A stretch of DNA of 63,993 bases, filler included, from Basidiobolus ranarum (lineage: Eukaryota), in the NCBI GenBank assembly GCA_040143965.1. It is 5 parts of 5 records of this genome, joined end to end, with 100 filler letters (N's around TTAATTAATTAA, not from the genome) between each part and the next. Parts side by side here need not be neighbours in the genome. Positions count along the whole stretch, not along the records: positions 51,468 to 63,993 come from JASJQH010007411.1; 4 more parts are not named here. The stretch is one strand, 5' to 3'. This document shows, piece by piece, positions 1 through 63,993 of the stretch. The stretch's first letter is position 1, and each line of letters begins with the position of its first letter. The position numbers and the translations under genes were made by a program. Under the pieces are notes generated by a model. That model was not told the origin of the DNA and did not search any database. It was given only the letters and a program-made list of their open reading frames with translations.

Positions 1-3000
1 GAAACCATGGGTAAGGAAAACACCCAAGGGAGATCTTTGCAGTGCTGAAGACTGCAGACACATAAACCAGGTGTGATGCCAAGTATCTGGTATGCTCTAC
101 ACATCAAGTAGAGCTCAAGATGTACTAAAGACTGATCACAAAAGATCAAGTACCAAGAAAGGAGTAGAATAATGTATACTAAACAGAGAGCTTGCCAAAC
201 TCTAAAGACTGCTGACAAATCACAAAGGGTGGGGTTTCAAAAAATGATTGTATGGGAAATACTTGGTCTTAAGTGTGCATAATGCTAAGGAGAGTGGACA
301 AATGAGAAACAGCATGGTGCCAAGAGACTTTGGGTATGGATACACTTAATGCCGAGTTCATGCTATGCTCAAGACTAATGACAATCAATAACGGTACACA
401 TGTTATGGTGCCAATACACAATGGGTGTGGGAAGTGCTTAGAACAGTGGCCATGCCATCCAATAAGCTACCAGTAACTCACAATTGTATAGTTGCCTAAA
501 CATTTGATATATAGAGTCTAAATATTATGCACTGCTAAAGATAAAAAAATTGGTATGGAGTTAAGAAACAAGTTCAATGGGAAGAGCTTGAGTCAAGTCC
601 ACACAGCCCAAATGTCTACCAACAAATGACAAAATGTATGGCTCCATGAACAGACTGTGTGGCAAACACTTTAAGGAGATGATATAAAGTTCTAACAACT
701 GCTGGCAAAAGACCAATTGTATTGTGTCAAGACAAAATGTGGAAGAAACCACTTGAAGTAGAGTCTATCAGCAGTATAGATAGCTGACAAATGATGAAAA
801 TTGTATTGCTAGGTAACAATGAATATTAGTAATACTAAATGTAGAATCCAAGTAGTGCAAAAAGCTACTAAGCGGTGAGATTACAGATGGTGCTAAGTAA
901 CAATGACTATGGAAAGATCTTAAAGCAAAGTCAATGCAGTGCAAAACATGAGTGACCAGCCTTGAATAGTATGGTGCTAGGAAATTGGCAGTATAAGAAA
1001 ACTTATGCACAGTCCATGCTGTTTTGGTGACTAACCAGAAATAATGAAGGGTTTAGCAAAAACAGAGATCAGGTGGGTAAAAGACTCAAACAAGAGTCCT
1101 TGAAGTGCTAAAGACTGCTCTCCAATGACAAATGGCATGTTGACATGGAAAAATTGATACAGCTCCACTTAAAACACTGTCTAAGCAGCAATTAAGACAG
1201 TTGACTAATAACAAAAGGCATAGGTCAAAGGCACCAACTGATATAGAAAGCACCAAAATGAGAAGTTAAACACTGCTAGTGGCCATGGAGAAACAACAAC
1301 AGGAATGGTGCCAAACAACAATGAACATGCTAAGTGCTTTAAGGGGAGTCTAAGTAATGTTAACAACACTGATTAACTGCAGAAGACATGGTTAAAAGAC
1401 ATTAGTGGTATGGAAAATACCAAAAGGAGAGGTTACACATTGTTAAATAATACCATCAAGTACCTGAGGTATGTTGCCAAGTAATGTGCAAATTGGGCAG
1501 TACTAAAAGGAGAAATTATGCAATGCCAAAGTGAACTACTAAATATCAAAGACAAAGTGTCAAATTGTGAGCATTGTGGGAGGTACAAAAGGAGAGGTGA
1601 TGCAATTGCTCAGAATACCATGAAATAGCAAAAGGTATGGAAACACCGTAAGCCAGGGATAGTGCCAAAGAGTCCTATTAAATGACCCAAGTTAAAATGC
1701 CAAGAAACACTACGGGTGCTATGCAAGGTGCTAATAGAAGAGGCTATGCAGTGCTAAGACTACTGACAAACTACAAAAGATATGAAATAAAGAATATTGT
1801 GATATAGGTAAGGCCTAAAAGTGGAGGCTACACAATACTAAAGAATGCAGACCAACAACTCCAGGCATGATGCCTGCAAACAAGTGGTATGTTAAATACT
1901 ACAGACAGAGGCTACAGAGTGCTTACTGGCACTGTTAAACAACCAAAGATATGGTGCTGAGACCCAGGTGGTATGGTAAGCACAAAAAGGAGAGGCTGTG
2001 TAGTGCCAACAATAATTTAGAAATGACTGAAGTTTGTGTACTTAAACATGTGTGTAAATGAGTCCCTATGCAGTGCTAAAGAATATCATCAAATGATTGA
2101 AGGATTATAACCAAATATGGGGCTGTTGGACAAGGACTCAAAGCAGGGATAATGCAGTGGTAAGTACTGCTTGCAAACAATAAAATATATGGTGTAAGAA
2201 GTACATGGGCTTGAAGCCACAGAAAGCATATTCTATTTCAGTGGTAATACTGGCTGGCATTGAACAGAAGATAGGATACTAGGTACCAGATGATAAGGGA
2301 AGCACCAAAGAGAGAGCTTACATAGCAAAAAGACTGCTGCAAAAAACAGAAGGTATGGTGTTAGGAAAACAAGTATACAGGACATACACACAGGAGCATC
2401 TAAAACTTCCTAAAGATCACTGATAAGTGTTAAAAGGTACAATGAAAACAAAGAAAAATTTGGGAAATATTTGCTTGAGAATCTTTCAAATATGAAAAGT
2501 ACTACTGTGAAGCAAAATTGGTATGATGCCAAGTAAATGTAGGTATGTGACCTGCTAAAAATAGTGTTTATGCAGGGTCAAATACCACCATGATGATGGT
2601 TATTCATCTTAATATAAATTTGGTACATCAGCCATGATGGAAGTAAATAGAGATATATTATACATAGTTGTGTAAGCCACATAAAGAAAGCTTCAAAAGT
2701 ACTTAAGAACAGAGTTAAGTAACACCTGAAAACTACCAGTCAAAGCCAAGGTAGGTGATGCTAAGAAGCCTCTAGTGTAGCAATCACTTAATGTAGAGTC
2801 ATTGAAGTGTAAAAGACAACTAGTGAAAAGTGAGGGGAATAATGCCAAGGAGCAATCAATCTGGGAGATAATTAAGCAAAGTCAACAAATGAGAAAGACT
2901 AATCAACAACTACTAGTGCTAAAAATTGCTCAGATAGGGAACAATGTACCATAAACACTTGAGCAACCCAAGGACCAAGCAAAATAGTACACATATTTGA

Positions 3001-4290
3001 TGTTGAAATTCAACTAGTATAGCAAACACTTTAACAAGAATATGCAGGATGCTCAAGATTGCTATTAAATGATGAAAACTCAGTACTATGAAATAAGGGT
3101 ATGGGGAAAACTCATAAAAGCATAGGCAAATCGCTAAAGAAGAAGCACAATTAATCAAGGTCATATTGTTTAGAAATGACACAGATGGTGAGAGCCTAAG
3201 GAACAGAACAATGAGCACAAAAAGCATCAATAAGCACTTATTAGTATAGTAACAATAACCAATGATTGTTGAAAACTGTTTAAGCTGTATCTCTAATGAG
3301 CAGATAAGGTAACAAAAAATAACAGCCAGTTGTAATGGTCTGAGCATTTCTATAAAGTGCTATGGGGTGCCAACATATGATAACCTAATGTCTAATAACA
3401 ACCAATGAGGAGATGATGATATAAGCAATGGGCATTGGTATCACTCAAGTAACAATCAGCAGAGTCCCAAGAACTGGGAACATGCAACATAAGGTTTGAA
3501 CCAAGAGAGAACTATAATTAACACCATTAAGAAAAGTTCTCACTGTGCAAGGTATGATAGTCAAAAAAGGTTATTTTATTGATAGTGAGAGTTGTGAAGC
3601 AAGTAGTACATACTTATGAAAGAACAGCAGACTTAGGAAACATTGCAAAAGAGTCTATTAAGTGCTCAAAAATATTGCAAAGGGATAGATAAGGACTCAG
3701 AAAAGAACATATTGGAAATAAGAATTGCTAGGTTTTCATGTTCCTAAGCCTTTGGAAAAATTAGACAGGGTGTGGTACCTGCAAATAGTATGTGCCAGGA
3801 AACTTGCACTTTTTAATATACCATTAAGCAGAGTGTGGGCAGTGCAAGAAGCTACTAACAAATGATGAGGAGTATTATTTCAAAAGGCAGGTGGTGTGGG
3901 AAATGATGCCAATTTAATGATGCCAAGAAAATATCGTAAGGCAAAGCAACTGGTATGCATAACACCAAAACTAAGTCCATGCTGTTTTAAACACTATTGG
4001 TAAATCCAAAAAGGTTTGATGATAGAGAGCATGCAAAATGCCACTCTGAAGGTAGGGTCTAAGCAGTAGTAATGCTAATTGCAAATGCCTATAGTTATGG
4101 GCCTAAGAACATACTATATGCAGCACATCAAATTGATAGCTTGTGCAGTGCTACATAGTACTGACTGATTACAAAAGGTATGGTGCAAAGAAAATGCAAC
4201 ATGGGGCATGTTAAAGGGAATATATTACAATGAAATATGATATTGCATAGTGAGTATTGATATAGATTGTCAGGAATTGCAGCACAGCTA
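1..4290. repeat. Highly degenerate ~80-85 bp tandem array, purine-rich on the + strand, CpG-depleted
   Basis: A recurring core like GGTATGGGAAA...GAGGCTATGCAGTGCTAAAGACTGCTGACAAA...GGTATGGTGCCAAG, with AAGACT-like anchors at ~48, 128, 205, 287, 371, 1111, 1194, 1756, 1841 and 2330. No long ORF; right boundary approximate. Confidence 0.7.
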
Positions 4291-6727
4291 TATACAACTT
4301 GACATGCCTTACCAAATGGCCATACTTTATTCATATCTGCCACCAGCCATACTTTCAGCTGTATCCCCACAATCTGAATGGGGGCATGTTTTCCAAACAT
4401 AACAAACATGCTAATACTGCCTTGACTCAATTTCACTTAAGAATTTTTCTTTATGCAATACCATACTCTGCTACTGTAGGACTAGGTGTAGCAAGTTAGT
4501 CTTTTAGATCAAGCAAACTGTTACTTGTGCCCTGTCTCCTTAGTAATTTGGTGTACACAGTTTGTGAATCAGAGATTTGCTAAAATCTTCAAACAATGTC
4601 CTGACATATTCAAAAACCAATATGGAGCACAAAGAGAATATACTCAACATTCTTGAATAGATACTGCAAGAATGGTTATATGTAAGGAGTAAGTACATCA
4701 GTAATAGAGATAGCAAGTATGGTATATGTCTAATTTTTAACAACTTTGTAACTTAACCGGGAAGTTTGAAGAATAAAAAGCATCTTGCTCAGTTATACAA
4801 TGTTTATTTCAACATTCACAACTGGCATCAAGCAAGGCATAGCCTGATCAAACAATCACTGTGCAAGTAACTTTATTTGAAACCTATTTATCAACATTTT
4901 TCATCCGGGTAAATAATCAATCTCTAGTTAAATTAGTACAGCTATTAATGCAGTTATCAAAGGATCCTGATGATCAGATCAATTCCAATTTTGTGGAAAT
5001 ACCAAGCATGAATCAGCACTAATTGATAACTTCAATTTCATGCTCATCAGATAGGCTGCCAACTAAGAGTGGTGATGAGGAATGTATAGACTACAAATAC
5101 TGTACACTTAGTCATTGCACTTGCAGTGACTCATTCTATAGCGTTAGCATGACATTAGTCTGGAGAATGCTAAATTCATTGATAACAATGAGCAATCATT
5201 TAATAAAGTTATCATAGATATAACAATAACAATTTAGTAGCAGCATACAAAGACTGATAACAACTATCACATATAACTACTTGATAATTACCAGAGTCAA
5301 GTCAAGTTCTTTCCCGAGTTGTATTAACTGGAAGATGAGTATTTTGATGACAAAACCTGTTCAATAGCCTCTGTTAGGGCAATATAGTAATTAAAGTGAA
5401 ATAACACTATGTATAGTATTTTTAGCTTATATGAGGAAGTGTCATCTCATACAAGCAACACCTGATGATAAATTCTACTCAAGAGCTGTTATAAAGACAA
5501 AAGTATAGAAGAGACAATACCTTACCTCTGGATATTGTGTACTTGAATAACTCATATCTATTATGGTAAAGCCAAACACATCGAATTAAAATTAAGTCCT
5601 GCAATCTAGCCACTACAAATGCTGGTTTCCTGCATTGCAAAGAAATATTTCCAAAAGTAGCATATCACCCCTGTCTCCAATCACTTCTAACTCTATCACT
5701 TGTAAGCTAGCATTGAAAACGATGTTACTTGAACCTTGCTTCTAATTCCTCTTGTACTTCTCATTTGTTGTGCAATTTCCCATTCCTGTTGATATATGTC
5801 AGGCCACTGTAGAGACTATGTTCATATCATCAACTTGTACTCCCTGTGCAGCTTTCAGCTCAATAGAAATTACATAGTTATTACTTGTTAGTATTACTTT
5901 ACCTTTCTTTTTTCTTCATTGTACCTTGATAAAATGGGATCAGTCTGTGAACTATAAATTATAGGCCATGACAATTAAAACTTCACATCATATGATAAAA
6001 ACTTGATGCTTCTTTATTTTGTATCTCTCATTTCTTATCACTGCAGTTTTTGTTGGCAGGTCTTGACATGATACCTATTGTTAAATTTTAGCACTTAAAG
6101 AGTTGTATAAACTTAACATGTAGCAAATCCCATATCTCCTGTGTCTTGAGACTCTACTCCTTGCCATTTTTTTGATATTTTGTGTATCACATGCTTATAA
6201 CATATACAGATTTCCATTGCTTGAACTTATCAAAACCATACCTCTTCTCAATCATAACTAGCCCTAAGTCTTAGACTTCACAAACCCTGCATCTTGATTT
6301 TTCCATATCTGTTATATATTTGCATCCAATGTATTACAAATTCTCAGTACTTTACAAGCAATGGGTTAGCCTTCCCATTTTTCTCACTTCTTGGTAACTG
6401 TATTTATGGCTTAGGCTTATTCTGGTACTAACCTGCTATTACATGATACCCTTCTATATCTTGGCACTCTTGGCATTTTATGGTTATAGATTCCAGCCAT
6501 TCCAAATAAGTGGATTCTATGCTTCATAGCTTGCATAAAACTGAAAGGACTAAATGCTATACTAAGAAAGCTTCTAGCTTCTTTAGTTTCCCCACATGGC
6601 TGAATTATATGCTTCTTAACCTGTGGTAGCACCCATACTGAGCTATTGCTTATTTTCATATCTATCTGGTGAAGATAGTATGCCACTTCTAAACTTGAAT
6701 ACTTGACAGCTCTTGTGATATCTGTAT

Positions 6728-6793
6728 GATTCTTTGGTAGTAAGATTCTAACACATTATAGATTCTTTGGTAGTAAGATTCTAACACATTATA
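6728..6793. repeat. Perfect 33-bp tandem duplication
   Basis: GATTCTTTGGTAGTAAGATTCTAACACATTATA at 6728-6760 and again at 6761-6793. Confidence 0.95.
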
Positions 6794-9399
6794 ATGGTAT
6801 GGCACTGCAATCAGCTGATACACATTGGGGTGGCACAGTCAATCAGTTTGTGTATCTGATAGATGCAAAGGGGTAGGATAATATGTTCTTGCAAGGCTCA
6901 TGTCCATAAGATGTTTCAAGTCACCAACTATGACTAACTACCAGAAAGGCTTATGACTGCTGCCCAATACAGATTGATATGAAGATAACTGATAACTAAA
7001 GGTACTGATAAACCTAACATAACTATCTTAGAAATATTGAATAACCTAATTAATACTTAAACTGCTATGCTTAGTGAGCATGGCAAGTCATTGTCTCTCC
7101 TTCAGTATTAGACTCTGATCCCTCAGCTTTGATGAATTCTGCTAGCTATTTATAGACCTTGCAGTTGACTATCCTCTATTTTGTAAAGAGTGTCATCATA
7201 TATAGATTCAATTTGCATAAATTAAGGAACTTGCAAACTTGTTATCTAATCACTCCTTACTCTGCAATATCCTGGTAATTCAATGATCTGGCTGTGTGTA
7301 TATAAAGTGTTGAGTGTCCTGAGCACATAAAGCTTATCTGTTATAGTTTACATACTAACTTGAGGGCCTGGCTTTTGGCTCCTTATATATTCTTTTTGTT
7401 TATGTTTTGATGTTTTTAATTACACTCATTTGAGACATTGCTTAGACTAGTACTACATATATTCCTATTGTATACCTCCTAGTTATGGCAAGATAGAACA
7501 GGACATTTGACTAACTCTTTTACAAGGATTTCATAGCATCATAACTCTTTTCCCAGTAAACTGTCCTGGTAGTGTGTAGACTAGGCTTTTGGCTCATTAG
7601 ATAGCTTTGATCACTGAGTGCTACACTTTTCACATACCTTATAATTAGTCCATTCACTACATGTGTCTTGCTTTTGATGATTTTATTATAACTCCTGTCA
7701 TGGCCCTAAATTTTTTCTATAGTTAACCTGCCAATTGAACATCCCAACCTGCTTACAACATGCCAGTATTCATTGGGTCAAGTAGCTTCTACAAGTACTC
7801 CTTGTGAATTAACATTTAATATTTCCCCTAGCATATATCTTTTGGCACATGAACTGGAGTCATGTGTTCACATTGGCTCCTCTCCAGGCTTGCATGTTTA
7901 TGGCAGTAAATGCTTAGTATATCACATTTTTGAGCACTGCAAAATGGTTGAAAATAATTGTTCTAATATCACTCATATGCAGATTTAATACAATATGATT
8001 GGTCATCACAATAAATGTACTGTGCTTTGGGTCATTTTGAGCCTCTAATATCTGGCCCATATATATTTTGTTACATAATGCTAAAATGGCCGCCTCATAC
8101 TTCTTGTACACTGCATTACCTAAACCAATGGGATTTGTGATTGATGTTGGCATTTCAATAACTAAATTTTTGGTTATTCAAACATTACATATTTCAAGTT
8201 AATTTATTTGTTGCCAGCCATTGCTAGGCTCAAGTATATATTGTTTTAACATTGAAAACACCAGCAATTTTAATTTTCTAATTTCATAGTCCTCATTAAC
8301 TCTCACCAGTATTTACACCATGTGATTTGACTTGTGTTTTTATTCAAGCCTTTCCTAAATTAGTATGCATTCCATTTTAGTTGCCTAATCTGTATCATTT
8401 TGGTGATACAACATTGAGGACATTCCTTTATGTTTTATTGGGCTACCATGCTGCTTTTAAAGTGGAAGAACAGGATGTGGCAACCACAATTTCTCTTTGC
8501 ATACTTAGCTTCAATGTAAACCTCATATTCAGAGGCTTACTGCAAATTCTATTTGCCAGCTCAGTTGCTGCAAGAATTTCTTGACTGTATTTATTTTTCA
8601 TCTTCTAACACAGAGAAAGCTCTCCTACCAGTTGTTTAAAGTTCTTGTCAAAAAGAAGAATAAAGAAAGAGGCATGGCTATGAACTTAAATACAGCCATG
8701 ACTTTCACAACTCATTTTTTAGTTTCAATAATTGCATGAATGAATATAACATGTTATTTCAAAAATCTAAGTATAAGCTAACCACCTTGTTTATTCACAC
8801 TATAAGCACTATCACAGCAGGGATAAGAATATGTGCAAAACATCCAATTCATAAGCCTTATCTAGGTCAAATACACTTCTTGTACATGAAAAATCTGTTG
8901 AATCCATGTTTATTCACATAAATTGGACTGAGGCAATGGCTGTTCAACTCAGCTCCATTGCAGTACCTTGGAATAGCAGTGCTTTAGTCTACAAACACTT
9001 TATAGTATGCCAAACAAGTCAGAGAGACTCACAACTGCTTCATAGTCAAGTGTGGAGGCTTTGACACTACAATATTAAGGTCTCAGGTATTTCATGAGCA
9101 ATAATGGAGTTTGAACTCTCAGTAAAATACTGAACATCAAATATTCAAAAGTGCCTATAATGCATATGCATTTTGTTGACACAGTGATATAAGCTATCAT
9201 GTTTGATAAAAATTCAGGCTATTTTGCAAAATAAAGCTGAATTAATGGATCCAAAGTTACATTGTTTCAAGCTTATGAATGCAAAGTAAAATAAAAATAC
9301 ATACAACCAGTTTTATGGGAAACAAAACAGATGGCTGTTTTAAGGCCCTCTATAGATTAAGGTTATTTGTAGCAATATCTTAAATTGTATCTCACTTAT

Positions 9400-12150
9400 G
9401 TAAGCTCACAAAAATATTTCAGTACCCTGTAGATAGTGCTGTATGCTGTTTATCATTGATTAAATAAAGGGGACTTTGGTATTGCTTCACATTTGAAACT
9501 CTAAAGTATGAGGTGTGTTCAAACAACTCTACTCAAAGATGTAGAAAGAAGCAGTGAAAGCATCAGTGATGCTGTTAAAGAAGCATAATACTGCACTTAT
9601 ACTGACCAAGTAGTGAGATATTCCAATAGCCCCCTAGCAGCAATGTGAGGAGTAATGTTTTATGGTTGAAAGTCAGGATACTACTGTTGGGCTGAATTTA
9701 TTTCCAACAAAGTCAATATCAAAGTGACACTCTATAAGATTACAACTCAACATAATCTCTCTAAGGTTTATATCAGTCAAATCAAATGTCAAACTTCTTT
9801 GGACTTCTATGTGCACCATTTGTTGTCACATTTCAGCCTTAAAGACTTGATAGTAGGAACTTAAACAGGAGTAAAGGCTTACTTAGTAGCTGCTGTGCAA
9901 GATCTTAAGCTAAGAAGGTATCTGATGTATGGAATCAGATGTCATAAATGTTGCGGATATATTTACAAAAAATGACTGTTTTCACTTTCTGTATTAATTT
10001 AAAATGCAGTTAACCCAGTCCACATGGCTCTGAACTGATATACCAAACTCCTGCTTGGTCTTGACCTGATATAATTACAAGTCTTGTGTAACTTACCTTG
10101 TAAGATATTTCTGGATCAAAAAGTTCACTTAAAAGGAGAAATTGATCTAGAAAGTAGCTATAATGTGGCATGGTGATTAGTGTTCTTAGATGCTATTTGT
10201 TGACATTCCCCCAACTCTTGATCAGACCCTCTAGTACCTAGAATTTAATTTTGAGGTACTGGCTGAATAGCTTTCTGCAGTGCAAGAGAACAAATGACAT
10301 TCTGTCTATGTCAACAAAAGTTGAACCTATCAATCAATCAAGCAAAGTTTCACAAACCCATGATTTATTCATAACTAATCCACACAGTTTATAGTGTAGT
10401 GTCCTGGCACAGTGGTACATGTTGAACCTGAATATATAAGGATTCTGAATACACAGAACTTGCAGTGTTATGATAAAGCCTACTAAGCAACGGTACTGAT
10501 ACCAAAAAAGCAAAGTTCAAGGATATATTATCTAGATAGTGGAGCTATGAAATAGAAATTGCAAAAAGCCTTCAAAAGTGGGGTTTGGGAGAGTCTATGC
10601 TGAGGCATATGAAATTGCATTGCTAGGGAAGTGACTGACAGACTAAGGATACATTCAATAAGGTGCTATTGTTTTGTTTAAGACAATTGAAGTATTATTT
10701 TGTTGGCTGAAAAGAATATGCTTCACATTGATAACTCACATTCTGGCCAAACCTTAATCTAAAGCATCATTGGAATTATCAACAAAGGGCTTAGCTCAAG
10801 AAAATACAAAGTAGTTATTTGAGTACAAAAGCTGAAATCAAGAAAATAGAAACTCATTTCATTGGAGTTTGGTTATTAATATATGATGGTTAAGCACTGA
10901 ATTTGAAGATATTGCAACACTGATACTTATATTGGCAGACCAGATGACTGATTGTTCTTATATTATTTACCAGTCTGACTGTTGCATCAAATTGTAATGA
11001 CAATTTATTAACTTGGCAGAGTGAGCAGTTGTAAACACAAGGCTTACAAAAACAATCTGGTCAGGTAATTTTTGGCCAAGTACACAGATATTTTAAAGTG
11101 GCTTTGTGATGACTGGGTTATGATCACTTTTACCTGATTCATTTTGACTTTATATTGGCAAATAGTGTTGCTACTAACTAATTCTATTTGCTATCTACAA
11201 GGCAAATAACTACTGTATCTGCAGATATACATTGAGGTAAAATACTCTTTACTGAAAGAAATAGATTTAGCATATTAAAGGTAACACTTCCACTGCTGCC
11301 TTTAGCAAGCTCTAACAGGCAACTAATTTATCTCTCAGCTAACCACAGCCTACATTCATCCTTTATGCCAATAACACTTATTATGTTAGTGTGGCAAAGA
11401 CCTACTATACTCAACAATACTTTACTACATCCCTTGATGAGTAGCATTGCTTGAATACAATGCTGTAAAAGAGTGTATTAAAGTATTAATCACAGAAAAG
11501 CCTTTGAATTTTTTTATGTGACTATGCTTGCTGCATGGAAAGCAGTGTGTTAAAAGCAGCAATATATTCCAAACGCTATATATAACTAGTGACCTTGACA
11601 TTACTGGTGAATATTTGACAGCTAAAGCTGATTAGCATAGCAAATTGTACACATGGCTAGGAAAAGGAATGTCAGACCTTCTTCTGATTACCACTTTTGC
11701 AGGGAATTTTCCAAAAAACTTACAGGTCCTTCTCCAAACTATTGCTCTATAATCAACCTTATAGAGGAGGTTGGTACTAGCTTACTAGTTCTTGCCAATG
11801 TTGATGGAAAGTACTCAAACTAAGTTTGAAGAAATAAATTGCCTAAGTTGCAAACTCCAACTAATAATACTTTGCAAGCTGTGATGGAAAGTAAGCAGCT
11901 GCATGTTGTTGGTGCCCCCTATTTATTGCCTCTATCAAAGTACAAACCATATTACTACTGGACTTTTGTATATTTGTATATGCTTTTCCTGCCTAAATCA
12001 ATATTTAAGCTCAAGCCAGGTTGAGCTGTAACATCATCTAAAAAAACACTGGTGATGGTAATGCACAGGTATAATGTTGTATAGACAGACATGGTTGGTC
12101 AAACATTTCACCAATGCTAGTTGCAGTCTGATTCAGCATGATAGCCTACA
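9400..12150 (+). mobile_element. Decayed DUF6589-like (putative transposase) relic
   Basis: Collinear motif remnants: LADQMT (10932-10949, cf. GDQLT), FLCDY..ME (cf. FLRD), VKSSNIFQ (11549-11572, restoring to VKSGDIFR if CpG>CpA changes are reversed, cf. AIKxGDIGR), and LANVDGK..FEEIN (from 11791, cf. LVNxxG..F...D). Many stops and frameshifts; ends approximate; family recognised from memory of motifs. Confidence 0.45.
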
Positions 12151-12779
12151 TGGTGTTAAGGATATAAATTCACAGATGATGTAAGAATACTTCATATTGT
12201 TGAGAACCCAAGAGATCATCAGTGAGGCCATTATTCACTTAAAGGATATACATGACTGCATTACCTAAATACCAGAATGTTTGCAATATTCACTGATAAC
12301 TAATAGCACTTTAACTCCATACTTTTCATTATGAACTCACTTACTCTTGAACTTTAAAACAATCAGTTAGACCTATAATTTGCACATGTTTACTTCTTTA
12401 AGCTTTTACTATGAATAATTTCATATCACTAATCACAAACTTATCTCCTGTCATAGTGCCAGATTTTACTCTATATATTTTATTAGATAAGGTAATCTAT
12501 TTATGCAGCTCATTATTGAAAAGCAAATGTTATCTTAAAACTGGTACTGAGGGTTTACATGTATAAGCTAAGTTTAGTCGCACAAAGTTTAGTGACAGAG
12601 ACTTACTTTATTTCACTCTAGATTGCTTGAGCTGAATATTTATCTCCATATTTGCAGAGACCCAAAGGGCTATCTCACTATAAAATGAATATATAGACAT
12701 ATTGCTAGTTAAAAGACCACTCAGAAATCTTACAATTGAACTTTACAAGGGTATTTTGGCAATAAAAACAAAGAGCTTC

Positions 12780-12879
12780 NNNNNNNNNNNNNNNNNNNNN
12801 NNNNNNNNNNNNNNNNNNNNNNNTTAATTAATTAANNNNNNNNNNNNNNNNNNNNNNNNNNNNNNNNNNNNNNNNNNNN
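12780..12879. other. Artificial contig linker N44-TTAATTAATTAA-N44
   Basis: 100-bp spacer with stops in all six frames, identical at four places. Confidence 0.98.
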
Positions 12880-13443
12880 CCCCCCCCCCCCCCGGGGGGC
12901 GGGGGGCGAAGAGTTTCATGTCATTTGGGAAAAGCTTCCATAACCTTGGCTCATCATGTTAACTGTAACAAATTTGAATTGACTTCGCTTGACCATGTAT
13001 ATGTTAGAAATGAATTTACTGAACAATAGATTTAGGTCAAGTAATATATAAAAGTTACATATGATAACTGAAAGAGATGGATTATTGTTTAAAGAGATAA
13101 TTTAGAACCACAAGCCCAGCTTAATACATGAAAAGCATAATCGACAGACGACAAATAAACCGTCCTTTATGAAGAGAAAGGAAAATTAATCTCACAAACA
13201 CCGGTAATTCATTTTAGCTAGTCCTGGTCTTACCCAAAGGGTGGAAGGATATGACAGCAGCTGAGAATAGGTTCTTCTACATGAACACACAAAAAAGAGC
13301 GTTGTAATCAACAGGATGGGTCGGTTGGTATTACCAGTAGGAAATCGCACAGATGTGATTACAAACCAAACCAGAAAGAGTCGCAGGAACATATATCTAC
13401 TCGAGTAAGCAAAGGAAGAGATACAACTCTTCGCTATTCAGCC

Positions 13444-14064
13444 TTACTGTCTTTCGTAAGAATTGCTATGCTCATCAGAGACAAAGGCACTCTCTTGCTC
13501 TGGCTCAGGATCAATGGGCTTAGCCTCGTTCGTATTTGAAATAGCTGAAGCGAAAACTTCAGCTAATGGTGCAAATAAAGCTGGAGTAAAACTTGCAACA
13601 TCCCAGCTAAACTCACCAGCCGGACCATCCTCGTCATAAAGAGTAAAATCTTCCCAAGGAAGTTCAGGATCATTTTGCTGTGGTTGTGTAGCATATGCTG
13701 CTATCGGAGTATTAGCAGCGTTGGCAAAATAAGATGGGGCATTGGGATGAAAGAATTCCCCAAATAGCTGGGTATTAGAAGGTAAAGGATAATAAGAATC
13801 GGCAGTAGCTGTATGAAAGCGAGAGCGAGTATCATTATTTAATCTAGTAACGCCAGCTGTGGAGCTTTGAGGCATCAACGAACCACGGAAACGGTGAAGC
13901 ACTGGGGTCAGCACGTTAGAAGGAGTAGCGCTACGACCACTGGAATTGGTACTCAACTGTCTGATAACTGTGCTTGTCAGTGGACGTGGAACAGTTTGAC
14001 GTGTAGAACGCGCCACTAAGGGACGTACAGTATTTGTGTTGAAGCGTGACTTTTGAAACAACAT
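13444..14064 (-). CDS. Hypothetical 206-aa protein; basic S/T/R/P-rich N-half, acidic C-half
   Basis: Uninterrupted ATG-initiated ORF in otherwise ORF-poor DNA; no recognisable domain. Confidence 0.5.
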   Translation of the reverse strand: MLFQKSRFNTNTVRPLVARSTRQTVPRPLTSTVIRQLSTNSSGRSATPSNVLTPVLHRFRGSLMPQSSTAGVTRLNNDTRSRFHTATADSYYPLPSNTQLFGEFFHPNAPSYFANAANTPIAAYATQPQQNDPELPWEDFTLYDEDGPAGEFSWDVASFTPALFAPLAEVFASAISNTNEAKPIDPEPEQESAFVSDEHSNSYERQ

Positions 14065-16768
14065 GTCAGAATTTGAGCGATCGGCTGATACTGGTTTGAA
14101 TTTCAGGGTTTCAACAGTGGTTTTAGTCTAAAGGCTGAAGTAGCGAGCACCAGAAATGATAAATAAAGGTGCAACAGTTTTGTTATTTAAAAGGGTTGGG
14201 TAGTAAAGCGCACAAAAGAATCAAGGAAGCTACTAGCTAATTGAACTTGACAGAATCTACTTAATCAAGAAAGTGGAGTCGTTGGTTATGTACAAAAGTT
14301 ATGAGTAGGTACCCGATTAATAAGCGTGTTACTTGGAGTATAGTCAAAAGCTTCTCCGGATTATGCTCGGTGTACTGGCCGAGTCAAATAAAGTTATCAA
14401 TGGTTAAAGAAAACGAAACAAGATTTAGAAACGTAAGGAACTCGAGGATCTTAAGAATTGTCGATTTTTAAAGTTGAGAGTCGATATTCCAACACTTCCA
14501 TTTGATTGGAGCAATTGTCCCCATTGACTTAGAGATCACCAAGATCAAGAGCCAGCAAATCAAAGGAGTATTGGGAGGATCCGTAACAGGAATGCCAGTG
14601 AAAGCCACACAAATGACATTCCCGGCTGTAATTGGCGAAAGGCAACTTTGAGCACCCATATAGCTATCCTTATACACACCACTTTGAGCCATTTCTATGT
14701 ATGGGTCCAGGTGACTTTGGGAAGTAGGACCAAAAAAAATCGATCATTTATTTAAATGTAAGACATAGGAGGACGATATTTGTGACAAGGCTGGGGATAC
14801 ACATGACCTATTGAGCAGATCAAAACGGGAAACACACAAAGTGTGATGGCCTTTTATGCTATTAAAACCCTATAGGACGTAAACGAACAAATACTAGTGG
14901 AAGTCAGTTTAAACGGGTGCCACAGGCTTTGACATATTCAGACTGGAGTTGTGAAGCTTGGCTGAGACACAACCTTATATCGCTCGAAAAGAAACGGAGT
15001 TATGCGGGGCTAATTTGTAAGTATGCGTGCTTTCTTCGACCTCGGGGAATAGCGTAGTGCCTCTCGAAATTTGGTTTCATTCCCTCAGCCCAACTTAACA
15101 ACCGCACATGCACCTAGTATCCACGGATTCCGTACGACATACTGACATCGAGTAAACGAAGCTCGTTGCGTGGTAATATACTCTGCAACAAAACGTAGTA
15201 AATAAAGCCACTGTTATGGCCGTATTAAACTCTAAAATGAACATTCAATGAATCTGCTTCTAAAATCGGAATGAACCCGGTCTCTCGATGGGTATATTCA
15301 TCCAAATGAAGGTCTACATTAACCACTCAGCGTCTTGCGCCAATTAAAACGATGGCAATGATTTGGGGAGAGCGGAATGGGAATTCTCCGGAAAGGTCAC
15401 GCCCATACCAGCAATGGTGTGAACAAGGGACTTGATTATGAACACTCATTTTGAATTTCTATTGACTCATTACTGGTGGCTCTCCTGATATGTCTTCGAT
15501 TTCTAGTCACCCGACTGTTAAATGAGATTAACCGTGCAACATAGGCGATTGCCGCCGAGAAAGCAGGGTTGACTTACTATCCAGGTATTGCCAAGAGTTT
15601 CAGAACCTCCCTGTCATCAGAGTGCATAATCGAGTTGCTTGACCTATATTGGTAGATTACATTTTCATTGCATGGAGGGTTCGGCAGATTCGGGAATCAA
15701 AGAGCCTTGAAATCATTCTGTAATTAGCAACAGTTGACTGGGTGAAGGTCATATCCGTTTAGGTAGTACTTCGTTCATGTGCGCAGTTTGACCAATAGCT
15801 ACATTGGGTGGATATCAATATAAACCCACCAGCTGTCTTGTTCTCTCGCTGCAAACTTCCACTTTGTGGATTAAGGGACTAGTCTTGACCTACACATCAC
15901 TTCCAGCTGTGGCCACTAGTTTGCAAACATGTGACCAACAGAGGAGTAGACTTTGTTTTCAATCAAATTTGCAAGTGAATATGTTGATGTATGGGACAGC
16001 ACCGAGTTTATGATTTTAGATCGAACACTACAGAAAATTCGCTAAAATAATGATTCTTAGTTTTAACCCCGCTTGAGCATACAATGTGGAATTCAGAGTT
16101 TTCAACTTGCGGCTTCGATTTTCTCAATCTTTAGGACAGTGAATGCATATTTGATTTAATGATAAACGTGTTTAACTAGGCCACTCTCAATTTGAAGTTT
16201 TTAAGGAGCTGAGGGTTGGTTATCACTACGGTACATCTTCTCTGGGGAACTTTATTTAGCAAAGGAATAATGAAGCGAAAAGCTTCATGCTTCTTAAAAC
16301 GGTTGACAACTAGCTCATGCATTACAGTATTTTATGTGTAGCGCTGAACTGCCTATTCATCACAGTGTATTGTACCTTGGAAATCAGAAACGAAGATAAC
16401 GCTTTTGAGATCATTTAAAGTTATCAGCTACTAAGCTCAAAGAGTAAATATTACATCAGTGATGAAGCTTGGAAAGTTCTGTTCTCGTGCCACTCTATAA
16501 TAGTTGATGGATTAAGCAACATTCATTACCATACGATACTGAACTGGCAAACGAATAAAAATAAATTTACAAGACAACATCAATGCTACTTAATCCATTT
16601 AACTTAAGCAGATTTTTGAAGTCCTCTCCAGTTTAGATCTACCCAATGAAAATGGAATAAGATAAAAATCCTTTTGGGACCCGGTTCCGTATAAATATAA
16701 GAATGAATCGGTTAGAAACTCTCCTTTTCGCTTGTTTAGCGCTTCGTCTAGGTGTACAATCGTAAAAC

Positions 16769-17168
16769 ATGGTGGTAAGTGACATGACATCTTACGTAGT
16801 TGCTGGGAAGACTCGACAGCGAGCTTCTCTTTTTCATTGCGTACAACTGTTTTAACAATTGGATGGGATGATGTTATTCAATGGATAACTTGGCTAAAAT
16901 ATTGATTGAATTCTTATAGTTGGCTGTCGATCTCCTTAATCCCACTCTCGAACACGAGAAGAATACTCACAAGCTCAAGCGCTTGGTGCAATCTCCTAAC
17001 TCCTACTTCATGGACGTTAAGTGCCCCGGTTGTTTCAACATTACTACCGTTTTCTCCCATGCTCAAACTGTTGTCCTTTGTGGCTCCTGCGCTACTGTTC
17101 TTTGCCAACCTACTGGTGGTCGTGCTCGTTTGACCGAAGGTTGTTCTTTCCGTAAGAAGGCCAACTAA
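16769..17168 (+). CDS. RPS27: 40S ribosomal protein S27 (eS27), 2 exons
   Basis: ATG GTG|GTAAGT intron 16775-16919 ...TAG|TTG gives [10 protein letters not shown]...[10 protein letters not shown]...[37 protein letters not shown] at ~16690. Confidence 0.98.
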
Positions 17169-17849
17169 TTCTCTTATTAATTAGTAGGCATGGCATTAGA
17201 CGCCTGTAAGGCTTCTTCTACAATGATTGAAAAATGTTACACTTATTAGAAGTTAAGCATCGCTTAGTACATTGTTTTAGAATACCAACATGACAATAAA
17301 GCACCTCTTTTTTACGAGATGTATTTAATTTTCATGCGATTAATGCTTCTCTACTTTTTTATGCATAATTATATTTTGAATTATACCAAGTACACTATTC
17401 CCGAATAGAATAACCCATCGCGGCCTTAAATACTTGAATACAGTTGATAAAACCAATGTCATTTCGAAAGAAATATGATGCAGGTAACTAGGTTTGAACA
17501 ATCAAGATTTGTTGAAGAAACTGGACTGATGGGCAGGGTTATGGAATTGTTGCTTGTATGAAGGTTATTTTCAATGCAGATGAGGTAAAATGTACATTGA
17601 TCTTGAAGGAATATCAATTTCCCAAGTATCATCCATTGCATCATTTACTCAACCTCTCCCTCTCTTTTGGTACGAGATATGTACATCGTGTCACGCTGTA
17701 TAGCATTTACTTTAATGTACAGATATTTCATCATAAAGTAACCATTTGTTTCTAGTAACTACACGTGTATTTGAGAGCTGTAATGAATTAAACTTTATTG
17801 AATTAAGTCAATCTTCCCCATAGTTTGACCCGGCAAGGCTGTTGCACTG

Positions 17850-19280
17850 ACATATTCGAAAGAGTTCTCGTTCGCTGCTACCAGCTCCTGGGGAAGCTCA
17901 GGCCTAATCTAAATGATTTGATTTGATGGGTTTAGAGTTGTCCCGTTCGTTATCGCAGTACCCATGAATACTACGCTTCATTGTTTCCAGAACAGTAAAC
18001 GGTTCCTATATTCTTACAGGCTCCCTGATTGAGGTATCTCACTACTTGTAATTCACAAATTTTTATCTCCTAAATATATACTAATTTACGCCAAAAGTAA
18101 TGCAAATCCTCTTTCTTTGAACAGTTTTGGACCATCGCATTCAGATATAGTGAAAATCAGCATGATTTCGTGGCTAGGTGAGCCTGACGAGTACATCGAA
18201 GATTATTGCGATTAACGTCACTTCTCAAAACGACCTGGAAACACGGTGACACCAGAGATATCAGGTCGTTATCAATTCTAGGCAACCCATTAACTTTGGT
18301 ACGTGGTTATTGAGGAGGTGACTTTCTTGGACTGCGAATTTAGCCTATGTTAATTACGCGGGAATGCAATCAATGGATTCGTGTGGGCAATTGCATCATC
18401 TTACATCACTCTACGTCGAGAAATTCCAGCTTGAGGAATCTCTATAATGGCTGTGTTACTTGGGATATGGCCGTAGAGTTGAGCTGATATTCAGTTCTCA
18501 TTTCAAAGAAATCACAAAATTACTTCATATCTGACCAAGAATTGACTTTGGCACACCCACATGTAAAAATAAGAATGCCAATGTCTTATCGTAGTTCCGG
18601 TATTTGCGTCTAGTTTTGCCGGTATCAACTGTCATAATGGTAATGTGTATAGCTCGTACTTGCCTACATGCATAGATAGTGTATGAGGATAGGGTTCCCA
18701 ATAATAGAATCGTAGTAGTGCGTTTCATGTGTGGTGTTTGACTGCCAGATGTGATGAATCAATTCACATGGCAGTCTCTAACAATCAGTAAAGATCCGCC
18801 TCACTGGAAGCTATTCGTGGACCGACTGCGTACACCTACCACAAACATTACCTCACGTCATGTAAACTATAAAGTAGCATTTGAGCCGAGCACATTTCGA
18901 AACCAAGCTGAGCCCTAATGATATGATATGGTGTGGTAATCTGAAATCTGTGCGTTTTGATCAGGCCATCGTCGAATTGATGTGCAATAAGCTCTTGCCC
19001 ACATCTGCGCATAATGGCAACATGCTTTACATACACCATTCTGGGTATGAGCAAAGTACGATCTCAGAGATTCGACCAATATAGATGAGTTTGCGATATG
19101 AGTTGGATAACGTCTCCATCCTAAATAGGTCATTGTTATGGGATATTGCTTGGAATTCGATGAAGGTACTTTTCTTGGGCGTTACATCATCATTTACTTT
19201 TATTAGATTTAGGGTATTGGCCTGCACACCACATCCCCACCCTATTAAGTCTGGGGATATCCTTATTAACTAGAGGAGCA
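17850..19280 (+). pseudogene. Possible decayed leucine-rich-repeat (F-box/RNI-like) gene
   Basis: LRR-like fragments in different frames (IEEVTFLDC, SLRNLYNGC, FKEITKLLHI, CGNLKSVRFD) separated by stops and frameshifts. Confidence 0.3.
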
Positions 19281-19837
19281 CATTTTTCAGCTTCTCTGAC
19301 TGAGACTATATTCAGGATTGGCTAAGCAGATAAACATCATTCAACGTATAATTAGTCTATGACTAATAATAACTAGGTGCTGGCCTCATCTTGTTTCAAA
19401 AATTCTCTTGGTGATTGGCTGGATTTCTCTGTCTGTTGTCCTCCTTTCATGGCGAGATTTGGCCATGTTGAAAGTGGAACTGTGCCAGAATCTACACTAT
19501 AACTGACACCGAGGTCATGAGTATGTATTTCATGAGTTTATGGTTATCTTGATATCATGTGACTGGATCAGAGCTGCAAATTCGATGATTATCATCCTAC
19601 TGGATGATGACACAATCACCACGAAATTGAATTCAAATAGGTAGTAGGAATGGATAAATACTATGATCACGGTGAGCCAATCACTGAGCATGGTCAGTAA
19701 TATGAGTTAGAACGGCGCCTGGCAGTCCAGTACTATTGATTCAATCAACGATCCCCATCGTATATAAAGAGCTGTCGTGTATGTATAATCAACGCACCAT
19801 TCACTTTCCATTCATTACACCTTGCCAAATTACAGTC

Positions 19838-20620
19838 ATGTCTTCAACCAAAGAACACCAAAAGGAAAATCCTTTCCAATCTCGTCATTCCAAATTAACC
19901 AGAAGATTCGATGAACCTACACTTTTTACCGCTCTTCCTACCTTCACCACTGAGGCTCCTGCTAACTCGTTCAACCATCTGCTAAGTGAGGAATCAACGA
20001 CGCACAGTCTTAGTAGTAAGAATGAATATATAAAAAACAATCAAAAGCAATCGATTGACAAATGCTTCAAGTGGTGTTCAAAAGGATCTAATGGGCAAGA
20101 ATCTTGCAAGTCATTTTGTATTAAGAGAGACAAGGTAAGACTCACTGATTCTTCATATCAGTGTAACGAATTCAAACTAATATTTTCAAATGAAGGATCA
20201 AGCCAGCTGGAATCCATTCAACGGTGTTAGTCTTCGATACACAGAAAGTGGTGACGACCAACAAGACACCCACGGATCCACAACATCAAATGCAGTCACG
20301 ACGACCTCGGCGAAAAATCCAAGTGAGTACCAAGTTGACCTTGGCAACTCCGTACAACATGTGAAAGATCACTGTAAGCATGCAATTAGAACATGTTATA
20401 TGTATTTGACTTCTCTCTAACCTCTCTCCTATTTTTAGTCAAAAAAATACTCACTCCTGGATATGAACTGGGATGCAGGTACATTATGAGTTGGAAGGAT
20501 GGGTCGCAAGCAGCCTTTTTCGAACGTTTAAAAGAGAATGTCAAGCAGGGCGAAGCCTGGATACTAGCAAAGGGAAGTGTTCTAAAGATGATAGAGACAA
20601 TACGCAGCGAGAGAAAGTAG
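19838..20620 (+). CDS. Hypothetical protein with a twin CX3C motif, 3 exons
   Basis: Exons 19838-20134, 20196-20373 and 20439-20620 join in frame through GTAAG...AG introns with CTAA branch-like sites. Contains CFKWC-x9-CKSFC and a C-terminal YIMSWKDGSQAAFFERL segment. Confidence 0.8.
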
Positions 20621-23600
20621 GAGCTACGCTTATTTCGAAACCATTTGTATATTACCCTTCTACAAGACCCACTATATGAAAGCGCGTACATCTTTTGCTT
20701 ATATATTAAACCCACATCTTGTCAAATTTCCCATCAAACCAAAGCATTCTATTAATCTCACATGTAGCATTGTTAGCCTTACTTTAATTTCTACCATCAA
20801 AACTAGTACATGCACAGAACTAGTGGTGATAACTATTTATCTAGTATCCAAGAATAAAGTAGCAACTAGTTCACAATTGACGCGAGCAGCCGATACTCAG
20901 ACATTGTCCCACCATATTTAGTATACTAGAAGAGGTGGCCCCCGACACCCCAATATATTACCCTATTTGTGGTAAAAGATTGATATTAAATACTTGGATC
21001 CTTTGGATGGTAACTGCTTTCGATTCTTAATATACTCCAGGATTGATTGATTATCTTCTATTAAAGCTATTATAAAATGCGGATACTACACAGATTTAAT
21101 ATATACTCCCTACATGTGCATTGACTAGCTCTACTCATCTGCGAATAAATTTATCCAGCAAGACTGTGTTCTAGATCATCAGGGGGATAAAGATCAGGAT
21201 ATAACTAGCTACTCGGATATCATTCGGGAGAGTGCACTATGTTGAGCATACCCCTCAAATCCAAATACTTCCAAATGCGATATATACGACTCGGACGACT
21301 GGTAGATGGATCTACAATGGTTCAGAGGTATCCAACAATCTACCCCTAGTTCTGAGTGCTCTGCTGATGGGTAGTGTTCATCTTACGAAGTATGAGCAAT
21401 CATTAGTAATCGCGAGCTGTATTGGTTGCTTGGTTAAACTTACTCGTTCTGTTCATATGTTCTCTTCGTGTCATAGAGTGGACGTGACTCTTGGATAATA
21501 ATCTCATCTTGAGCCACACCACATATCTATATACACTTGCTATTATAATCCGATGTTTCGAAAGACATCGAATGTTAGTCACATACAATGAATGGAATTG
21601 AATAGAAAAATGAGCGGAATATTGAATAAATTCATTTGGTTTATCATTCTAGGTTCTGTTTATTAAACCCATGATTTTACAATCCATCTCATCTATCCCT
21701 ACTATCATTGACCGTGAGTTTTGGTAATGGCCTGTTGATATGCCCTCAACTCCAAACCCGATCTGTATAAGCATTCTGAACAACAAATATTCAGTCCCTA
21801 TTGAACCTGCAGATTCAACAAGGGATCTACCAGTAGAATAGAAAACCCCTTTAAACGTATGAATCGGTGAATGTCAAGATTATATTCCAGATGTCTTGAT
21901 TACAATCAAATCAACAGGTGGGGAAATGTGTGAACAACCTAGATACCACCAGTGTAGAATTACAAGAACCGAGTGACCACAACAACAGCTTTGTGAACAT
22001 GAGGTACTAGGTGATACGTAACTGGTTAGGAAGGGTATATTGTAGCATATCAAAAGCAACCGCAAGGAGCACTAAATTGATGGGCCTTTCATGACTATGC
22101 TAGTATAAATCTCTGGAGATGTCAATACTAAGAAATTGAAGTTTATTTTTTTTTGGGGGGGGGATAGTGATGATTAATGATATGCTTATAACTCCTCAGA
22201 ATTCTATGGAATACATAAACTCACTTTCTCAGCGGCTTAATCCAAGTATACCAGATAAAAATACCATCATGTGCTCATTATGACATGTAAAAGCGGGTCA
22301 GTCGTATCTACGAGACAGGCCAATGTCCATCCTAATTGCACATTCCTAGTATACTATTCCACATCGAGCTGAATAATTTGACATGCCCTGAGTGATATCA
22401 GCATTTGATATGACAGCTGTTGGTGTTCTTACTAACTTCAGGAAAAAGTATGAAACTTATTTTCTGAAGACTATCAAAAACTCCTTCTAATAGTACCGAA
22501 TGTTCAAGGTTAATATCATCCTAATGAAAGATCTGAATGTGTATAATATCTTTCCTACAAATGCTAGTGTTTGAAATAAAGGACTACTGTTTATCAATTA
22601 GCTGTTGGCAGGCTGTCAAGAGCGAGACGGATTTACAGAGGGATTGAGATGAATATATGTTATAGACAAATCGATAGATCCAGTCTAATGAACTTAAAAT
22701 CATGTCATTGAACGATGTAATATCTAATTTAAATAATTGGATAAAGTGGAGGTCCAGATGCTACAATAAAAGCAGTCACAAAAGCATTACTTGTGGATCT
22801 TGATTTACATTAAGCGCATGTTTGGACTGCTGCTATCATAGTTCTATTTGTTCAATATAATCTGTTCCGAAGCGGCAGTTTCAACACATTCACTCTGGAT
22901 AAACGCCTGGTAAGTAGGTTATAATGTGTGCCTAAACTATAGTACGTGTATTGAAGATACCATGGATCAATGATTGACTTGCGCTCTACTTAGCTTGGAA
23001 ATCTCAATGTACGAGTGCTTTATTCATGGCTATTCTTCTCACTGATATTACTCAATTCTGTCTTACATTCTCTGCAATACTGACTACGAGCTAAGGGTTC
23101 AGAAGAATCCAAACTAAGTCATTTGTAGTCAAGATATCCTTGACTTTCTATCTCTGTCAGGTGATGATTGTTTACTAGCTATGGCGCTAAGTATGATGAT
23201 AGTATACCGATTGTTTTACTGGAGAAGCAATCGATATTGATTTGTCACTTCGTACTGATCGCGATTGGGCTATTTTACGCGCAATAAGATGCTCCAGTAG
23301 CGAGTGCGGTAATCAGTGATTGATCCTGTCAACATTTAAGGGTAATTTGATTTCTACAGCACAGCACAATAAGTGTGCGTATCAGTCCAGTCGAAAGAGG
23401 AACGTTGGCTGTCTTAGACGGCAGGCATTGAGACAACTACGTAATGAGGCCACCCAAATTGAAATTGGATTGGCAAGGAGGAGTTTGGGTTATTGATATC
23501 AAGAATCGGTGTATAAATTCAGTCTGGGTTCAAGGTCAAGTGACTCTCCAAGCAATGGACTCTAGCTGACCAGGTGGGCGATTTTTCATCTCTCAAACCC

Positions 23601-23936
23601 AATACAACCCTGAATCCAATGATTATTGGTTGTACATACACATTTTCTAGTGAGAGTAAGCGCAGCTTTTGAGTTGCTTAATCTATCAACAAAATGACTC
23701 GACCATGCTTCTAGCAATTCGAGTCAACTCGGACACTACTGGACTATTAAGGAAAGCGGATCCATCAAAGCGTCGATAGTATCACATGGCACCTGGGATG
23801 AATACAAAAGCGCAAGGCTACCTCCTTCAGCCTCTATTTCTTTATCGCTAATCATCCAATTCTAGTACTATTGTATACTTCCCTTTTGCGCTTGTAGATT
23901 GTTCAGATACAGTGGAAATTACTTGGTTCAGTGGAA

Positions 23937-24329
23937 ATGAACGCTCCAACTACAACCATGTCAGCTGGAAATGCAAATGATCATAATTCCGGACCGAGTG
24001 ATCTGCTCTTTACCGTCTTGGGAACGGTGGCCGTCTTCTTGGTATTCGCGGCTGTATTTGGGATCAGATTCTGGAAGAACCGAAAGCAGGCACAAGAATT
24101 AAAGCGTAGAGTTGATCTAACCTTAGACAACCTCTCTCATGGATACCCCAAATTTCCGCAGTGTGCAAAATTACCCTCCTACACAGCACACAACTCACAA
24201 ACTACACTACCTTTAGCATTAGTTGAGTCTATCACTAAGCAAATGAGAGTTCATGATTCAATAATTCACATAGGTAGCGACACAAACTATAACGACACAC
24301 GGAGTGTAAATCCACCTCTCTATACATAA
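23937..24329 (+). CDS. Small single-pass membrane protein with PY-like motifs
   Basis: One TM segment (LLFTVLGTVAVFLVFAAVFGI) followed by basic RFWKNRK; LPSY and C-terminal PPLY. First ATG at 23937. Confidence 0.7.
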   Translation: MNAPTTTMSAGNANDHNSGPSDLLFTVLGTVAVFLVFAAVFGIRFWKNRKQAQELKRRVDLTLDNLSHGYPKFPQCAKLPSYTAHNSQTTLPLALVESITKQMRVHDSIIHIGSDTNYNDTRSVNPPLYT

Positions 24330-25654
24330 CCCTCCACCACAGGCTCATCAGTTGAGAATGCCTCGATTTCAAATCCAAAATCCTGAACATAAGTCTGGCC
24401 GTCCAGTCGTGTGGATATGAGCTTTGATTCCTGGTAGCTCGATTGGTCACGTTTTCCACCCTGGCCTCATCGTGCTCGCTGATGTAACAATCAAGTGAGG
24501 TAAATCCTTGCCAAGTAAATATATGTACAGCTAATTAAAGTAAACTAAGAAATCAACCGAAGCCTTTGAATCGAAAGGCATTTTGCGTATTCCATTTTAT
24601 CTGCTATCGAAGTGGGAGGCGAGACCTTATTTATTTACACCTAGCATCGCCCACCATCCTATATATAAAATGTATATTGGAAAAGTATAAATGACTAATA
24701 AAATAAATTCACTTTTTAAAGTTTCCAAAGGACATCAGAATGCTGCCAATGGATGAATATCGCCATTGAGCATGATGAATCTTATTGTGTTACAGTTAAA
24801 AGAAATTCTAAAAATACTTTGATGGATTACTAGAGAACACCATCAGTGGATCGGTACTCTCGATGGATATTCCCAGCGATCTACCTCTGCCTATCATGCA
24901 AGTGTGATGTTTAATACATATAGTATTCATACTAATTCATTTCGTATGAGGCTGTAGTTTATATTCTTAGCTCACTCGGAGAATAGATTAGTCTGATGTT
25001 AAATCCACTCCAAGAATATATCCTTTTCTATACACAGCATGACTCAAGATTAACACACTAGGCACGGGATTGGAGATGCGAGAAGTTAGTGAATGCTGCC
25101 ATGTAACGCTAGCAGCGAGTTAAAAAGTTGTTGGATCACTAGGTGCAAACTTCTACCTACTAGCAAAGGGGAGTATTAATGGGAATGAAGTGTCAAACGC
25201 ACTCAATAGAGAATGATTCTATCCATTGTGATATCTAGAAACAACGATGAATTTTAACTGGTGCCTCTAGTATCTGACTCTACTTTCATGCATAAAGTCA
25301 ACTTTCGCGTATTGCTGGCATCATTAATCTGAGATCTTTTTACATCTCTACTATCTCCTCTTATGATAGTGTTACATGAAATGATCATAAATGCTGTTGC
25401 AAGTACTAATTGTGAAGCTTCAAAAATGATGTAATTTTAGCAGTATCTTGGATCTCATTGTTAAAGTATTTGGGAGCCTGTTGGAGGTGGTTTGGAGAAT
25501 TAGAGGAATTGGTGGTTTTCACTTGTTGATTTATTGAGTATTCAGTTGACATTTATAGTTTTGTCAAGATGTAAACAAACTAACGTGTAGAATATGTTAA
25601 GGAAGGTCCCAGGAACATGTGTGCAAAGTTTGGGGCTTCTTTGAAAAATCTATA

Positions 25655-25754
25655 NNNNNNNNNNNNNNNNNNNNNNNNNNNNNNNNNNNNNNNNNNNNTT
25701 AATTAATTAANNNNNNNNNNNNNNNNNNNNNNNNNNNNNNNNNNNNNNNNNNNN
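25655..25754. other. Artificial contig linker
   Basis: N44-TTAATTAATTAA-N44. Confidence 0.98.
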
Positions 25755-27385
25755 TCCCCAACCAAAATGGAAATTTGTGAGGGTTGTATGTATGAAAAAC
25801 AAGCCAGGCAACCATTCAAGAGCTCTGGTTTAATCAAATCTGTCATAAAATTGGATCTAATTCATTCAGATTTGTTTGGACCTATGCAAAATTTATCTTT
25901 AGGTGGAAAAAGATATTTAATCACATTTATTGATGATTATACAAGATACACTTGGGTCTACTTTACGGGAAGAAAAGAAGTAGCTCTGTCTATCTTTAGA
26001 GATTTTAAAACGCTTATGCAGACTGAAACTAGAACTAAAATCAAGAAAATACATACTGATAATGGTGGAGAATATACTTCAACACTATTTAAGCACTTTT
26101 GCAAAGTTCATGGAATTAAGCAAGAAACTACTGCCCCCTATTCACCTCAACAAAATGGAGTTGCTGAAAGAGCTAACAGGACTAAAAAAGAAATGGCAAG
26201 ATCTATGATAAATGCACAAAATTTATCTCATAACTTTTGGGTGGAATCTGTTGCTTCAGCTATGTATCTGAAGAATAGGAGTTTTACTAGTAGTCTGTCT
26301 AACTCTACACCATATCAAGCTTGGTTTGGAGTTAAACCTGATGTAAAACATTTGAGGATCTTTGGATGCATTGCTTATGTCAAAATTATGACCAAAAATT
26401 GGTCTAAATTTGATCCAAAAAGTTTGAAATGCATATTTCCTGGTTATTTTACTCAAACTAAGGCCTACGGACTCTATGATACCAAGATTTCCAAGTTGAG
26501 CAAGTCCAGGGATGTTTTGTTTAATCAAAATTAAAAATATTCACCCAAAATGACCTCAGACAATGACAAAAATCAAGTTTCTGCTGATCCCATCATTCAA
26601 ATTGATTCAAACTAAGACAATGAGGAAAATAGCATTCCTGTGGACCCTTCAACCAAAATGTTGCCTACTGAAGTGCCCAATACAATGCCAGAAGTTGTAG
26701 TACCTTTATCCCAAACCAGGAGATCAAATTGGATCAGAAATAGCCCTGATTACTATATCAATGAGTCCCAAAATTGGGCCTATGCCTGCACAGCTCAAAT
26801 ACATGAACCCCAGACTGTAAAAGAGGCCCTGAATGGCCCTCACATGAAATTTTGGAGATCTGCAATGGCTGATGAGTACCAGGCTTTGATTGATAATCAA
26901 ACTTGGATTTTAACCAACTTACCTGATGATAGAAAATCAATTGGCTGCCAATGGGTGTTTAAAGTTAAATACAACTCTGATGGCAATATAGAAAGGTACA
27001 AGGCTAGACTAGTAGCCAAAGGCAATTCCTACACACCAGGAATAGATTACACAGAAACTTTTGCTCCTGTAGCAAAGTTAAATTCAATTAGATTGATTTC
27101 AGCAATTTCAGCTGAATATCAGTTTATTACACATCAAATGGGTGTTAAAACAGCTTTTTTGAATGGTGAGCCTGCTAAGAAGATCTATATGGACCAGCCA
27201 GATGGATTTGTGGACCCAGAAAACCCTAAACAAGTTTGCAGACCCCAGAAAACACTCTATGGCTTAAAACAATCTCCTAGAGTGTGGAATAGCAAGATGG
27301 ATGCTTTTTTAGAAACACTCAAATTCCAAAAGAGTAATGCTGACTATAGTATCAACTTCAGGCCAGATAAGACAAACCCCACGTT
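25755..27385 (+). mobile_element. Ty1/copia LTR retrotransposon pol fragment (integrase plus 5' RT), inactivated
   Basis: CEGC..KQ, LIHSDLFGP, FIDDYTR, TDNGGEY, PQQNGVAERANR, then RT motifs WVFKVK, YKARLVAKG, ETFAPVA, HQMGVKTAFLNG, LYGLKQSPRVW, in copia order. In-frame TAA stops at 26532 and ~26613; sequence ends before YVDD. Confidence 0.96.
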
Positions 27386-30300
27386 TCTCCACGGATGTCA
27401 ATTCCAAGAGAGATTTCTGTTGGTTTAGTAACTCAAAAGTGATCGGCCCAAGTTTCTCAAGACGTGCATTGATTTCTTTTACACGCAAGAGTGTTTCTTT
27501 GGGAATAATCTTATAGATGTCTGAATTCAAAACCACCTGCTGAATATTTACAATCCCTTCAGTCAACTCTCTGAGCTCTCCTAATCTCTTAGCTAACTCA
27601 GTATCTCTCGCCTGGTCGTTTTGGTTAGCCGCCTTGGTTTCATGAAGTAATACATTCTGAATTTCTACGATGCGAATAATATCGTTTTTGAATTGGGTCA
27701 GCTTTGATTTAATTAACCGAATATCTCCCGTTTGTTCCTTAAGAATGCTCATTACTTCGTCCCGTTGTAACAATTTGCTTTGCTCGACAGCCATTTGCTT
27801 TATCCACCCGGCCATTTGGGCGAATTGTTGACGTAGCTGAGCAAATCGTCCTTCCATTTTCTGATAGTTACCACCCTCTCCAAGTAGCTTGACGATTGTT
27901 GTCTGTTCCTCACGGACACTTCTGATCACCATTCCAACCTGAGCCATACGATCATTTAGGTTTGAAATTATTTTGGACACTTCCTCTCCCACTCTAGCAG
28001 CTATTTCAGGTCCTAAAAGACTCCTCTGAGATTCAATTAATTTTCTCATAACTTCGCGCAGAGAACCAAGCTCAACAGCAATTGCCCGATCACGCTTAGA
28101 GTCTTCAGAAGATGCTTGTCCAATCTGCTTAATGATCAGTCCTTGCTCGTTAATCATCTTGTCAAATTGATTGCCCAATTCACTTAGTTTCACCCCAAGG
28201 CCAGCAATGCGATGATTCTGATCTCTTAGAAAAGCAGTTATTTCGCGGGTATTCAGAACTTTTGTCTGTTCAGCAAAGGTCTGTTTGATAAAATCGAAAA
28301 GTCCCAGTAAACGTTTGTTTACCTCACTAACTTGCCCCTCTAGTTGATGCCCTGTAGCGTTGCTATCGCGAGATAATTCAACGAGTGTATTTTGCTTGGA
28401 GGTAAGTTGATTTACGATTTCGACTAGCTGAGAATATTTCTCATTCAGCAAAGCCAACCGGCGAAGAATCGGCTCAGGAACTCTACCAGTTGATGAAATG
28501 GATAGCAATTTCTTTTGCTGTTCAATTAGTTGGCTAATTAAACTTTGAAGTCCACTTAAACGTTGAAGAATATTGGTTGTTTCTTTAGAGTCAGTCGTAC
28601 GATCAGCACTGATTCTCTTGAGTAAATCGAATTGAATTCGTACTAGATTCTGAATCTTTTGGTCAAGATTTCTCACTTCCCTGGTCAACAAATCAGTTTT
28701 GATCAAGTTTTGCTCGAGTAGCTTTGAGTTGTTCAGTAGGACAGTCTTTTGTTCTAAAAAGAGCTCTTTTACGTAAGCACCAAGCTGTTCTAATCTTGCG
28801 TCCAAACTTCCGACTCTATCAACAATTAAACTAGTATCTTTGCTGGATTGGACAAATAGCTCTTTCTGTAATCCGAGTACTTGATCTACATCCTTATTTA
28901 AGCCAAGGAGTTTACCATTGAGTTGGGCGATCTCTGCTGGGATTTTCTGCCTCAAAGCTTCATCGAATTTTTGAGATAGAACACTCGTTTGTTGGCTGGT
29001 CAATTGATAAATCGTTTTGCGTAACTCGGCCAGATTTTGGACGATTCTTGCAAATTTTTCATTGTCCATTTGCCCATCTTTGGATATTATAGCAACTAAC
29101 TTCTGTTGCTGTTCTACTAAGTATGCTACTTTGTTATCCAAATTCCCTAATTCAGATTTGATATATTTAAGATCCTGAGCTTGTTCAGGAGTTAGTCCTC
29201 CTCGTTTGATGATGCTTAGTTGGAATTGAGCGATTTTCTCAACCAGTTGGCTTAGGCCCGAGAGGTTCTTTTTCACTTGACCAATGTCTTCAATAATATA
29301 CTTCGTATCTCCATTTTGTTGTTGGATAAGATAGTTCTGTCGATCAGAGATTTGTACTACCACTTTGCTTAATCCCATAAACTGACTGCGTAAAGCATTG
29401 ATATCGTTAAGTAGCTCTTTGGGCACCTTATTCCATCCACCTTGGAGCAAAACGTTTTGTTGAACTAGTACTTTGCGAATACTTTCACTCACTAATGAAA
29501 GCACCTTTCTCAGTTGGTTCAATTCTTCATTTTGTCCACGTTCATTACCTAGTACAGCCTTTTGCTGATTGAGAAGTTGAACAATTTGATTGCTGATCTC
29601 GGCTAACTCCAAGGAGAGGCTCTTAATATTCCCATTTTGCTGCTTAAACAAATTGACTACTTCTTCGCGCGTAATCAAATGCTTTTGGGTTTCTGCTACC
29701 ATGGTTACTAGATTGTAGAGCTTGTTAAACTGTTCACCAAAGACACGAAGCTCTTCGCCATGCTCTTTGAGCATAGAATTGTCCTCTTGAGTATAAGCTA
29801 ACAGCTTATTTTGTTGTTCAAGGAGACCGCGAACAAATTTCATCAACTGATTCATGCCTCCATCAAGTTTGGAGAGCTCTTGAAGTACTTCTTTCGATTT
29901 AATAGTGTTACCCTCAGAAATAAAATAAACAAGCTTGCGTTGCTCATTAACCATAACCTCAATTGTTTTTCTTAGTTCTGACAGTTTGTCGTCGGTAATT
30001 CCAAAAATCTTCTCGATATCATTACCATATTTTCCCAGAAGTTGTTTTTGTTGATATGCCAGCTGATTGATATCTTTTCCGAGAGTGTTCAATCTCTGGT
30101 TGACGACTCTAAAGTTCTTGTTTTGCGATTGTGAGAGTTGAGTAATTTGCTTTAGCAGTATATTTTGCTTTTCGGCAACTCCATTGATCACCGAACTAAG
30201 TCGATTTATCTTTGCATTGATTTGTTGTGTGTTTTGAGCAATGAACTTAGTGGACCCCTCGACCTGAGAGAGTGAAGATTTGACTTCATTCAACACAATT

Positions 30301-33300
30301 CTTGTTGCTTCTGTCAACATATAAATCTTGCGACTCATCTCGCGAACTTCTCCAATACCTCTAATGGAGGAGCTAGATTGGAGATAGCGGAGGAGTTCCT
30401 TTTGTCCGTTGAACATTTTTTCAATATCTTCATAGACTTTAGAAAGTCTTCCGGCGGTTCCTTTGACGTACTCAAGGGTCTCTTGATCAACGGCCAGATC
30501 GTTCTTTTCCAGAGCAACGAGATCATGGAGAAGCTTCCTAAGAGTGCCCATCTGACCATTGATTTTTTTAATGTCAGCTCCTTCTTCCCGAATCACTGGA
30601 ACAAGATCCAGAAGTCGAATTGTATAGTCTTGCTGAGTATTCAGAATCCTAATAATTTCATCTAGCTTACCGAGCCTATTGACGAGACCTCTCAAATCCC
30701 CCTTGGCGTTTCCGCTCCCTGGTTTGAAGTTACCCAAAAGGCGAACTTGATCTTCAGCCAATTTTTGAACTAGGTATGTTAGTTGCTCTACTCTTTGGGC
30801 TAGACGTCCCTCATTCTGAAGAATTTTTTGTGAGGTTTCTTCTTTACCCACTACCTCTAGTACTCTCTCTTGTCCAGAGAATAACTGTTCAATTGCTTGT
30901 CTAACTAGGTTGAGTTGCTTACCAAGAGTATTCAGATCTCCTAGCGAAGAATTTTCAGCATTTTTAAGGGAGCTTTCCTGAAGTTCAATCATTCGCGATG
31001 TTGTTTCTTTCAAAGCGATCAGCTGGCCATTTAGTTTTCTAATATCCTTGGAGTAATCAGGTACCTTGAACCCTCCACTGAATAGACGTTTTTGCTGCTC
31101 TAAAACCAGAGTCATGATACTGCCTAACCTGGTGATTTTACCATTAATCTGGTCAATATTTTCAGACTGGCCATTCTCATTATTTAGGATCTGTTGTTGT
31201 TCTGCGGCAACCTTCTCGATGACTTGATAGATCTTAGTTGTCAATTCTTCTAGTACATCTATCTCCTTTTGAATTTTGTCCGAGAATTTTCCATTCCCAC
31301 CTTCCCGAATAGTAATATTCTCCTGGTTAACAAGTCCAATAACAGAATCACGGAGTTGACTGAGAATGCCGCGAAGATCGTTGTATTTTTCACTCTGGTC
31401 ATTGCTGAGGCGATCAAATATGCTCTCTTGCTGTTTGATAATCACACTCACTCTTTCACCAAGTTTTCCAAGTCGACTGTTCAATCCACTGAATTTACCA
31501 TTAAGTGAATTGAAATCAATATTTACCGCTTTGCCATCAATCAAAGATCTTTGTTGTTTAGCAATTAGCTCTACAATCTCAACCAGTCGATTTACTTGAG
31601 AACTGAGGAAACCAATCGCCTTATTGGAGCCATCACCGTCTGAGTCCTGATGATTCTTACCATATCGATTAACCAATTCAACTTGGACTTTTGTTAATCG
31701 ATCTATGATGCTACTAATATCGGCAAGTCGATAATTAATACTTCCGATATCTTTGGCCAATTCCTTAGGAGTGGAGGGGTTGCGGTATTGCTCAATTAAT
31801 GTTTTCTGGGAACTTACGAGATTCTGAACAACGGTTCGGAGATTTTCTACTGAAATTACGACCTGTCTTTCGTCTACATTAATAGAGTTATACCCTGGTT
31901 TGGATCCTTTGAAGTTGATGAGTTTTCTCTGTTCCTCGACCAAATATTCGATTCTTTTTCCAAAATCAACCAAATTGCCATCCAATTTAGTGATTAAGCC
32001 AGATTGCTGTTGAAGCCAGAGATTTTGTTGAGTGAGCGACTGGAAAATCTTATCAACTTTAACCAGTTTATCATTAAAAGCTGTCCATTTATCATCGCCA
32101 TAGGGTGATTTGGATTTTATCAACACTGCCTGTTCTTCGAATAATCTTTCGGTTACAGATTTAAGTGCCATTATTGCTCGAGTAACACCTTTGATATCAC
32201 GAAGGAATTCATTAGGGATTTTACCAGACTGGCTTTTGTTCAAAATATTCTGTTGGCCTTGCACCAATTCTTCACATTCCTTTTGAATACGAAGTAGCAA
32301 ATTGGTTATGATGGCATATTGCGACTTTGGGTTCTTGTTGTCTGTATCTGTGTATTGAACTAGATTTATCTGCTGAGAAGCAATCTTTTGGATCAGGTCC
32401 TTTAGCGAGTTCAGTTCTGAGGTAATCACCCCCACATTCTTTCCGCTGAATTCGTGACTTTCTTTCAAGTGATATTCACTAATCAAGGAGGTTTCTTTCT
32501 GAATAAGAGAGGAAATGGAGGAGTAACTTTCCTTTAGACGTCCTCCTAGTTCTTTAATCTCTCTGTAGATACGTTCGCTATGTTCTCCTTCTGCAGTATT
32601 GCCGCTACGAACCTCGTTAGTTACAGAGTTGAGTGCCTCAGCCAGACGAGCGATCTTTTGGGAAAGATTCCCGAAATTGGTTTTTTGACTTTGAAGAACC
32701 TCAGAAATGGATTCAATCTCTTTTTTCCCGAAGGTTCGATTTTGCTCTATGCTGCTTTCCAAGAGGCTTCGAACTTGGCTTAGCTCGTTTTGTAGTCGAG
32801 TGATACTGTTGTCATTTTTGGTAATTTTTGTAATCTTACCAATGACACTATTTAATTCGCTGGTGATCGATTCTAGAGCAGATTGCAATCCACGAATACT
32901 AGTACGAACCTCGCGAAGTTCAGATTCATGCTCTATGTTGTGGTTATTTCCCCGGTTATTGTAGCCTGATTCGATTTGGAATGAACCGTCCTTTCCAAGA
33001 CGCCCCACCGCACGCAACAAATCAGTAAGTCTAGAATTGATCTCAGTTATATCCTTAGATGATTTTACGATTGCAATGTTTTGTCGCTCGGTGGTGTGCT
33101 GCTGTTCCTCAGAGATCTGAGATATTCCATGTCTGAGTTGTTCGAGTTTTTCATTCAAGGAAGTAACTTCATTTAGTGTCTTAGCACTAATGGAGTATGT
33201 TTTGGACGTTTGTCTGTCAATAACCTGGTTTTGCTTGGATATTCCGCCAACAGCCTTGATGAGTTCTTCAACTTTGATTGCCAATACGTTCAGCTCTTTA

Positions 33301-34103
33301 CCCGTTCCCTTCTCAAAATGGTAGTTAGTGTTTGGAGTGATTTTGTGCCCTGAAGCTACTTCTTGGATTAAATAATCCAGCTTCTCTTCGATTTTCGTGA
33401 GCTCTACATTGGAATACTCTCCATGATTTCGAATTGGAACTCCATCATTTCCACTATATCCGGGGAGAATTTCAAATTGTTCAATAAGTTCCCCGTCTTC
33501 CAGACTAAGATCATAGCCGCTCTCACCGTAGCCTGATCCCAAATCAACCTGAACTAATTCACTCAAGCCAAATCCATCTTCAAACTCATCTTGTACCCCT
33601 CCGAGGAATCTTAGCTGATTATCGGGGAATAATACGATTTGCTCTTCTGGTACTTCCGTTAAGAATACCTGTTCTATCACACCAACTGGCTGTGCTTCGA
33701 TCAAGCGATAGGAACCATGTTGCTGAGCGGTTTTGGAGATATCACCATGGGATTGATTTTGGTTAGTGAATCTTTGGAGTGATTGCAACAGTCCAGTTTG
33801 ACCAACATGGGCGCTACCAGATAAATGATTGATTCCTGGGATGTCGAGCTTTCCTCTACTTTTAGTATCGCTATGGCCCTTCTTGGAGTTTGCGACTTCT
33901 TGTGAATAGGTGGTTTTCTTAGTCTCCTTTTTTTTCAACGATGCGGCAGGGTTCGCAATTTTGGTACTTACTGAACTAGTGGATCCTTCACCTTGAATTG
34001 TACTACTCAAAGCGAGTTGACTGAATAAAAATAGAGCCATGCGCCAGTTTTTGCTGACATTAGAAGGCTTGAAAGAATCGCGTGCATAGGCATTGGATAG
34101 CAT
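27309..34103 (-). CDS. Giant intronless coiled-coil repeat protein (2264 aa), probably secreted; true C-terminus replaced by copia sequence
   Basis: 6.8-kb ORF with a signal-like N-terminus (KNWRMALFLFSQLALSS), an acidic Gly-rich segment, then dozens of ~40-aa heptad units ending L..QQ..LL. Clear paralogue at 35939. Confidence 0.9.
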   Translation of the reverse strand: MLSNAYARDSFKPSNVSKNWRMALFLFSQLALSSTIQGEGSTSSVSTKIANPAASLKKKETKKTTYSQEVANSKKGHSDTKSRGKLDIPGINHLSGSAHVGQTGLLQSLQRFTNQNQSHGDISKTAQQHGSYRLIEAQPVGVIEQVFLTEVPEEQIVLFPDNQLRFLGGVQDEFEDGFGLSELVQVDLGSGYGESGYDLSLEDGELIEQFEILPGYSGNDGVPIRNHGEYSNVELTKIEEKLDYLIQEVASGHKITPNTNYHFEKGTGKELNVLAIKVEELIKAVGGISKQNQVIDRQTSKTYSISAKTLNEVTSLNEKLEQLRHGISQISEEQQHTTERQNIAIVKSSKDITEINSRLTDLLRAVGRLGKDGSFQIESGYNNRGNNHNIEHESELREVRTSIRGLQSALESITSELNSVIGKITKITKNDNSITRLQNELSQVRSLLESSIEQNRTFGKKEIESISEVLQSQKTNFGNLSQKIARLAEALNSVTNEVRSGNTAEGEHSERIYREIKELGGRLKESYSSISSLIQKETSLISEYHLKESHEFSGKNVGVITSELNSLKDLIQKIASQQINLVQYTDTDNKNPKSQYAIITNLLLRIQKECEELVQGQQNILNKSQSGKIPNEFLRDIKGVTRAIMALKSVTERLFEEQAVLIKSKSPYGDDKWTAFNDKLVKVDKIFQSLTQQNLWLQQQSGLITKLDGNLVDFGKRIEYLVEEQRKLINFKGSKPGYNSINVDERQVVISVENLRTVVQNLVSSQKTLIEQYRNPSTPKELAKDIGSINYRLADISSIIDRLTKVQVELVNRYGKNHQDSDGDGSNKAIGFLSSQVNRLVEIVELIAKQQRSLIDGKAVNIDFNSLNGKFSGLNSRLGKLGERVSVIIKQQESIFDRLSNDQSEKYNDLRGILSQLRDSVIGLVNQENITIREGGNGKFSDKIQKEIDVLEELTTKIYQVIEKVAAEQQQILNNENGQSENIDQINGKITRLGSIMTLVLEQQKRLFSGGFKVPDYSKDIRKLNGQLIALKETTSRMIELQESSLKNAENSSLGDLNTLGKQLNLVRQAIEQLFSGQERVLEVVGKEETSQKILQNEGRLAQRVEQLTYLVQKLAEDQVRLLGNFKPGSGNAKGDLRGLVNRLGKLDEIIRILNTQQDYTIRLLDLVPVIREEGADIKKINGQMGTLRKLLHDLVALEKNDLAVDQETLEYVKGTAGRLSKVYEDIEKMFNGQKELLRYLQSSSSIRGIGEVREMSRKIYMLTEATRIVLNEVKSSLSQVEGSTKFIAQNTQQINAKINRLSSVINGVAEKQNILLKQITQLSQSQNKNFRVVNQRLNTLGKDINQLAYQQKQLLGKYGNDIEKIFGITDDKLSELRKTIEVMVNEQRKLVYFISEGNTIKSKEVLQELSKLDGGMNQLMKFVRGLLEQQNKLLAYTQEDNSMLKEHGEELRVFGEQFNKLYNLVTMVAETQKHLITREEVVNLFKQQNGNIKSLSLELAEISNQIVQLLNQQKAVLGNERGQNEELNQLRKVLSLVSESIRKVLVQQNVLLQGGWNKVPKELLNDINALRSQFMGLSKVVVQISDRQNYLIQQQNGDTKYIIEDIGQVKKNLSGLSQLVEKIAQFQLSIIKRGGLTPEQAQDLKYIKSELGNLDNKVAYLVEQQQKLVAIISKDGQMDNEKFARIVQNLAELRKTIYQLTSQQTSVLSQKFDEALRQKIPAEIAQLNGKLLGLNKDVDQVLGLQKELFVQSSKDTSLIVDRVGSLDARLEQLGAYVKELFLEQKTVLLNNSKLLEQNLIKTDLLTREVRNLDQKIQNLVRIQFDLLKRISADRTTDSKETTNILQRLSGLQSLISQLIEQQKKLLSISSTGRVPEPILRRLALLNEKYSQLVEIVNQLTSKQNTLVELSRDSNATGHQLEGQVSEVNKRLLGLFDFIKQTFAEQTKVLNTREITAFLRDQNHRIAGLGVKLSELGNQFDKMINEQGLIIKQIGQASSEDSKRDRAIAVELGSLREVMRKLIESQRSLLGPEIAARVGEEVSKIISNLNDRMAQVGMVIRSVREEQTTIVKLLGEGGNYQKMEGRFAQLRQQFAQMAGWIKQMAVEQSKLLQRDEVMSILKEQTGDIRLIKSKLTQFKNDIIRIVEIQNVLLHETKAANQNDQARDTELAKRLGELRELTEGIVNIQQVVLNSDIYKIIPKETLLRVKEINARLEKLGPITFELLNQQKSLLELTSVEKRGVCLIWPEVDTIVSITLLEFECF

Positions 34104-34364
34104 TGGGATAACGTGAGTTCTAGCGATGTATGTATAGGGAAAGCAAAATTGGGTCCGAAATCAATGGACAAGTAGAGTGAGAAATAATGAAAAGCAAGTG
34201 AATTTCCTAAGTAAAAGAGTTGTTCAAAGATTCCTAAATAAATGGTTTGAAATTGAAACTTTTCTATTTCTAATTTGATTTAATAGAGATTATCAATGTC
34301 AGTCTAAAGTAGATACGTTTGTTGGTGGGAAAATTGAATGTACTGGAGTTGGATTCTTTTCTGC

Positions 34365-34373
34365 TATTTATAT
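34365..34373 (-). promoter_or_regulatory. Candidate TATA box of the giant coiled-coil gene
   Basis: TATATAAATAG on the minus strand, ~260 bp upstream of the ATG at 34103. Confidence 0.45.
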
Positions 34374-35938
34374 ACCTTGAGTGAATGCTACCTCCCATCT
34401 CCTCTGTATCGGAATCAATCCCTACAAGGGTTTTGAAACATGAGTTTGTATTTCTCTCCTAATAGTACTAGAATGAAAACTACTTAAAATCAAGGTGTCC
34501 TGTGCTAACAAGTATCATCGCATATTGATGAATTATCTTCTATATGATGGATCAAGCATACCGTATATTTTCTATCGAAGAAACAGAGTCTCATGTATAG
34601 TCTAAGATCTCAAGTGCCATGTTATTTGAGGATATCTGAATACGCTCAAGAAATAGCGAGTTCAGGAATGCAGTACATTTGTTGAAGATTACATGGGATA
34701 CAGTGCCGAATCCATACTGACCAAGAGAAAACGAACTTTTCTCTTGAAATGGGGCATGTATTAGTGACTGCATGAAGCTGATATGTGCCTGATAGATTTT
34801 CCCTCATGCTAAGAAAAACATTAATTTCAGTAGCCCGGTTATCACCTCCTGTAAGTTCAAGTGCTTAGCCTGACGTTGAGTTTCAGGAATCATGAGTATT
34901 GTTTTGATGGTATGTTTAAACAGGTACATTCCAGAAACAAGGATCACTCGACCATCGAAATTTACCATTTCAAGCCTCAGGCAGTAGGCTTATCATTGTG
35001 GTTTGCCATCCAAGCTACTTGACATGTGCTGATCAATTTAAATTAACCACTTCCAAAATACCAGGCCTAGTACTCCGATGGCTCAACTTGGCCAATTTTT
35101 TGTTTCGTAATTTCTGCACTACTGTTAACATGTGTTTATATTTGCGCATTGTTATGCATGAGCCAACATCCATGGAGTATCCCAACCCATATACTTCCAC
35201 CATCTAGTGTTTCCAACTTCTTGGTGCCATTTCTAGTGTCCCTAAACTGCGCTCCTTGTTTCTTTGTGTCAATATCGCATCCTACGAGTGGCAATTGGAA
35301 TAGTAGTTACTAATCACAGCAATTTCTATGATTGCACGGGAAAGATTGTTCAAGATGTTTGAGATCAGGTTTATTGGAGTAAGAGCCAGCATTGTGGCAA
35401 TGCTAGGCGTAGTTGACTGACTCACAGCTTGTTTAGTAACATGGTTAAGTTCACGCCTATCAGTTACCTCTTCCTGATTTAAGGCCTCGGATCTCTACGC
35501 TCCTAGGGCATCGTAGGCTTAAAGATGGGTTGCCAAGCTAATTGCACTTGTGAATATATGAGCAAACCAATATTAGCAAATAGGAGAAAAACTGAGATTC
35601 TCTTATAACACTGCAAAGGAATGCCGATTCAACAGTTTCATTGATTATGGATTGTGTAACTTCGTTTCACTAACCGTTTTCATAGAGACTTTAAATAAAA
35701 GCCCTCCCAAACATAATCCAGATTGACATTTTCAATTTTGACATACATCCTATTCGTATAATTTTGTGCATCAAAAGGCTCTCTGTCCCCTCACAAAATT
35801 CTACAGTTTTGAATTCATCTCGTACTATACAGATCAATTCCAAGGAATCATTGACCATCGAAGTCAACTTGCACTATATCTTTCCTTTCGACCGTTGATT
35901 ATAGAATTTATTGCTTGTCTTAGGACAATAATCCAATC

Positions 35939-38516
35939 ATGTTGTTTGAAACCTCAGTAAGCACTAGTGATGCCTCCCAGAAATCCAAGAACTTTCGTCG
36001 TAGTCTGTTCTTAATTTCACAATTAGCTGTGGCTCATGCTGTGAAGAGTGACTCGAATGAAATTCGCGATGAAACAGAAGACGAGATTCTTCAAACCAAT
36101 GCTATCCAATATAAAGCCAGTCCTTCCCAGAAGTCCCCTGAAAGTGGGAAGAAGAATTCACCAGGTAAGGTTGCGAATGGATTGAATGCTCAGTTGTATA
36201 ATTTGAATCAAGGAGTCTTCTCTGGTGCATCTAAAACTACATATCTATCAGATGGGAATTCAACACACTCAGGGTATCTCAATCAAACAATTTTGAATTC
36301 ATTATACAATGATGGAGGTCTTATTCTAGAGTTGGGTTACGCTGGACCCGGGTTTCCTTCGTATCTGGAACTTGGTGACTATCCATTATCTGGATACTTT
36401 GGTGGCTCCTCTTGGGAAACTCCGGGTAGTCAGGCTGTGCTTTTCCCAGATGGCCAATTAAGATATATAGGTCCAGCTCTGGATGGTAGATACGCGGATT
36501 TTGGAGATTTACAAGAACTTGGCGTAAACACTGATCAGGTAGGTATCGATCTACCAGAGGTAGTAGAGATTGAAGAGATCGAGACTGGGGAAAATTCGGG
36601 CATAACTTCTAGTCAACTGAATGATATGTCTTCGCAATTGGAAAAATCTAAAGAGTTTCAAATATTAGACAGGAAGCTGGATCAGCTCACTTTAGCTTTG
36701 TCTAAAGTATTTCTTGGGTCTGCCGAGGGTGGGGATAAAGGTCACCATTCCAACAATAATGTTCATATTGATGGATTTGTGGAGGGCATGGGCGAATTGA
36801 ATGGGAAAATTACTGAGTTAGTCAAGGCAGTAGGGATGGTATCCGAACAAAACCAAGTAATCGAAGCCCAAACCTCTAAGGTACTAGGAACTTCTACAAG
36901 AACTCTGTTTGAAGTAGATGCTATCAATTCAAAATTGTCTGAGATTAAAAAAGATCTAGCTTCCATTTCTGCGCATGAATCCCACATTGAGCGCCAGCAA
37001 AGTAATAATATTGTTCGCTCCACCAGAGACATCAACGAGATCAACGAGAGGATTACCGACTTACTAAGAGCAGTTGGTGCGTTATCTAATGGCTCCTATG
37101 GGAATCATCCTAGTGCAAAGTTGCCCTATAGACCTAACTCTAGTGAGGAGTTAAGAGAGATCCGTGGATATATGAGCCGAATGCAAGATTCTATCGCTAC
37201 GATTTCCGGTGAAGTTACGTCTTTTTTGTCAGTAATAGAAAAAACATCGCTGCAGAACATCGAAGGAATCAATCAATTACGTAAAGAGTTCAGCCAGTTC
37301 GAAGCCTTCGTTGGTGAAAAAATCGCCAAAACTGATCTCTCAGAAAAGCAAGATCATGCAGAAACGATGCAGCTTCTCAATCAGGAATACGCTCAAATAG
37401 GGAATCTGGGCAAACGAGTGAATAGTTTATTCGCAAGTTTGAACTTTGCCCTTGGGCAGCTTCGGAAGGTCGAAGACAAGGATGAAGATTATTCCAAAGC
37501 GATCAAAACAATCGGGGTACTACTTCAAAGACTAGGCCAAACAAGTAGCACTTTAGATAAACTAGTCAAAAAGGAAATGAGCTTAATCAACAATAATCGC
37601 TGGTCGAATAATCCTAATGAAGGTTCAGTTGACTCAAAACTAGTTCTCGAAAGCTTAAGAGAACTCGGCAATGAAGTTGGAAATTTGACTACGCAACAGC
37701 TGGAGTTATTCAAGAAATACTCCTCCGAATCTCAAAACGAAGGCTATGAAGCAGTTGTAAACCGTATAAATCAACTACAAAAAATAGTAACTCAGCTGGT
37801 TTCTGAGGAGAGCAATTATTTCAAGACCCCTAATTCTGAGAACTATTCAAGAGAGCTCGTTCGCGACGTCGAAAATCTTAGTCAAAACATTATCCATTTG
37901 AACTCGATCGTGAAAGGACTTGTTATCCAACAGCGTAAATTAATAGATTACTCAGGCTCAGATCACCAAGGGGAAGGCTCTTCCGAAACCCATTGGAATG
38001 AATTGAATGCCAACTTTGAGAAACTTTGGAGGGTAATAAACATGCTTACCACACAGAAAAATTGGATCAAGCAGCAAACATACGCAATCTCTAAGATTGA
38101 CTCTCATGTCACCGAGATAGGCTCCAAGATAAATCTGCTTATTAACGAACAAACAAGGTTGCAAGGAATCGATTCAACTCGAGATAAAGGTTCCAGAGGT
38201 AATTTAGATGTTACCTCGAAGTTGGAACAATTACGAAGGACCGTGGAACAACTAACTCGAGACCAACGTATCTTGCTTGGGAAATATAAAGATGGGAAAA
38301 ACCCAGAAGCCTTAGTGAGAGATATCCAGAGTGTGAATTACAAGTTGGCTGATCTCGGCTCGGTAGTCACTCGGTTGCTACAGGAGCAAAGGATATTGAT
38401 CGCCAAGGTCGATTCTGGACAGAAGCAATCTGGCGGTGAGAAATATAATTCGAAAGAGATTCAACTACTCAATGGACAAATAGAGCGTCTTGGGGAAGTA
38501 GTCAGTCTTATTGTAT
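35939..38516 (+). CDS. Paralogous giant coiled-coil repeat protein, 3'-truncated by the contig end
   Basis: Shares SKN[WF]R..LFL.SQLA, Q.VLFPD.QLR[FY][LI]G, EL.KAVG..S.QNQVI, DI.EIN.R.TDLLRAVG.L and DI.S.NY.LAD with the 2264-aa ORF. Open until the N-run. Confidence 0.9.
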
Positions 38517-38616
38517 NNNNNNNNNNNNNNNNNNNNNNNNNNNNNNNNNNNNNNNNNNNNTTAATTAATTAANNNNNNNNNNNNNNNNNNNNNNNNNNNN
38601 NNNNNNNNNNNNNNNN
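38517..38616. other. Artificial contig linker
   Basis: N44-TTAATTAATTAA-N44. Confidence 0.98.
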
Positions 38617-38690
38617 CTTTCTGTTAGTATCCACTCCTGCTATCTCCTCACTCCCATAAGCTCCTATTTGTTAACCGTCAATAAATCACC

Positions 38691-39738
38691 ATGTCCGATC
38701 ACCTTGACGATGATTTGGTCCCTACCACCACCGTTGGCTACAAGCCTGGAGAGAAAAAAACTATCGAACAGCTAACTGCTCTTGATGCGGAGGACGAATC
38801 CCTTCGCAAATGGAAGGAAAACCTAGGTTTAGGCAAAGCAGCCGGTAGTTGTTGTTTCTTAAACTTGCCTTTATTTTATCACTCCGAACGCCAGGAATTC
38901 TAACTATTTTTCGTTCTCAAATATAGTTAGTGCTGAAGAGGATCCAAGAAAGGTTAAAGCGGTTTATTGGAATCGTCAAATATGCCATATCTATTTAACT
39001 ATTCAACTTTGTTCTTAGGTAGTTGTATTACAACTAGCTCTGGAGGTTCAAGGTAGACCCGACGTTGTGCTAGATTTATCTACTCCTGGTAATTTTATTT
39101 CGTTCACTCTTATCTTCACTGTTTATACCAAGTACAACTCAAATATAATGATACAGAGGCCATCGCCAAAGCCAAAGATGACGTTATTACCATAAAAGAA
39201 GGCATTGAATACAAATTGAAAGTGAAATTCCGGTATGTACGCTTGACTTTCTACGAGCATGGATAGCTCACTAATCCAACTTAGAGTTCAACACGAAGTT
39301 ATCTCGGGTCTTAAGTTCCTTCAGGTTGTAAAAAGAAAGGGTATCCCTGGTAAGATGACAAATTCCTTTATATCTTCGTTGTGATCCAACGAAACTAAGA
39401 GAATCTTGTTAGTTGACAAAACCGAAGAAATGATTGGAAGCTACGGACCCTCAGCTGAGGTTTATGAAAAGAAGGTTAGTTAGTGTTAATGTTAGGATTG
39501 ATTGCAACCCTAGCCTAACTAGTTGTCGTTTTATTCCTAGTTCTTGGCCGAGCAAGCACCATGTGGTCTTCTTAGTAGAGGCAATTACCATGCAAAGGTA
39601 CGTTTTCTTTTACGATTGCATCGGAATTCCTTGTTAAAATAGAACTCTTGTTTGCAGAGCAAATTCGTTGATGACGACAAATTTACTCACATGGAATGGT
39701 CATGGTCGTTTGATATCAAGAAAGACTGGAACAACTAA
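38691..39738 (+). CDS. RDI1: Rho GDP-dissociation inhibitor, ~8 exons
   Basis: GYKPGEKKT..LDAEDESLRKWKENLG, TIKEGIEY, VISGLKFLQVVKRKGI, EEMIGSYGP, SKFVDDD...WSFDIKKDW, joined across seven GT-AG introns. Confidence 0.95.
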
Positions 39739-41068
39739 ATAAGAATCATCTAATTCAAATACAATAGCTATTGAACTGACCAGAAAAGGGATGTGACATT
39801 CCTTATATTGAGGAGACTAGTACCTGTCCATCCAAACTATACCCAAATCTATTATTTCTAGCCTGAACATATTTCTGATGATTGTCCACTATTTACCAAA
39901 TAAACTCCCACTTGAGTTTGGAGATTTAATAAACGATCTAGCGTCTCTAAGATACTCTGGTGCATCTATTATTACGCATCATTGCTAGTAAAGTCATTAT
40001 AGGATCGTTGAAGCTCCCCGCGGAACCATGCCATCACGTCTTCACTCCCCCTCTTGCGCACCTTCTAGATGAAACTATCGTCCACCCAGGAATGGGTTTA
40101 GATTTGGGACTAAATCCAGAAATTCCAGTATGAGCAAGTTTGTGTTGTTGTTGGCTCACAGCAGTTAGAAAGTGTATACTTATTGGAGAATGGCTATGGG
40201 GTGGGAAGGTAGAGGGGAATTCTTTGTAACGATTTCCAATAGTGATCGCCTGTTTGACGCCATTCCTCGACTTACTGATTGTGCTACTTTGACAATCCCT
40301 AACCCTACGCACTAGCCGATGGGCTAGCAGTCCCAGTGGCCAATAACTGATGGTAAGACCTAGAATCTCGAGCCCACATCAAGTTTTGCCTTACATATTG
40401 GTTGTAGGAGGACAGTGAACATGATTGGCTTTCTCGAGATAGTAATTATACTCTAAATACGATGGACTAATGAATAAATGCCCATTTCTCTGCGAAACTT
40501 CCCAAATGTTTGGTAAGAAGTGTTCTTTTCTGTATGCATGATTAGCTCCTGTGGCTCTTATTGGGTACAGTCCTGACCTCAATACTGTTTTGTCACCATA
40601 GAGGCCAACTGATGACTATACCGCATTTGATTCGCATATTTGTCACAAAGCTTGGTAGTTTATGCTGGTTGACTAATTTAGTAGTGGTAACAGAGCAGAA
40701 ATACTCTGGTTTTGGGGGAAGGGTTAAGGTTAAGGGTGGAGGTGGCTTCGATTCAATAGATTTTATATGGCAATTAAGGAAACCATATCACGATTAATTC
40801 TAAATATGAATGCCGAAATCTATCTATATTATGTTGATGGTAAAATCATCTAAGAAGGTTAGAAGCTACCTTTGTAGACGACTGACTGAAAATACTCACA
40901 TACTTGTTGAATTTCTCTTTCTGTTGTCCCTTGCTCAAGTTTAATAATAAGTATCTATCTCCTCTTTGTATACTCCATCTTTAGGAAGGTTGCTGAAAAT
41001 TCAAGGTTTGTACTCATATTATAGTATGTAAAGAACTCTGTTATCTAATCCCTGTTTAGTTCTTTAAT

Positions 41069-42686
41069 ATGGAGCAAAGTGTTCCATCTACACCTACCGG
41101 TTTCGCCGAGATAGTCCAAGAGTTACATGAAAGAGTGGTTCAATTTCAACCCAAAGACCTGTACCAATTCTGTGCCGAATACTTTCAGGAAAAGATTCGA
41201 CAACAACGGGAAGACTTATTAAACCTTGGTAAGCTCAAAAAGAAGAGAAAATAATCTCTTGAACCCTCCAAAGTTCAAAAATTTTATATTTTTCATCAGA
41301 TTGCCCGTTTTATAACTTACCTTTATGTACCTACTATTTGGTAACGTTCATTTCTTGACTTACACATATCATATAATATAGCTCAGGCCAAGGCGGGAAG
41401 TTACTACTTAAGAACTATCCAGAGACAAGAGATAAATCCTTCCAGTACAAAACAAGTATACTCAAACGGAGTATCAATCGATATTAGTGCTCACGGACAA
41501 AATGGATTCACTTACGAGGATAGTGAAGATGAAGATGACGTATATCTCTCTAGTCACGAGGAAATATTAGAGGAAGCTACAGAGACTCATGATAATATTC
41601 CGGATGCTCCCCCACAGGAATTAGAGGAGGCGATGGCCGACGATGAACTGGAAGAAGTAGAAATAAAGGCGATGGAGTCTGACGAAGAGGACAATGACTC
41701 TGACATTATTATTTACGACGATCCACCCATGCCGGCGGCCTATAGCCGTGGCCGCCGTACTAGTGTCAGTGCCGAATCTATGACCCCTACAAGTGATGGA
41801 ACCTATGAGAAGGTTTACATTTCGAAAACAATAGAGCAACGTCAACGTATCGAAGTATCACTAGCCAACAACTTTTTGTACAAGAACCTGGATGAAGAAC
41901 AACGCCGTGATGTGATCGATGCCATGGCAGAAAAGAGGGTAAGTAATCATGATTCTATCATAAAGCAAGGAGAAGTGGGGGATTATTTCTATGTAGTGGA
42001 AACTGGTAGTTTCGACGTATTTGTTGCCAAGAATAATGAAGACCCAATAAAAGTGACTGAATATGGACCTAGTGGTAGTTTCGGTGAGTTGGCTTTGATG
42101 TACAATGCACCTCGTGCCGCAACTGTCACCGCTACCTCCGATGCGGTTTTGTGGGCATTGGATCGAGTTACTTTCCGTCGTATTCTAATGGAGCGTACCA
42201 ACACCAAGAGAAGAATGTATGAAGCTTTCCTTGAAGACGTACCATTATTAGTCTCGCTAGAACATTACGAGCGTCACAAGATAGCCGATGCCCTGGAATC
42301 CATGGTCTTCAGTGATGACGATGTTGTTATTCGTCAAGGTGACGTTGGAGATAGTTTCTATATTATCGAATCCGGTGAAGCCAGGGTCACGGTGATTGAC
42401 GAGGATGGAGTTGAGCATGAGCTTCCTGGATTAAAGAAAGGATACTATTTTGGAGGTATATATCTTCCTTTCTATATTTGAGAAGCCTTGTACTAATTTC
42501 ACCACCGCACCTTTAGAGTTGGCACTATTGAATGATAGACCTCGTGCAGCCACTATCTCAGCTAGAGGGCGTTTGAAGGTTGCCACTCTGAGTAAAAAAG
42601 CATTTGTTAGACTCCTTGGACCAGTAGTTGACATCATCAGGCGGAATGCCGTAAACTACAAAGTGACATCTCGTCATTTTGAATAG
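41069..42686 (+). CDS. pkaR: cAMP-dependent protein kinase regulatory subunit, 3 exons
   Basis: D/D domain (QPKDLYQFCAEYF), RRTSVSAES inhibitor site, two cNMP-binding domains (FGELALMYNAPRAAT; FGELALLNDRPRAAT). Introns ~41229-41381 and 42456-42516. Confidence 0.96.
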
Positions 42687-43699
42687 ATTTGTGAGCTACA
42701 TATCTACAGGCGATATGATGATGTGATTTAGTACTTTACTATGATACATTTCGCCAAGTCACCTATTTATGTTTGTTTCTTTTGATGAGATAGAAGAAAA
42801 GAGTTACCAAGTTTATTATTTTCACTTAGATGTAACAACCTCAATGTATTGATTGGTTACTTACCTAAGAGTTGGTCGAACTTCCTACACACATGTTAGT
42901 AAATTGGCATACCAATATTTAACCAGTAGGTGCTTGATGCTCTGTTTTGTTCCTTTTTCTTACCTTTTACCACTTTTTTCATATTAACTGGGAAGATGAT
43001 AACCTCCTTCAGAGCATGCATTATTCTGCATACCTATTAAATTTAACTAATACAAACTATGTGAGTTTTATTTGTGCAAAAATGCTAAGATGGAGCTTGA
43101 TCCACGGAATACAATATCAACGAATATGTTGGCCCTTTCTTAACGGTTCGATCACCATATAAGCTAGTGACTGACAAGTGCTAATCCACTTAGAACACCA
43201 GACCTAACAAAACACAAAATCTTGAAATCGTTGGAATTTGAGCCAATGAACTCTAATCTAGAGTAAAAGGACAATGATAGAGTATCGTTAATGTAGCGTT
43301 TATGTAACTCCGAAATTCATACTATCCATTTTCTGTGAACTGTATTAAAAAGGGTCAGGGTCATTAATCTAGCGATATTGACTGCTTTTGAGATAAGAAC
43401 GCCTTTTTTGAAATAGTAGCTACGAGTAGGACCTATCTTGAAAGTCCCCACACCAGTGTTTGAATGTCACAAAGTTGTTTCTGGAGGAGAACTTGTTCTT
43501 ATTGAATACATGCACGGTGCATATATACGTGTAACATTTGAGTAAATGCATGCATTCAAGTATGTCTCAACTTGTATGTTTCTAATAATTATAGCTCAGA
43601 TGTAACAATAAAGCTAGCTGCAGGTTATACGATCTAAGTTGACTTCAACAAACAGGTATATCCTTTTGAAACATTATTTGTATGCTTTTGTCCACTCAT

Positions 43700-44850
43700 A
43701 AGTTATCAAAGCATGCCTTTGATCCTACCATCTTCACGTCCCTACAATTGAGATCAAACCATGAGCCAAATCAACTACACCGCGATCTTACCTTGATATA
43801 AATAAGTGGATATTTTTTTTTTAATTTCCATCCAATTATTTATCCACTATTTTTTAAGGATTCCAAAGTTAACGAGCATATACCTCGTTGCCATTTTTTG
43901 TTCATAGACGTAATTGAAATGGAGGTAGAGCCCACGATTCAAAAGAAACCCTCAACTTTTCAAAGGTTCACTTTATCTTCATCTCAATGGCAATATCTAA
44001 AAGTTCAAGTGTAAGGAAACCATCTTATTATTAAGTTTCCATTCTACCATGCCATTGTGTGGTTTCTTTAGTAATAACTAACTTTTGGATGTCTAGTATT
44101 TTCGAGGAGACTAAAGGGGCTAATGAACATACAATAGACGAACTTCTCCTTAGGTCTTTAATTGTTCAAAGTTTGAACACTCTTCACGGTTTAGTAGGTT
44201 CTGCTATGCAAGTAGATGTGTTATCTTTCAAAGATTTAGTGGGGATTTTAAGAGTAGCGAACGAGTAAGTTATTTTCTATTTTGAAAATCTTTAATCCAT
44301 TGAAATATCCTTCCAATAACGCGTATATACAACATTTCATCGTGAATAGCGATTTACCTGCCCTTTGGAGTGCTTTAACTCTTTACCAAGGTACTCATAA
44401 TGGGGTTGACATCCAGATTCGAGTTCTATCTGTTTCCGCTTATTTACTAGGTTTGGCCAGCGACAGTCGTTCTTGGGATATTTAAAGATATTTTAAGAGT
44501 ACCTTACATGGAATTCAGTTTCGTTCGGCTCAACTCGTATGAGCTTTTAACTTGAATATACGTGGATAACTTGGTATAATTCATTTCTATCTCGTTTTGA
44601 AACTTGTTTTCCCCCTTGTAAATAATCTACTTGATAGACACGAACTTCTTTTTCCTAGATAATGACAACCAATAAATCTTTCTTATAAAGATCAAGTCGT
44701 TGACTTTTCTTTATCTTCGTTGTTGGATAATTACATACTCTTGTACTCTTGGAAAGTAGGGGTTGAGTTTACTCGAGTGATATTCAATGATATCTCTCAG
44801 GTGGAGTTTTTTTCATCATGTTCATACTTTATTGTAGTTTCTACTAGTAA
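43700..44850 (-). pseudogene. Possible decayed Crinkler-like / PD-(D/E)XK nuclease-fold gene
   Basis: Stop-flanked remnant DGFLTLELLDIAIEMK (43977-44024) resembling a D-x(n)-E-x-K motif; upstream SLAKPSK. Ends are guesses. Confidence 0.25.
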
Positions 44851-45195
44851 AAAAGCCGTAACATTAGGGATCAGGATTCACTTGTAATGGTATACCCTTT
44901 TCAAGCTAGAATACATAATAATATACAGATAGAAAAAAATCACTATGACCTCCCCTCAGATAAGAGAAAAAGGTTAGTTGTAGTAGGGCTTGAAAGATAA
45001 TAAATAAATCTACACTTGGTATAGAAAGCTACTGTGGAGTTGAGAGAATGTTCATATTGAAGAAATGAACAAAATTGAAAGTGGTGGGTTGGGTGAATGG
45101 AAGCCAGATGAGGTCTAAATTATGAGCGAAAATGATAAGCGTGATCCCAGATTGCCTTCCCAATGGATGAGATATTGGAGGCCATGCATACTGGT

Positions 45196-48100
45196 TCAAA
45201 TCCGATTCCGCTGTCGATTTGGTGACCAAGAGCAGTACTCTTTAAGAGTGGGTCCAATCTTTTCTTTGGTCACAATCTTGCTTAAAACGACATCAAAGAG
45301 ACCAGCTTGAGGAACGTTTCGCTCATACGCAGTGACAGCAATAATCGGTGTATCCTGATTAAGATTCTTCGTTGACTTGATCATTCGAGCTGCTGTAAAG
45401 CCATCAACTTACGTACAAAATGAACTGGTTAATTAATCACGTTTACATGTGCACTATTACAAGAATCAACTTACTGATTGGCATTTTGATATCCATAAAT
45501 ATTATATCAAACTTGGCTTTGCCCATACAGCATCTGATGGCTTCAGCACCGTTATAACAAACCACTGAATTACAGTGGAGCTTCTCTAAAATTCTCTCTA
45601 ACAGTTTGGCACTTATCGCGTTGTCATCAACAATTAGGCAGTTGAGGCTGGTACGATTGTCATTATTAACGCTTCTTGATAATGAGCTGCATGCACTCTT
45701 GGTACTAGGTGAACCAAGTCGACTAGGCGATGCCAAGGAGGCGGTTCTAGGTCGGGATAAGGCAAGTTGCCGCTTTGTTGACTCTCCAGGAGTTTCCGGT
45801 AGAAAGCTTGGCTTACCACACCAGGACATTCGAGAATTAGGAAGTGAGGAAGACATTGTGGCATTGAAGGTTTTCATTAACGAAGAGTTTAGGGCGGAAG
45901 GGACCGAGATGTTTCTGGAGCGTGTTGCAGGAATAGTGAGATTTTGGTCATCAGAGTCTGATCGAAGGTGGATCATACTATGTCTCTTGGCTGAGCCGGC
46001 AATTGAAGGGTCAGATTTCAATCTTCTGATAACATCATCATTGGCTTTTGCCAATACCTCGAGATTCTTATACGAGAAATTACCAAAGTCAACAGCATCT
46101 GCCTCGGACATGCTGGAATCTGCTGGTGGTGTTTGTAACTCCGAGTCATTTGCTGGATCACGATGGGTTGAGCTTTGATCGGTTGCTGGGTCGGCCTCTG
46201 AAAGTTCGGGATGTTCATCAGCGTCAAAATGGGCCATCAGGGCTCCTCTTCCATCAAAATAATCAGTGTCTTCTATACTCTCGGGCTGTGGAATAAATAC
46301 CGGTCGCTCGGTTAATAAAATATCCCAATCAATGCCCGCAAAAAATGGGTGGCTTTTGACTTCCTCTACTCCATTTGCTCCTAATCTTTTTTCGACGTCG
46401 GTAGACATTAATTGCTCCATGAGGTTGCGAGCTTCAGGGGAAACTTGAACTTGCCCTTCATACCAATCGATGTTTCGTGAGAGAATATTTTCAAATACTT
46501 CTTCTGGCGAGTCGGCATTAAATGGAGGAATTCCATAAAGAAATTCATACAAAATTACACCAAGTGCCCACTTTAACAAATTATTAGTTATGAATAGCAC
46601 GTATTGGAAATATTTGAACTTACCCAGTCTACCATGGCATCTTGCCCAGTTCCCAAAATACTTTCAGGTGCAAGATAATCAGGTGTTCCGATACATGTCT
46701 TTGGGGCTTCTTCGTCCTTCAAGTTTTGAATTGCTTCATCAGTCAGCAGTAAGTTCCCAAGAGGAGTTCCTGGAATGCTGATATTCGATATACTATCCGA
46801 TGCGTTGCTAGTGATCGAATTTCTTCTACTTTCTAAGAAACTTTGAACATGAAACTGATGCTGTGACTGTGAAACAGTATTTGAAGAATCTGAACCGGAC
46901 GGATAATCAAGATACGGAGAAGGGGGACCATAAGAGTCACGTTTGTCTCCAGAGACGTTAACCTTCAAAGAGGTAGACTGATTACGCGCTCGTCTATTAA
47001 GAAAACCAATTCTAGATAGACCAAAGTCAGTAAGCTTGAGATGACCATTTTGATCGATGAGTAGATTGTCGGGCTTCAGGTCTCTATAATGTTTGCGAAA
47101 GTCAATGATGGCCTATTTAATCAATATCTGTATATAAGAAACTTTACCGATGAACAATTCCTTTTCCATGAAGGTATTCTAGACCTAGAACAACTTCTGC
47201 CAGATAGTTTCGAGCCCATTCTTCCGGTAGCTCACCCATACCCTTAATTAGAGCAGCACAATCTCCACCATTTAGGTATTCCATTACCAGGTATAAATAA
47301 TCTTTACTTTGGAATGTAAAGTAAAGCTTGACGACAAATGGCGAGTCTGTTTGCATAATCAAAGCCTTTCGTTCAGCTTTGACATTCATTACCTGATTTT
47401 TGGCAATCATATCCGACTTCTTTAAAACCTTAATGGCAAAATATTCTCCAGTGGTTCGCTTCTTAGCTAGATACACAGAGCCAAATGCGCCCTTGCTGAT
47501 GGGCTTGATGATTTCGAAATCCTTGATACTAATCTGGACTGGGCGTGGCCCAGGAGTAGTGGGACCTAGAGTCGGAGAATAAGCTGTATTGCTTGACAAA
47601 TTATCTTGCCAGAGCTTAGAGGATTTTGGAGATCCAAGGGGAGATTGGACGTTGTCTATTTCTTTCAGAGTTAATCTAGGTCGCCTCGATCTCGCCTTAC
47701 TATGTTTAGACGGATCTAGTTCTTCCGTTGGTATATTGGTTTTTTTCATTTCCACAGGCTTTAGCACTGATTGATCAAGATTAAACTCTTCAATATTTTG
47801 TTCATCAATGAGGCCTCCATCCCATTCCAGTTTCATCTTGGCTTCCCATTGCGCCTCTGCTTTTTCTCCTTTTCTTATGACAGAGAGCATCTCCTGCGTT
47901 ACCTCAAGCTTTTCCTTAATGGACATTTGAACGTTTAATAATAACTGCTGGATTCCAGGATCTACGGTAGAGGGGGACCAGGCAGATATCTCTTTCCATT
48001 CTACCATATCCTTTGAGGGTTGTTGGCTCTGGGTATCCACCGCTTTGATTGCTATAGTAAGGTCAAGGATATGTTTGGTAGATCTGAGAATCTCTAAAGT

Positions 48101-51100
48101 ATCACTATGCAAATCGACATCTTCCGTTGACCCTTGAATAGTATTGCAAATCTCGTAGATCTCCGCTCGCGTTTCTTGAAGAGAATCGTCACAGGCCTGA
48201 AGTCTTCTTTCAACTTGGTGTACCTCAGTGCAAAGCTCAGAATGTGTTTCGAAAAATAAAGGGGAGACCATCCGTTCACATATATGACAAAGAACATGGG
48301 GAGGAAGAGGTTGAAGCGGCATAGGAGAGCCACTCTGGGAGCCACTTTCAGAGCAATACCCGGAGTTTTTGAACTTATCATCTCTGGTTAAATGACTCCT
48401 CTCAGGGTTTGGGGACTCCTCATTATCCGGAGTGTCTATCTCATCGAAATCCTCACTACCAACAAAACTTAGTTCCGAATCTTTCCAGGAGTCTTCTTCA
48501 CTTTCATTAACTGGTTGAATGACCCAAAGGGTATGCGAGGGCTCACCGTTAATGTGATCTGAATATCCGAGAATTCCTTTAGCCTCCATTGTGGCCCAAT
48601 GTTGAGATTCTTTAGCTCCATCAACATTTTTTCTTAATAGAGAAAATCGAACTTCAATTGTTTGTGTATCGTCGTATAAAAGCTGCGAGGTTGCGATAGA
48701 GAATATATCAGAGTCGCTATCGGGTAAGAATTCAGCTATTGAATGACCCAGAAGAACATGGGGATCCGAACTAAGGGAGGGAAATGATATGAGAAGAATG
48801 ATTCAACGCAGAAGAAAATGCATGTAATATTATACCCCATCAATTCTTTCCAAGCAGGACTTAAGTAACGAAGCTGGGCATCATTGAGTGTAAGCTCCAT
48901 AACAATACTTACGCCTTGGCCTTCCTCAACAACCTTACGGAGCTCGTTAATATCATTCTTGGTTTTGTTGGCGTCAGAACTACTCTTTTTCGCTCGCCGC
49001 CGCTTCTGTTTTGGCTTCACCTCCTTTGGCGAACGGGTACTACGCAAATTCTCCTCCGGGATAACATTCTTTCCATCACCAAGGCGCCCATCTTGCTTAG
49101 CATATTCCTTTTCGAATTTTTCTGCCTCTCGAAGTTGTATACTAATATTCAGATACCCCATAAGAGTCAACAATCGTGAAAATATGTCTTTATGTGGCCA
49201 ATTGTTTTGATACCATTGATTTTGGATTTTGGTCATGATATTTATATAATTCTCCATTTTTCCTTTGGTTAACTTGGATTGATCAATGTCAAGAATATCT
49301 TGACCGATTGATATGAAATCCATTGCTTTCTGTAAGAATGGAGTAGGGCAAAAAGAATCCTCGGCAATTTGAACTACTACTGAGCCACGTCGTTGCAATG
49401 AAACTGGTGCGAGGTTTTCTCGGCTGGCCTGGTTTGCCGCCCAGCGTTGGACTATTTGATCTAACATGGGATTAGCAAGTGTGAAATTATACAGTATATT
49501 TAAAAACCCCACCGTTGCTAGAGTAGTCCGCGATGTTCGACTGATCGTAGTCAAATTTAGGGCTCTCGTGGGCATGCATTAAAACACCAGAATTGGTATC
49601 GAGAATATTAGTAGTAGATACCTCTTTTGGATCCGGGGTAGATTCCTTGTAATGCGAAGCAGGCTGAACTTCGCGATCCATAAAAGACACTGGCTTCGGT
49701 GAGGTAGATAGGACATGCAAATCAGTATTATCCCCTTCATCATCAGCATGGACCGATATAGTTGGTGTTGAGGTAAAAGAGTGGGCCTCCTTTGTACTTG
49801 AATCATCATCACTGTCAACTTCGTTGCGTCCAAATTTAAACTCGGGGTTATGTATGTAGTTTACGACTTGGTCATCATAACTATCATTCGATAAATCATC
49901 CGCGTCGTCTTCTTCCTCAACGTAATTTAAAGTTCCTTCCACAAATTGATTTAGAATTTCAATAAATTCACGGATGAACTGGTCGCATTGTCTTTTACGG
50001 TAACGAATGTCCTTTTCTAAGTTACGCTTAGTTACTTCAGAAGGAAGAGAAGATAGTCTGAAAACCTTTCCATTCCCAGTAGATGAGCACCCAGAATAAG
50101 AAACAGCCCGAGACATGGGAACAAGTTCCGGCAAATGATCGAAAACGAGATGCTTTTTAGAATTAGCCGTTTTGCTTGGTTTTTTCTTTTTGGAATAAGC
50201 CAATGGAGTTGGATGAAGATGAAGGCGTTTGTTACGCTGAAACTCTTCATACGTTGAAGGAAGGTCGAAATTCATGGGTGTTTCTAAAAGTTCATAGCAA
50301 ATGTCAACCACTTGATTCCACCATAGCAAATACTCTCTATTTTTCTTGTATGTATCTAGAGGGCGATCATAACCATCAGCTAAAGGAGGGTTATATATCC
50401 AATTGAACCAATGCGTCTCCGCCGAAGGCTTGTGCCTCGACCAATCTTTGGCTTTGGCAACCCTCGATTGGTACAGTTTACTCGCATACAAGTATGTTGA
50501 ATTCTGGAACAAAGAAGATATATGATGATACTCGTCAGGATACAGATATTTAGCCTCGCTAACAGGAGTACTTGGCTCTGAGGTGGAATACGAATAGGTG
50601 GATGATGGATATGTTGGCTGAACCATATTTAAAGGTTCTGGCTTTGATGATAAACAATTGCTCGGCGATTTTTCACTTGCGATATTTAGTTTTTTTACGG
50701 TATTGATGTTTTCAATTCCTAACGCGTTTTTACCCCACGATTTTGAGATATTATCAGTGAAAGCTTTTGTTGCCTGGAACCGGTTGAGCCTAACATTACT
50801 AACGGATAACACTCGGCGATGCCTTGTTTTTGGAAACTCTGGCTGTTGTAATTTAGAGCTAGGAAATTTTCCACTGTTATGTGATATGTGACCATCATCT
50901 GCAAAATTGGCATCAATAAGTGAGGCCCGTTTAGACCTAACCAAGTACCTTCCACTGAGAGTGGAAGAGGAACTAGCTGAATTGGTTGATGCCAGTGCTA
51001 AAGGAGATTTAGGTCCACTCCCCCATTCACTAGGAGAGCCCTCTCCATTGTAAGATGTGGTACGAGCTCTTCGCCAGGAAGCCAAGTCAGAATCATTGGA

Positions 51101-51367
51101 ACCAGAACTTAAGTCTTGCGGTTTACGAACATTCTCGGAAAACTTGTTGACATTCATCACTGTATCTATCAAGGAGGATCGTCGAGATCTGGTCCATCCT
51201 CTTCCATTAGTTAGAGGGCTAAATACTTTTGAAGATAGACGATTGGAACCGTGCTCATCTTCGAAGTAATTTCCTTCAGTTACGATAGAGGAAGGACGAG
51301 AGGTAGAAGGAAGGCGAGTAGGAGTGGCTAAGGGTGATCCATGGGATCTTGGAGAAGTCGCCTTTTC
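45196..51367 (-). CDS. RIM15: Rim15/Cek1-family (Greatwall-like) Ser/Thr kinase with PAS-like region, split kinase domain and C-terminal receiver domain; 5' end off the contig
   Basis: [11 protein letters not shown] (PAS-like), [42 protein letters not shown] + insert + [12 protein letters not shown] domain LIVDDN...[11 protein letters not shown]...IIAVTA. Several GT-AG introns; frame open to the contig edge. Confidence 0.95.
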
Positions 51368-51467
51368 NNNNNNNNNNNNNNNNNNNNNNNNNNNNNNNNN
51401 NNNNNNNNNNNTTAATTAATTAANNNNNNNNNNNNNNNNNNNNNNNNNNNNNNNNNNNNNNNNNNNN
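51368..51467. other. Artificial contig linker
   Basis: N44-TTAATTAATTAA-N44. Confidence 0.98.
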
Positions 51468-52800
<1,333 letters not shown>

Positions 52801-53178
52801 TTTTCAAGTGACTTATAATAGCACTAAAGAGTAATTAAAAATGATATCAAGCTAATTCCCTAAACTCCCTGAAATCATTACCATCATGAAGAAGTTTCCA
52901 TTTCATCTCACATCTCATATCTCGCACCTCGCATTTCCTATCCCAAATCTCACATTATCTCAAAATTTTCCATACATTTTTGTTCAACTAATTTCAATCC
53001 ATTTTTACCCAAGTATTCCATGTCCATGGTGATTAGTTAAAAGTTTGATGGCATATCTCATTACATAGTTAAATTTTTTAGGAAAAAAAGAAAAAAAATT
53101 CCTTACACTAGATATGTTCGATTTACGAGATATACTGACTACACGTAAATCTTTGGCTTAGCTAGTGACATTATTACT

Positions 53179-55809
53179 ATGTGGGAAGTACGTGATATTG
53201 AAACGAAGAATACAGAGAGCGTAGTTAAAACTGAAGCTCCAGTCAAAACTCCTGCCAAAACTCCCGCCAAATCTTCCAAAAAGACGACAGCCAAGGAACC
53301 AGTCAAAACTCCCTCCAAAACTCAAATCAAAGCACATAATAAAAAATTACGTAAAGCTAACGAAAAGGAGACCGTAGCTGAGTCCGAATGGGAAAAATTA
53401 TCCAACTTTGCACCTCCACCTCTCCCAGGCAAACAAGAAGATGAAGTATTCATAGCCGGTTCTAAAAAAAGAAAGGCTAACAAAAAACGTAAGAGAGGAA
53501 ACGAACAAAAAGTCGTCCAGTCTCAGGATTTCGAAGATATTGGTGTCGATGATTTGAACTCTTTGGATTGGTCTGAAGTATCTTACCCAAAGCAAATGCT
53601 CTTGAGTGATGAATTAGGTGGTTTTGTTTGTTTGGAGGAGATCGATGGTATCGACTGTGACTGGATTGGTGACGAGAATTCTGGCCGTATGATTAAATTC
53701 AAGGTATATTTCGATAAGATATGTAGCTAACAGTCGTTTCGTTTACTCAAACTATTTTATATTGTTTCACAGAAAGCTAAAGTCAGTAATGCAACCAACA
53801 AGGGGAAACGTGCTACTCCTGAGACTCCTTTGACCCCCGGAGAAAGCGAGGAATTTATTGATTTGGATACTTTTGTTGAAACTGACAAAAAACCCAGCAA
53901 GAAATCCAACAAAAATAAGCCTATGAATCTCGAAGTGATTGAAAATAATGATGAAGAACTAGAGAGTATGGAAAGTGATGATCAAGTTGAAGATGAAGAG
54001 GAGAAGGAGAGTGAGGACGAAGCCGAGGTTCAAGAGGAGAGTGCAGAGGAGGCTGAAGTTGAAGAGGAAACTGGCGATGATCATTTTGATCCCGAATTTG
54101 ATATTTCTGGTTGGGAAAAATACGGTCTTGCTGAACCAATTCAAAATGCCCTTAAGAAGCTACAGTTTGGTAGTCCCACCAATATTCAGGAGAAGACTCT
54201 CTCTCTTGCATTGGAAGGTAGGGATATCATTGGTGCTGCTGAGACAGGTTCCGGTAAAACTCTGGCATTTGGCTTGCCAATCATTCAACACTTGATTTTG
54301 AATGCTGACCAAGAAAGAGAAGGACAGACCGCACTCATATTGACTCCCACTCGTGAACTTGCTATTCAAGTTACTGATCATTTGAAGGCCATCGCACAAT
54401 TCGCTAAAGCTCGTATCATCTCCATTGTCGGAGGTATGTCTATCCAAAAGCAAACTAGGCTGATGAAAGCTACTCCCGACATCATTGTCGCTACCCCAGG
54501 TCGTCTGTGGGAGTTATGTTCTGAGAACGATATTTTCGCGGCAAACCTTCAAAAGATCAAATTCCTTGTGCTTGATGAAGCTGATAGAATGTTGGAACCT
54601 GGTCACTTCAAGGAGTTGAGCTATATCCTTAGTACTATCTCAAACAAGAAGAAAGACACCAACCACATGATGGAAGGTGAAGAGCCCAGCGAAAGCACCG
54701 AGGTAGAAGAAGCTGTACAGCAAAAACAAACATTCATCTTCTCTGCTACTATCAGTCAAGATCTTCAAGTTTTCACACGCAAACAGAAGAGAAAAATCAA
54801 CAAGAGATCCAACGACAGCTCAATGCAAAGTTTAATGAATCGTATTGAATTTAAAGACCCCGAGCCTTGCTTTATTGATTGCACCAGCTCAGACATCATG
54901 GCAACCACTCTGATAGAAGCGCGTATCGACTGTGTCATGAAGGACAAGGATGTTTACATGTACTACTTCTTGGTGAGATATCCAGGAAGAACACTGGTAT
55001 TTGTCAATAGTATCGATGCTATCCGCCGTATATTACCATTCTTAAAAACTCTCGGAGTTGAGGCCTACGGACTCCACGCTCAAATGCAACAACGTCAGAG
55101 ATTAAAGAATATTGATAGATTCAAGTCGAATCCGAAGGCAGTATTGATTGCTTCTGATGTTGCCGCGCGTGGTTTGGATATCCCACTTGTAGAGCATGTA
55201 TTGCACTATCAACTCCCCAGATCTGGTGAGATTTACGTGCACAGAAGTGGTCGTACTGCTCGTGCCAAAAAGGACGGTATCAGTGTAGCCTTAGTTTGTC
55301 CAGAAGAACTCACCCTCTACAAGAAGATTTGCCACGTTTTAGGAAAGCAAAAGGGACTCTCTGAGTTCCCTGTTGATCGTACTCTGATCACTTCTATGAG
55401 AGAACGTGTTGCTTTGGCTGTTAAAATTGATGAAGAAGAGCACAAAAATAACAAGGCCACCAACGATTCCAATTGGCTGAAGAAGAACGCCGAGGCTTGG
55501 GATATTGAGCTCGATGAGGAAAGCCAGGATTCGGAGGGAGAACAGATTTCAAAAAAGCATGTTTCAAAATCCAAAGCCAAAATAGCCTCATGGAGAGCTC
55601 AATTGAAACACCTGTTGCAGCAGCCAATTCTCCCCCACGGTAGCTCCGGTAAATATCTTACCAGTGGTATCATACGGGATTTAGCCGAAAGATTGAACGA
55701 TATCGGACACAATGCCATCTTACCTGCCGAGAAGGTAACTAATGCTGTACAGGATATCAAGGAAAGAGGAATCAAGCTGGGTAAGAAGAAAGAGAAGGGT
55801 AGAAATTAG
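53179..55809 (+). CDS. MAK5: DEAD-box RNA helicase Mak5/DDX24
   Basis: GGFVCLEEID N-terminal motif, AETGSGKTLAF, PTRELA, DEAD, SAT, YPGRTLVFVNSI, ARGLDIP, YVHRSGRTARA. Intron 53704-53772; the start could lie slightly upstream. Confidence 0.94.
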
Positions 55810-56310
55810 AACAACATATATGTTTACCCATACCCCTAGCCCTAACCCTTAGAGACACTGTAATCTATTATATTCAAGTCAAATGCCCTCTTCTAAATCC
55901 CTTCTATTTTGTGTACTAAATAAACGTTGTACGGAAAAGACACCAAACGATGTTACAATTGATAAGAGCACTTTGGATACCAACGATTATAGGTAGATTG
56001 AGTTTGATTCGGGGTAATCGACCATTCTTTATATATTAATACAATATACTGTTAAAATAAATAGTACTGACCAAAGTGGATCATTGGGATTGAATTTAGC
56101 AGGTGATGAGAGTCTAGTAAGTCTATGGAATCGAACAAATCTGAGTTGTAAAGTGAGGTCTTGTCTAGACCGTAGAAAATGTGGAGAGCAGTCTGTTCTA
56201 GACTTCAGAATACTTTCTCACAGTAGAAACAGTAACCAAGTTTGAAGCTATAAAATCGAGGCGTACTGTTCACTCCAAACACATTAACAAACAATCTCAT
56301 TTTATTCAAT

Positions 56311-56520
56311 ATGTTCACCTCTATCGCTCGTACCAGACTCTCTACCCAAGCCTTTGCTCCCATCATCCGTCGCAATGTCCACGTTGACCACTCCAATGCT
56401 CAATATGCCAAGTCAAAGGGCCTCGTCGCTCCTGTAGCTTTCTTAACCGGCTCCTGTGTATTCATGTATGCTTGTATCATGGCTGCTCTACCCACTCAAC
56501 CTAGAAAGGAACAAGTCTAG
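56311..56520 (+). CDS. 69-aa putative mitochondrial single-TM microprotein
   Basis: Arg/Ser/Thr-rich acid-free presequence (MFTSIARTRLSTQAFAPIIRR), one hydrophobic segment, codon usage like the ribosomal-protein genes, TATAAAA ~60 bp upstream. Confidence 0.75.
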   Translation: MFTSIARTRLSTQAFAPIIRRNVHVDHSNAQYAKSKGLVAPVAFLTGSCVFMYACIMAALPTQPRKEQV

Positions 56521-56872
56521 ATAATTTCTTGTACGAACAAAAGGGTCTCTTAGATCAAATGTAAAAATAATCCCAAGTCATTAAAGAACTTTAACTCGAA
56601 ACTCGTTCACTTTTGTTTCAATCGATAAAAGCTGGAGATACCGACCAACTATTCTAGATTAAACATACTCCATATTTTTGGTCTAGAGCTAGATCAGCCT
56701 TTTCTCATGTGTTACGTTGATTCTTAGTTTCAATATCGTTGATTATTTGACACACTTTATTATGAAGGTAGTACGAATGAGAGGGATATAGTAATTCTAA
56801 TGGAAGGCTGGTTGAGCAAGAATAAAGTGACAATTATTTTACAAAACTTGTGTCGAACAAACATTTAATGAA

Positions 56873-59110
56873 CTAAGTAGAGCCATAGCTGGGAATAAGT
56901 GCTTTAAATACCGCTACAAGTTCCTTATTAATAGAAAGATTGTTTTCCGATAATTTCGTCTTAAATTCAGTTCTGCACATAGGACATATCTGACCGAAGC
57001 AGCTAATTGATTGTTTGAGGCAACCCTCACACACACTGTGCGAACACTGAGGAGTAGTAACAGGGTTCTCCACCATATCTTGGCAAACTGGACAAAGAAA
57101 TTCTTTTTCCGCTATGATTTCTAGAAATTCTTTCATGTTTCGGGCGCGTGACTCAAGAACCGCTTTCCAAGCACGTTTGCTTTGTACATCTTGAGCGATT
57201 AGATCTAAAATTTCTTGTCGAGGGCTAAATCTACATACTTCCACTATCAAACCTTTCTCCCCAAAATCTTCATGACTCTCATGTTTGGGTTTTTTGTGGG
57301 TTTCTGCTGTGAAGGCCTCATTATCACTCGTATCACTAATCACAACGACTTTTCTTTTGTCTTTTGCTGAGCTTTTTTTCGCCTTTGCGCTCTCCACAGC
57401 TTTGTTTGCAAGTTCGGGAGGGCAATACATTGTAAGACCTAGTTCACGAATACGTCTGGCTCCCTCTTCGGTCCAAGGAGCGGGCTCGGGATCATCTCTA
57501 CGGAAAAGGAATCTCTATGAGATGTGTTAGATAATTTTAAGTGTTTGTAGGTATTTTTGGTCTCATATTGCTTACCCAAACGATAAACCCAGAAAACCCT
57601 GCTTGAGGCCAGTACTACTTAACGAGTAATCAGTGATTAGTATTGCTGAATCTATGTAGAAAATCCAAGACCTTTACCCACCTTAACTAGCTTATAAAGA
57701 CCATCATAACGGACACCATCTGTAGGTGCATACTTGGGATTGTGTTTTGCAGCTTTATAACTTCTGACCACTCGAACAGGTGCGCTTTTTTTCCAATCTT
57801 TAGCCTCCGCTCCATCTACATCATTGAAAGGAGCATCACACGTTCTGGCCAAAGCCATATTATATCTAGTCAAAACTTGATCCTCTGATTGTTCAGCAAC
57901 ACGTTTGTTACCAGTCTTAAGATCACGACCACCGGAGCCAGTATAGAAGAATTCATCCCCATTATCAACATCCTCAGGATAACCCCCAGCCAGAACAATC
58001 GACAATGCTCCAGTCTTGCTAGAACCAGCGATACCACCTACAGGAGGTCTGCGTCAAAAAAAAGATTAGTTACGAATTGGTGTATATACTTGATTTAATA
58101 CACCGCACCGATGAACACCTGCTTCGCTAAGATGAATTCGGTATTTCCATGAAGATCCGACTGGAATACCAGGAATGGCACCCACGTGATTTGGTTTAAC
58201 GATAGAACATTTTTTCTCAACACCGGCACAAGCCATACCTCCACCCCATTTCTTCTTTTGGGTAGCAGATGGCATCTTAGCCTTTCGCGTTTGGGACATA
58301 TTGATATATTGACCAGGCTGAATGATATTAGCTGGATCATTAAAACAATTATCACAATACCTATAAACAGATAAAATTATAAACAAATGTAGAGAGAAAG
58401 CGATTTCAATCTTTTAAGCGAGATTATTACCAATCATCTTCTGGAATCTTATGTAAAGGAGGGTTCAAGCATTTCATATGAAAATACATTTGGCATTCCT
58501 CGCATACTAGAGTGGTTTCTTCGTCTTCTTTGCCACCACAAACGTTACAACCACAGTCCTTACACTTTTTCTTATCATTATTGTTACATTGAGCACATAC
58601 GTAGTCATCAGTTGATATCGGGGTACTTGTAGCCTCACTAGGTGTATTAGGGACTATCTGCAGCTTTGCATCGAGATCCTGAGAACTAACAATAGTTGTC
58701 TCCAAATTTGCAGAAGTAGGAGTGGAAACGGAAGAGTCAGTAGAATTGAAGGATTGAGGAATGGTAGGAGAGGGAGATTCCTCCTCTTCCAATGGAATAT
58801 CGGCTTTCAAAAAAACGAGAATGGTGTCATTGTTTCGAACGTTGTAATCGAAGACTTTATGTTTGTTTTCCAACTAGATCATTAAGACTGGTAAATAAAG
58901 AAAACCTAAAAAAATACTCAAAATGGTTCTCACTTCAAAGAAAAGCTAAAGTACCTGTTTACCAGAATAAATCAAACGCAATCTGTTAACTGGATATTGA
59001 GTTTTTCCTAAAGCTATAGAAATCCGTTGACGAACAACAGAAATGGTGTCTAACTTCTCTGCTGTGATAATAACATGATTTCCATCACTTGTACGAATAT
59101 TTATAAGCAT
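56873..59110 (-). CDS. UHRF1: UHRF1-like protein: UBL - PHD - SRA/YDG - RING, ~6 exons, no tandem Tudor
   Basis: UBL ([27 protein letters not shown]); PHD ([31 protein letters not shown]); SRA ([64 protein letters not shown]); RING ([17 protein letters not shown]). Confidence 0.93.
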
Positions 59111-59309
59111 AGTTAGTATACAAGAATTGAGAGCAGTGAAAAGTATCACTTCGAAGTCAAAAGTAGGTGACAAGTGTTATGAAAATTTTACACTCGTTGG
59201 ATTATTTACATTTGTTTATTATTATTATCAAAACAATATATATAGTAGTCCGAATTGAATCACTAAATAGTAATTTGCATCTGTAAAACAATCATGTAAT
59301 CTAGTGAGT

Positions 59310-59328
59310 GGCGCGAAATGCAACGCGT
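59310..59328 (-). promoter_or_regulatory. E2F/SCB-type site (TTTCGCGCC) next to an MCB box (ACGCGT)
   Basis: GGCGCGAAA at 59310-59318 and ACGCGT at 59323-59328, ~200 bp upstream of the UHRF1-like ATG in AT-rich DNA. Confidence 0.6.
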
Positions 59329-59515
59329 ATGGACAATAAGCGTGAATGTATGCTCACTATTTCAGGAGTTAACTAAGCACACAATGAAAGTGGGTTTAAT
59401 GTCAAAAATTGGAGTTCCGTTAGAAAAGTATATCACATGGTTATTGTGTATAGATAGGTTAAAGATAAATCTATAGTCAGAAAGTAAGCGTATACTAGGT
59501 AGTAGTGACTAGGAA

Positions 59516-60573
59516 CTATGACTGAATTTCATAAATAGGAGGGAGTTCATCAGCGGGGCCAAGTCCATTATATGCTGGTGGCGGGAGTAAAACCTCGTTG
59601 AATTCAAACGGCTGTACGACGATGGAAAATCGATGAATTACTGTGTCCAGAATCATTCCTCCCCTAGATATACAGAATTTAACCACAAGTTTGTGACTGA
59701 CTTCGATGTGATTTGGCCCGCAGTCACTTTTAACGCAGTCAGGAACCTGAACAAGAATACTCACTTCCCAGTTATTTACATTTTCAGGTCGTGAATAGTC
59801 TTGGACGAGATTGGATAGCTTTTTACTTTGTACTGAAGGTCGAATGAAACTTGCACTCCGGTAAATAGTGTATTCACGCATACTTGACTGGATGCGATCT
59901 ACCTCCAGGTGGGGATCTGTCATATAAAAATGAAACGTTACAGGAAATACCTCTCCCGGGGCAAATGTATTGGTGGGAATAGCTGCCTCATAATACATTC
60001 GTGATGCCCAAGTACCAGTGATGATAGTAGTAGCAGTTTCGGGAAAATCCCAGGAAATGGGAAGAGGAGCCCTATAAATTGTAAGAGGACACGAGGCTTT
60101 TAAAGTACGGTGGAAACCGGGTCTTTCGAGAATAGCGTAGAGTTTATAAAAGATTTTTCCATGTGACACCTTAACGCTTTCTGGTATCTTTCCACTCAGT
60201 GGAAATTCAAAATCGTACCGATGTTGACTACTAGATAAAGTGTGGAGTGTGTTAGATGCCTCAAGGATAGGCCAGTTTTCATCTACAAGTATCTGCTCCT
60301 TCCTAGGCATATCTGCAATCAAGCATTATGTAATTCAATTACTAATTGTAATTCTCAAAAAAACTATATAACGATGTTTTTACCACTAGTCATTTTAAGC
60401 TTCAGCGTTCCTTTTAGTCTCAATGAAATGCTTTTCACCCTTGTATTTTTAAGCATATTAACACACACAGCTCCACGCAGTGCACACCCTACTGATTGTT
60501 CTGGTGAACCATGCATTGTAAGCGTATCCTCATATAGAAGAATCTCGAGCGGACTCTGCGTACTTGCTTCCAT
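59516..60573 (-). CDS. Alpha-arrestin (ART/ARRDC-like), 2 exons
   Basis: LRGAV....VKSISLRLKG, YDFEFPLSGKIPES...GKIFYKLYA, IEVSHKLVV, C-terminal PPPAY and LPPIY. Intron 60313-60383. Confidence 0.9.
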
Positions 60574-61704
60574 ATGGTTTTATAGAATGTGAGCTGAAAT
60601 AAGAATGTAGTACTTAGTAAAAGCAATCAGCAACAATCTAGGCCATTTGATGATTATTTATACATTCCATCGCCGGTTAGAAAAACCTATCTCACGAGAT
60701 CCCGAACCACTCTACCCAGAATTAGATACATACTAGTGTATTATGCATTATGCATTACTCATCGCAACTCAGATGACTCTCATGAGATTTTTATGTTTGA
60801 ATCTTATTATTATTATTACCAGGATAAGATCTATTGTCCACGTCTTAGCTTGCCAATCGTGCCCTAGTAAACTACTGGCTATCTCGCACTAGTTTACTTG
60901 ATATGGTATACTCCTCACACTAACTATTTTCACCTTAATCTCCAGTACAAGTATCGAGCACAGTGACTAGATTGCCAGATAGAGAGCATTTCCTCTGAGA
61001 TGGCCATTCTTGGCTAGTGGAGTTGCTTGCCGGGTTAATTCCGATCATACAAGTGTTTACCATCGCCATCATCTTTGTGATGCTCAATTACGGAAGGAAG
61101 CTGGAGTAGACAATGTCAAATATCAAGAAATATTATAATAGTGATAACCTTTTCGTGCACCAACTGACTAATCAATCAGACAAATTAAAGCATGCATTGA
61201 TTGAAGCCTCAACAAGCCTAGAAACTGCATAAATCAAGTCTTATATACCCCTCGTGACTCATTCAACTGATAGATGGTTGGTAGGAATGTCTTGCATAGG
61301 GTGTAGGACGTCAAGGGGCAGTTGTTGGTAGTATCTAAGCCACAGCATGCTATATAGTAGAGTGGACTTGCAAGCCAAAACGAGTCAAAATAATCAAGAA
61401 CTAAATCGCGTCATTCTGAACCTGTCAATCGAGACAAGTCTACACAGGAACTGGGGTTGTGATGAGCAGTCCAGGTAATTCCATGTTGAAAGTCTAGCCA
61501 ATAGTTTATTTAGATAAGGAAAGCGGATAATTCTAAGAACCTTGTTTTTTTTCCTAACCGGTTATCTCCGATCCAATGAAGTTACTATTGTGGAACATTG
61601 GAGGTGAGAGCTACTGTTTATATATTATGGCACTAGCCGAGAGTATTTAAAAGGACAGGTAGATATCTTGACTACTATCACATTTACATCTTTTCCAAAC
61701 CACG

Positions 61705-61971
61705 ATGAACTCTTTCAGTCAAAATTCGCAGAACAGCAGCTTCGTACATGATGAGCCTTCTCACACCCGCTCTTTTTCCTACATGCTTAAGCCCTATATG
61801 TCAGAAGAGTCTCTTTCGGATATTGCATTAGAGGGCTTTCGAGGATCTTTTTCTTCTTCTGACTTTTCACAATACAAGCACGATGAATTAGAGCCTGAGC
61901 AAAACGAACAATCAAGTTCTAACTTGGACTTTTTCCTAATGTTGACCTTAGGTGCCACCTTGTTACTCTAA
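61705..61971 (+). CDS. Hypothetical 88-aa Ser-rich protein with a hydrophobic C-terminus
   Basis: ATG ORF with TATTTAAAA ~60 bp upstream; ends FFLMLTLGATLLL. Confidence 0.5.
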   Translation: MNSFSQNSQNSSFVHDEPSHTRSFSYMLKPYMSEESLSDIALEGFRGSFSSSDFSQYKHDELEPEQNEQSSSNLDFFLMLTLGATLLL

Positions 61972-62264
61972 GTTTCCTGAATATTTTCACATCTCTGTAT
62001 ATAATCTTTAAATATCCTGTAGAAGACTGTAATCAGAACCTTCTTCAATCTAATTACATTAAAACAACGATTTATCCTATTTTTTATCCTATTTTTTCCT
62101 ACGCGGATTGTTTCAGTCGTATCTGTGGCAATTTTAAATTACACAATTCATATTGTACAGTTCCTTCAACCCCGGCATGTGTCTCAAAGTACTGATAAGA
62201 TACATCACATCAATCAAATTTATTGGATAGCTTTGTGTCATCGATTGTGCTGATTTTAGTACTA

Positions 62265-63158
62265 TTAGAGCCCTTTGTCGAGTCCATCTTTTTGGAAGAA
62301 CTCCATCATTTGAGCTACTAAACTTTCCAAAGAGGTAAGCCATTCGTTCATTTCAGCCTGAACAGTTGGGAGATCTGAGCCCAGCTTGGCGTAAAAGTCT
62401 TTGCGATAAGGACATGCCTTCATAGCTAACTGAAATAACCATAGAAATGTCAACTTAGTTAGTTGAGAGCAAGCGAAGAGGATTAAATTATCTTACGCTA
62501 AATATGGGTCGAACAACAAAATTATGATATTTCTTAAGTGTCAACCCATAGGCCTCTGTGAAAGACACACTCAATTCCTCTTGAGGATTATCCAAATTGC
62601 GTCTTAAGGCTTTGGAAGTGAAATCCAGTCCTCTGAATAATACATATTAAATTTATCTGTAAGAGATTTAGCTTTATATGATTTACCTTAGCAACCACAG
62701 CAGACCCTGCGACGCAGGTCTTTCTTTCCCCTCTTTGGCTTCAGTAGTTACCAGTTTTTGTAAAGTGTTGTAATTGGATGGATTGGTGGTGTATTTCGTG
62801 CGTATTTTCTGTTAAAGGTGACTTCATAAGAAGTGGAATGGGTAAAAGCTTATTGTCAGTACACTTACATTAACATTGCCACCCAAGTCGGTCTTCACAG
62901 GGGTGAATGCAGTCGAATTTAAGAGATCTAAGCCACAAAAATAACCTTCGATTAATATGCTAACAAGAGCAAAAAGAAAAACTAAAGCAAAGCGAAGCTA
63001 TCTAAAGAACAAAAGAAGTTATATATTTTGTACTAACCAAACAGCTTGACTACTTCCTCTGACGCTTCATAGAAACCTACAGTGTCAATCCCCTCTGTAG
63101 TTACAGGAACATCTTTGTAGTTCGTTTTGAGCTGAGAAAACCAAGTTTCATTTGACAT
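62265..63158 (-). CDS. Glycolipid transfer protein (GLTP / HET-C2 family), 5 exons
   Basis: F|DLLNSTAFTPVKTDLGGNV.KIR, GLLWLLRGLDFT, KYHNFVVRPIFS|LAMKACPYRKDFYAKLG. Confidence 0.94.
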
Positions 63159-63588
63159 TGTAGGATAATTGGTACCAAGATGGGTTTACAAGAGTTAAAT
63201 GCAAAGACTTGACTCAACAGCCTTTACCAGCCGATTACGATCCCTTTTAATACTGTTTCCTGTTCAGATTGAAGCACACATAAGCATACGATGCCAAGCA
63301 TTCTCAGAATTAACTATTGTTGTTTCGATAATGCTACTATAGAGTGTACCATAAGAATGTATACTCGATAATCAAAAATCGAACGTTTTCAATCTCCATC
63401 ACTTTTCAGCATCAATATCCTAACTCTAAAAATTTAGCAAACCGAGCCAACCAAGTCTACCACAATCAAGAAAAAGGGTGAGCAAAAATTAATATATGAA
63501 CCCTGAAATTAAGATCCCGTTGAGTCAAGTATATCAAGGAGAAATCATTAGATATCTTCTTTCTCTTTCGCATCCTAGTGGATTAAAG

Positions 63589-63885
63589 ATGGTACGTTCT
63601 TACCCATAGTCTATGAAGCTATAATTTTGAATCTTTCATATCGACCCTACCCATCCATTCTTCACATTTACTCAGCAATAGCAATAGTAAGATGAATGTG
63701 ATGGGTCAGGTTTAAAATTTTAATTTACAACATGAATCTTACTTTTTGCTTCTTGAAAATAGTCTGTGGCTGCTAGACCCGTCATTAACGTCTATTCCGA
63801 AGCCGGTAACGGCTCCGTTGCTACCGTCACTCTTCCTGCTGTCTTCAAGGCTCCCATCCGTCCCGATGTTGTGAGCTTTGTCCAC
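63589..63885 (+). CDS. RPL4: 60S ribosomal protein L4 (uL4), 5' part; homology stops at 63885
   Basis: ATG|GTACGT intron 63592-63762, then [11 protein letters not shown]...[18 protein letters not shown]. The expected TN..KN.RQPYAV does not follow. Confidence 0.88.
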
Positions 63886-63993
63886 TATGTTTGCCTTTGC
63901 CTTTGTAAAGAGGCAGAACATTTGCTATTGACCACTCCTCAGGAGTATTAAGCTGCAAGCAACACTGCTCAAACAAGGGTGACAAGAAGGAAG

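Follow-up and report, generated by a model that had tools for sequence, protein, structure and literature searches.

A head-to-head gene pair in Basidiobolus ranarum, here called A and B, appears to encode two ancient paralogous rod proteins of ~410–425 kDa that are restricted to the genus in the databases searched. Judging from their sequences, we give close to an even chance to the reading that A and B form a two-component segmented coiled-coil fibre outside the cell, in which self-zipped rods are joined by their ends. The pair lies in a window of 63,993 nucleotides (the whole stretch of DNA that was analysed), which is a string of contigs with N-linker-N spacers as joints. The contig carrying the pair, G000:C7398, occupies positions 25755–38516 and ends at the spacer at 38517..38616. 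Since contigs were joined in this way, spliced genes before 25655 and after 38616 need not be neighbours of the pair, and we rejected any link of A and B to genes past the spacers, which sit on different contigs.

The head-to-head arrangement described in an earlier note on this DNA was confirmed: two divergent ORFs run from 34103 to 27309 (minus strand, 2264 aa) and from 35939 to 38516 (plus strand, 859 codons up to the gap). The 1835 bp between them (34104..35938) probably act as a bidirectional promoter, and no blastn similarity (E≤1) was found between this region and its 1295-bp counterpart at a second locus. The two products are paralogues, as had been proposed, with 28% identity across 875 columns (E 5e-74). 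The window copies of the pair are broken; the pair itself is genuine. We found no reason to treat the lack of introns as distinctive, as the earlier note had done, since the same genome has a myosin II gene with a 2130-aa open frame and SMC genes with frames of 1221 and 1270 aa; these long frames also led us to reject intronlessness as a mark of foreign origin.

The homologous coding part of gene A covers 2241 codons (27382..34103, minus strand), delimited by the ORF and by identity to an intact paralogue (69.6% at the DNA level across 27382–33393). Taking the window ORF for a whole gene, as had been done, proved wrong: homology stops at 27382, the final ~23 codons read a Copia reverse-transcriptase fragment in antisense, and the gene lacks the family's 3' portion of ~1500 codons, of which the assembly has no second copy. 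The Copia-type retrotransposon fragment is internal (integrase and RVT_2; 25755..27380, plus strand) and fused within its RT region to codon 2241 of gene A, without an LTR at the fusion point. We dismissed the idea that gene A has a spliced 3' end, because Copia homology stops at this same breakpoint in almost every one of the 39 other copies listed. Gene B (35939..38516, plus strand) is cut by the contig end after its first 859 codons and continues on G000:C8306 (reverse strand, 2012-aa frame) and then on G000:C1516 (772-aa frame), through overlaps of 17 bp (exact) and 51 bp (2 mismatches). Pieced from these three contigs, it totals ~3,620 aa; it is annotated as three separate models.

The pairing recurs in the same genome, where a second, intact head-to-head pair (A' and B') encodes proteins of 3,749 and 3,594 aa. 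Three members occur in Basidiobolus meristosporus, and two of these are neighbours: one A-type and one B-type gene bear consecutive accessions on a single contig, an observation of order rather than orientation. No B partner for P0003 was found in B. meristosporus, and a search for shorter B-type proteins returned only two fragments, both from the B. ranarum genome. Both species retain at least one full-length A and at least one full-length B. All listed members (K7432_000010, K7432_000011, K7432_008920, K7432_013816, K7432_014096, K493DRAFT_351315, K493DRAFT_297118 and K493DRAFT_334011) are annotated as hypothetical. The genes are under purifying selection, with a rod dN of 0.15–0.29 and saturated dS. 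Among 1.84 billion representative proteins we found no relative outside Basidiobolus, and because pattern scans confirmed none of 90 metagenome, 39 prokaryote-genome and 78 viral candidate stretches, no donor for horizontal transfer was identified. The suggestion of an undescribed family stands: there was no confident match to golgin, myosin or SMC, and no Pfam family reached its cut-off in the two window ORFs or five full-length members, while the true myosin and SMC genes of the genome do reach theirs. Weak matches to Bacillus_HBL, IL11 and the like in Pfam, PHROGs and PDB-sequence searches fell below cut-off and look like generic helical noise. The available text of PMC9523718, PMC10386755 and PMC7466969 offers nothing usable about Gln layers or about duplication of the Basidiobolus genome.

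All members conserve one architecture, and each full chain consists of a leader, an LFPD.QLR motif, an acidic neck, ~80 heptad units and a tail with an aromatic YxxG[FY]WYP motif. Most of what the earlier note had read from the N-terminal halves was borne out. Both window genes carry a signal-peptide-like leader (A, aa 1–38, 33990..34103, minus strand; B, aa 1–37, 35939..36049, plus strand) and a V/ALFPD.QLR motif (LFPDNQLR in A, aa 158–165, 33609..33632, minus strand; LFPDGQLR in B, aa 168–175, 36440..36463, plus strand). The acidic Gly-rich neck was found as claimed (over 70 aa, net −15 with 18.6% Gly in A, where it spans aa 166–235 at 33399..33608, minus strand, and net −12 with 10% Gly in B), as was the near-absence of Cys (one in the homologous part of A, none in B; none is conserved in the family). 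The rods (A, 27382..33386, minus strand; B, 36656..38515, plus strand) show hydrophobic periodicities of 3.46–3.5 and 39–40 residues, in keeping with the proposed ~40-aa repeat, and contain 48 detected Gln-anchored heptad units in A (modal spacing 41 aa) and 13, the first of its rod, in B, compared with 0–1 in each of five shuffles of A. The claim of Asn and Gln at core positions survived in part: Gln occupies one a position per unit in 84% of 311 units, while Asn is enriched at a flanking e position, outside the core. Apart from the Gln layer, core a/d positions are 81–99% hydrophobic, and flanking e/g positions are partly so. A spacing of 41 residues (35+6, five heptads plus a hexad) occurs in 100 of 307 intervals, and about three quarters of unit junctions contain Gly or Pro. 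In each of the four full-length chains examined, units resemble one another most at lags of 4, 8 and 12, which defines a four-unit super-repeat; over the last ~13 units it weakens, although single units keep their form. Between aa 200 and 2000 the A and B sequences stay colinear to within ±10 residues despite an identity of only 32%, and 72 of 79/78 units share a register; the only large indel between them is one extra four-unit (~160-aa) block in A.

The A and B chains are plausibly secreted, a reading that rests on the leader and on a deficit of glycosylation-type sequons. The LFPD.QLR motif is present in all seven members with an available N-terminus, and six of the seven N-termini have the hydrophobic stretch (hydropathy 1.8–2.2 over 11 aa) and an n/h/c-like layout, the exception for the stretch being gene model P0005. 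In gene A, a basic n-region precedes 11 hydrophobic residues (aa 22–32), with small residues at −3/−1. N-x-S/T sequons number 59 in the units against 86±8 expected (1 of 1000 shuffles that low), a deficit computed on related sequences, with D-x-T also depleted (0.60) and the B' rod only mildly affected (27 versus 33.6). The reverse motif is at expectation (93 versus 85), and six SMC and myosin frames have little or no deficit, the myosin tail alone having 3 sequons versus 6.0. KR is rarer than RK in the family (78 versus 106, with 102 expected). Sequon depletion together with KR scarcity suggests exposure to the secretory pathway. We found no transmembrane segment (highest 19-residue hydropathy 0.95–1.34 in five full-length chains) and no hydrophobic GPI-type tail, the C-termini being polar or charged; tail net charge is −14, −11 and −9 in A-types and +14 and +13 in B-types, and the tail of the window copy of B comes out neutral as a whole.

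As a rule, giant coiled coils of fungi lie inside the cell, and the rods could instead be organelle-anchored tethers, or a lineage-specific filament that the N-terminal hydrophobic stretch holds in place or that is taken up by mitochondria. The stretch is short, contains Ser and Gln, and lies behind a long basic n-region (14–21 aa) that in A-types nearly lacks acidic residues, like mitochondrial presequences; the absence of a conserved Cys also fits an intracellular protein. Nevertheless, we consider an intracellular location unlikely, given the sequon and KR deficits, the lack of any Pfam match above cut-off and a rod that is 27% charged, versus 41% in myosin and 37% in SMC. The arrangement of the chains is a separate question. 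Within units of the intact B. ranarum pair, opposite charges pair at g-b(+2) (z −5.4), c-e(+2) (z −4.4) and g-e(+5) (z −4.0), and likewise in B. meristosporus (z −5.9, −5.5 and −3.6); b-g(+5) gave a null result (z +1.0). Among same-genome controls, the myosin II tail shows g-e(+5) (r −0.29) without g-b(+2) (r −0.02) and SMC arms show neither, whereas the rods have g-b(+2) at r −0.21, and in a statistical test their e/g pattern differs from highly charged two-chain coils such as these controls. The g-e(+5) signal is lost (r −0.04) when the register is assigned automatically along the entire rod. Intrahelical and i,i+1 charge pairs are likewise anticorrelated, so part of the charge signal reflects local charge neutrality. 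Parallel CC-Hex designs place Glu at g and Lys at b, according to the available text of 10.1101/503698, and antiparallel tetramer designs also carry g/b charges. The charge-pairing statistics favour parallel homo-oligomers with at least three chains, each of A alone or of B alone, which may be trimers or higher oligomers, over an in-register A/B heteromer. The earlier note had called the fibre possibly heteromeric, and the strong form of that idea is an obligate in-register A/B coil (A2B or AB2) expressed from the bidirectional promoter, by analogy with the collagen IV gene pairs, which are also head to head. Colinearity, shared unit register and retention of both full-length types in both species speak for such a coil. 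However, charge pairing tracks a protein's own sequence (beta −0.15, t −7.3) and not its paralogue's (beta −0.03, t −1.4), with no cross-paralogue complementarity beyond inheritance, and the extra block of A would need to loop out; own-sequence pairing and this block therefore disfavour an in-register A/B coil, which we think quite improbable. A complex prediction of two A (209 aa) and one B (214 aa) segments scored 0.02 against a mark of 0.34, in a run without alignments and with controls not folded, and carries no weight on binding in either direction.

Alternatively, each chain could fold back on itself into consecutive antiparallel four-helix bundles, with one bundle for every ~160-aa super-repeat in the manner of talin or spectrin, giving a shorter extensible spring or scaffold (~120 nm by our estimate) rather than a multi-chain rope. 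The four-unit periodicity, the A/B indel of about four units and the Gly or Pro at junctions would all suit this arrangement, as would the faint antiparallel charge pairing seen from one unit to the next (z −1.5 to −2.6 at position sums −16 and −20). An AlphaFold2 single-chain model of two gene A super-repeats (27390..28346, minus strand) folds the super-repeat as a four-helix bundle, and its residues ~45–205 align to four-helix bundles (IncA, Z 12.9, rmsd 3.3 Å, 154 aa, 8% identity), and designed single-chain antiparallel bundles were the best matches of the super-repeat profile among PDB sequences (E 5.6e-6). Yet confidence in the models is low (pLDDT 62 and pTM 0.48 for A; 57.8 and 0.43 for B), a Z near 13 falls within the range for unrelated helical bundles, and a VIA-align comparison returned generic helical bundles only. 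Foldseek gave no match at E≤0.001 against PDB and BFVD, best ESM Atlas scores were 0.83 and 0.86 with low recognition, and there was no Spectrin Pfam match. Moreover, the super-repeat weakens in the last ~13 units while the unit persists, charge pairing inside units exceeds any between-unit signal, and even-numbered up-down bundles would put both ends on one side, a poor geometry for a linear chain. We consider bundle chains an unlikely arrangement.

For the extracellular fibre of self-zipped rods, we propose that the conserved leader would take each chain into the ER and that, given the lack of a transmembrane segment or GPI-type tail, the chains would be released from the cell. Copies of one protein would zip together, in parallel and in register, as a coiled coil with at least three chains. 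Its ~80 segments, 25–30 residues in length, would each close with a Gln core layer and be linked through Gly/Pro loops or brief interruptions of the helix. The resulting semi-flexible rod would be ~310–480 nm long, which supports the earlier estimate of a few hundred nanometres. LFPD.QLR and YxxG[FY]WYP probably form beta-hairpin knobs whose role would be to set the register or to connect rod ends. A rods, with their acidic tails, and B rods, with basic ones, would be expressed from the common promoter and may associate end-wise into a fibre or gel. A and B may be co-regulated and could serve in adhesion. Among candidate sites the most specific is the capilliconidium's adhesive droplet; coats of spores or of the gut stage are alternatives. 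The available text of PMC5126542 and PMC13370150 describes an apical droplet of extracellular adhesive material on this spore. The one tie between the genes and the droplet is that both are characteristic of the Basidiobolus lineage. We regard as unlikely the fuller proposal that A and B are the load-bearing fibre of this droplet or of another coat, a fungal "silk" of two secreted, self-oligomerising ~400-kDa rods of 0.3–0.5 µm, locked by oppositely charged tails and aromatic end knobs. We know of no comparable fungal material, and the searches that we ran returned none. If they are secreted, few extracellular coiled coils on record would be longer than these rods, and fungi would have a new type of structural material. 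A and B offer a concrete gene pair for probing the composition of the glue by which the fungus rides on arthropods, and for protein design each chain supplies ~80 natural versions of a 41-residue coiled-coil segment with a Gln layer.

How do A and B compare with known systems? No motor, ABC ATPase, hinge, GRIP or Myosin_tail_1 domain rose above cut-off in the window ORFs or full-length members. Known fungal adhesins are mostly glycosylated Ser/Thr-rich or amyloid-like proteins, whereas A and B have a heptad-patterned stalk and no hydrophobic GPI signal. The beta-layer stalks of trimeric autotransporters and phage fibres share polar core layers with A and B, although theirs is N@d and not Gln, and A and B are eukaryotic, without beta-barrel anchor or head domains (no YadA-type barrel or head-repeat Pfam match; polar, low-complexity tails). 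The 2- or 6-residue inserts in heptads that characterise alpha/beta coiled coils are seen in the modal 41-residue spacing, and the LITREEV junction resembles their [aliphatic]-A-T-K-[polar]-[DE] consensus as given in the available text of Hartmann et al. (2016, PMC4786415), although such junctions make up ~1 in 4 of those in mid-rod and most depart from the consensus. Fibres of this kind are parallel trimers whose three chains cross in a beta-layer; our single-chain models of the rod interrupt the helix for two residues at such junctions and have no strand there, but one chain alone could not build that layer. PHROGs searches with four segments gave nothing below E 0.01. T4 fibritin (~490 aa), a trimer, is likewise built of coiled-coil segments interrupted by loops and ends in a short aromatic motif centred on Gly, the foldon, but A and B are several times longer and carry their motif 150–200 low-complexity residues past the coil. 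The foldon is a 27-residue beta-hairpin trimer in the accessible part of PMC5496177, and the C-terminal 250 aa of B' had no match below E 9 in PDB sequences. Faint matches to Baculo_PEP_C (E 0.007, below cut-off) and to a cluster with 15% NPV_P10 members (score 0.86) are leads only, with no homology shown. Baculovirus P10/PEP and the secreted animal coiled-coil materials, hymenopteran silk and mantis ootheca, are made of proteins roughly ten times shorter than A and B, yet like A and B they are Cys-poor, low-charge coiled coils that build fibres.

The two giant genes form a divergent paralogue pair, as the earlier note had described: the gene A ORF runs on the minus strand from 34103 to 27309 (2264 aa) and the gene B ORF on the plus strand from 35939 to 38516 (859 codons), with 1835 bp between them and 28% identity over 875 columns. 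Both are long single frames, although the peculiarity ascribed to their lack of introns did not hold up: the genome has many such frames, among them those of myosin II (2130 aa) and of two SMC genes (1221 and 1270 aa). The pair sits on contig G000:C7398 (window 25755-38516). Because the window consists of artificially joined contigs, genes past the spacers are not established as neighbors of A and B; the N-runs (12780-12879, 25655-25754, 38517-38616, and 51368-51467) flank a 12-base stop-codon linker. Other contigs carry a multi-intron gene presumed to be Rho-GDI-like (38690-39740, plus), a presumed PKA regulatory subunit-like gene (41080-42481, plus), a presumed ribosomal protein S27-like exon (16920-17168, plus), and a 130-aa ORF (23937-24329, plus) whose single N-terminal hydrophobic segment and following basic stretch make it a candidate small single-pass membrane protein. 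The first contig (1-12779) has no frame of at least 150 aa, and its AT skew is strong (+0.28, turning to -0.14), so that it resembles repeat DNA in decay.

Gene A's homology to its intact paralogue stops at 27382, below which lies a Copia-type fragment (25755-27380; integrase and RVT_2). At least 39 further copies of it exist, 89-96% identical, and the match extends to ~27379 in almost all of them. The junction falls within the RT region, without an LTR, and protein and DNA searches of the assembly found no second copy of the 3' third of gene A; this end would be explained by a single deletion that fused A to an element downstream of it, or else by an assembly error. The element is high-copy (at least 40 matches listed; 1085 first-look candidates), and one copy, L033, has a sequence labeled by eye as tRNA-like (bases 1-70) adjoining its 3' end. 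Gene B runs on into contig C8306 (17-bp exact overlap) and then C1516 (51-bp overlap, 2 mismatches), for a total of ~3,620 aa. In the window, then, A is truncated and B is split, and the pair to study is the intact one on contig C6876, where A' and B', of 3749 and 3594 aa, lie head to head, 1295 bp apart.

A kinase gene, which we take to be PKA, lies downstream of B at both B. ranarum loci (89.6% identity over 211 aa), indicating that the loci are duplicated blocks; the block spans G000:C6876:21307-48331 against C7398/C8306/C1516, kinase gene included. SMC1-like genes (C7126, C229) and myosin II (C7652, C1351) are also paired in this genome, and together these pairs would fit an ancient duplication of the whole genome. 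When 1.84 billion representatives were searched with a profile, seven matched at E<=0.001: four pieces from this genome itself and three proteins of B. meristosporus; neither this search nor word searches found relatives outside Basidiobolus. Among the latter proteins, the accessions of P0005 (B-type) and P0008 (A-type) directly follow each other, on a single 204-kb contig. In a seven-row tree (aa ~1200-2240), window A groups with P0008 (100/100) and window B with P0005 (96/95), so the locus duplication is older than the species split. The window-locus A copy is damaged in both species, being truncated in B. ranarum and lacking ~960 aa in the P0008 model, which has the tree's longest branch. 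Comparison of the rods between loci gives a dN of 0.15-0.29 with saturated dS. Public models P0002, P0004, P0003, P0005, and P0006 seem to excise false introns from open frames: P0002 lacks 19 aa of its DNA frame, P0004 falls 17 aa short of its own, P0006 stops early, and in P0005 the hydrophobic stretch of the leader is missing. We conclude that A and B represent a genuine family, previously undescribed and restricted to the genus, whose repeat architecture is clear; no description of them appeared among the open-access Basidiobolus papers listed in literature searches.

All members share one order: leader (a basic n-region and an 11-residue hydrophobic stretch, the latter missing from model P0005), LFPD.QLR motif, acidic neck, rod, and a tail that bears a G[YF]xYxxG[FY]WYP-type motif. 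The earlier note had described the leader, motif, and neck in the pair, and its long run of ~40-aa units was likewise borne out. An iterated profile, which misses a few degenerate units, counted 79, 78, 79, and 75 units in the four chains of full length, whereas five shuffles of window A yielded 0-1. Of 307 intervals between units, 100 measure 41 residues and 53 measure 39. The a/d positions are 81-99% hydrophobic, and in 84% of 311 units the last 'a' position is Gln. Units resemble each other most at lags of 4, 8, and 12, which defines a ~160-aa super-repeat. Identity between A' and B' is 32.6%, and from aa 200 to 2000 the two stay colinear to within +-10 residues, with one extra ~160-aa block in A. 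The rod would measure 310-330 nm counting core helices only, or 460-480 nm if fully helical, in keeping with the few hundred nanometers suggested previously. A tails are acidic (net charge -14, -11, and -9) and B tails basic (+14 and +13), the window B tail being neutral with a basic patch. No family chain has a transmembrane-grade segment.

From sequence, we consider it probable that these proteins enter the secretory pathway. The leader is conserved between paralogues otherwise ~30% identical, and N-x-S/T sequons are depleted (59 versus 86+-8 expected from position-preserving shuffles), while the reverse motif is not depleted against such shuffles and the deficit is slight or absent in six control frames of cytosolic or nuclear proteins. 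However, D-x-T is depleted too, depletion in the B' rod is only mild, and the leader, with its long basic n-region, could also pass for a mitochondrial presequence. An intracellular rod seems unlikely to us. One N-x-S sequon at the rod end (residue 3537 of A', residue 3401 of B', and the corresponding sites) is kept in 4/4 full-length chains despite the general depletion.

Flanking g-b/c-e bridges and hydrophobic e/g positions are features of parallel coils with more than two chains. In both species, charge pairing inside the units is seen between opposite charges at g-b(+2), c-e(+2), and g-e(+5) (z -3.6 to -5.9, inflated because the sequences are related) and not at b-g(+5); of the controls, a myosin II tail has the g-e(+5) pairing but lacks that at g-b(+2), and both are absent from SMC arms. 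The parallel CC-Hex design places Glu at g and Lys at b, although antiparallel tetramers can also have g/b charges (10.1101/503698). Against a parallel coil, the g-e(+5) signal vanishes under automatic register over the whole rod, intrahelical charge pairs are likewise anticorrelated, and adjacent units carry weak antiparallel signals (z -1.5 to -2.6, similarly inflated). Pairing tracks each protein's own sequence (t -7.3) and not its paralogue's (t -1.4), which favors predicted homo-oligomers for both rods and leaves an in-register form of the A-B heteromer that the earlier note had raised quite improbable. Each chain could instead fold alone as a string of helical bundles: in single-chain AlphaFold2 models (16-row alignment; pLDDT 62 and 58), helices break at every unit boundary and, across one super-repeat, four-helix bundles can be aligned with the A model, and the best PDB sequence matches are designed single-chain bundles. 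Because a lone modeled chain has no partner to bury its seam, we treat this fold as a rival and not a result. We consider it unlikely. Our best explanation, held tentatively at close to an even chance, is a secreted two-component fiber of parallel homo-oligomeric coiled coils.

Basidiobolus capilliconidia produce at their apex a droplet of extracellular adhesive, by which they stick to arthropods (PMC5126542, PMC13370150). Cited there is a 1994 paper whose title refers to the droplet's 'unique ultrastructural features'. As genus-restricted and probably secreted giant fiber proteins, the A/B pair would be a natural candidate for a component of this droplet, with wall, zygospore, or gut-stage coats candidate sites on an equal footing.

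By searches of PDB sequences, PHROGs, and Pfam, A and B belong to neither the T4 fibritin nor the adhesin-stalk family. The 41-residue spacing corresponds to five heptads plus a hexad, an insertion that makes beta-layers in trimers, and the LITREEV junction of the rods resembles the published beta-layer consensus (PMC4786415), although most 41-residue-type junctions deviate from it. In how they would work, A and B are most like a segmented multi-chain coiled-coil fiber, such as T4 fibritin (PMC5496177) or adhesin stalks.

Follow-up and report, generated by a model that had tools for sequence, protein, structure and literature searches.

A predicted UHRF1 orthologue with no tandem Tudor domain in the fungus Basidiobolus ranarum

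Our analysis reveals in the genome of Basidiobolus ranarum (assembly GCA_040143965.1) an intact gene whose predicted product is an orthologue of UHRF1, which in animals assists in restoring DNA methylation marks once the DNA has been replicated. The gene lies on the minus strand, from 59110 to 56873 of the window, i.e., of the whole 63,993-nt stretch, five genomic parts joined by filler, that was analysed. Its product is predicted to carry a UBL, a PHD, an SRA and a RING, and, so far as sequence comparison tells, such a Tudor-less architecture is the usual form of UHRF1 in fungi, being that of nearly all fungal copies. On balance, we favour the view that the B. ranarum gene is a regular fungal UHRF1 of this kind, feeding DNMT1-class CpG maintenance via its SRA, PHD, RING and UBL, although we hold this to be only moderately probable. 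The gene is organised as follows:

56873..59110, minus strand: whole UHRF1 gene, six exons, UBL-PHD-SRA-RING, 632 aa, splice model checked
58955..59110, minus strand: exon 1, aa 1-52, N-terminal part of the UBL (Pfam ubiquitin, 2.1e-08)
58431..58873, minus strand: exon 2, UBL end, linker, pre-PHD zinc knuckle and most of the PHD (Pfam PHD, 2.3e-09)
Subparts of exon 2, minus strand: UBL to 58802; linker, aa 77-144, at 58801-58598; pre-PHD/PHD from 58597
58109..58360, minus strand: exon 3, PHD end, PHD-SRA connector and SRA start at ~58224 (Pfam SAD_SRA, 1.8e-04, covering model positions 1-26)
57682..58048, minus strand: exon 4, SRA core with the pocket and N-K-R finger positions (Pfam SAD_SRA, 4.2e-27)
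57576..57614, minus strand: exon 5, 13 aa, a strand of the SRA, required for the frame
56873..57514, minus strand: exon 6, SRA end (~57413), 92-aa linker, C3HC4 RING with its zinc-binding part at ~57094-56975 (Pfam zf-C3HC4_2, 1.2e-07; zf-C3HC4, 4.9e-07), and stop

The ATG is found at 59110 and the TAG at 56875-56873, bounds that coincide exactly with those given in the first-pass annotation. After removal of the five introns (81, 70, 60, 67 and 61 nt, all GT..AG), the coding sequence comprises 1899 nt in a single open frame of 632 aa, with the only stop at its end. Base 58048 of exon 4 completes a split codon, and exon 5 supplies a stretch found in the Basidiobolus meristosporus protein (P0001) as well as in animal UHRF1.

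Pfam searches, conducted exon by exon, bear out the initial suggestion that four of the five animal UHRF1 domains are present in the animal order: an N-terminal UBL is followed by a 68-aa S/T/P-rich linker, the PHD, the SRA and a single, C-terminal RING. In the SRA, all 13 positions checked (human UHRF1 numbering throughout, via alignment) are identical to human R433, R443, V446, G448, G465, Y466, D469, Y478, T479, S481, N489, K490 and R491, which we take, from SRA-DNA structures, to represent the methylcytosine pocket lining, the thumb and the NKR finger; the position of human H445 is occupied by P. The SRA, at aa 246-453, is of the UHRF1 and not of the SUVH type, as the B. meristosporus orthologue matched UHRF1 SRA crystal chains at 1e-88 and plant SUVH5/6 at 1e-21. 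All four pre-PHD cysteines (positions 302, 305, 313 and 316) are kept, and the Cys/His ligands of the RING line up with those of animal UHRF1. In the PHD, D337 is replaced by Q and D334 by E (conservative); in the human protein these two are presumably, judging from PHD-H3 structures, the acidic residues holding H3R2, and their change counts against the DNMT1-linked role proposed below. Overall, the SRA, PHD-zinc and RING residues are conserved in these alignments.

The first-pass annotation had placed an S/T/P-rich linker where the tandem Tudor would be, and this was corroborated. Of the 68 residues at aa 77-144, 31 are S, T or P, and two are aromatic. A tandem-Tudor HMM built from 77 animal UHRF1 sequences gave no match to the linker at E up to 10, hhalign of the linker against the tandem Tudor returned a probability of 0.1%, no Tudor-type Pfam family matched the linker-bearing exon 2 at E up to 0.1, and none of three iterated searches matched the linker. 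Moreover, the UBL end, linker and PHD share one uninterrupted exon (58873-58431) in one continuous frame, leaving no room for a hidden Tudor exon. The UBL and PHD are spaced by 68 aa, versus 164-388 aa in the 99 Tudor-bearing proteins measured, and the alignment with animal UHRF1 leaves nothing opposite the tandem Tudor. We conclude that the B. ranarum UHRF1 has no tandem Tudor, so that reading of H3K9me2/3 by a Tudor module must be absent, as must the intramolecular controls that use the tandem Tudor groove.

The 632-aa protein of B. meristosporus (P0001) shares 77.7% identity over 631 columns with the B. ranarum protein. Compared with UHRF1 of solved structure, it gives E-values of 1.8e-148 for the mouse and 3e-146 for the human protein, with its residues 1-91 aligning to UHRF1 1-92 (UBL) and residues 137-630 to 299-779 (PHD to RING). 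Between the two Basidiobolus proteins the four domains are 82-91% identical (UBL 83%, RING 82%, SRA 91%), versus 43% for the linker standing in place of the Tudor and 60% for the other one, and such a distribution indicates that selection acts on the UBL, PHD, SRA and RING domains. That the gene might be a decaying, functionless relic is extremely improbable, given its 632 open codons, five introns all bounded by GT-AG, a length equal to that of the orthologue and an SRA that is 91% identical. Further afield, the B. ranarum protein is 46.6% identical to the UHRF1 of Rhizophagus and 45.9% identical, over 492 columns, to that of Xenopus.

The phylogeny that the first-pass annotation had proposed was reconstructed for the region from the PHD to the end by a fast tree search, with SH-aLRT as the one measure of support, from 52 sequences picked out of 280 by name and architecture. 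The B. ranarum gene fell within the UHRF1 clade and apart from the plant VIM/ORTH-type sequences, which split off at 100 as an outgroup clade. B. ranarum and B. meristosporus were joined with a support of 100 within a Zoopagomycota set (94) adjoining a Mucoromycota set (96), the joint Zoopagomycota/Mucoromycota set having a support of 93. Such a placement matches the species tree and points to putative vertical inheritance of the gene.

All the early-diverging fungal phyla that we sampled had full UBL-PHD-SRA-RING proteins, as did two ascomycetes, and the Tudor-less form was seen in these two as well as in chytrids, Blastocladiomycota, Zoopagomycota and Mucoromycota. Among named proteins the short-linker form was limited to fungi (41 named fungal rows, a further seven of seven, plus Catenaria). 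The exact B. ranarum protein was absent among the database matches listed; still, it is not new in kind, as the family is already in databases, the NCBI name UHRF1 being carried by proteins of Gigaspora margarita, Podila verticillata, Blastocladiella emersonii and Quaeritorhiza haematococci, and a 2023 survey of 180 eukaryotes scores UHRF1 across fungi (PMC10538959). Thus, B. ranarum adds one more species to the NCBI-named fungal UHRF1 group, which will not surprise a specialist. On the other hand, the full UHRF1 proteins found in fungi run counter to a 2022 review of UHRF proteins, whose abstract says that fungi lack the family (PMC9614205). In the sources covered, which include the 2023 survey apart from its tables, we found no text stating that the Tudor is uniformly absent from fungal UHRF1.

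How the Tudor-less state arose is a separate question. The first-pass annotation took it for the ancestral opisthokont condition, which would mean that the Tudor was gained later in animals, and several observations agree with this idea. Among named proteins a profile-detectable tandem Tudor occurred only in animals (8 of 8 named positives), and Cloeon P0177, which the profile matched after the spacers were searched alone, is an animal protein as well. No Tudor was detected in the chytrids Gonapodya, Entophlyctis and Nowakowskiella, in two Blastocladiomycota or in plant VIM/ORTH; with Pfam, eight long-spacer or basal proteins showed no Tudor family at a cut-off of E 0.5, nor did P0028 and P0036 at one of 0.001. 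In the chytrid Quaeritorhiza, the signal of a Tudor is weak, being reached from one of three iterated seeds and with hhalign probabilities of 6% and 29%. A word-based search with residues 155-295 of the Quaeritorhiza spacer returned itself as the sole match, and a fold search with the whole 1133-aa Quaeritorhiza model gave a list filled by SRA and UBL matches, with no Tudor-only chain among the matches listed, which speaks neither for nor against a Tudor in the spacer.

Against an ancestral Tudor-less state stands, first of all, the Quaeritorhiza spacer itself, which is 288 aa long. In the model, residues 161-280 form two groups of beta strands with pLDDT 58-86 (means of ten-residue blocks), and structural alignments of the model with full-length UHRF1 start at model residues 162-164 versus UHRF1 123-127, though with an rmsd of 22-36 A. 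An iterated search seeded with the Tudor-like P0206 spacer reached the Quaeritorhiza spacer at 1.4e-07, and hhalign put two hallmark aromatic motifs of these two spacers in register. Quaeritorhiza UHRF1 thus probably keeps a Tudor-like module. In addition, the spacers of Amoebozoa and Amoebidium measure 182-281 aa and are not short linkers; for that of Mastigella (Amoebozoa), with 182 aa, the AlphaFold pLDDT is 24-59. The backbone of our tree is unresolved and does not settle the order of Tudor gains and losses. Nevertheless, the Quaeritorhiza spacer together with the long amoebozoan and ichthyosporean ones makes secondary loss of the Tudor within fungi likelier than an ancestral Tudor-less state. 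The ancestral scenario was accordingly not upheld, with the short linker being only fungal among named proteins, and we now regard it as doubtful.

Keeping these spacers in mind, we would tentatively suggest, as something possible though short of probable, that the stretch between UBL and PHD is an exchangeable reader slot, filled by a Tudor in animals and at least one chytrid, by another module elsewhere, or by nothing. The other module would be a conserved one, that of Amoebozoa and Amoebidium, with a Cys-x-Trp...Trp motif and a Gly-x-Tyr-x-Val-Gly end in common. In most fungi the slot would be empty owing to secondary Tudor loss, and CpG maintenance would no longer be linked to H3K9 methylation by UHRF1. 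If so, most fungi would offer a natural experiment on the contribution of the Tudor.

Turning to function, we regard the following chain of events, in which a Tudor-less UHRF1 serves DNMT1, as the most likely one. The SRA would bind hemimethylated CpG and the PHD finger would hold the free N-terminus of histone H3, while the RING, aided by the N-terminal UBL, would ubiquitylate H3 or a similar tail. The ubiquitylated tail would then attract and activate a putative DNMT1-class methyltransferase, and this enzyme would methylate the daughter strand. Without a Tudor, H3K9 methylation would go unread by that route, so that the methylated DNA itself would have to guide the protein to its targets.

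Twelve long ORFs of the window were scanned, and none encodes a DNA methyltransferase. The two ascomycete UHRF1 matches belong to the Pezizales and Helotiales, the orders of Tuber and Pseudogymnoascus. In these two genera, high CG methylation goes together with DNMT1 or DNMT5, according to PMC7862722, and Rhizophagus (P0041), which shares the protein form of B. ranarum, is described in PMC8298701 as having very high 5mC and a DNMT1. Closer to our organism, B. meristosporus carries the fungal CDCA7F, and almost all CDCA7-bearing species have DNMT1, B. meristosporus not being among the exceptions named (PMC10538959). The literature searched yielded no Basidiobolus 5mC data. If fungal UHRF1 does drive DNMT1, these organisms would show that the relay between the two works even when UHRF1 does not read H3K9me.

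In animals, the UBL and RING of UHRF1 act on DNMT1 through ubiquitin, and both domains are kept under constraint in the two Basidiobolus proteins (83% and 82% identity). This argues against the notion that the B. ranarum protein is a reader of hemimethylated CpG serving another maintenance enzyme, e.g., an SNF2-fused DNMT5, as in Cryptococcus. The notion draws on Glomeromycotina, which have this protein form and, in PMC8298701, are credited with both DNMT1 and DNMT5; we nonetheless consider it unlikely.

Further hints come from two stretches of the window that are poor in CpG:

25755..27430, plus strand: Ty1/copia fragment (Pfam rve, 4.5e-16; SH3_retrovirus, 1.8e-22; RVT_2, 4e-49)
1..12779, no strand assigned: piece 1, the first of the five parts, 12.8 kb, with no coding signal and nearly CpG-free

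The copia fragment contains an integrase core, an SH3-like domain and part of a reverse transcriptase, and it has 5 CpG versus 55.5 expected (o/e 0.09). In piece 1 there are 18 CpG versus 396.7 expected (o/e 0.045), the lowest of 200 shuffles having 359. TpG/CpA is raised to 1.15-1.43 in the CpG-poor stretches, and within the window only these two combine a shortage of CpG with an excess of TpG/CpA; elsewhere CpG o/e is 0.67-0.77, with 0.75 in the UHRF1 gene. The loss of CpG in both stretches is thus confirmed. The copia fragment is unlinked in position to the UHRF1 gene, and it bears on CpG decay at the level of the genome.

The first-pass annotation spoke of CpG loss in transposons, and this holds for the copia fragment; in piece 1 the loss holds as well, but this piece is at most a putative transposon. 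Piece 1 has no ORF of at least 150 aa, no Pfam family in any of the six frames at E up to 0.01 (stops read as X), no blastn match to the remainder of the window and no long tandem array, the sole array being a 33-nt unit present twice; tblastn of the copia ORFs against it gave one match at chance level (E 9.4).

Neurospora-type RIP was rejected as an explanation for the missing CpG: by cut-offs that we take to be the usual values, applied to piece 1 and the copia fragment, the ratio (CpA+TpG)/(ApC+GpT) is 1.39 and 1.59, i.e., raised and not lowered.

If maintenance proceeds as we propose, methylated CpGs of transposons would deaminate over evolutionary time to TpG/CpA, and this would fit what is seen in the copia fragment and piece 1. 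One should remember that CpG loss is a record of past mutation and not of present methylation, and that a CpG-directed process mutating repeats would leave an identical trace. Still, that a copia fragment is almost devoid of CpG while genes have normal CpG levels suggests that CpG methylation is, or once was, directed at transposons here, and such methylation would stand in a lineage usually called 5mC-poor. Indeed, reviews describe 5mC as very low or nearly undetectable, and 6mA as high, in early-diverging fungi generally (PMC8298701; PMC13297926), which counts against the DNMT1-linked role. This paucity of 5mC would suit a chromatin-bound E3 ligase working mainly apart from cytosine methylation, in interstrand-crosslink sensing (Fanconi) or in replication-coupled ubiquitylation, and a 2024 survey counts early-diverging fungal UHRF1/UHRF2 homologues among the parts of a minimal Fanconi pathway, with expression reported from transcriptomes of Glomeromycotina (PMC11061109). 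However, with 13 of 13 checked SRA positions unchanged, it is difficult to see why the pocket would be so strictly conserved in the absence of methylcytosine, and the TpG/CpA-type decay of the copia fragment argues for CpG methylation, present or past, in this genome; a role mainly outside methylation therefore seems to us improbable.

Finally, the B. ranarum protein may be set beside the systems already known. Animal UHRF1 (Np95/ICBP90; PDB 2ZKD, 3CLZ, 9M76, 12DL) has the same order of UBL, pre-PHD and PHD, SRA and RING, from which the B. ranarum protein differs in having no tandem Tudor and in the Q and E at PHD positions 337 and 334. B. meristosporus K493DRAFT_339863 and the NCBI-named fungal UHRF1 proteins show the same four-domain, short-linker form and differ in species, with Quaeritorhiza UHRF1 departing from it by its long spacer, probably Tudor-like. 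Plant VIM/ORTHRUS proteins, E3 ligases that combine SRA and RING with a PHD, assist MET1 in CpG maintenance (PMC9614205). Their order is PHD-RING-SRA-RING with no UBL (Dioscorea P0034, P0035), unlike that of B. ranarum, and identity to the B. ranarum protein is 32.7% over 431 columns. The Uhrf1 of Cryptococcus neoformans is not known to have a RING and, as in B. ranarum, is a fungal SRA protein without a Tudor. PMC13297926 calls it "stripped-down" and states that it works with DNMT5 and is tied to CpG maintenance. Unlike this Cryptococcus protein, the B. ranarum UHRF1 keeps its UBL, PHD and RING.

The window consists of five separate pieces of ~12.7 kb each joined by N runs, so features from different pieces are not genomic neighbours. 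The UHRF1-like gene is located in the fifth piece, where the minus strand of 56700-59300, read alongside stop-to-stop frames, gave a six-exon model.

Features of the window, with the six exons of the UHRF1 gene
1-12779, piece 1
12780-12879, N run
12880-25654, piece 2
25655-25754, N run
25755-38516, piece 3
25755-27430, plus strand, Ty1/copia fragment (integrase core 4.5e-16, retroviral SH3-like domain 1.8e-22, RVT_2 4e-49)
38517-38616, N run
38617-51367, piece 4
41345-42478, plus strand, frame with two cyclic-nucleotide-binding domains
51368-51467, N run
51468-63993, piece 5
59110-58955, minus strand, exon 1
58873-58431, minus strand, exon 2
58360-58109, minus strand, exon 3
58048-57682, minus strand, exon 4
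57614-57576, minus strand, exon 5
57514-56873, minus strand, exon 6

A scripted splice of the window joined these exons into 1899 nt, with 632 codons and one terminal stop; the five introns (81, 70, 60, 67 and 61 nt) all have GT...AG ends. The product (hereafter, the window protein) shares 77.7% identity (631 aligned columns) with the 632-aa P0001 from Basidiobolus meristosporus CBS 931.73, with identical start and end residues. The exact window protein was absent among the database matches, so it most likely comes from another Basidiobolus-type species; less probably, it is a diverged paralogue. The direct neighbours of the gene, a DEAD-box helicase at 53731-55806 (plus strand) and an arrestin-domain protein at 59519-60325 (minus strand), have no evident connection to DNA methylation. 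In piece 4, near the frame with two cyclic-nucleotide-binding domains, the minus-strand frames 45446-46663 and 47147-48802 carry portions of a protein kinase along with a response-regulator receiver domain, and possibly make up one intron-split kinase-receiver gene.

Pfam searches conducted exon by exon, together with iterated searches setting the bounds, revealed the following domains.

Domains of the window protein
aa 1-76, UBL (ubiquitin 2.1e-08)
aa 145-216, pre-PHD and PHD (PHD 2.3e-09)
aa 246-453, SRA (SAD_SRA 1.8e-04 and 4.2e-27 on two consecutive exons)
aa 546-631, RING (C3HC4 RING 1.2e-07)

The UBL-PHD linker is 68 residues long, 31 of them S, T or P and only two aromatic, and shares one exon with both flanking domains, which excludes room for a missed exon. 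It gave no match at E up to 10 to our own tandem Tudor (TTD) HMM, built from 77 UHRF1 proteins of animals only; hhalign against the animal TTD alignment returned a probability of 0.1%, and three iterated searches seeded with TTD-like spacers missed it. Identity to P0001 drops to 43% in the linker, against 83% in the UBL, 87.5% in the PHD, 91% in the SRA and 82% in the RING, a pattern that, on sequence grounds, is that of a disordered tether joining constrained domains. The UBL-PHD-SRA-RING architecture without Tudor, proposed in the first-pass annotation, is thus borne out in full by the Pfam domains, the one-exon linker, the lack of TTD signal and the low linker identity.

P0001 matched full-length mouse (E 1.8e-148) and human (3e-146) UHRF1 in two stretches, its residues 1-91 corresponding to UHRF1 1-92 and 137-630 to 299-779; hence, about 45 residues of P0001 face some 200 residues of UHRF1 holding the TTD. 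Against Xenopus UHRF1, the identity of the window protein is 45.9% (492 columns). Among the best 120 matches of a word-indexed search with P0001, all 42 without the TTD family PF12148 were fungal (41 named, one unnamed), spanning Glomeromycotina, Mortierellomycotina, Kickxellomycotina and Basidiobolus, and every named protein among the 78 with PF12148 was from an animal. The Gigaspora and Podila proteins are already named UHRF1 by NCBI.

HMMER, run in full against 1.84 billion representatives, yielded 302 proteins with E no higher than 1e-30, and we measured the UBL-to-PHD spacer in every collected protein with UBL, PHD and SRA. It spans 164-388 aa in the 99 proteins with a TTD match, 32-114 aa in 64 further proteins, and 150-288 aa in 11 proteins negative for TTD on the first pass. 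Two of these 11 reached the TTD profile when the spacer alone was searched: P0177 from the mayfly Cloeon (3.3e-10), which is thereby placed with the Tudor-bearing animals, and the unnamed P0206 (3.1e-04). Names were sought for 30 of the measured proteins and obtained for 21. All eight named TTD-positive proteins belong to animals, and seven short-spacer ones with names all belong to fungi (Gonapodya, Entophlyctis, Nowakowskiella, Gryganskiella, Blastocladiella, Kalaharituber and Phlyctema); in a further named protein, that of Catenaria, the spacer is 102 aa. The named proteins with long spacers but no TTD on the first pass come from Mastigella and Mastigamoeba (Amoebozoa), Amoebidium (Ichthyosporea), Quaeritorhiza (a chytrid) and Cloeon. 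The complete UBL-PHD-SRA-RING set is thus present in ascomycetes as well, namely in Kalaharituber pfeilii (P0141) and Phlyctema vagabunda (P0173), one in Pezizales and one in Helotiales, the two orders to which Tuber and Pseudogymnoascus belong.

For the phylogeny, 52 rows were picked by hand for name and architecture from 280 sequences and analysed by a quick search restricted to the PHD-to-end region, which keeps the Tudor trait's own columns out. The window protein and P0001 grouped together (support 100) within a Zoopagomycota set (94), next to a Mucoromycota set (96); proteins with the plant-type PHD-RING-SRA-RING order were separated at 100, while the deep backbone was unresolved. Such a topology, with the window protein inside the fungal UHRF1 sets, indicates vertical descent of the gene as a UHRF1 orthologue of the usual fungal type.

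Residue comparison, with human numbering read off the P0001-UHRF1 alignment, showed the SRA to be identical to human UHRF1 at 13 of 14 positions (R433, R443, V446, G448, G465, Y466, D469, Y478, T479, S481, N489, K490 and R491), the sole change being P at H445. We take these residues to make up the methylcytosine pocket, thumb and N-K-R finger known from the SRA-DNA structures of 2008, and P0001 matched several of those structures. The ligands of the PHD and RING are retained, as are all four pre-PHD cysteines. In the PHD, D334 is replaced by E and D337 by Q, in the window protein and P0001 alike. As these are presumably the two acidic residues gripping H3R2, the reading of the H3 tail may differ in detail.

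Whether the Tudor-less form is ancestral, as initially proposed, was approached mainly through P0169, a 1133-aa protein of the chytrid Quaeritorhiza haematococci with a spacer of 288 aa. AlphaFold, using a 49-row alignment, modelled its residues 161-280 as two beta-strand groups (block pLDDT 58-86). Structural alignments of the model to full-length UHRF1 chains begin at 162-164 against UHRF1 123-127, the onset of the TTD, with an overall rmsd of 22-36 A and no row covering the spacer alone. Starting from the TTD-like spacer of P0206, an iterated search reached the animal TTDs (E of about 1e-56 to 1e-59) as well as P0169 (1.4e-07). When part of the P0169 spacer was compared by hhalign with the enlarged TTD alignment, the probability was 29% (E 5.8e-04, 97 columns) and both aromatic hallmark motifs lined up. 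Other results speak against a Tudor in the chytrid: the P0028 seed did not reach P0169, the P0169 seed recovered only itself, the initial hhalign probability was 6%, Pfam with E up to 0.5 listed no Tudor family, and the spacer by itself retrieved no relative from the database. Overall, residues of about 160-285 of P0169 are a probable divergent tandem Tudor, the only fungal case among the proteins examined. The evidence therefore leans, not decisively, away from an ancestral Tudor-less state, which we regard as doubtful, and towards secondary loss of the Tudor within fungi, which we moderately favour. Spacers of 166-281 aa are found in the UHRF1 homologues of Mastigella, Mastigamoeba, Amoebidium and three unnamed relatives (P0200, P0192, P0183, P0197, P0036 and P0208). 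They have in common a Cys/Ser-x-Trp...Trp motif and a terminal Gly-x-Tyr-x-Val-Gly, match neither a Pfam family nor the Tudor profile, and may represent an undescribed reader module. The Amoebozoa, Amoebidium and two unnamed relatives cluster in the tree (87); the AlphaFold model of the Mastigella spacer (pLDDT 24-59) was too poor for a fold call.

CpG-depleted transposons had been reported on contigs 1 and 3. For contig 3, this holds for the copia fragment, where 5 CpG were observed against 55.5 expected (o/e 0.09; lowest shuffle 40). Piece 1 is even poorer in CpG (18 against 396.7, o/e 0.045; lowest of 200 shuffles 359). No ORF of at least 150 aa, no Pfam match across six frames, no similarity to the remaining window and no long tandem array were found in it. 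One possibility is that it derives from a repeat that decayed long ago. Piece 1 also has an excess of GpC (o/e 1.33 versus 0.93 in genic pieces) and CpT (1.24). Outside piece 1, all 1-kb windows with o/e below 0.35 lie inside 25880-27629; the ratio is 0.67-0.77 in the remainder of piece 3 and in pieces 2, 4 and 5, and 0.75 in the UHRF1 gene. The copia fragment retains long open frames and adjoins a CpG-normal frame of 2283 aa on the opposite strand (27312-34160), against which it directly ends. This frame and another of 864 aa (35924-38515, plus strand) are open with normal CpG, and Pfam found no family above threshold in them, the sole weak match being Hydro_N_hd (E 8.7e-04). TpG and CpA are elevated (1.15-1.43) in both CpG-poor stretches, a trace that deamination of methylated CpG leaves. 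Neurospora-type RIP was ruled out as the cause: (CpA+TpG)/(ApC+GpT) is 1.39 and 1.59 in these stretches, by the usual thresholds the opposite of the trace of RIP.

The reading we find rather probable is a UHRF1 mechanism with DNMT1-class recruitment. The SRA would recognise hemimethylated CpG, the PHD would grip the H3 tail, the RING and UBL would mediate ubiquitylation, and a DNMT1-class enzyme would then be recruited, with no Tudor tie to H3K9 methylation. The conserved methylcytosine-pocket positions and the TpG/CpA-type transposon decay favour this UHRF1/DNMT1 reading. The same two observations speak against a mainly methylation-independent role in repair, which we deem unlikely, even though a 2024 paper includes UHRF1 of fungi among the components of a minimal Fanconi pathway (PMC11061109). 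It is similarly improbable that this reader of hemimethylated CpG serves DNMT5 instead, as a cut-down Cryptococcus protein does according to another report (PMC13297926). That the gene is a relic with no function is very improbable. Caution about the UHRF1/DNMT1 reading comes from its partner enzyme being putative, a scan of 12 long frames in the window having turned up no methyltransferase, and from the low 5mC reported for such fungi: reviews describe very low 5mC and high 6mA in early-diverging fungi generally (PMC8298701, PMC13297926).

Literature on B. meristosporus, Rhizophagus and ascomycetes lends, by analogy, indirect support to a DNMT1-class partner. Passages of Funabiki et al. 2023, who scored UHRF1 across their fungal panel, list B. 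meristosporus among the fungi with the CDCA7-like CDCA7F; CDCA7 holders all have HELLS and almost all DNMT1, and B. meristosporus is not among the exceptions named there (PMC10538959). According to one study (PMC8298701), 5mC is very high in Rhizophagus, whose UHRF1 has the same form as the window protein, and DNMT1, DNMT5, DIM-2 and RID are present in arbuscular mycorrhizal fungi. Tuber and Pseudogymnoascus appear in excerpts of another with high CG methylation alongside DNMT1 or DNMT5 (PMC7862722).

That the UHRF1 family is widespread in fungi is less widely stated, and contrary to the abstract of a 2022 review, according to which it is missing from them (PMC9614205). Less widely stated, too, is the absence of Tudor throughout the fungal copies, with P0169 as the probable exception; literature on UHRF1 and fungi or Tudor held no statement of it that we found, and the supplements or figures of the 2023 survey may show it. 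Since the group already figures in NCBI annotation and two published surveys, the window gene is not a new kind but a further orthologue in a known group.
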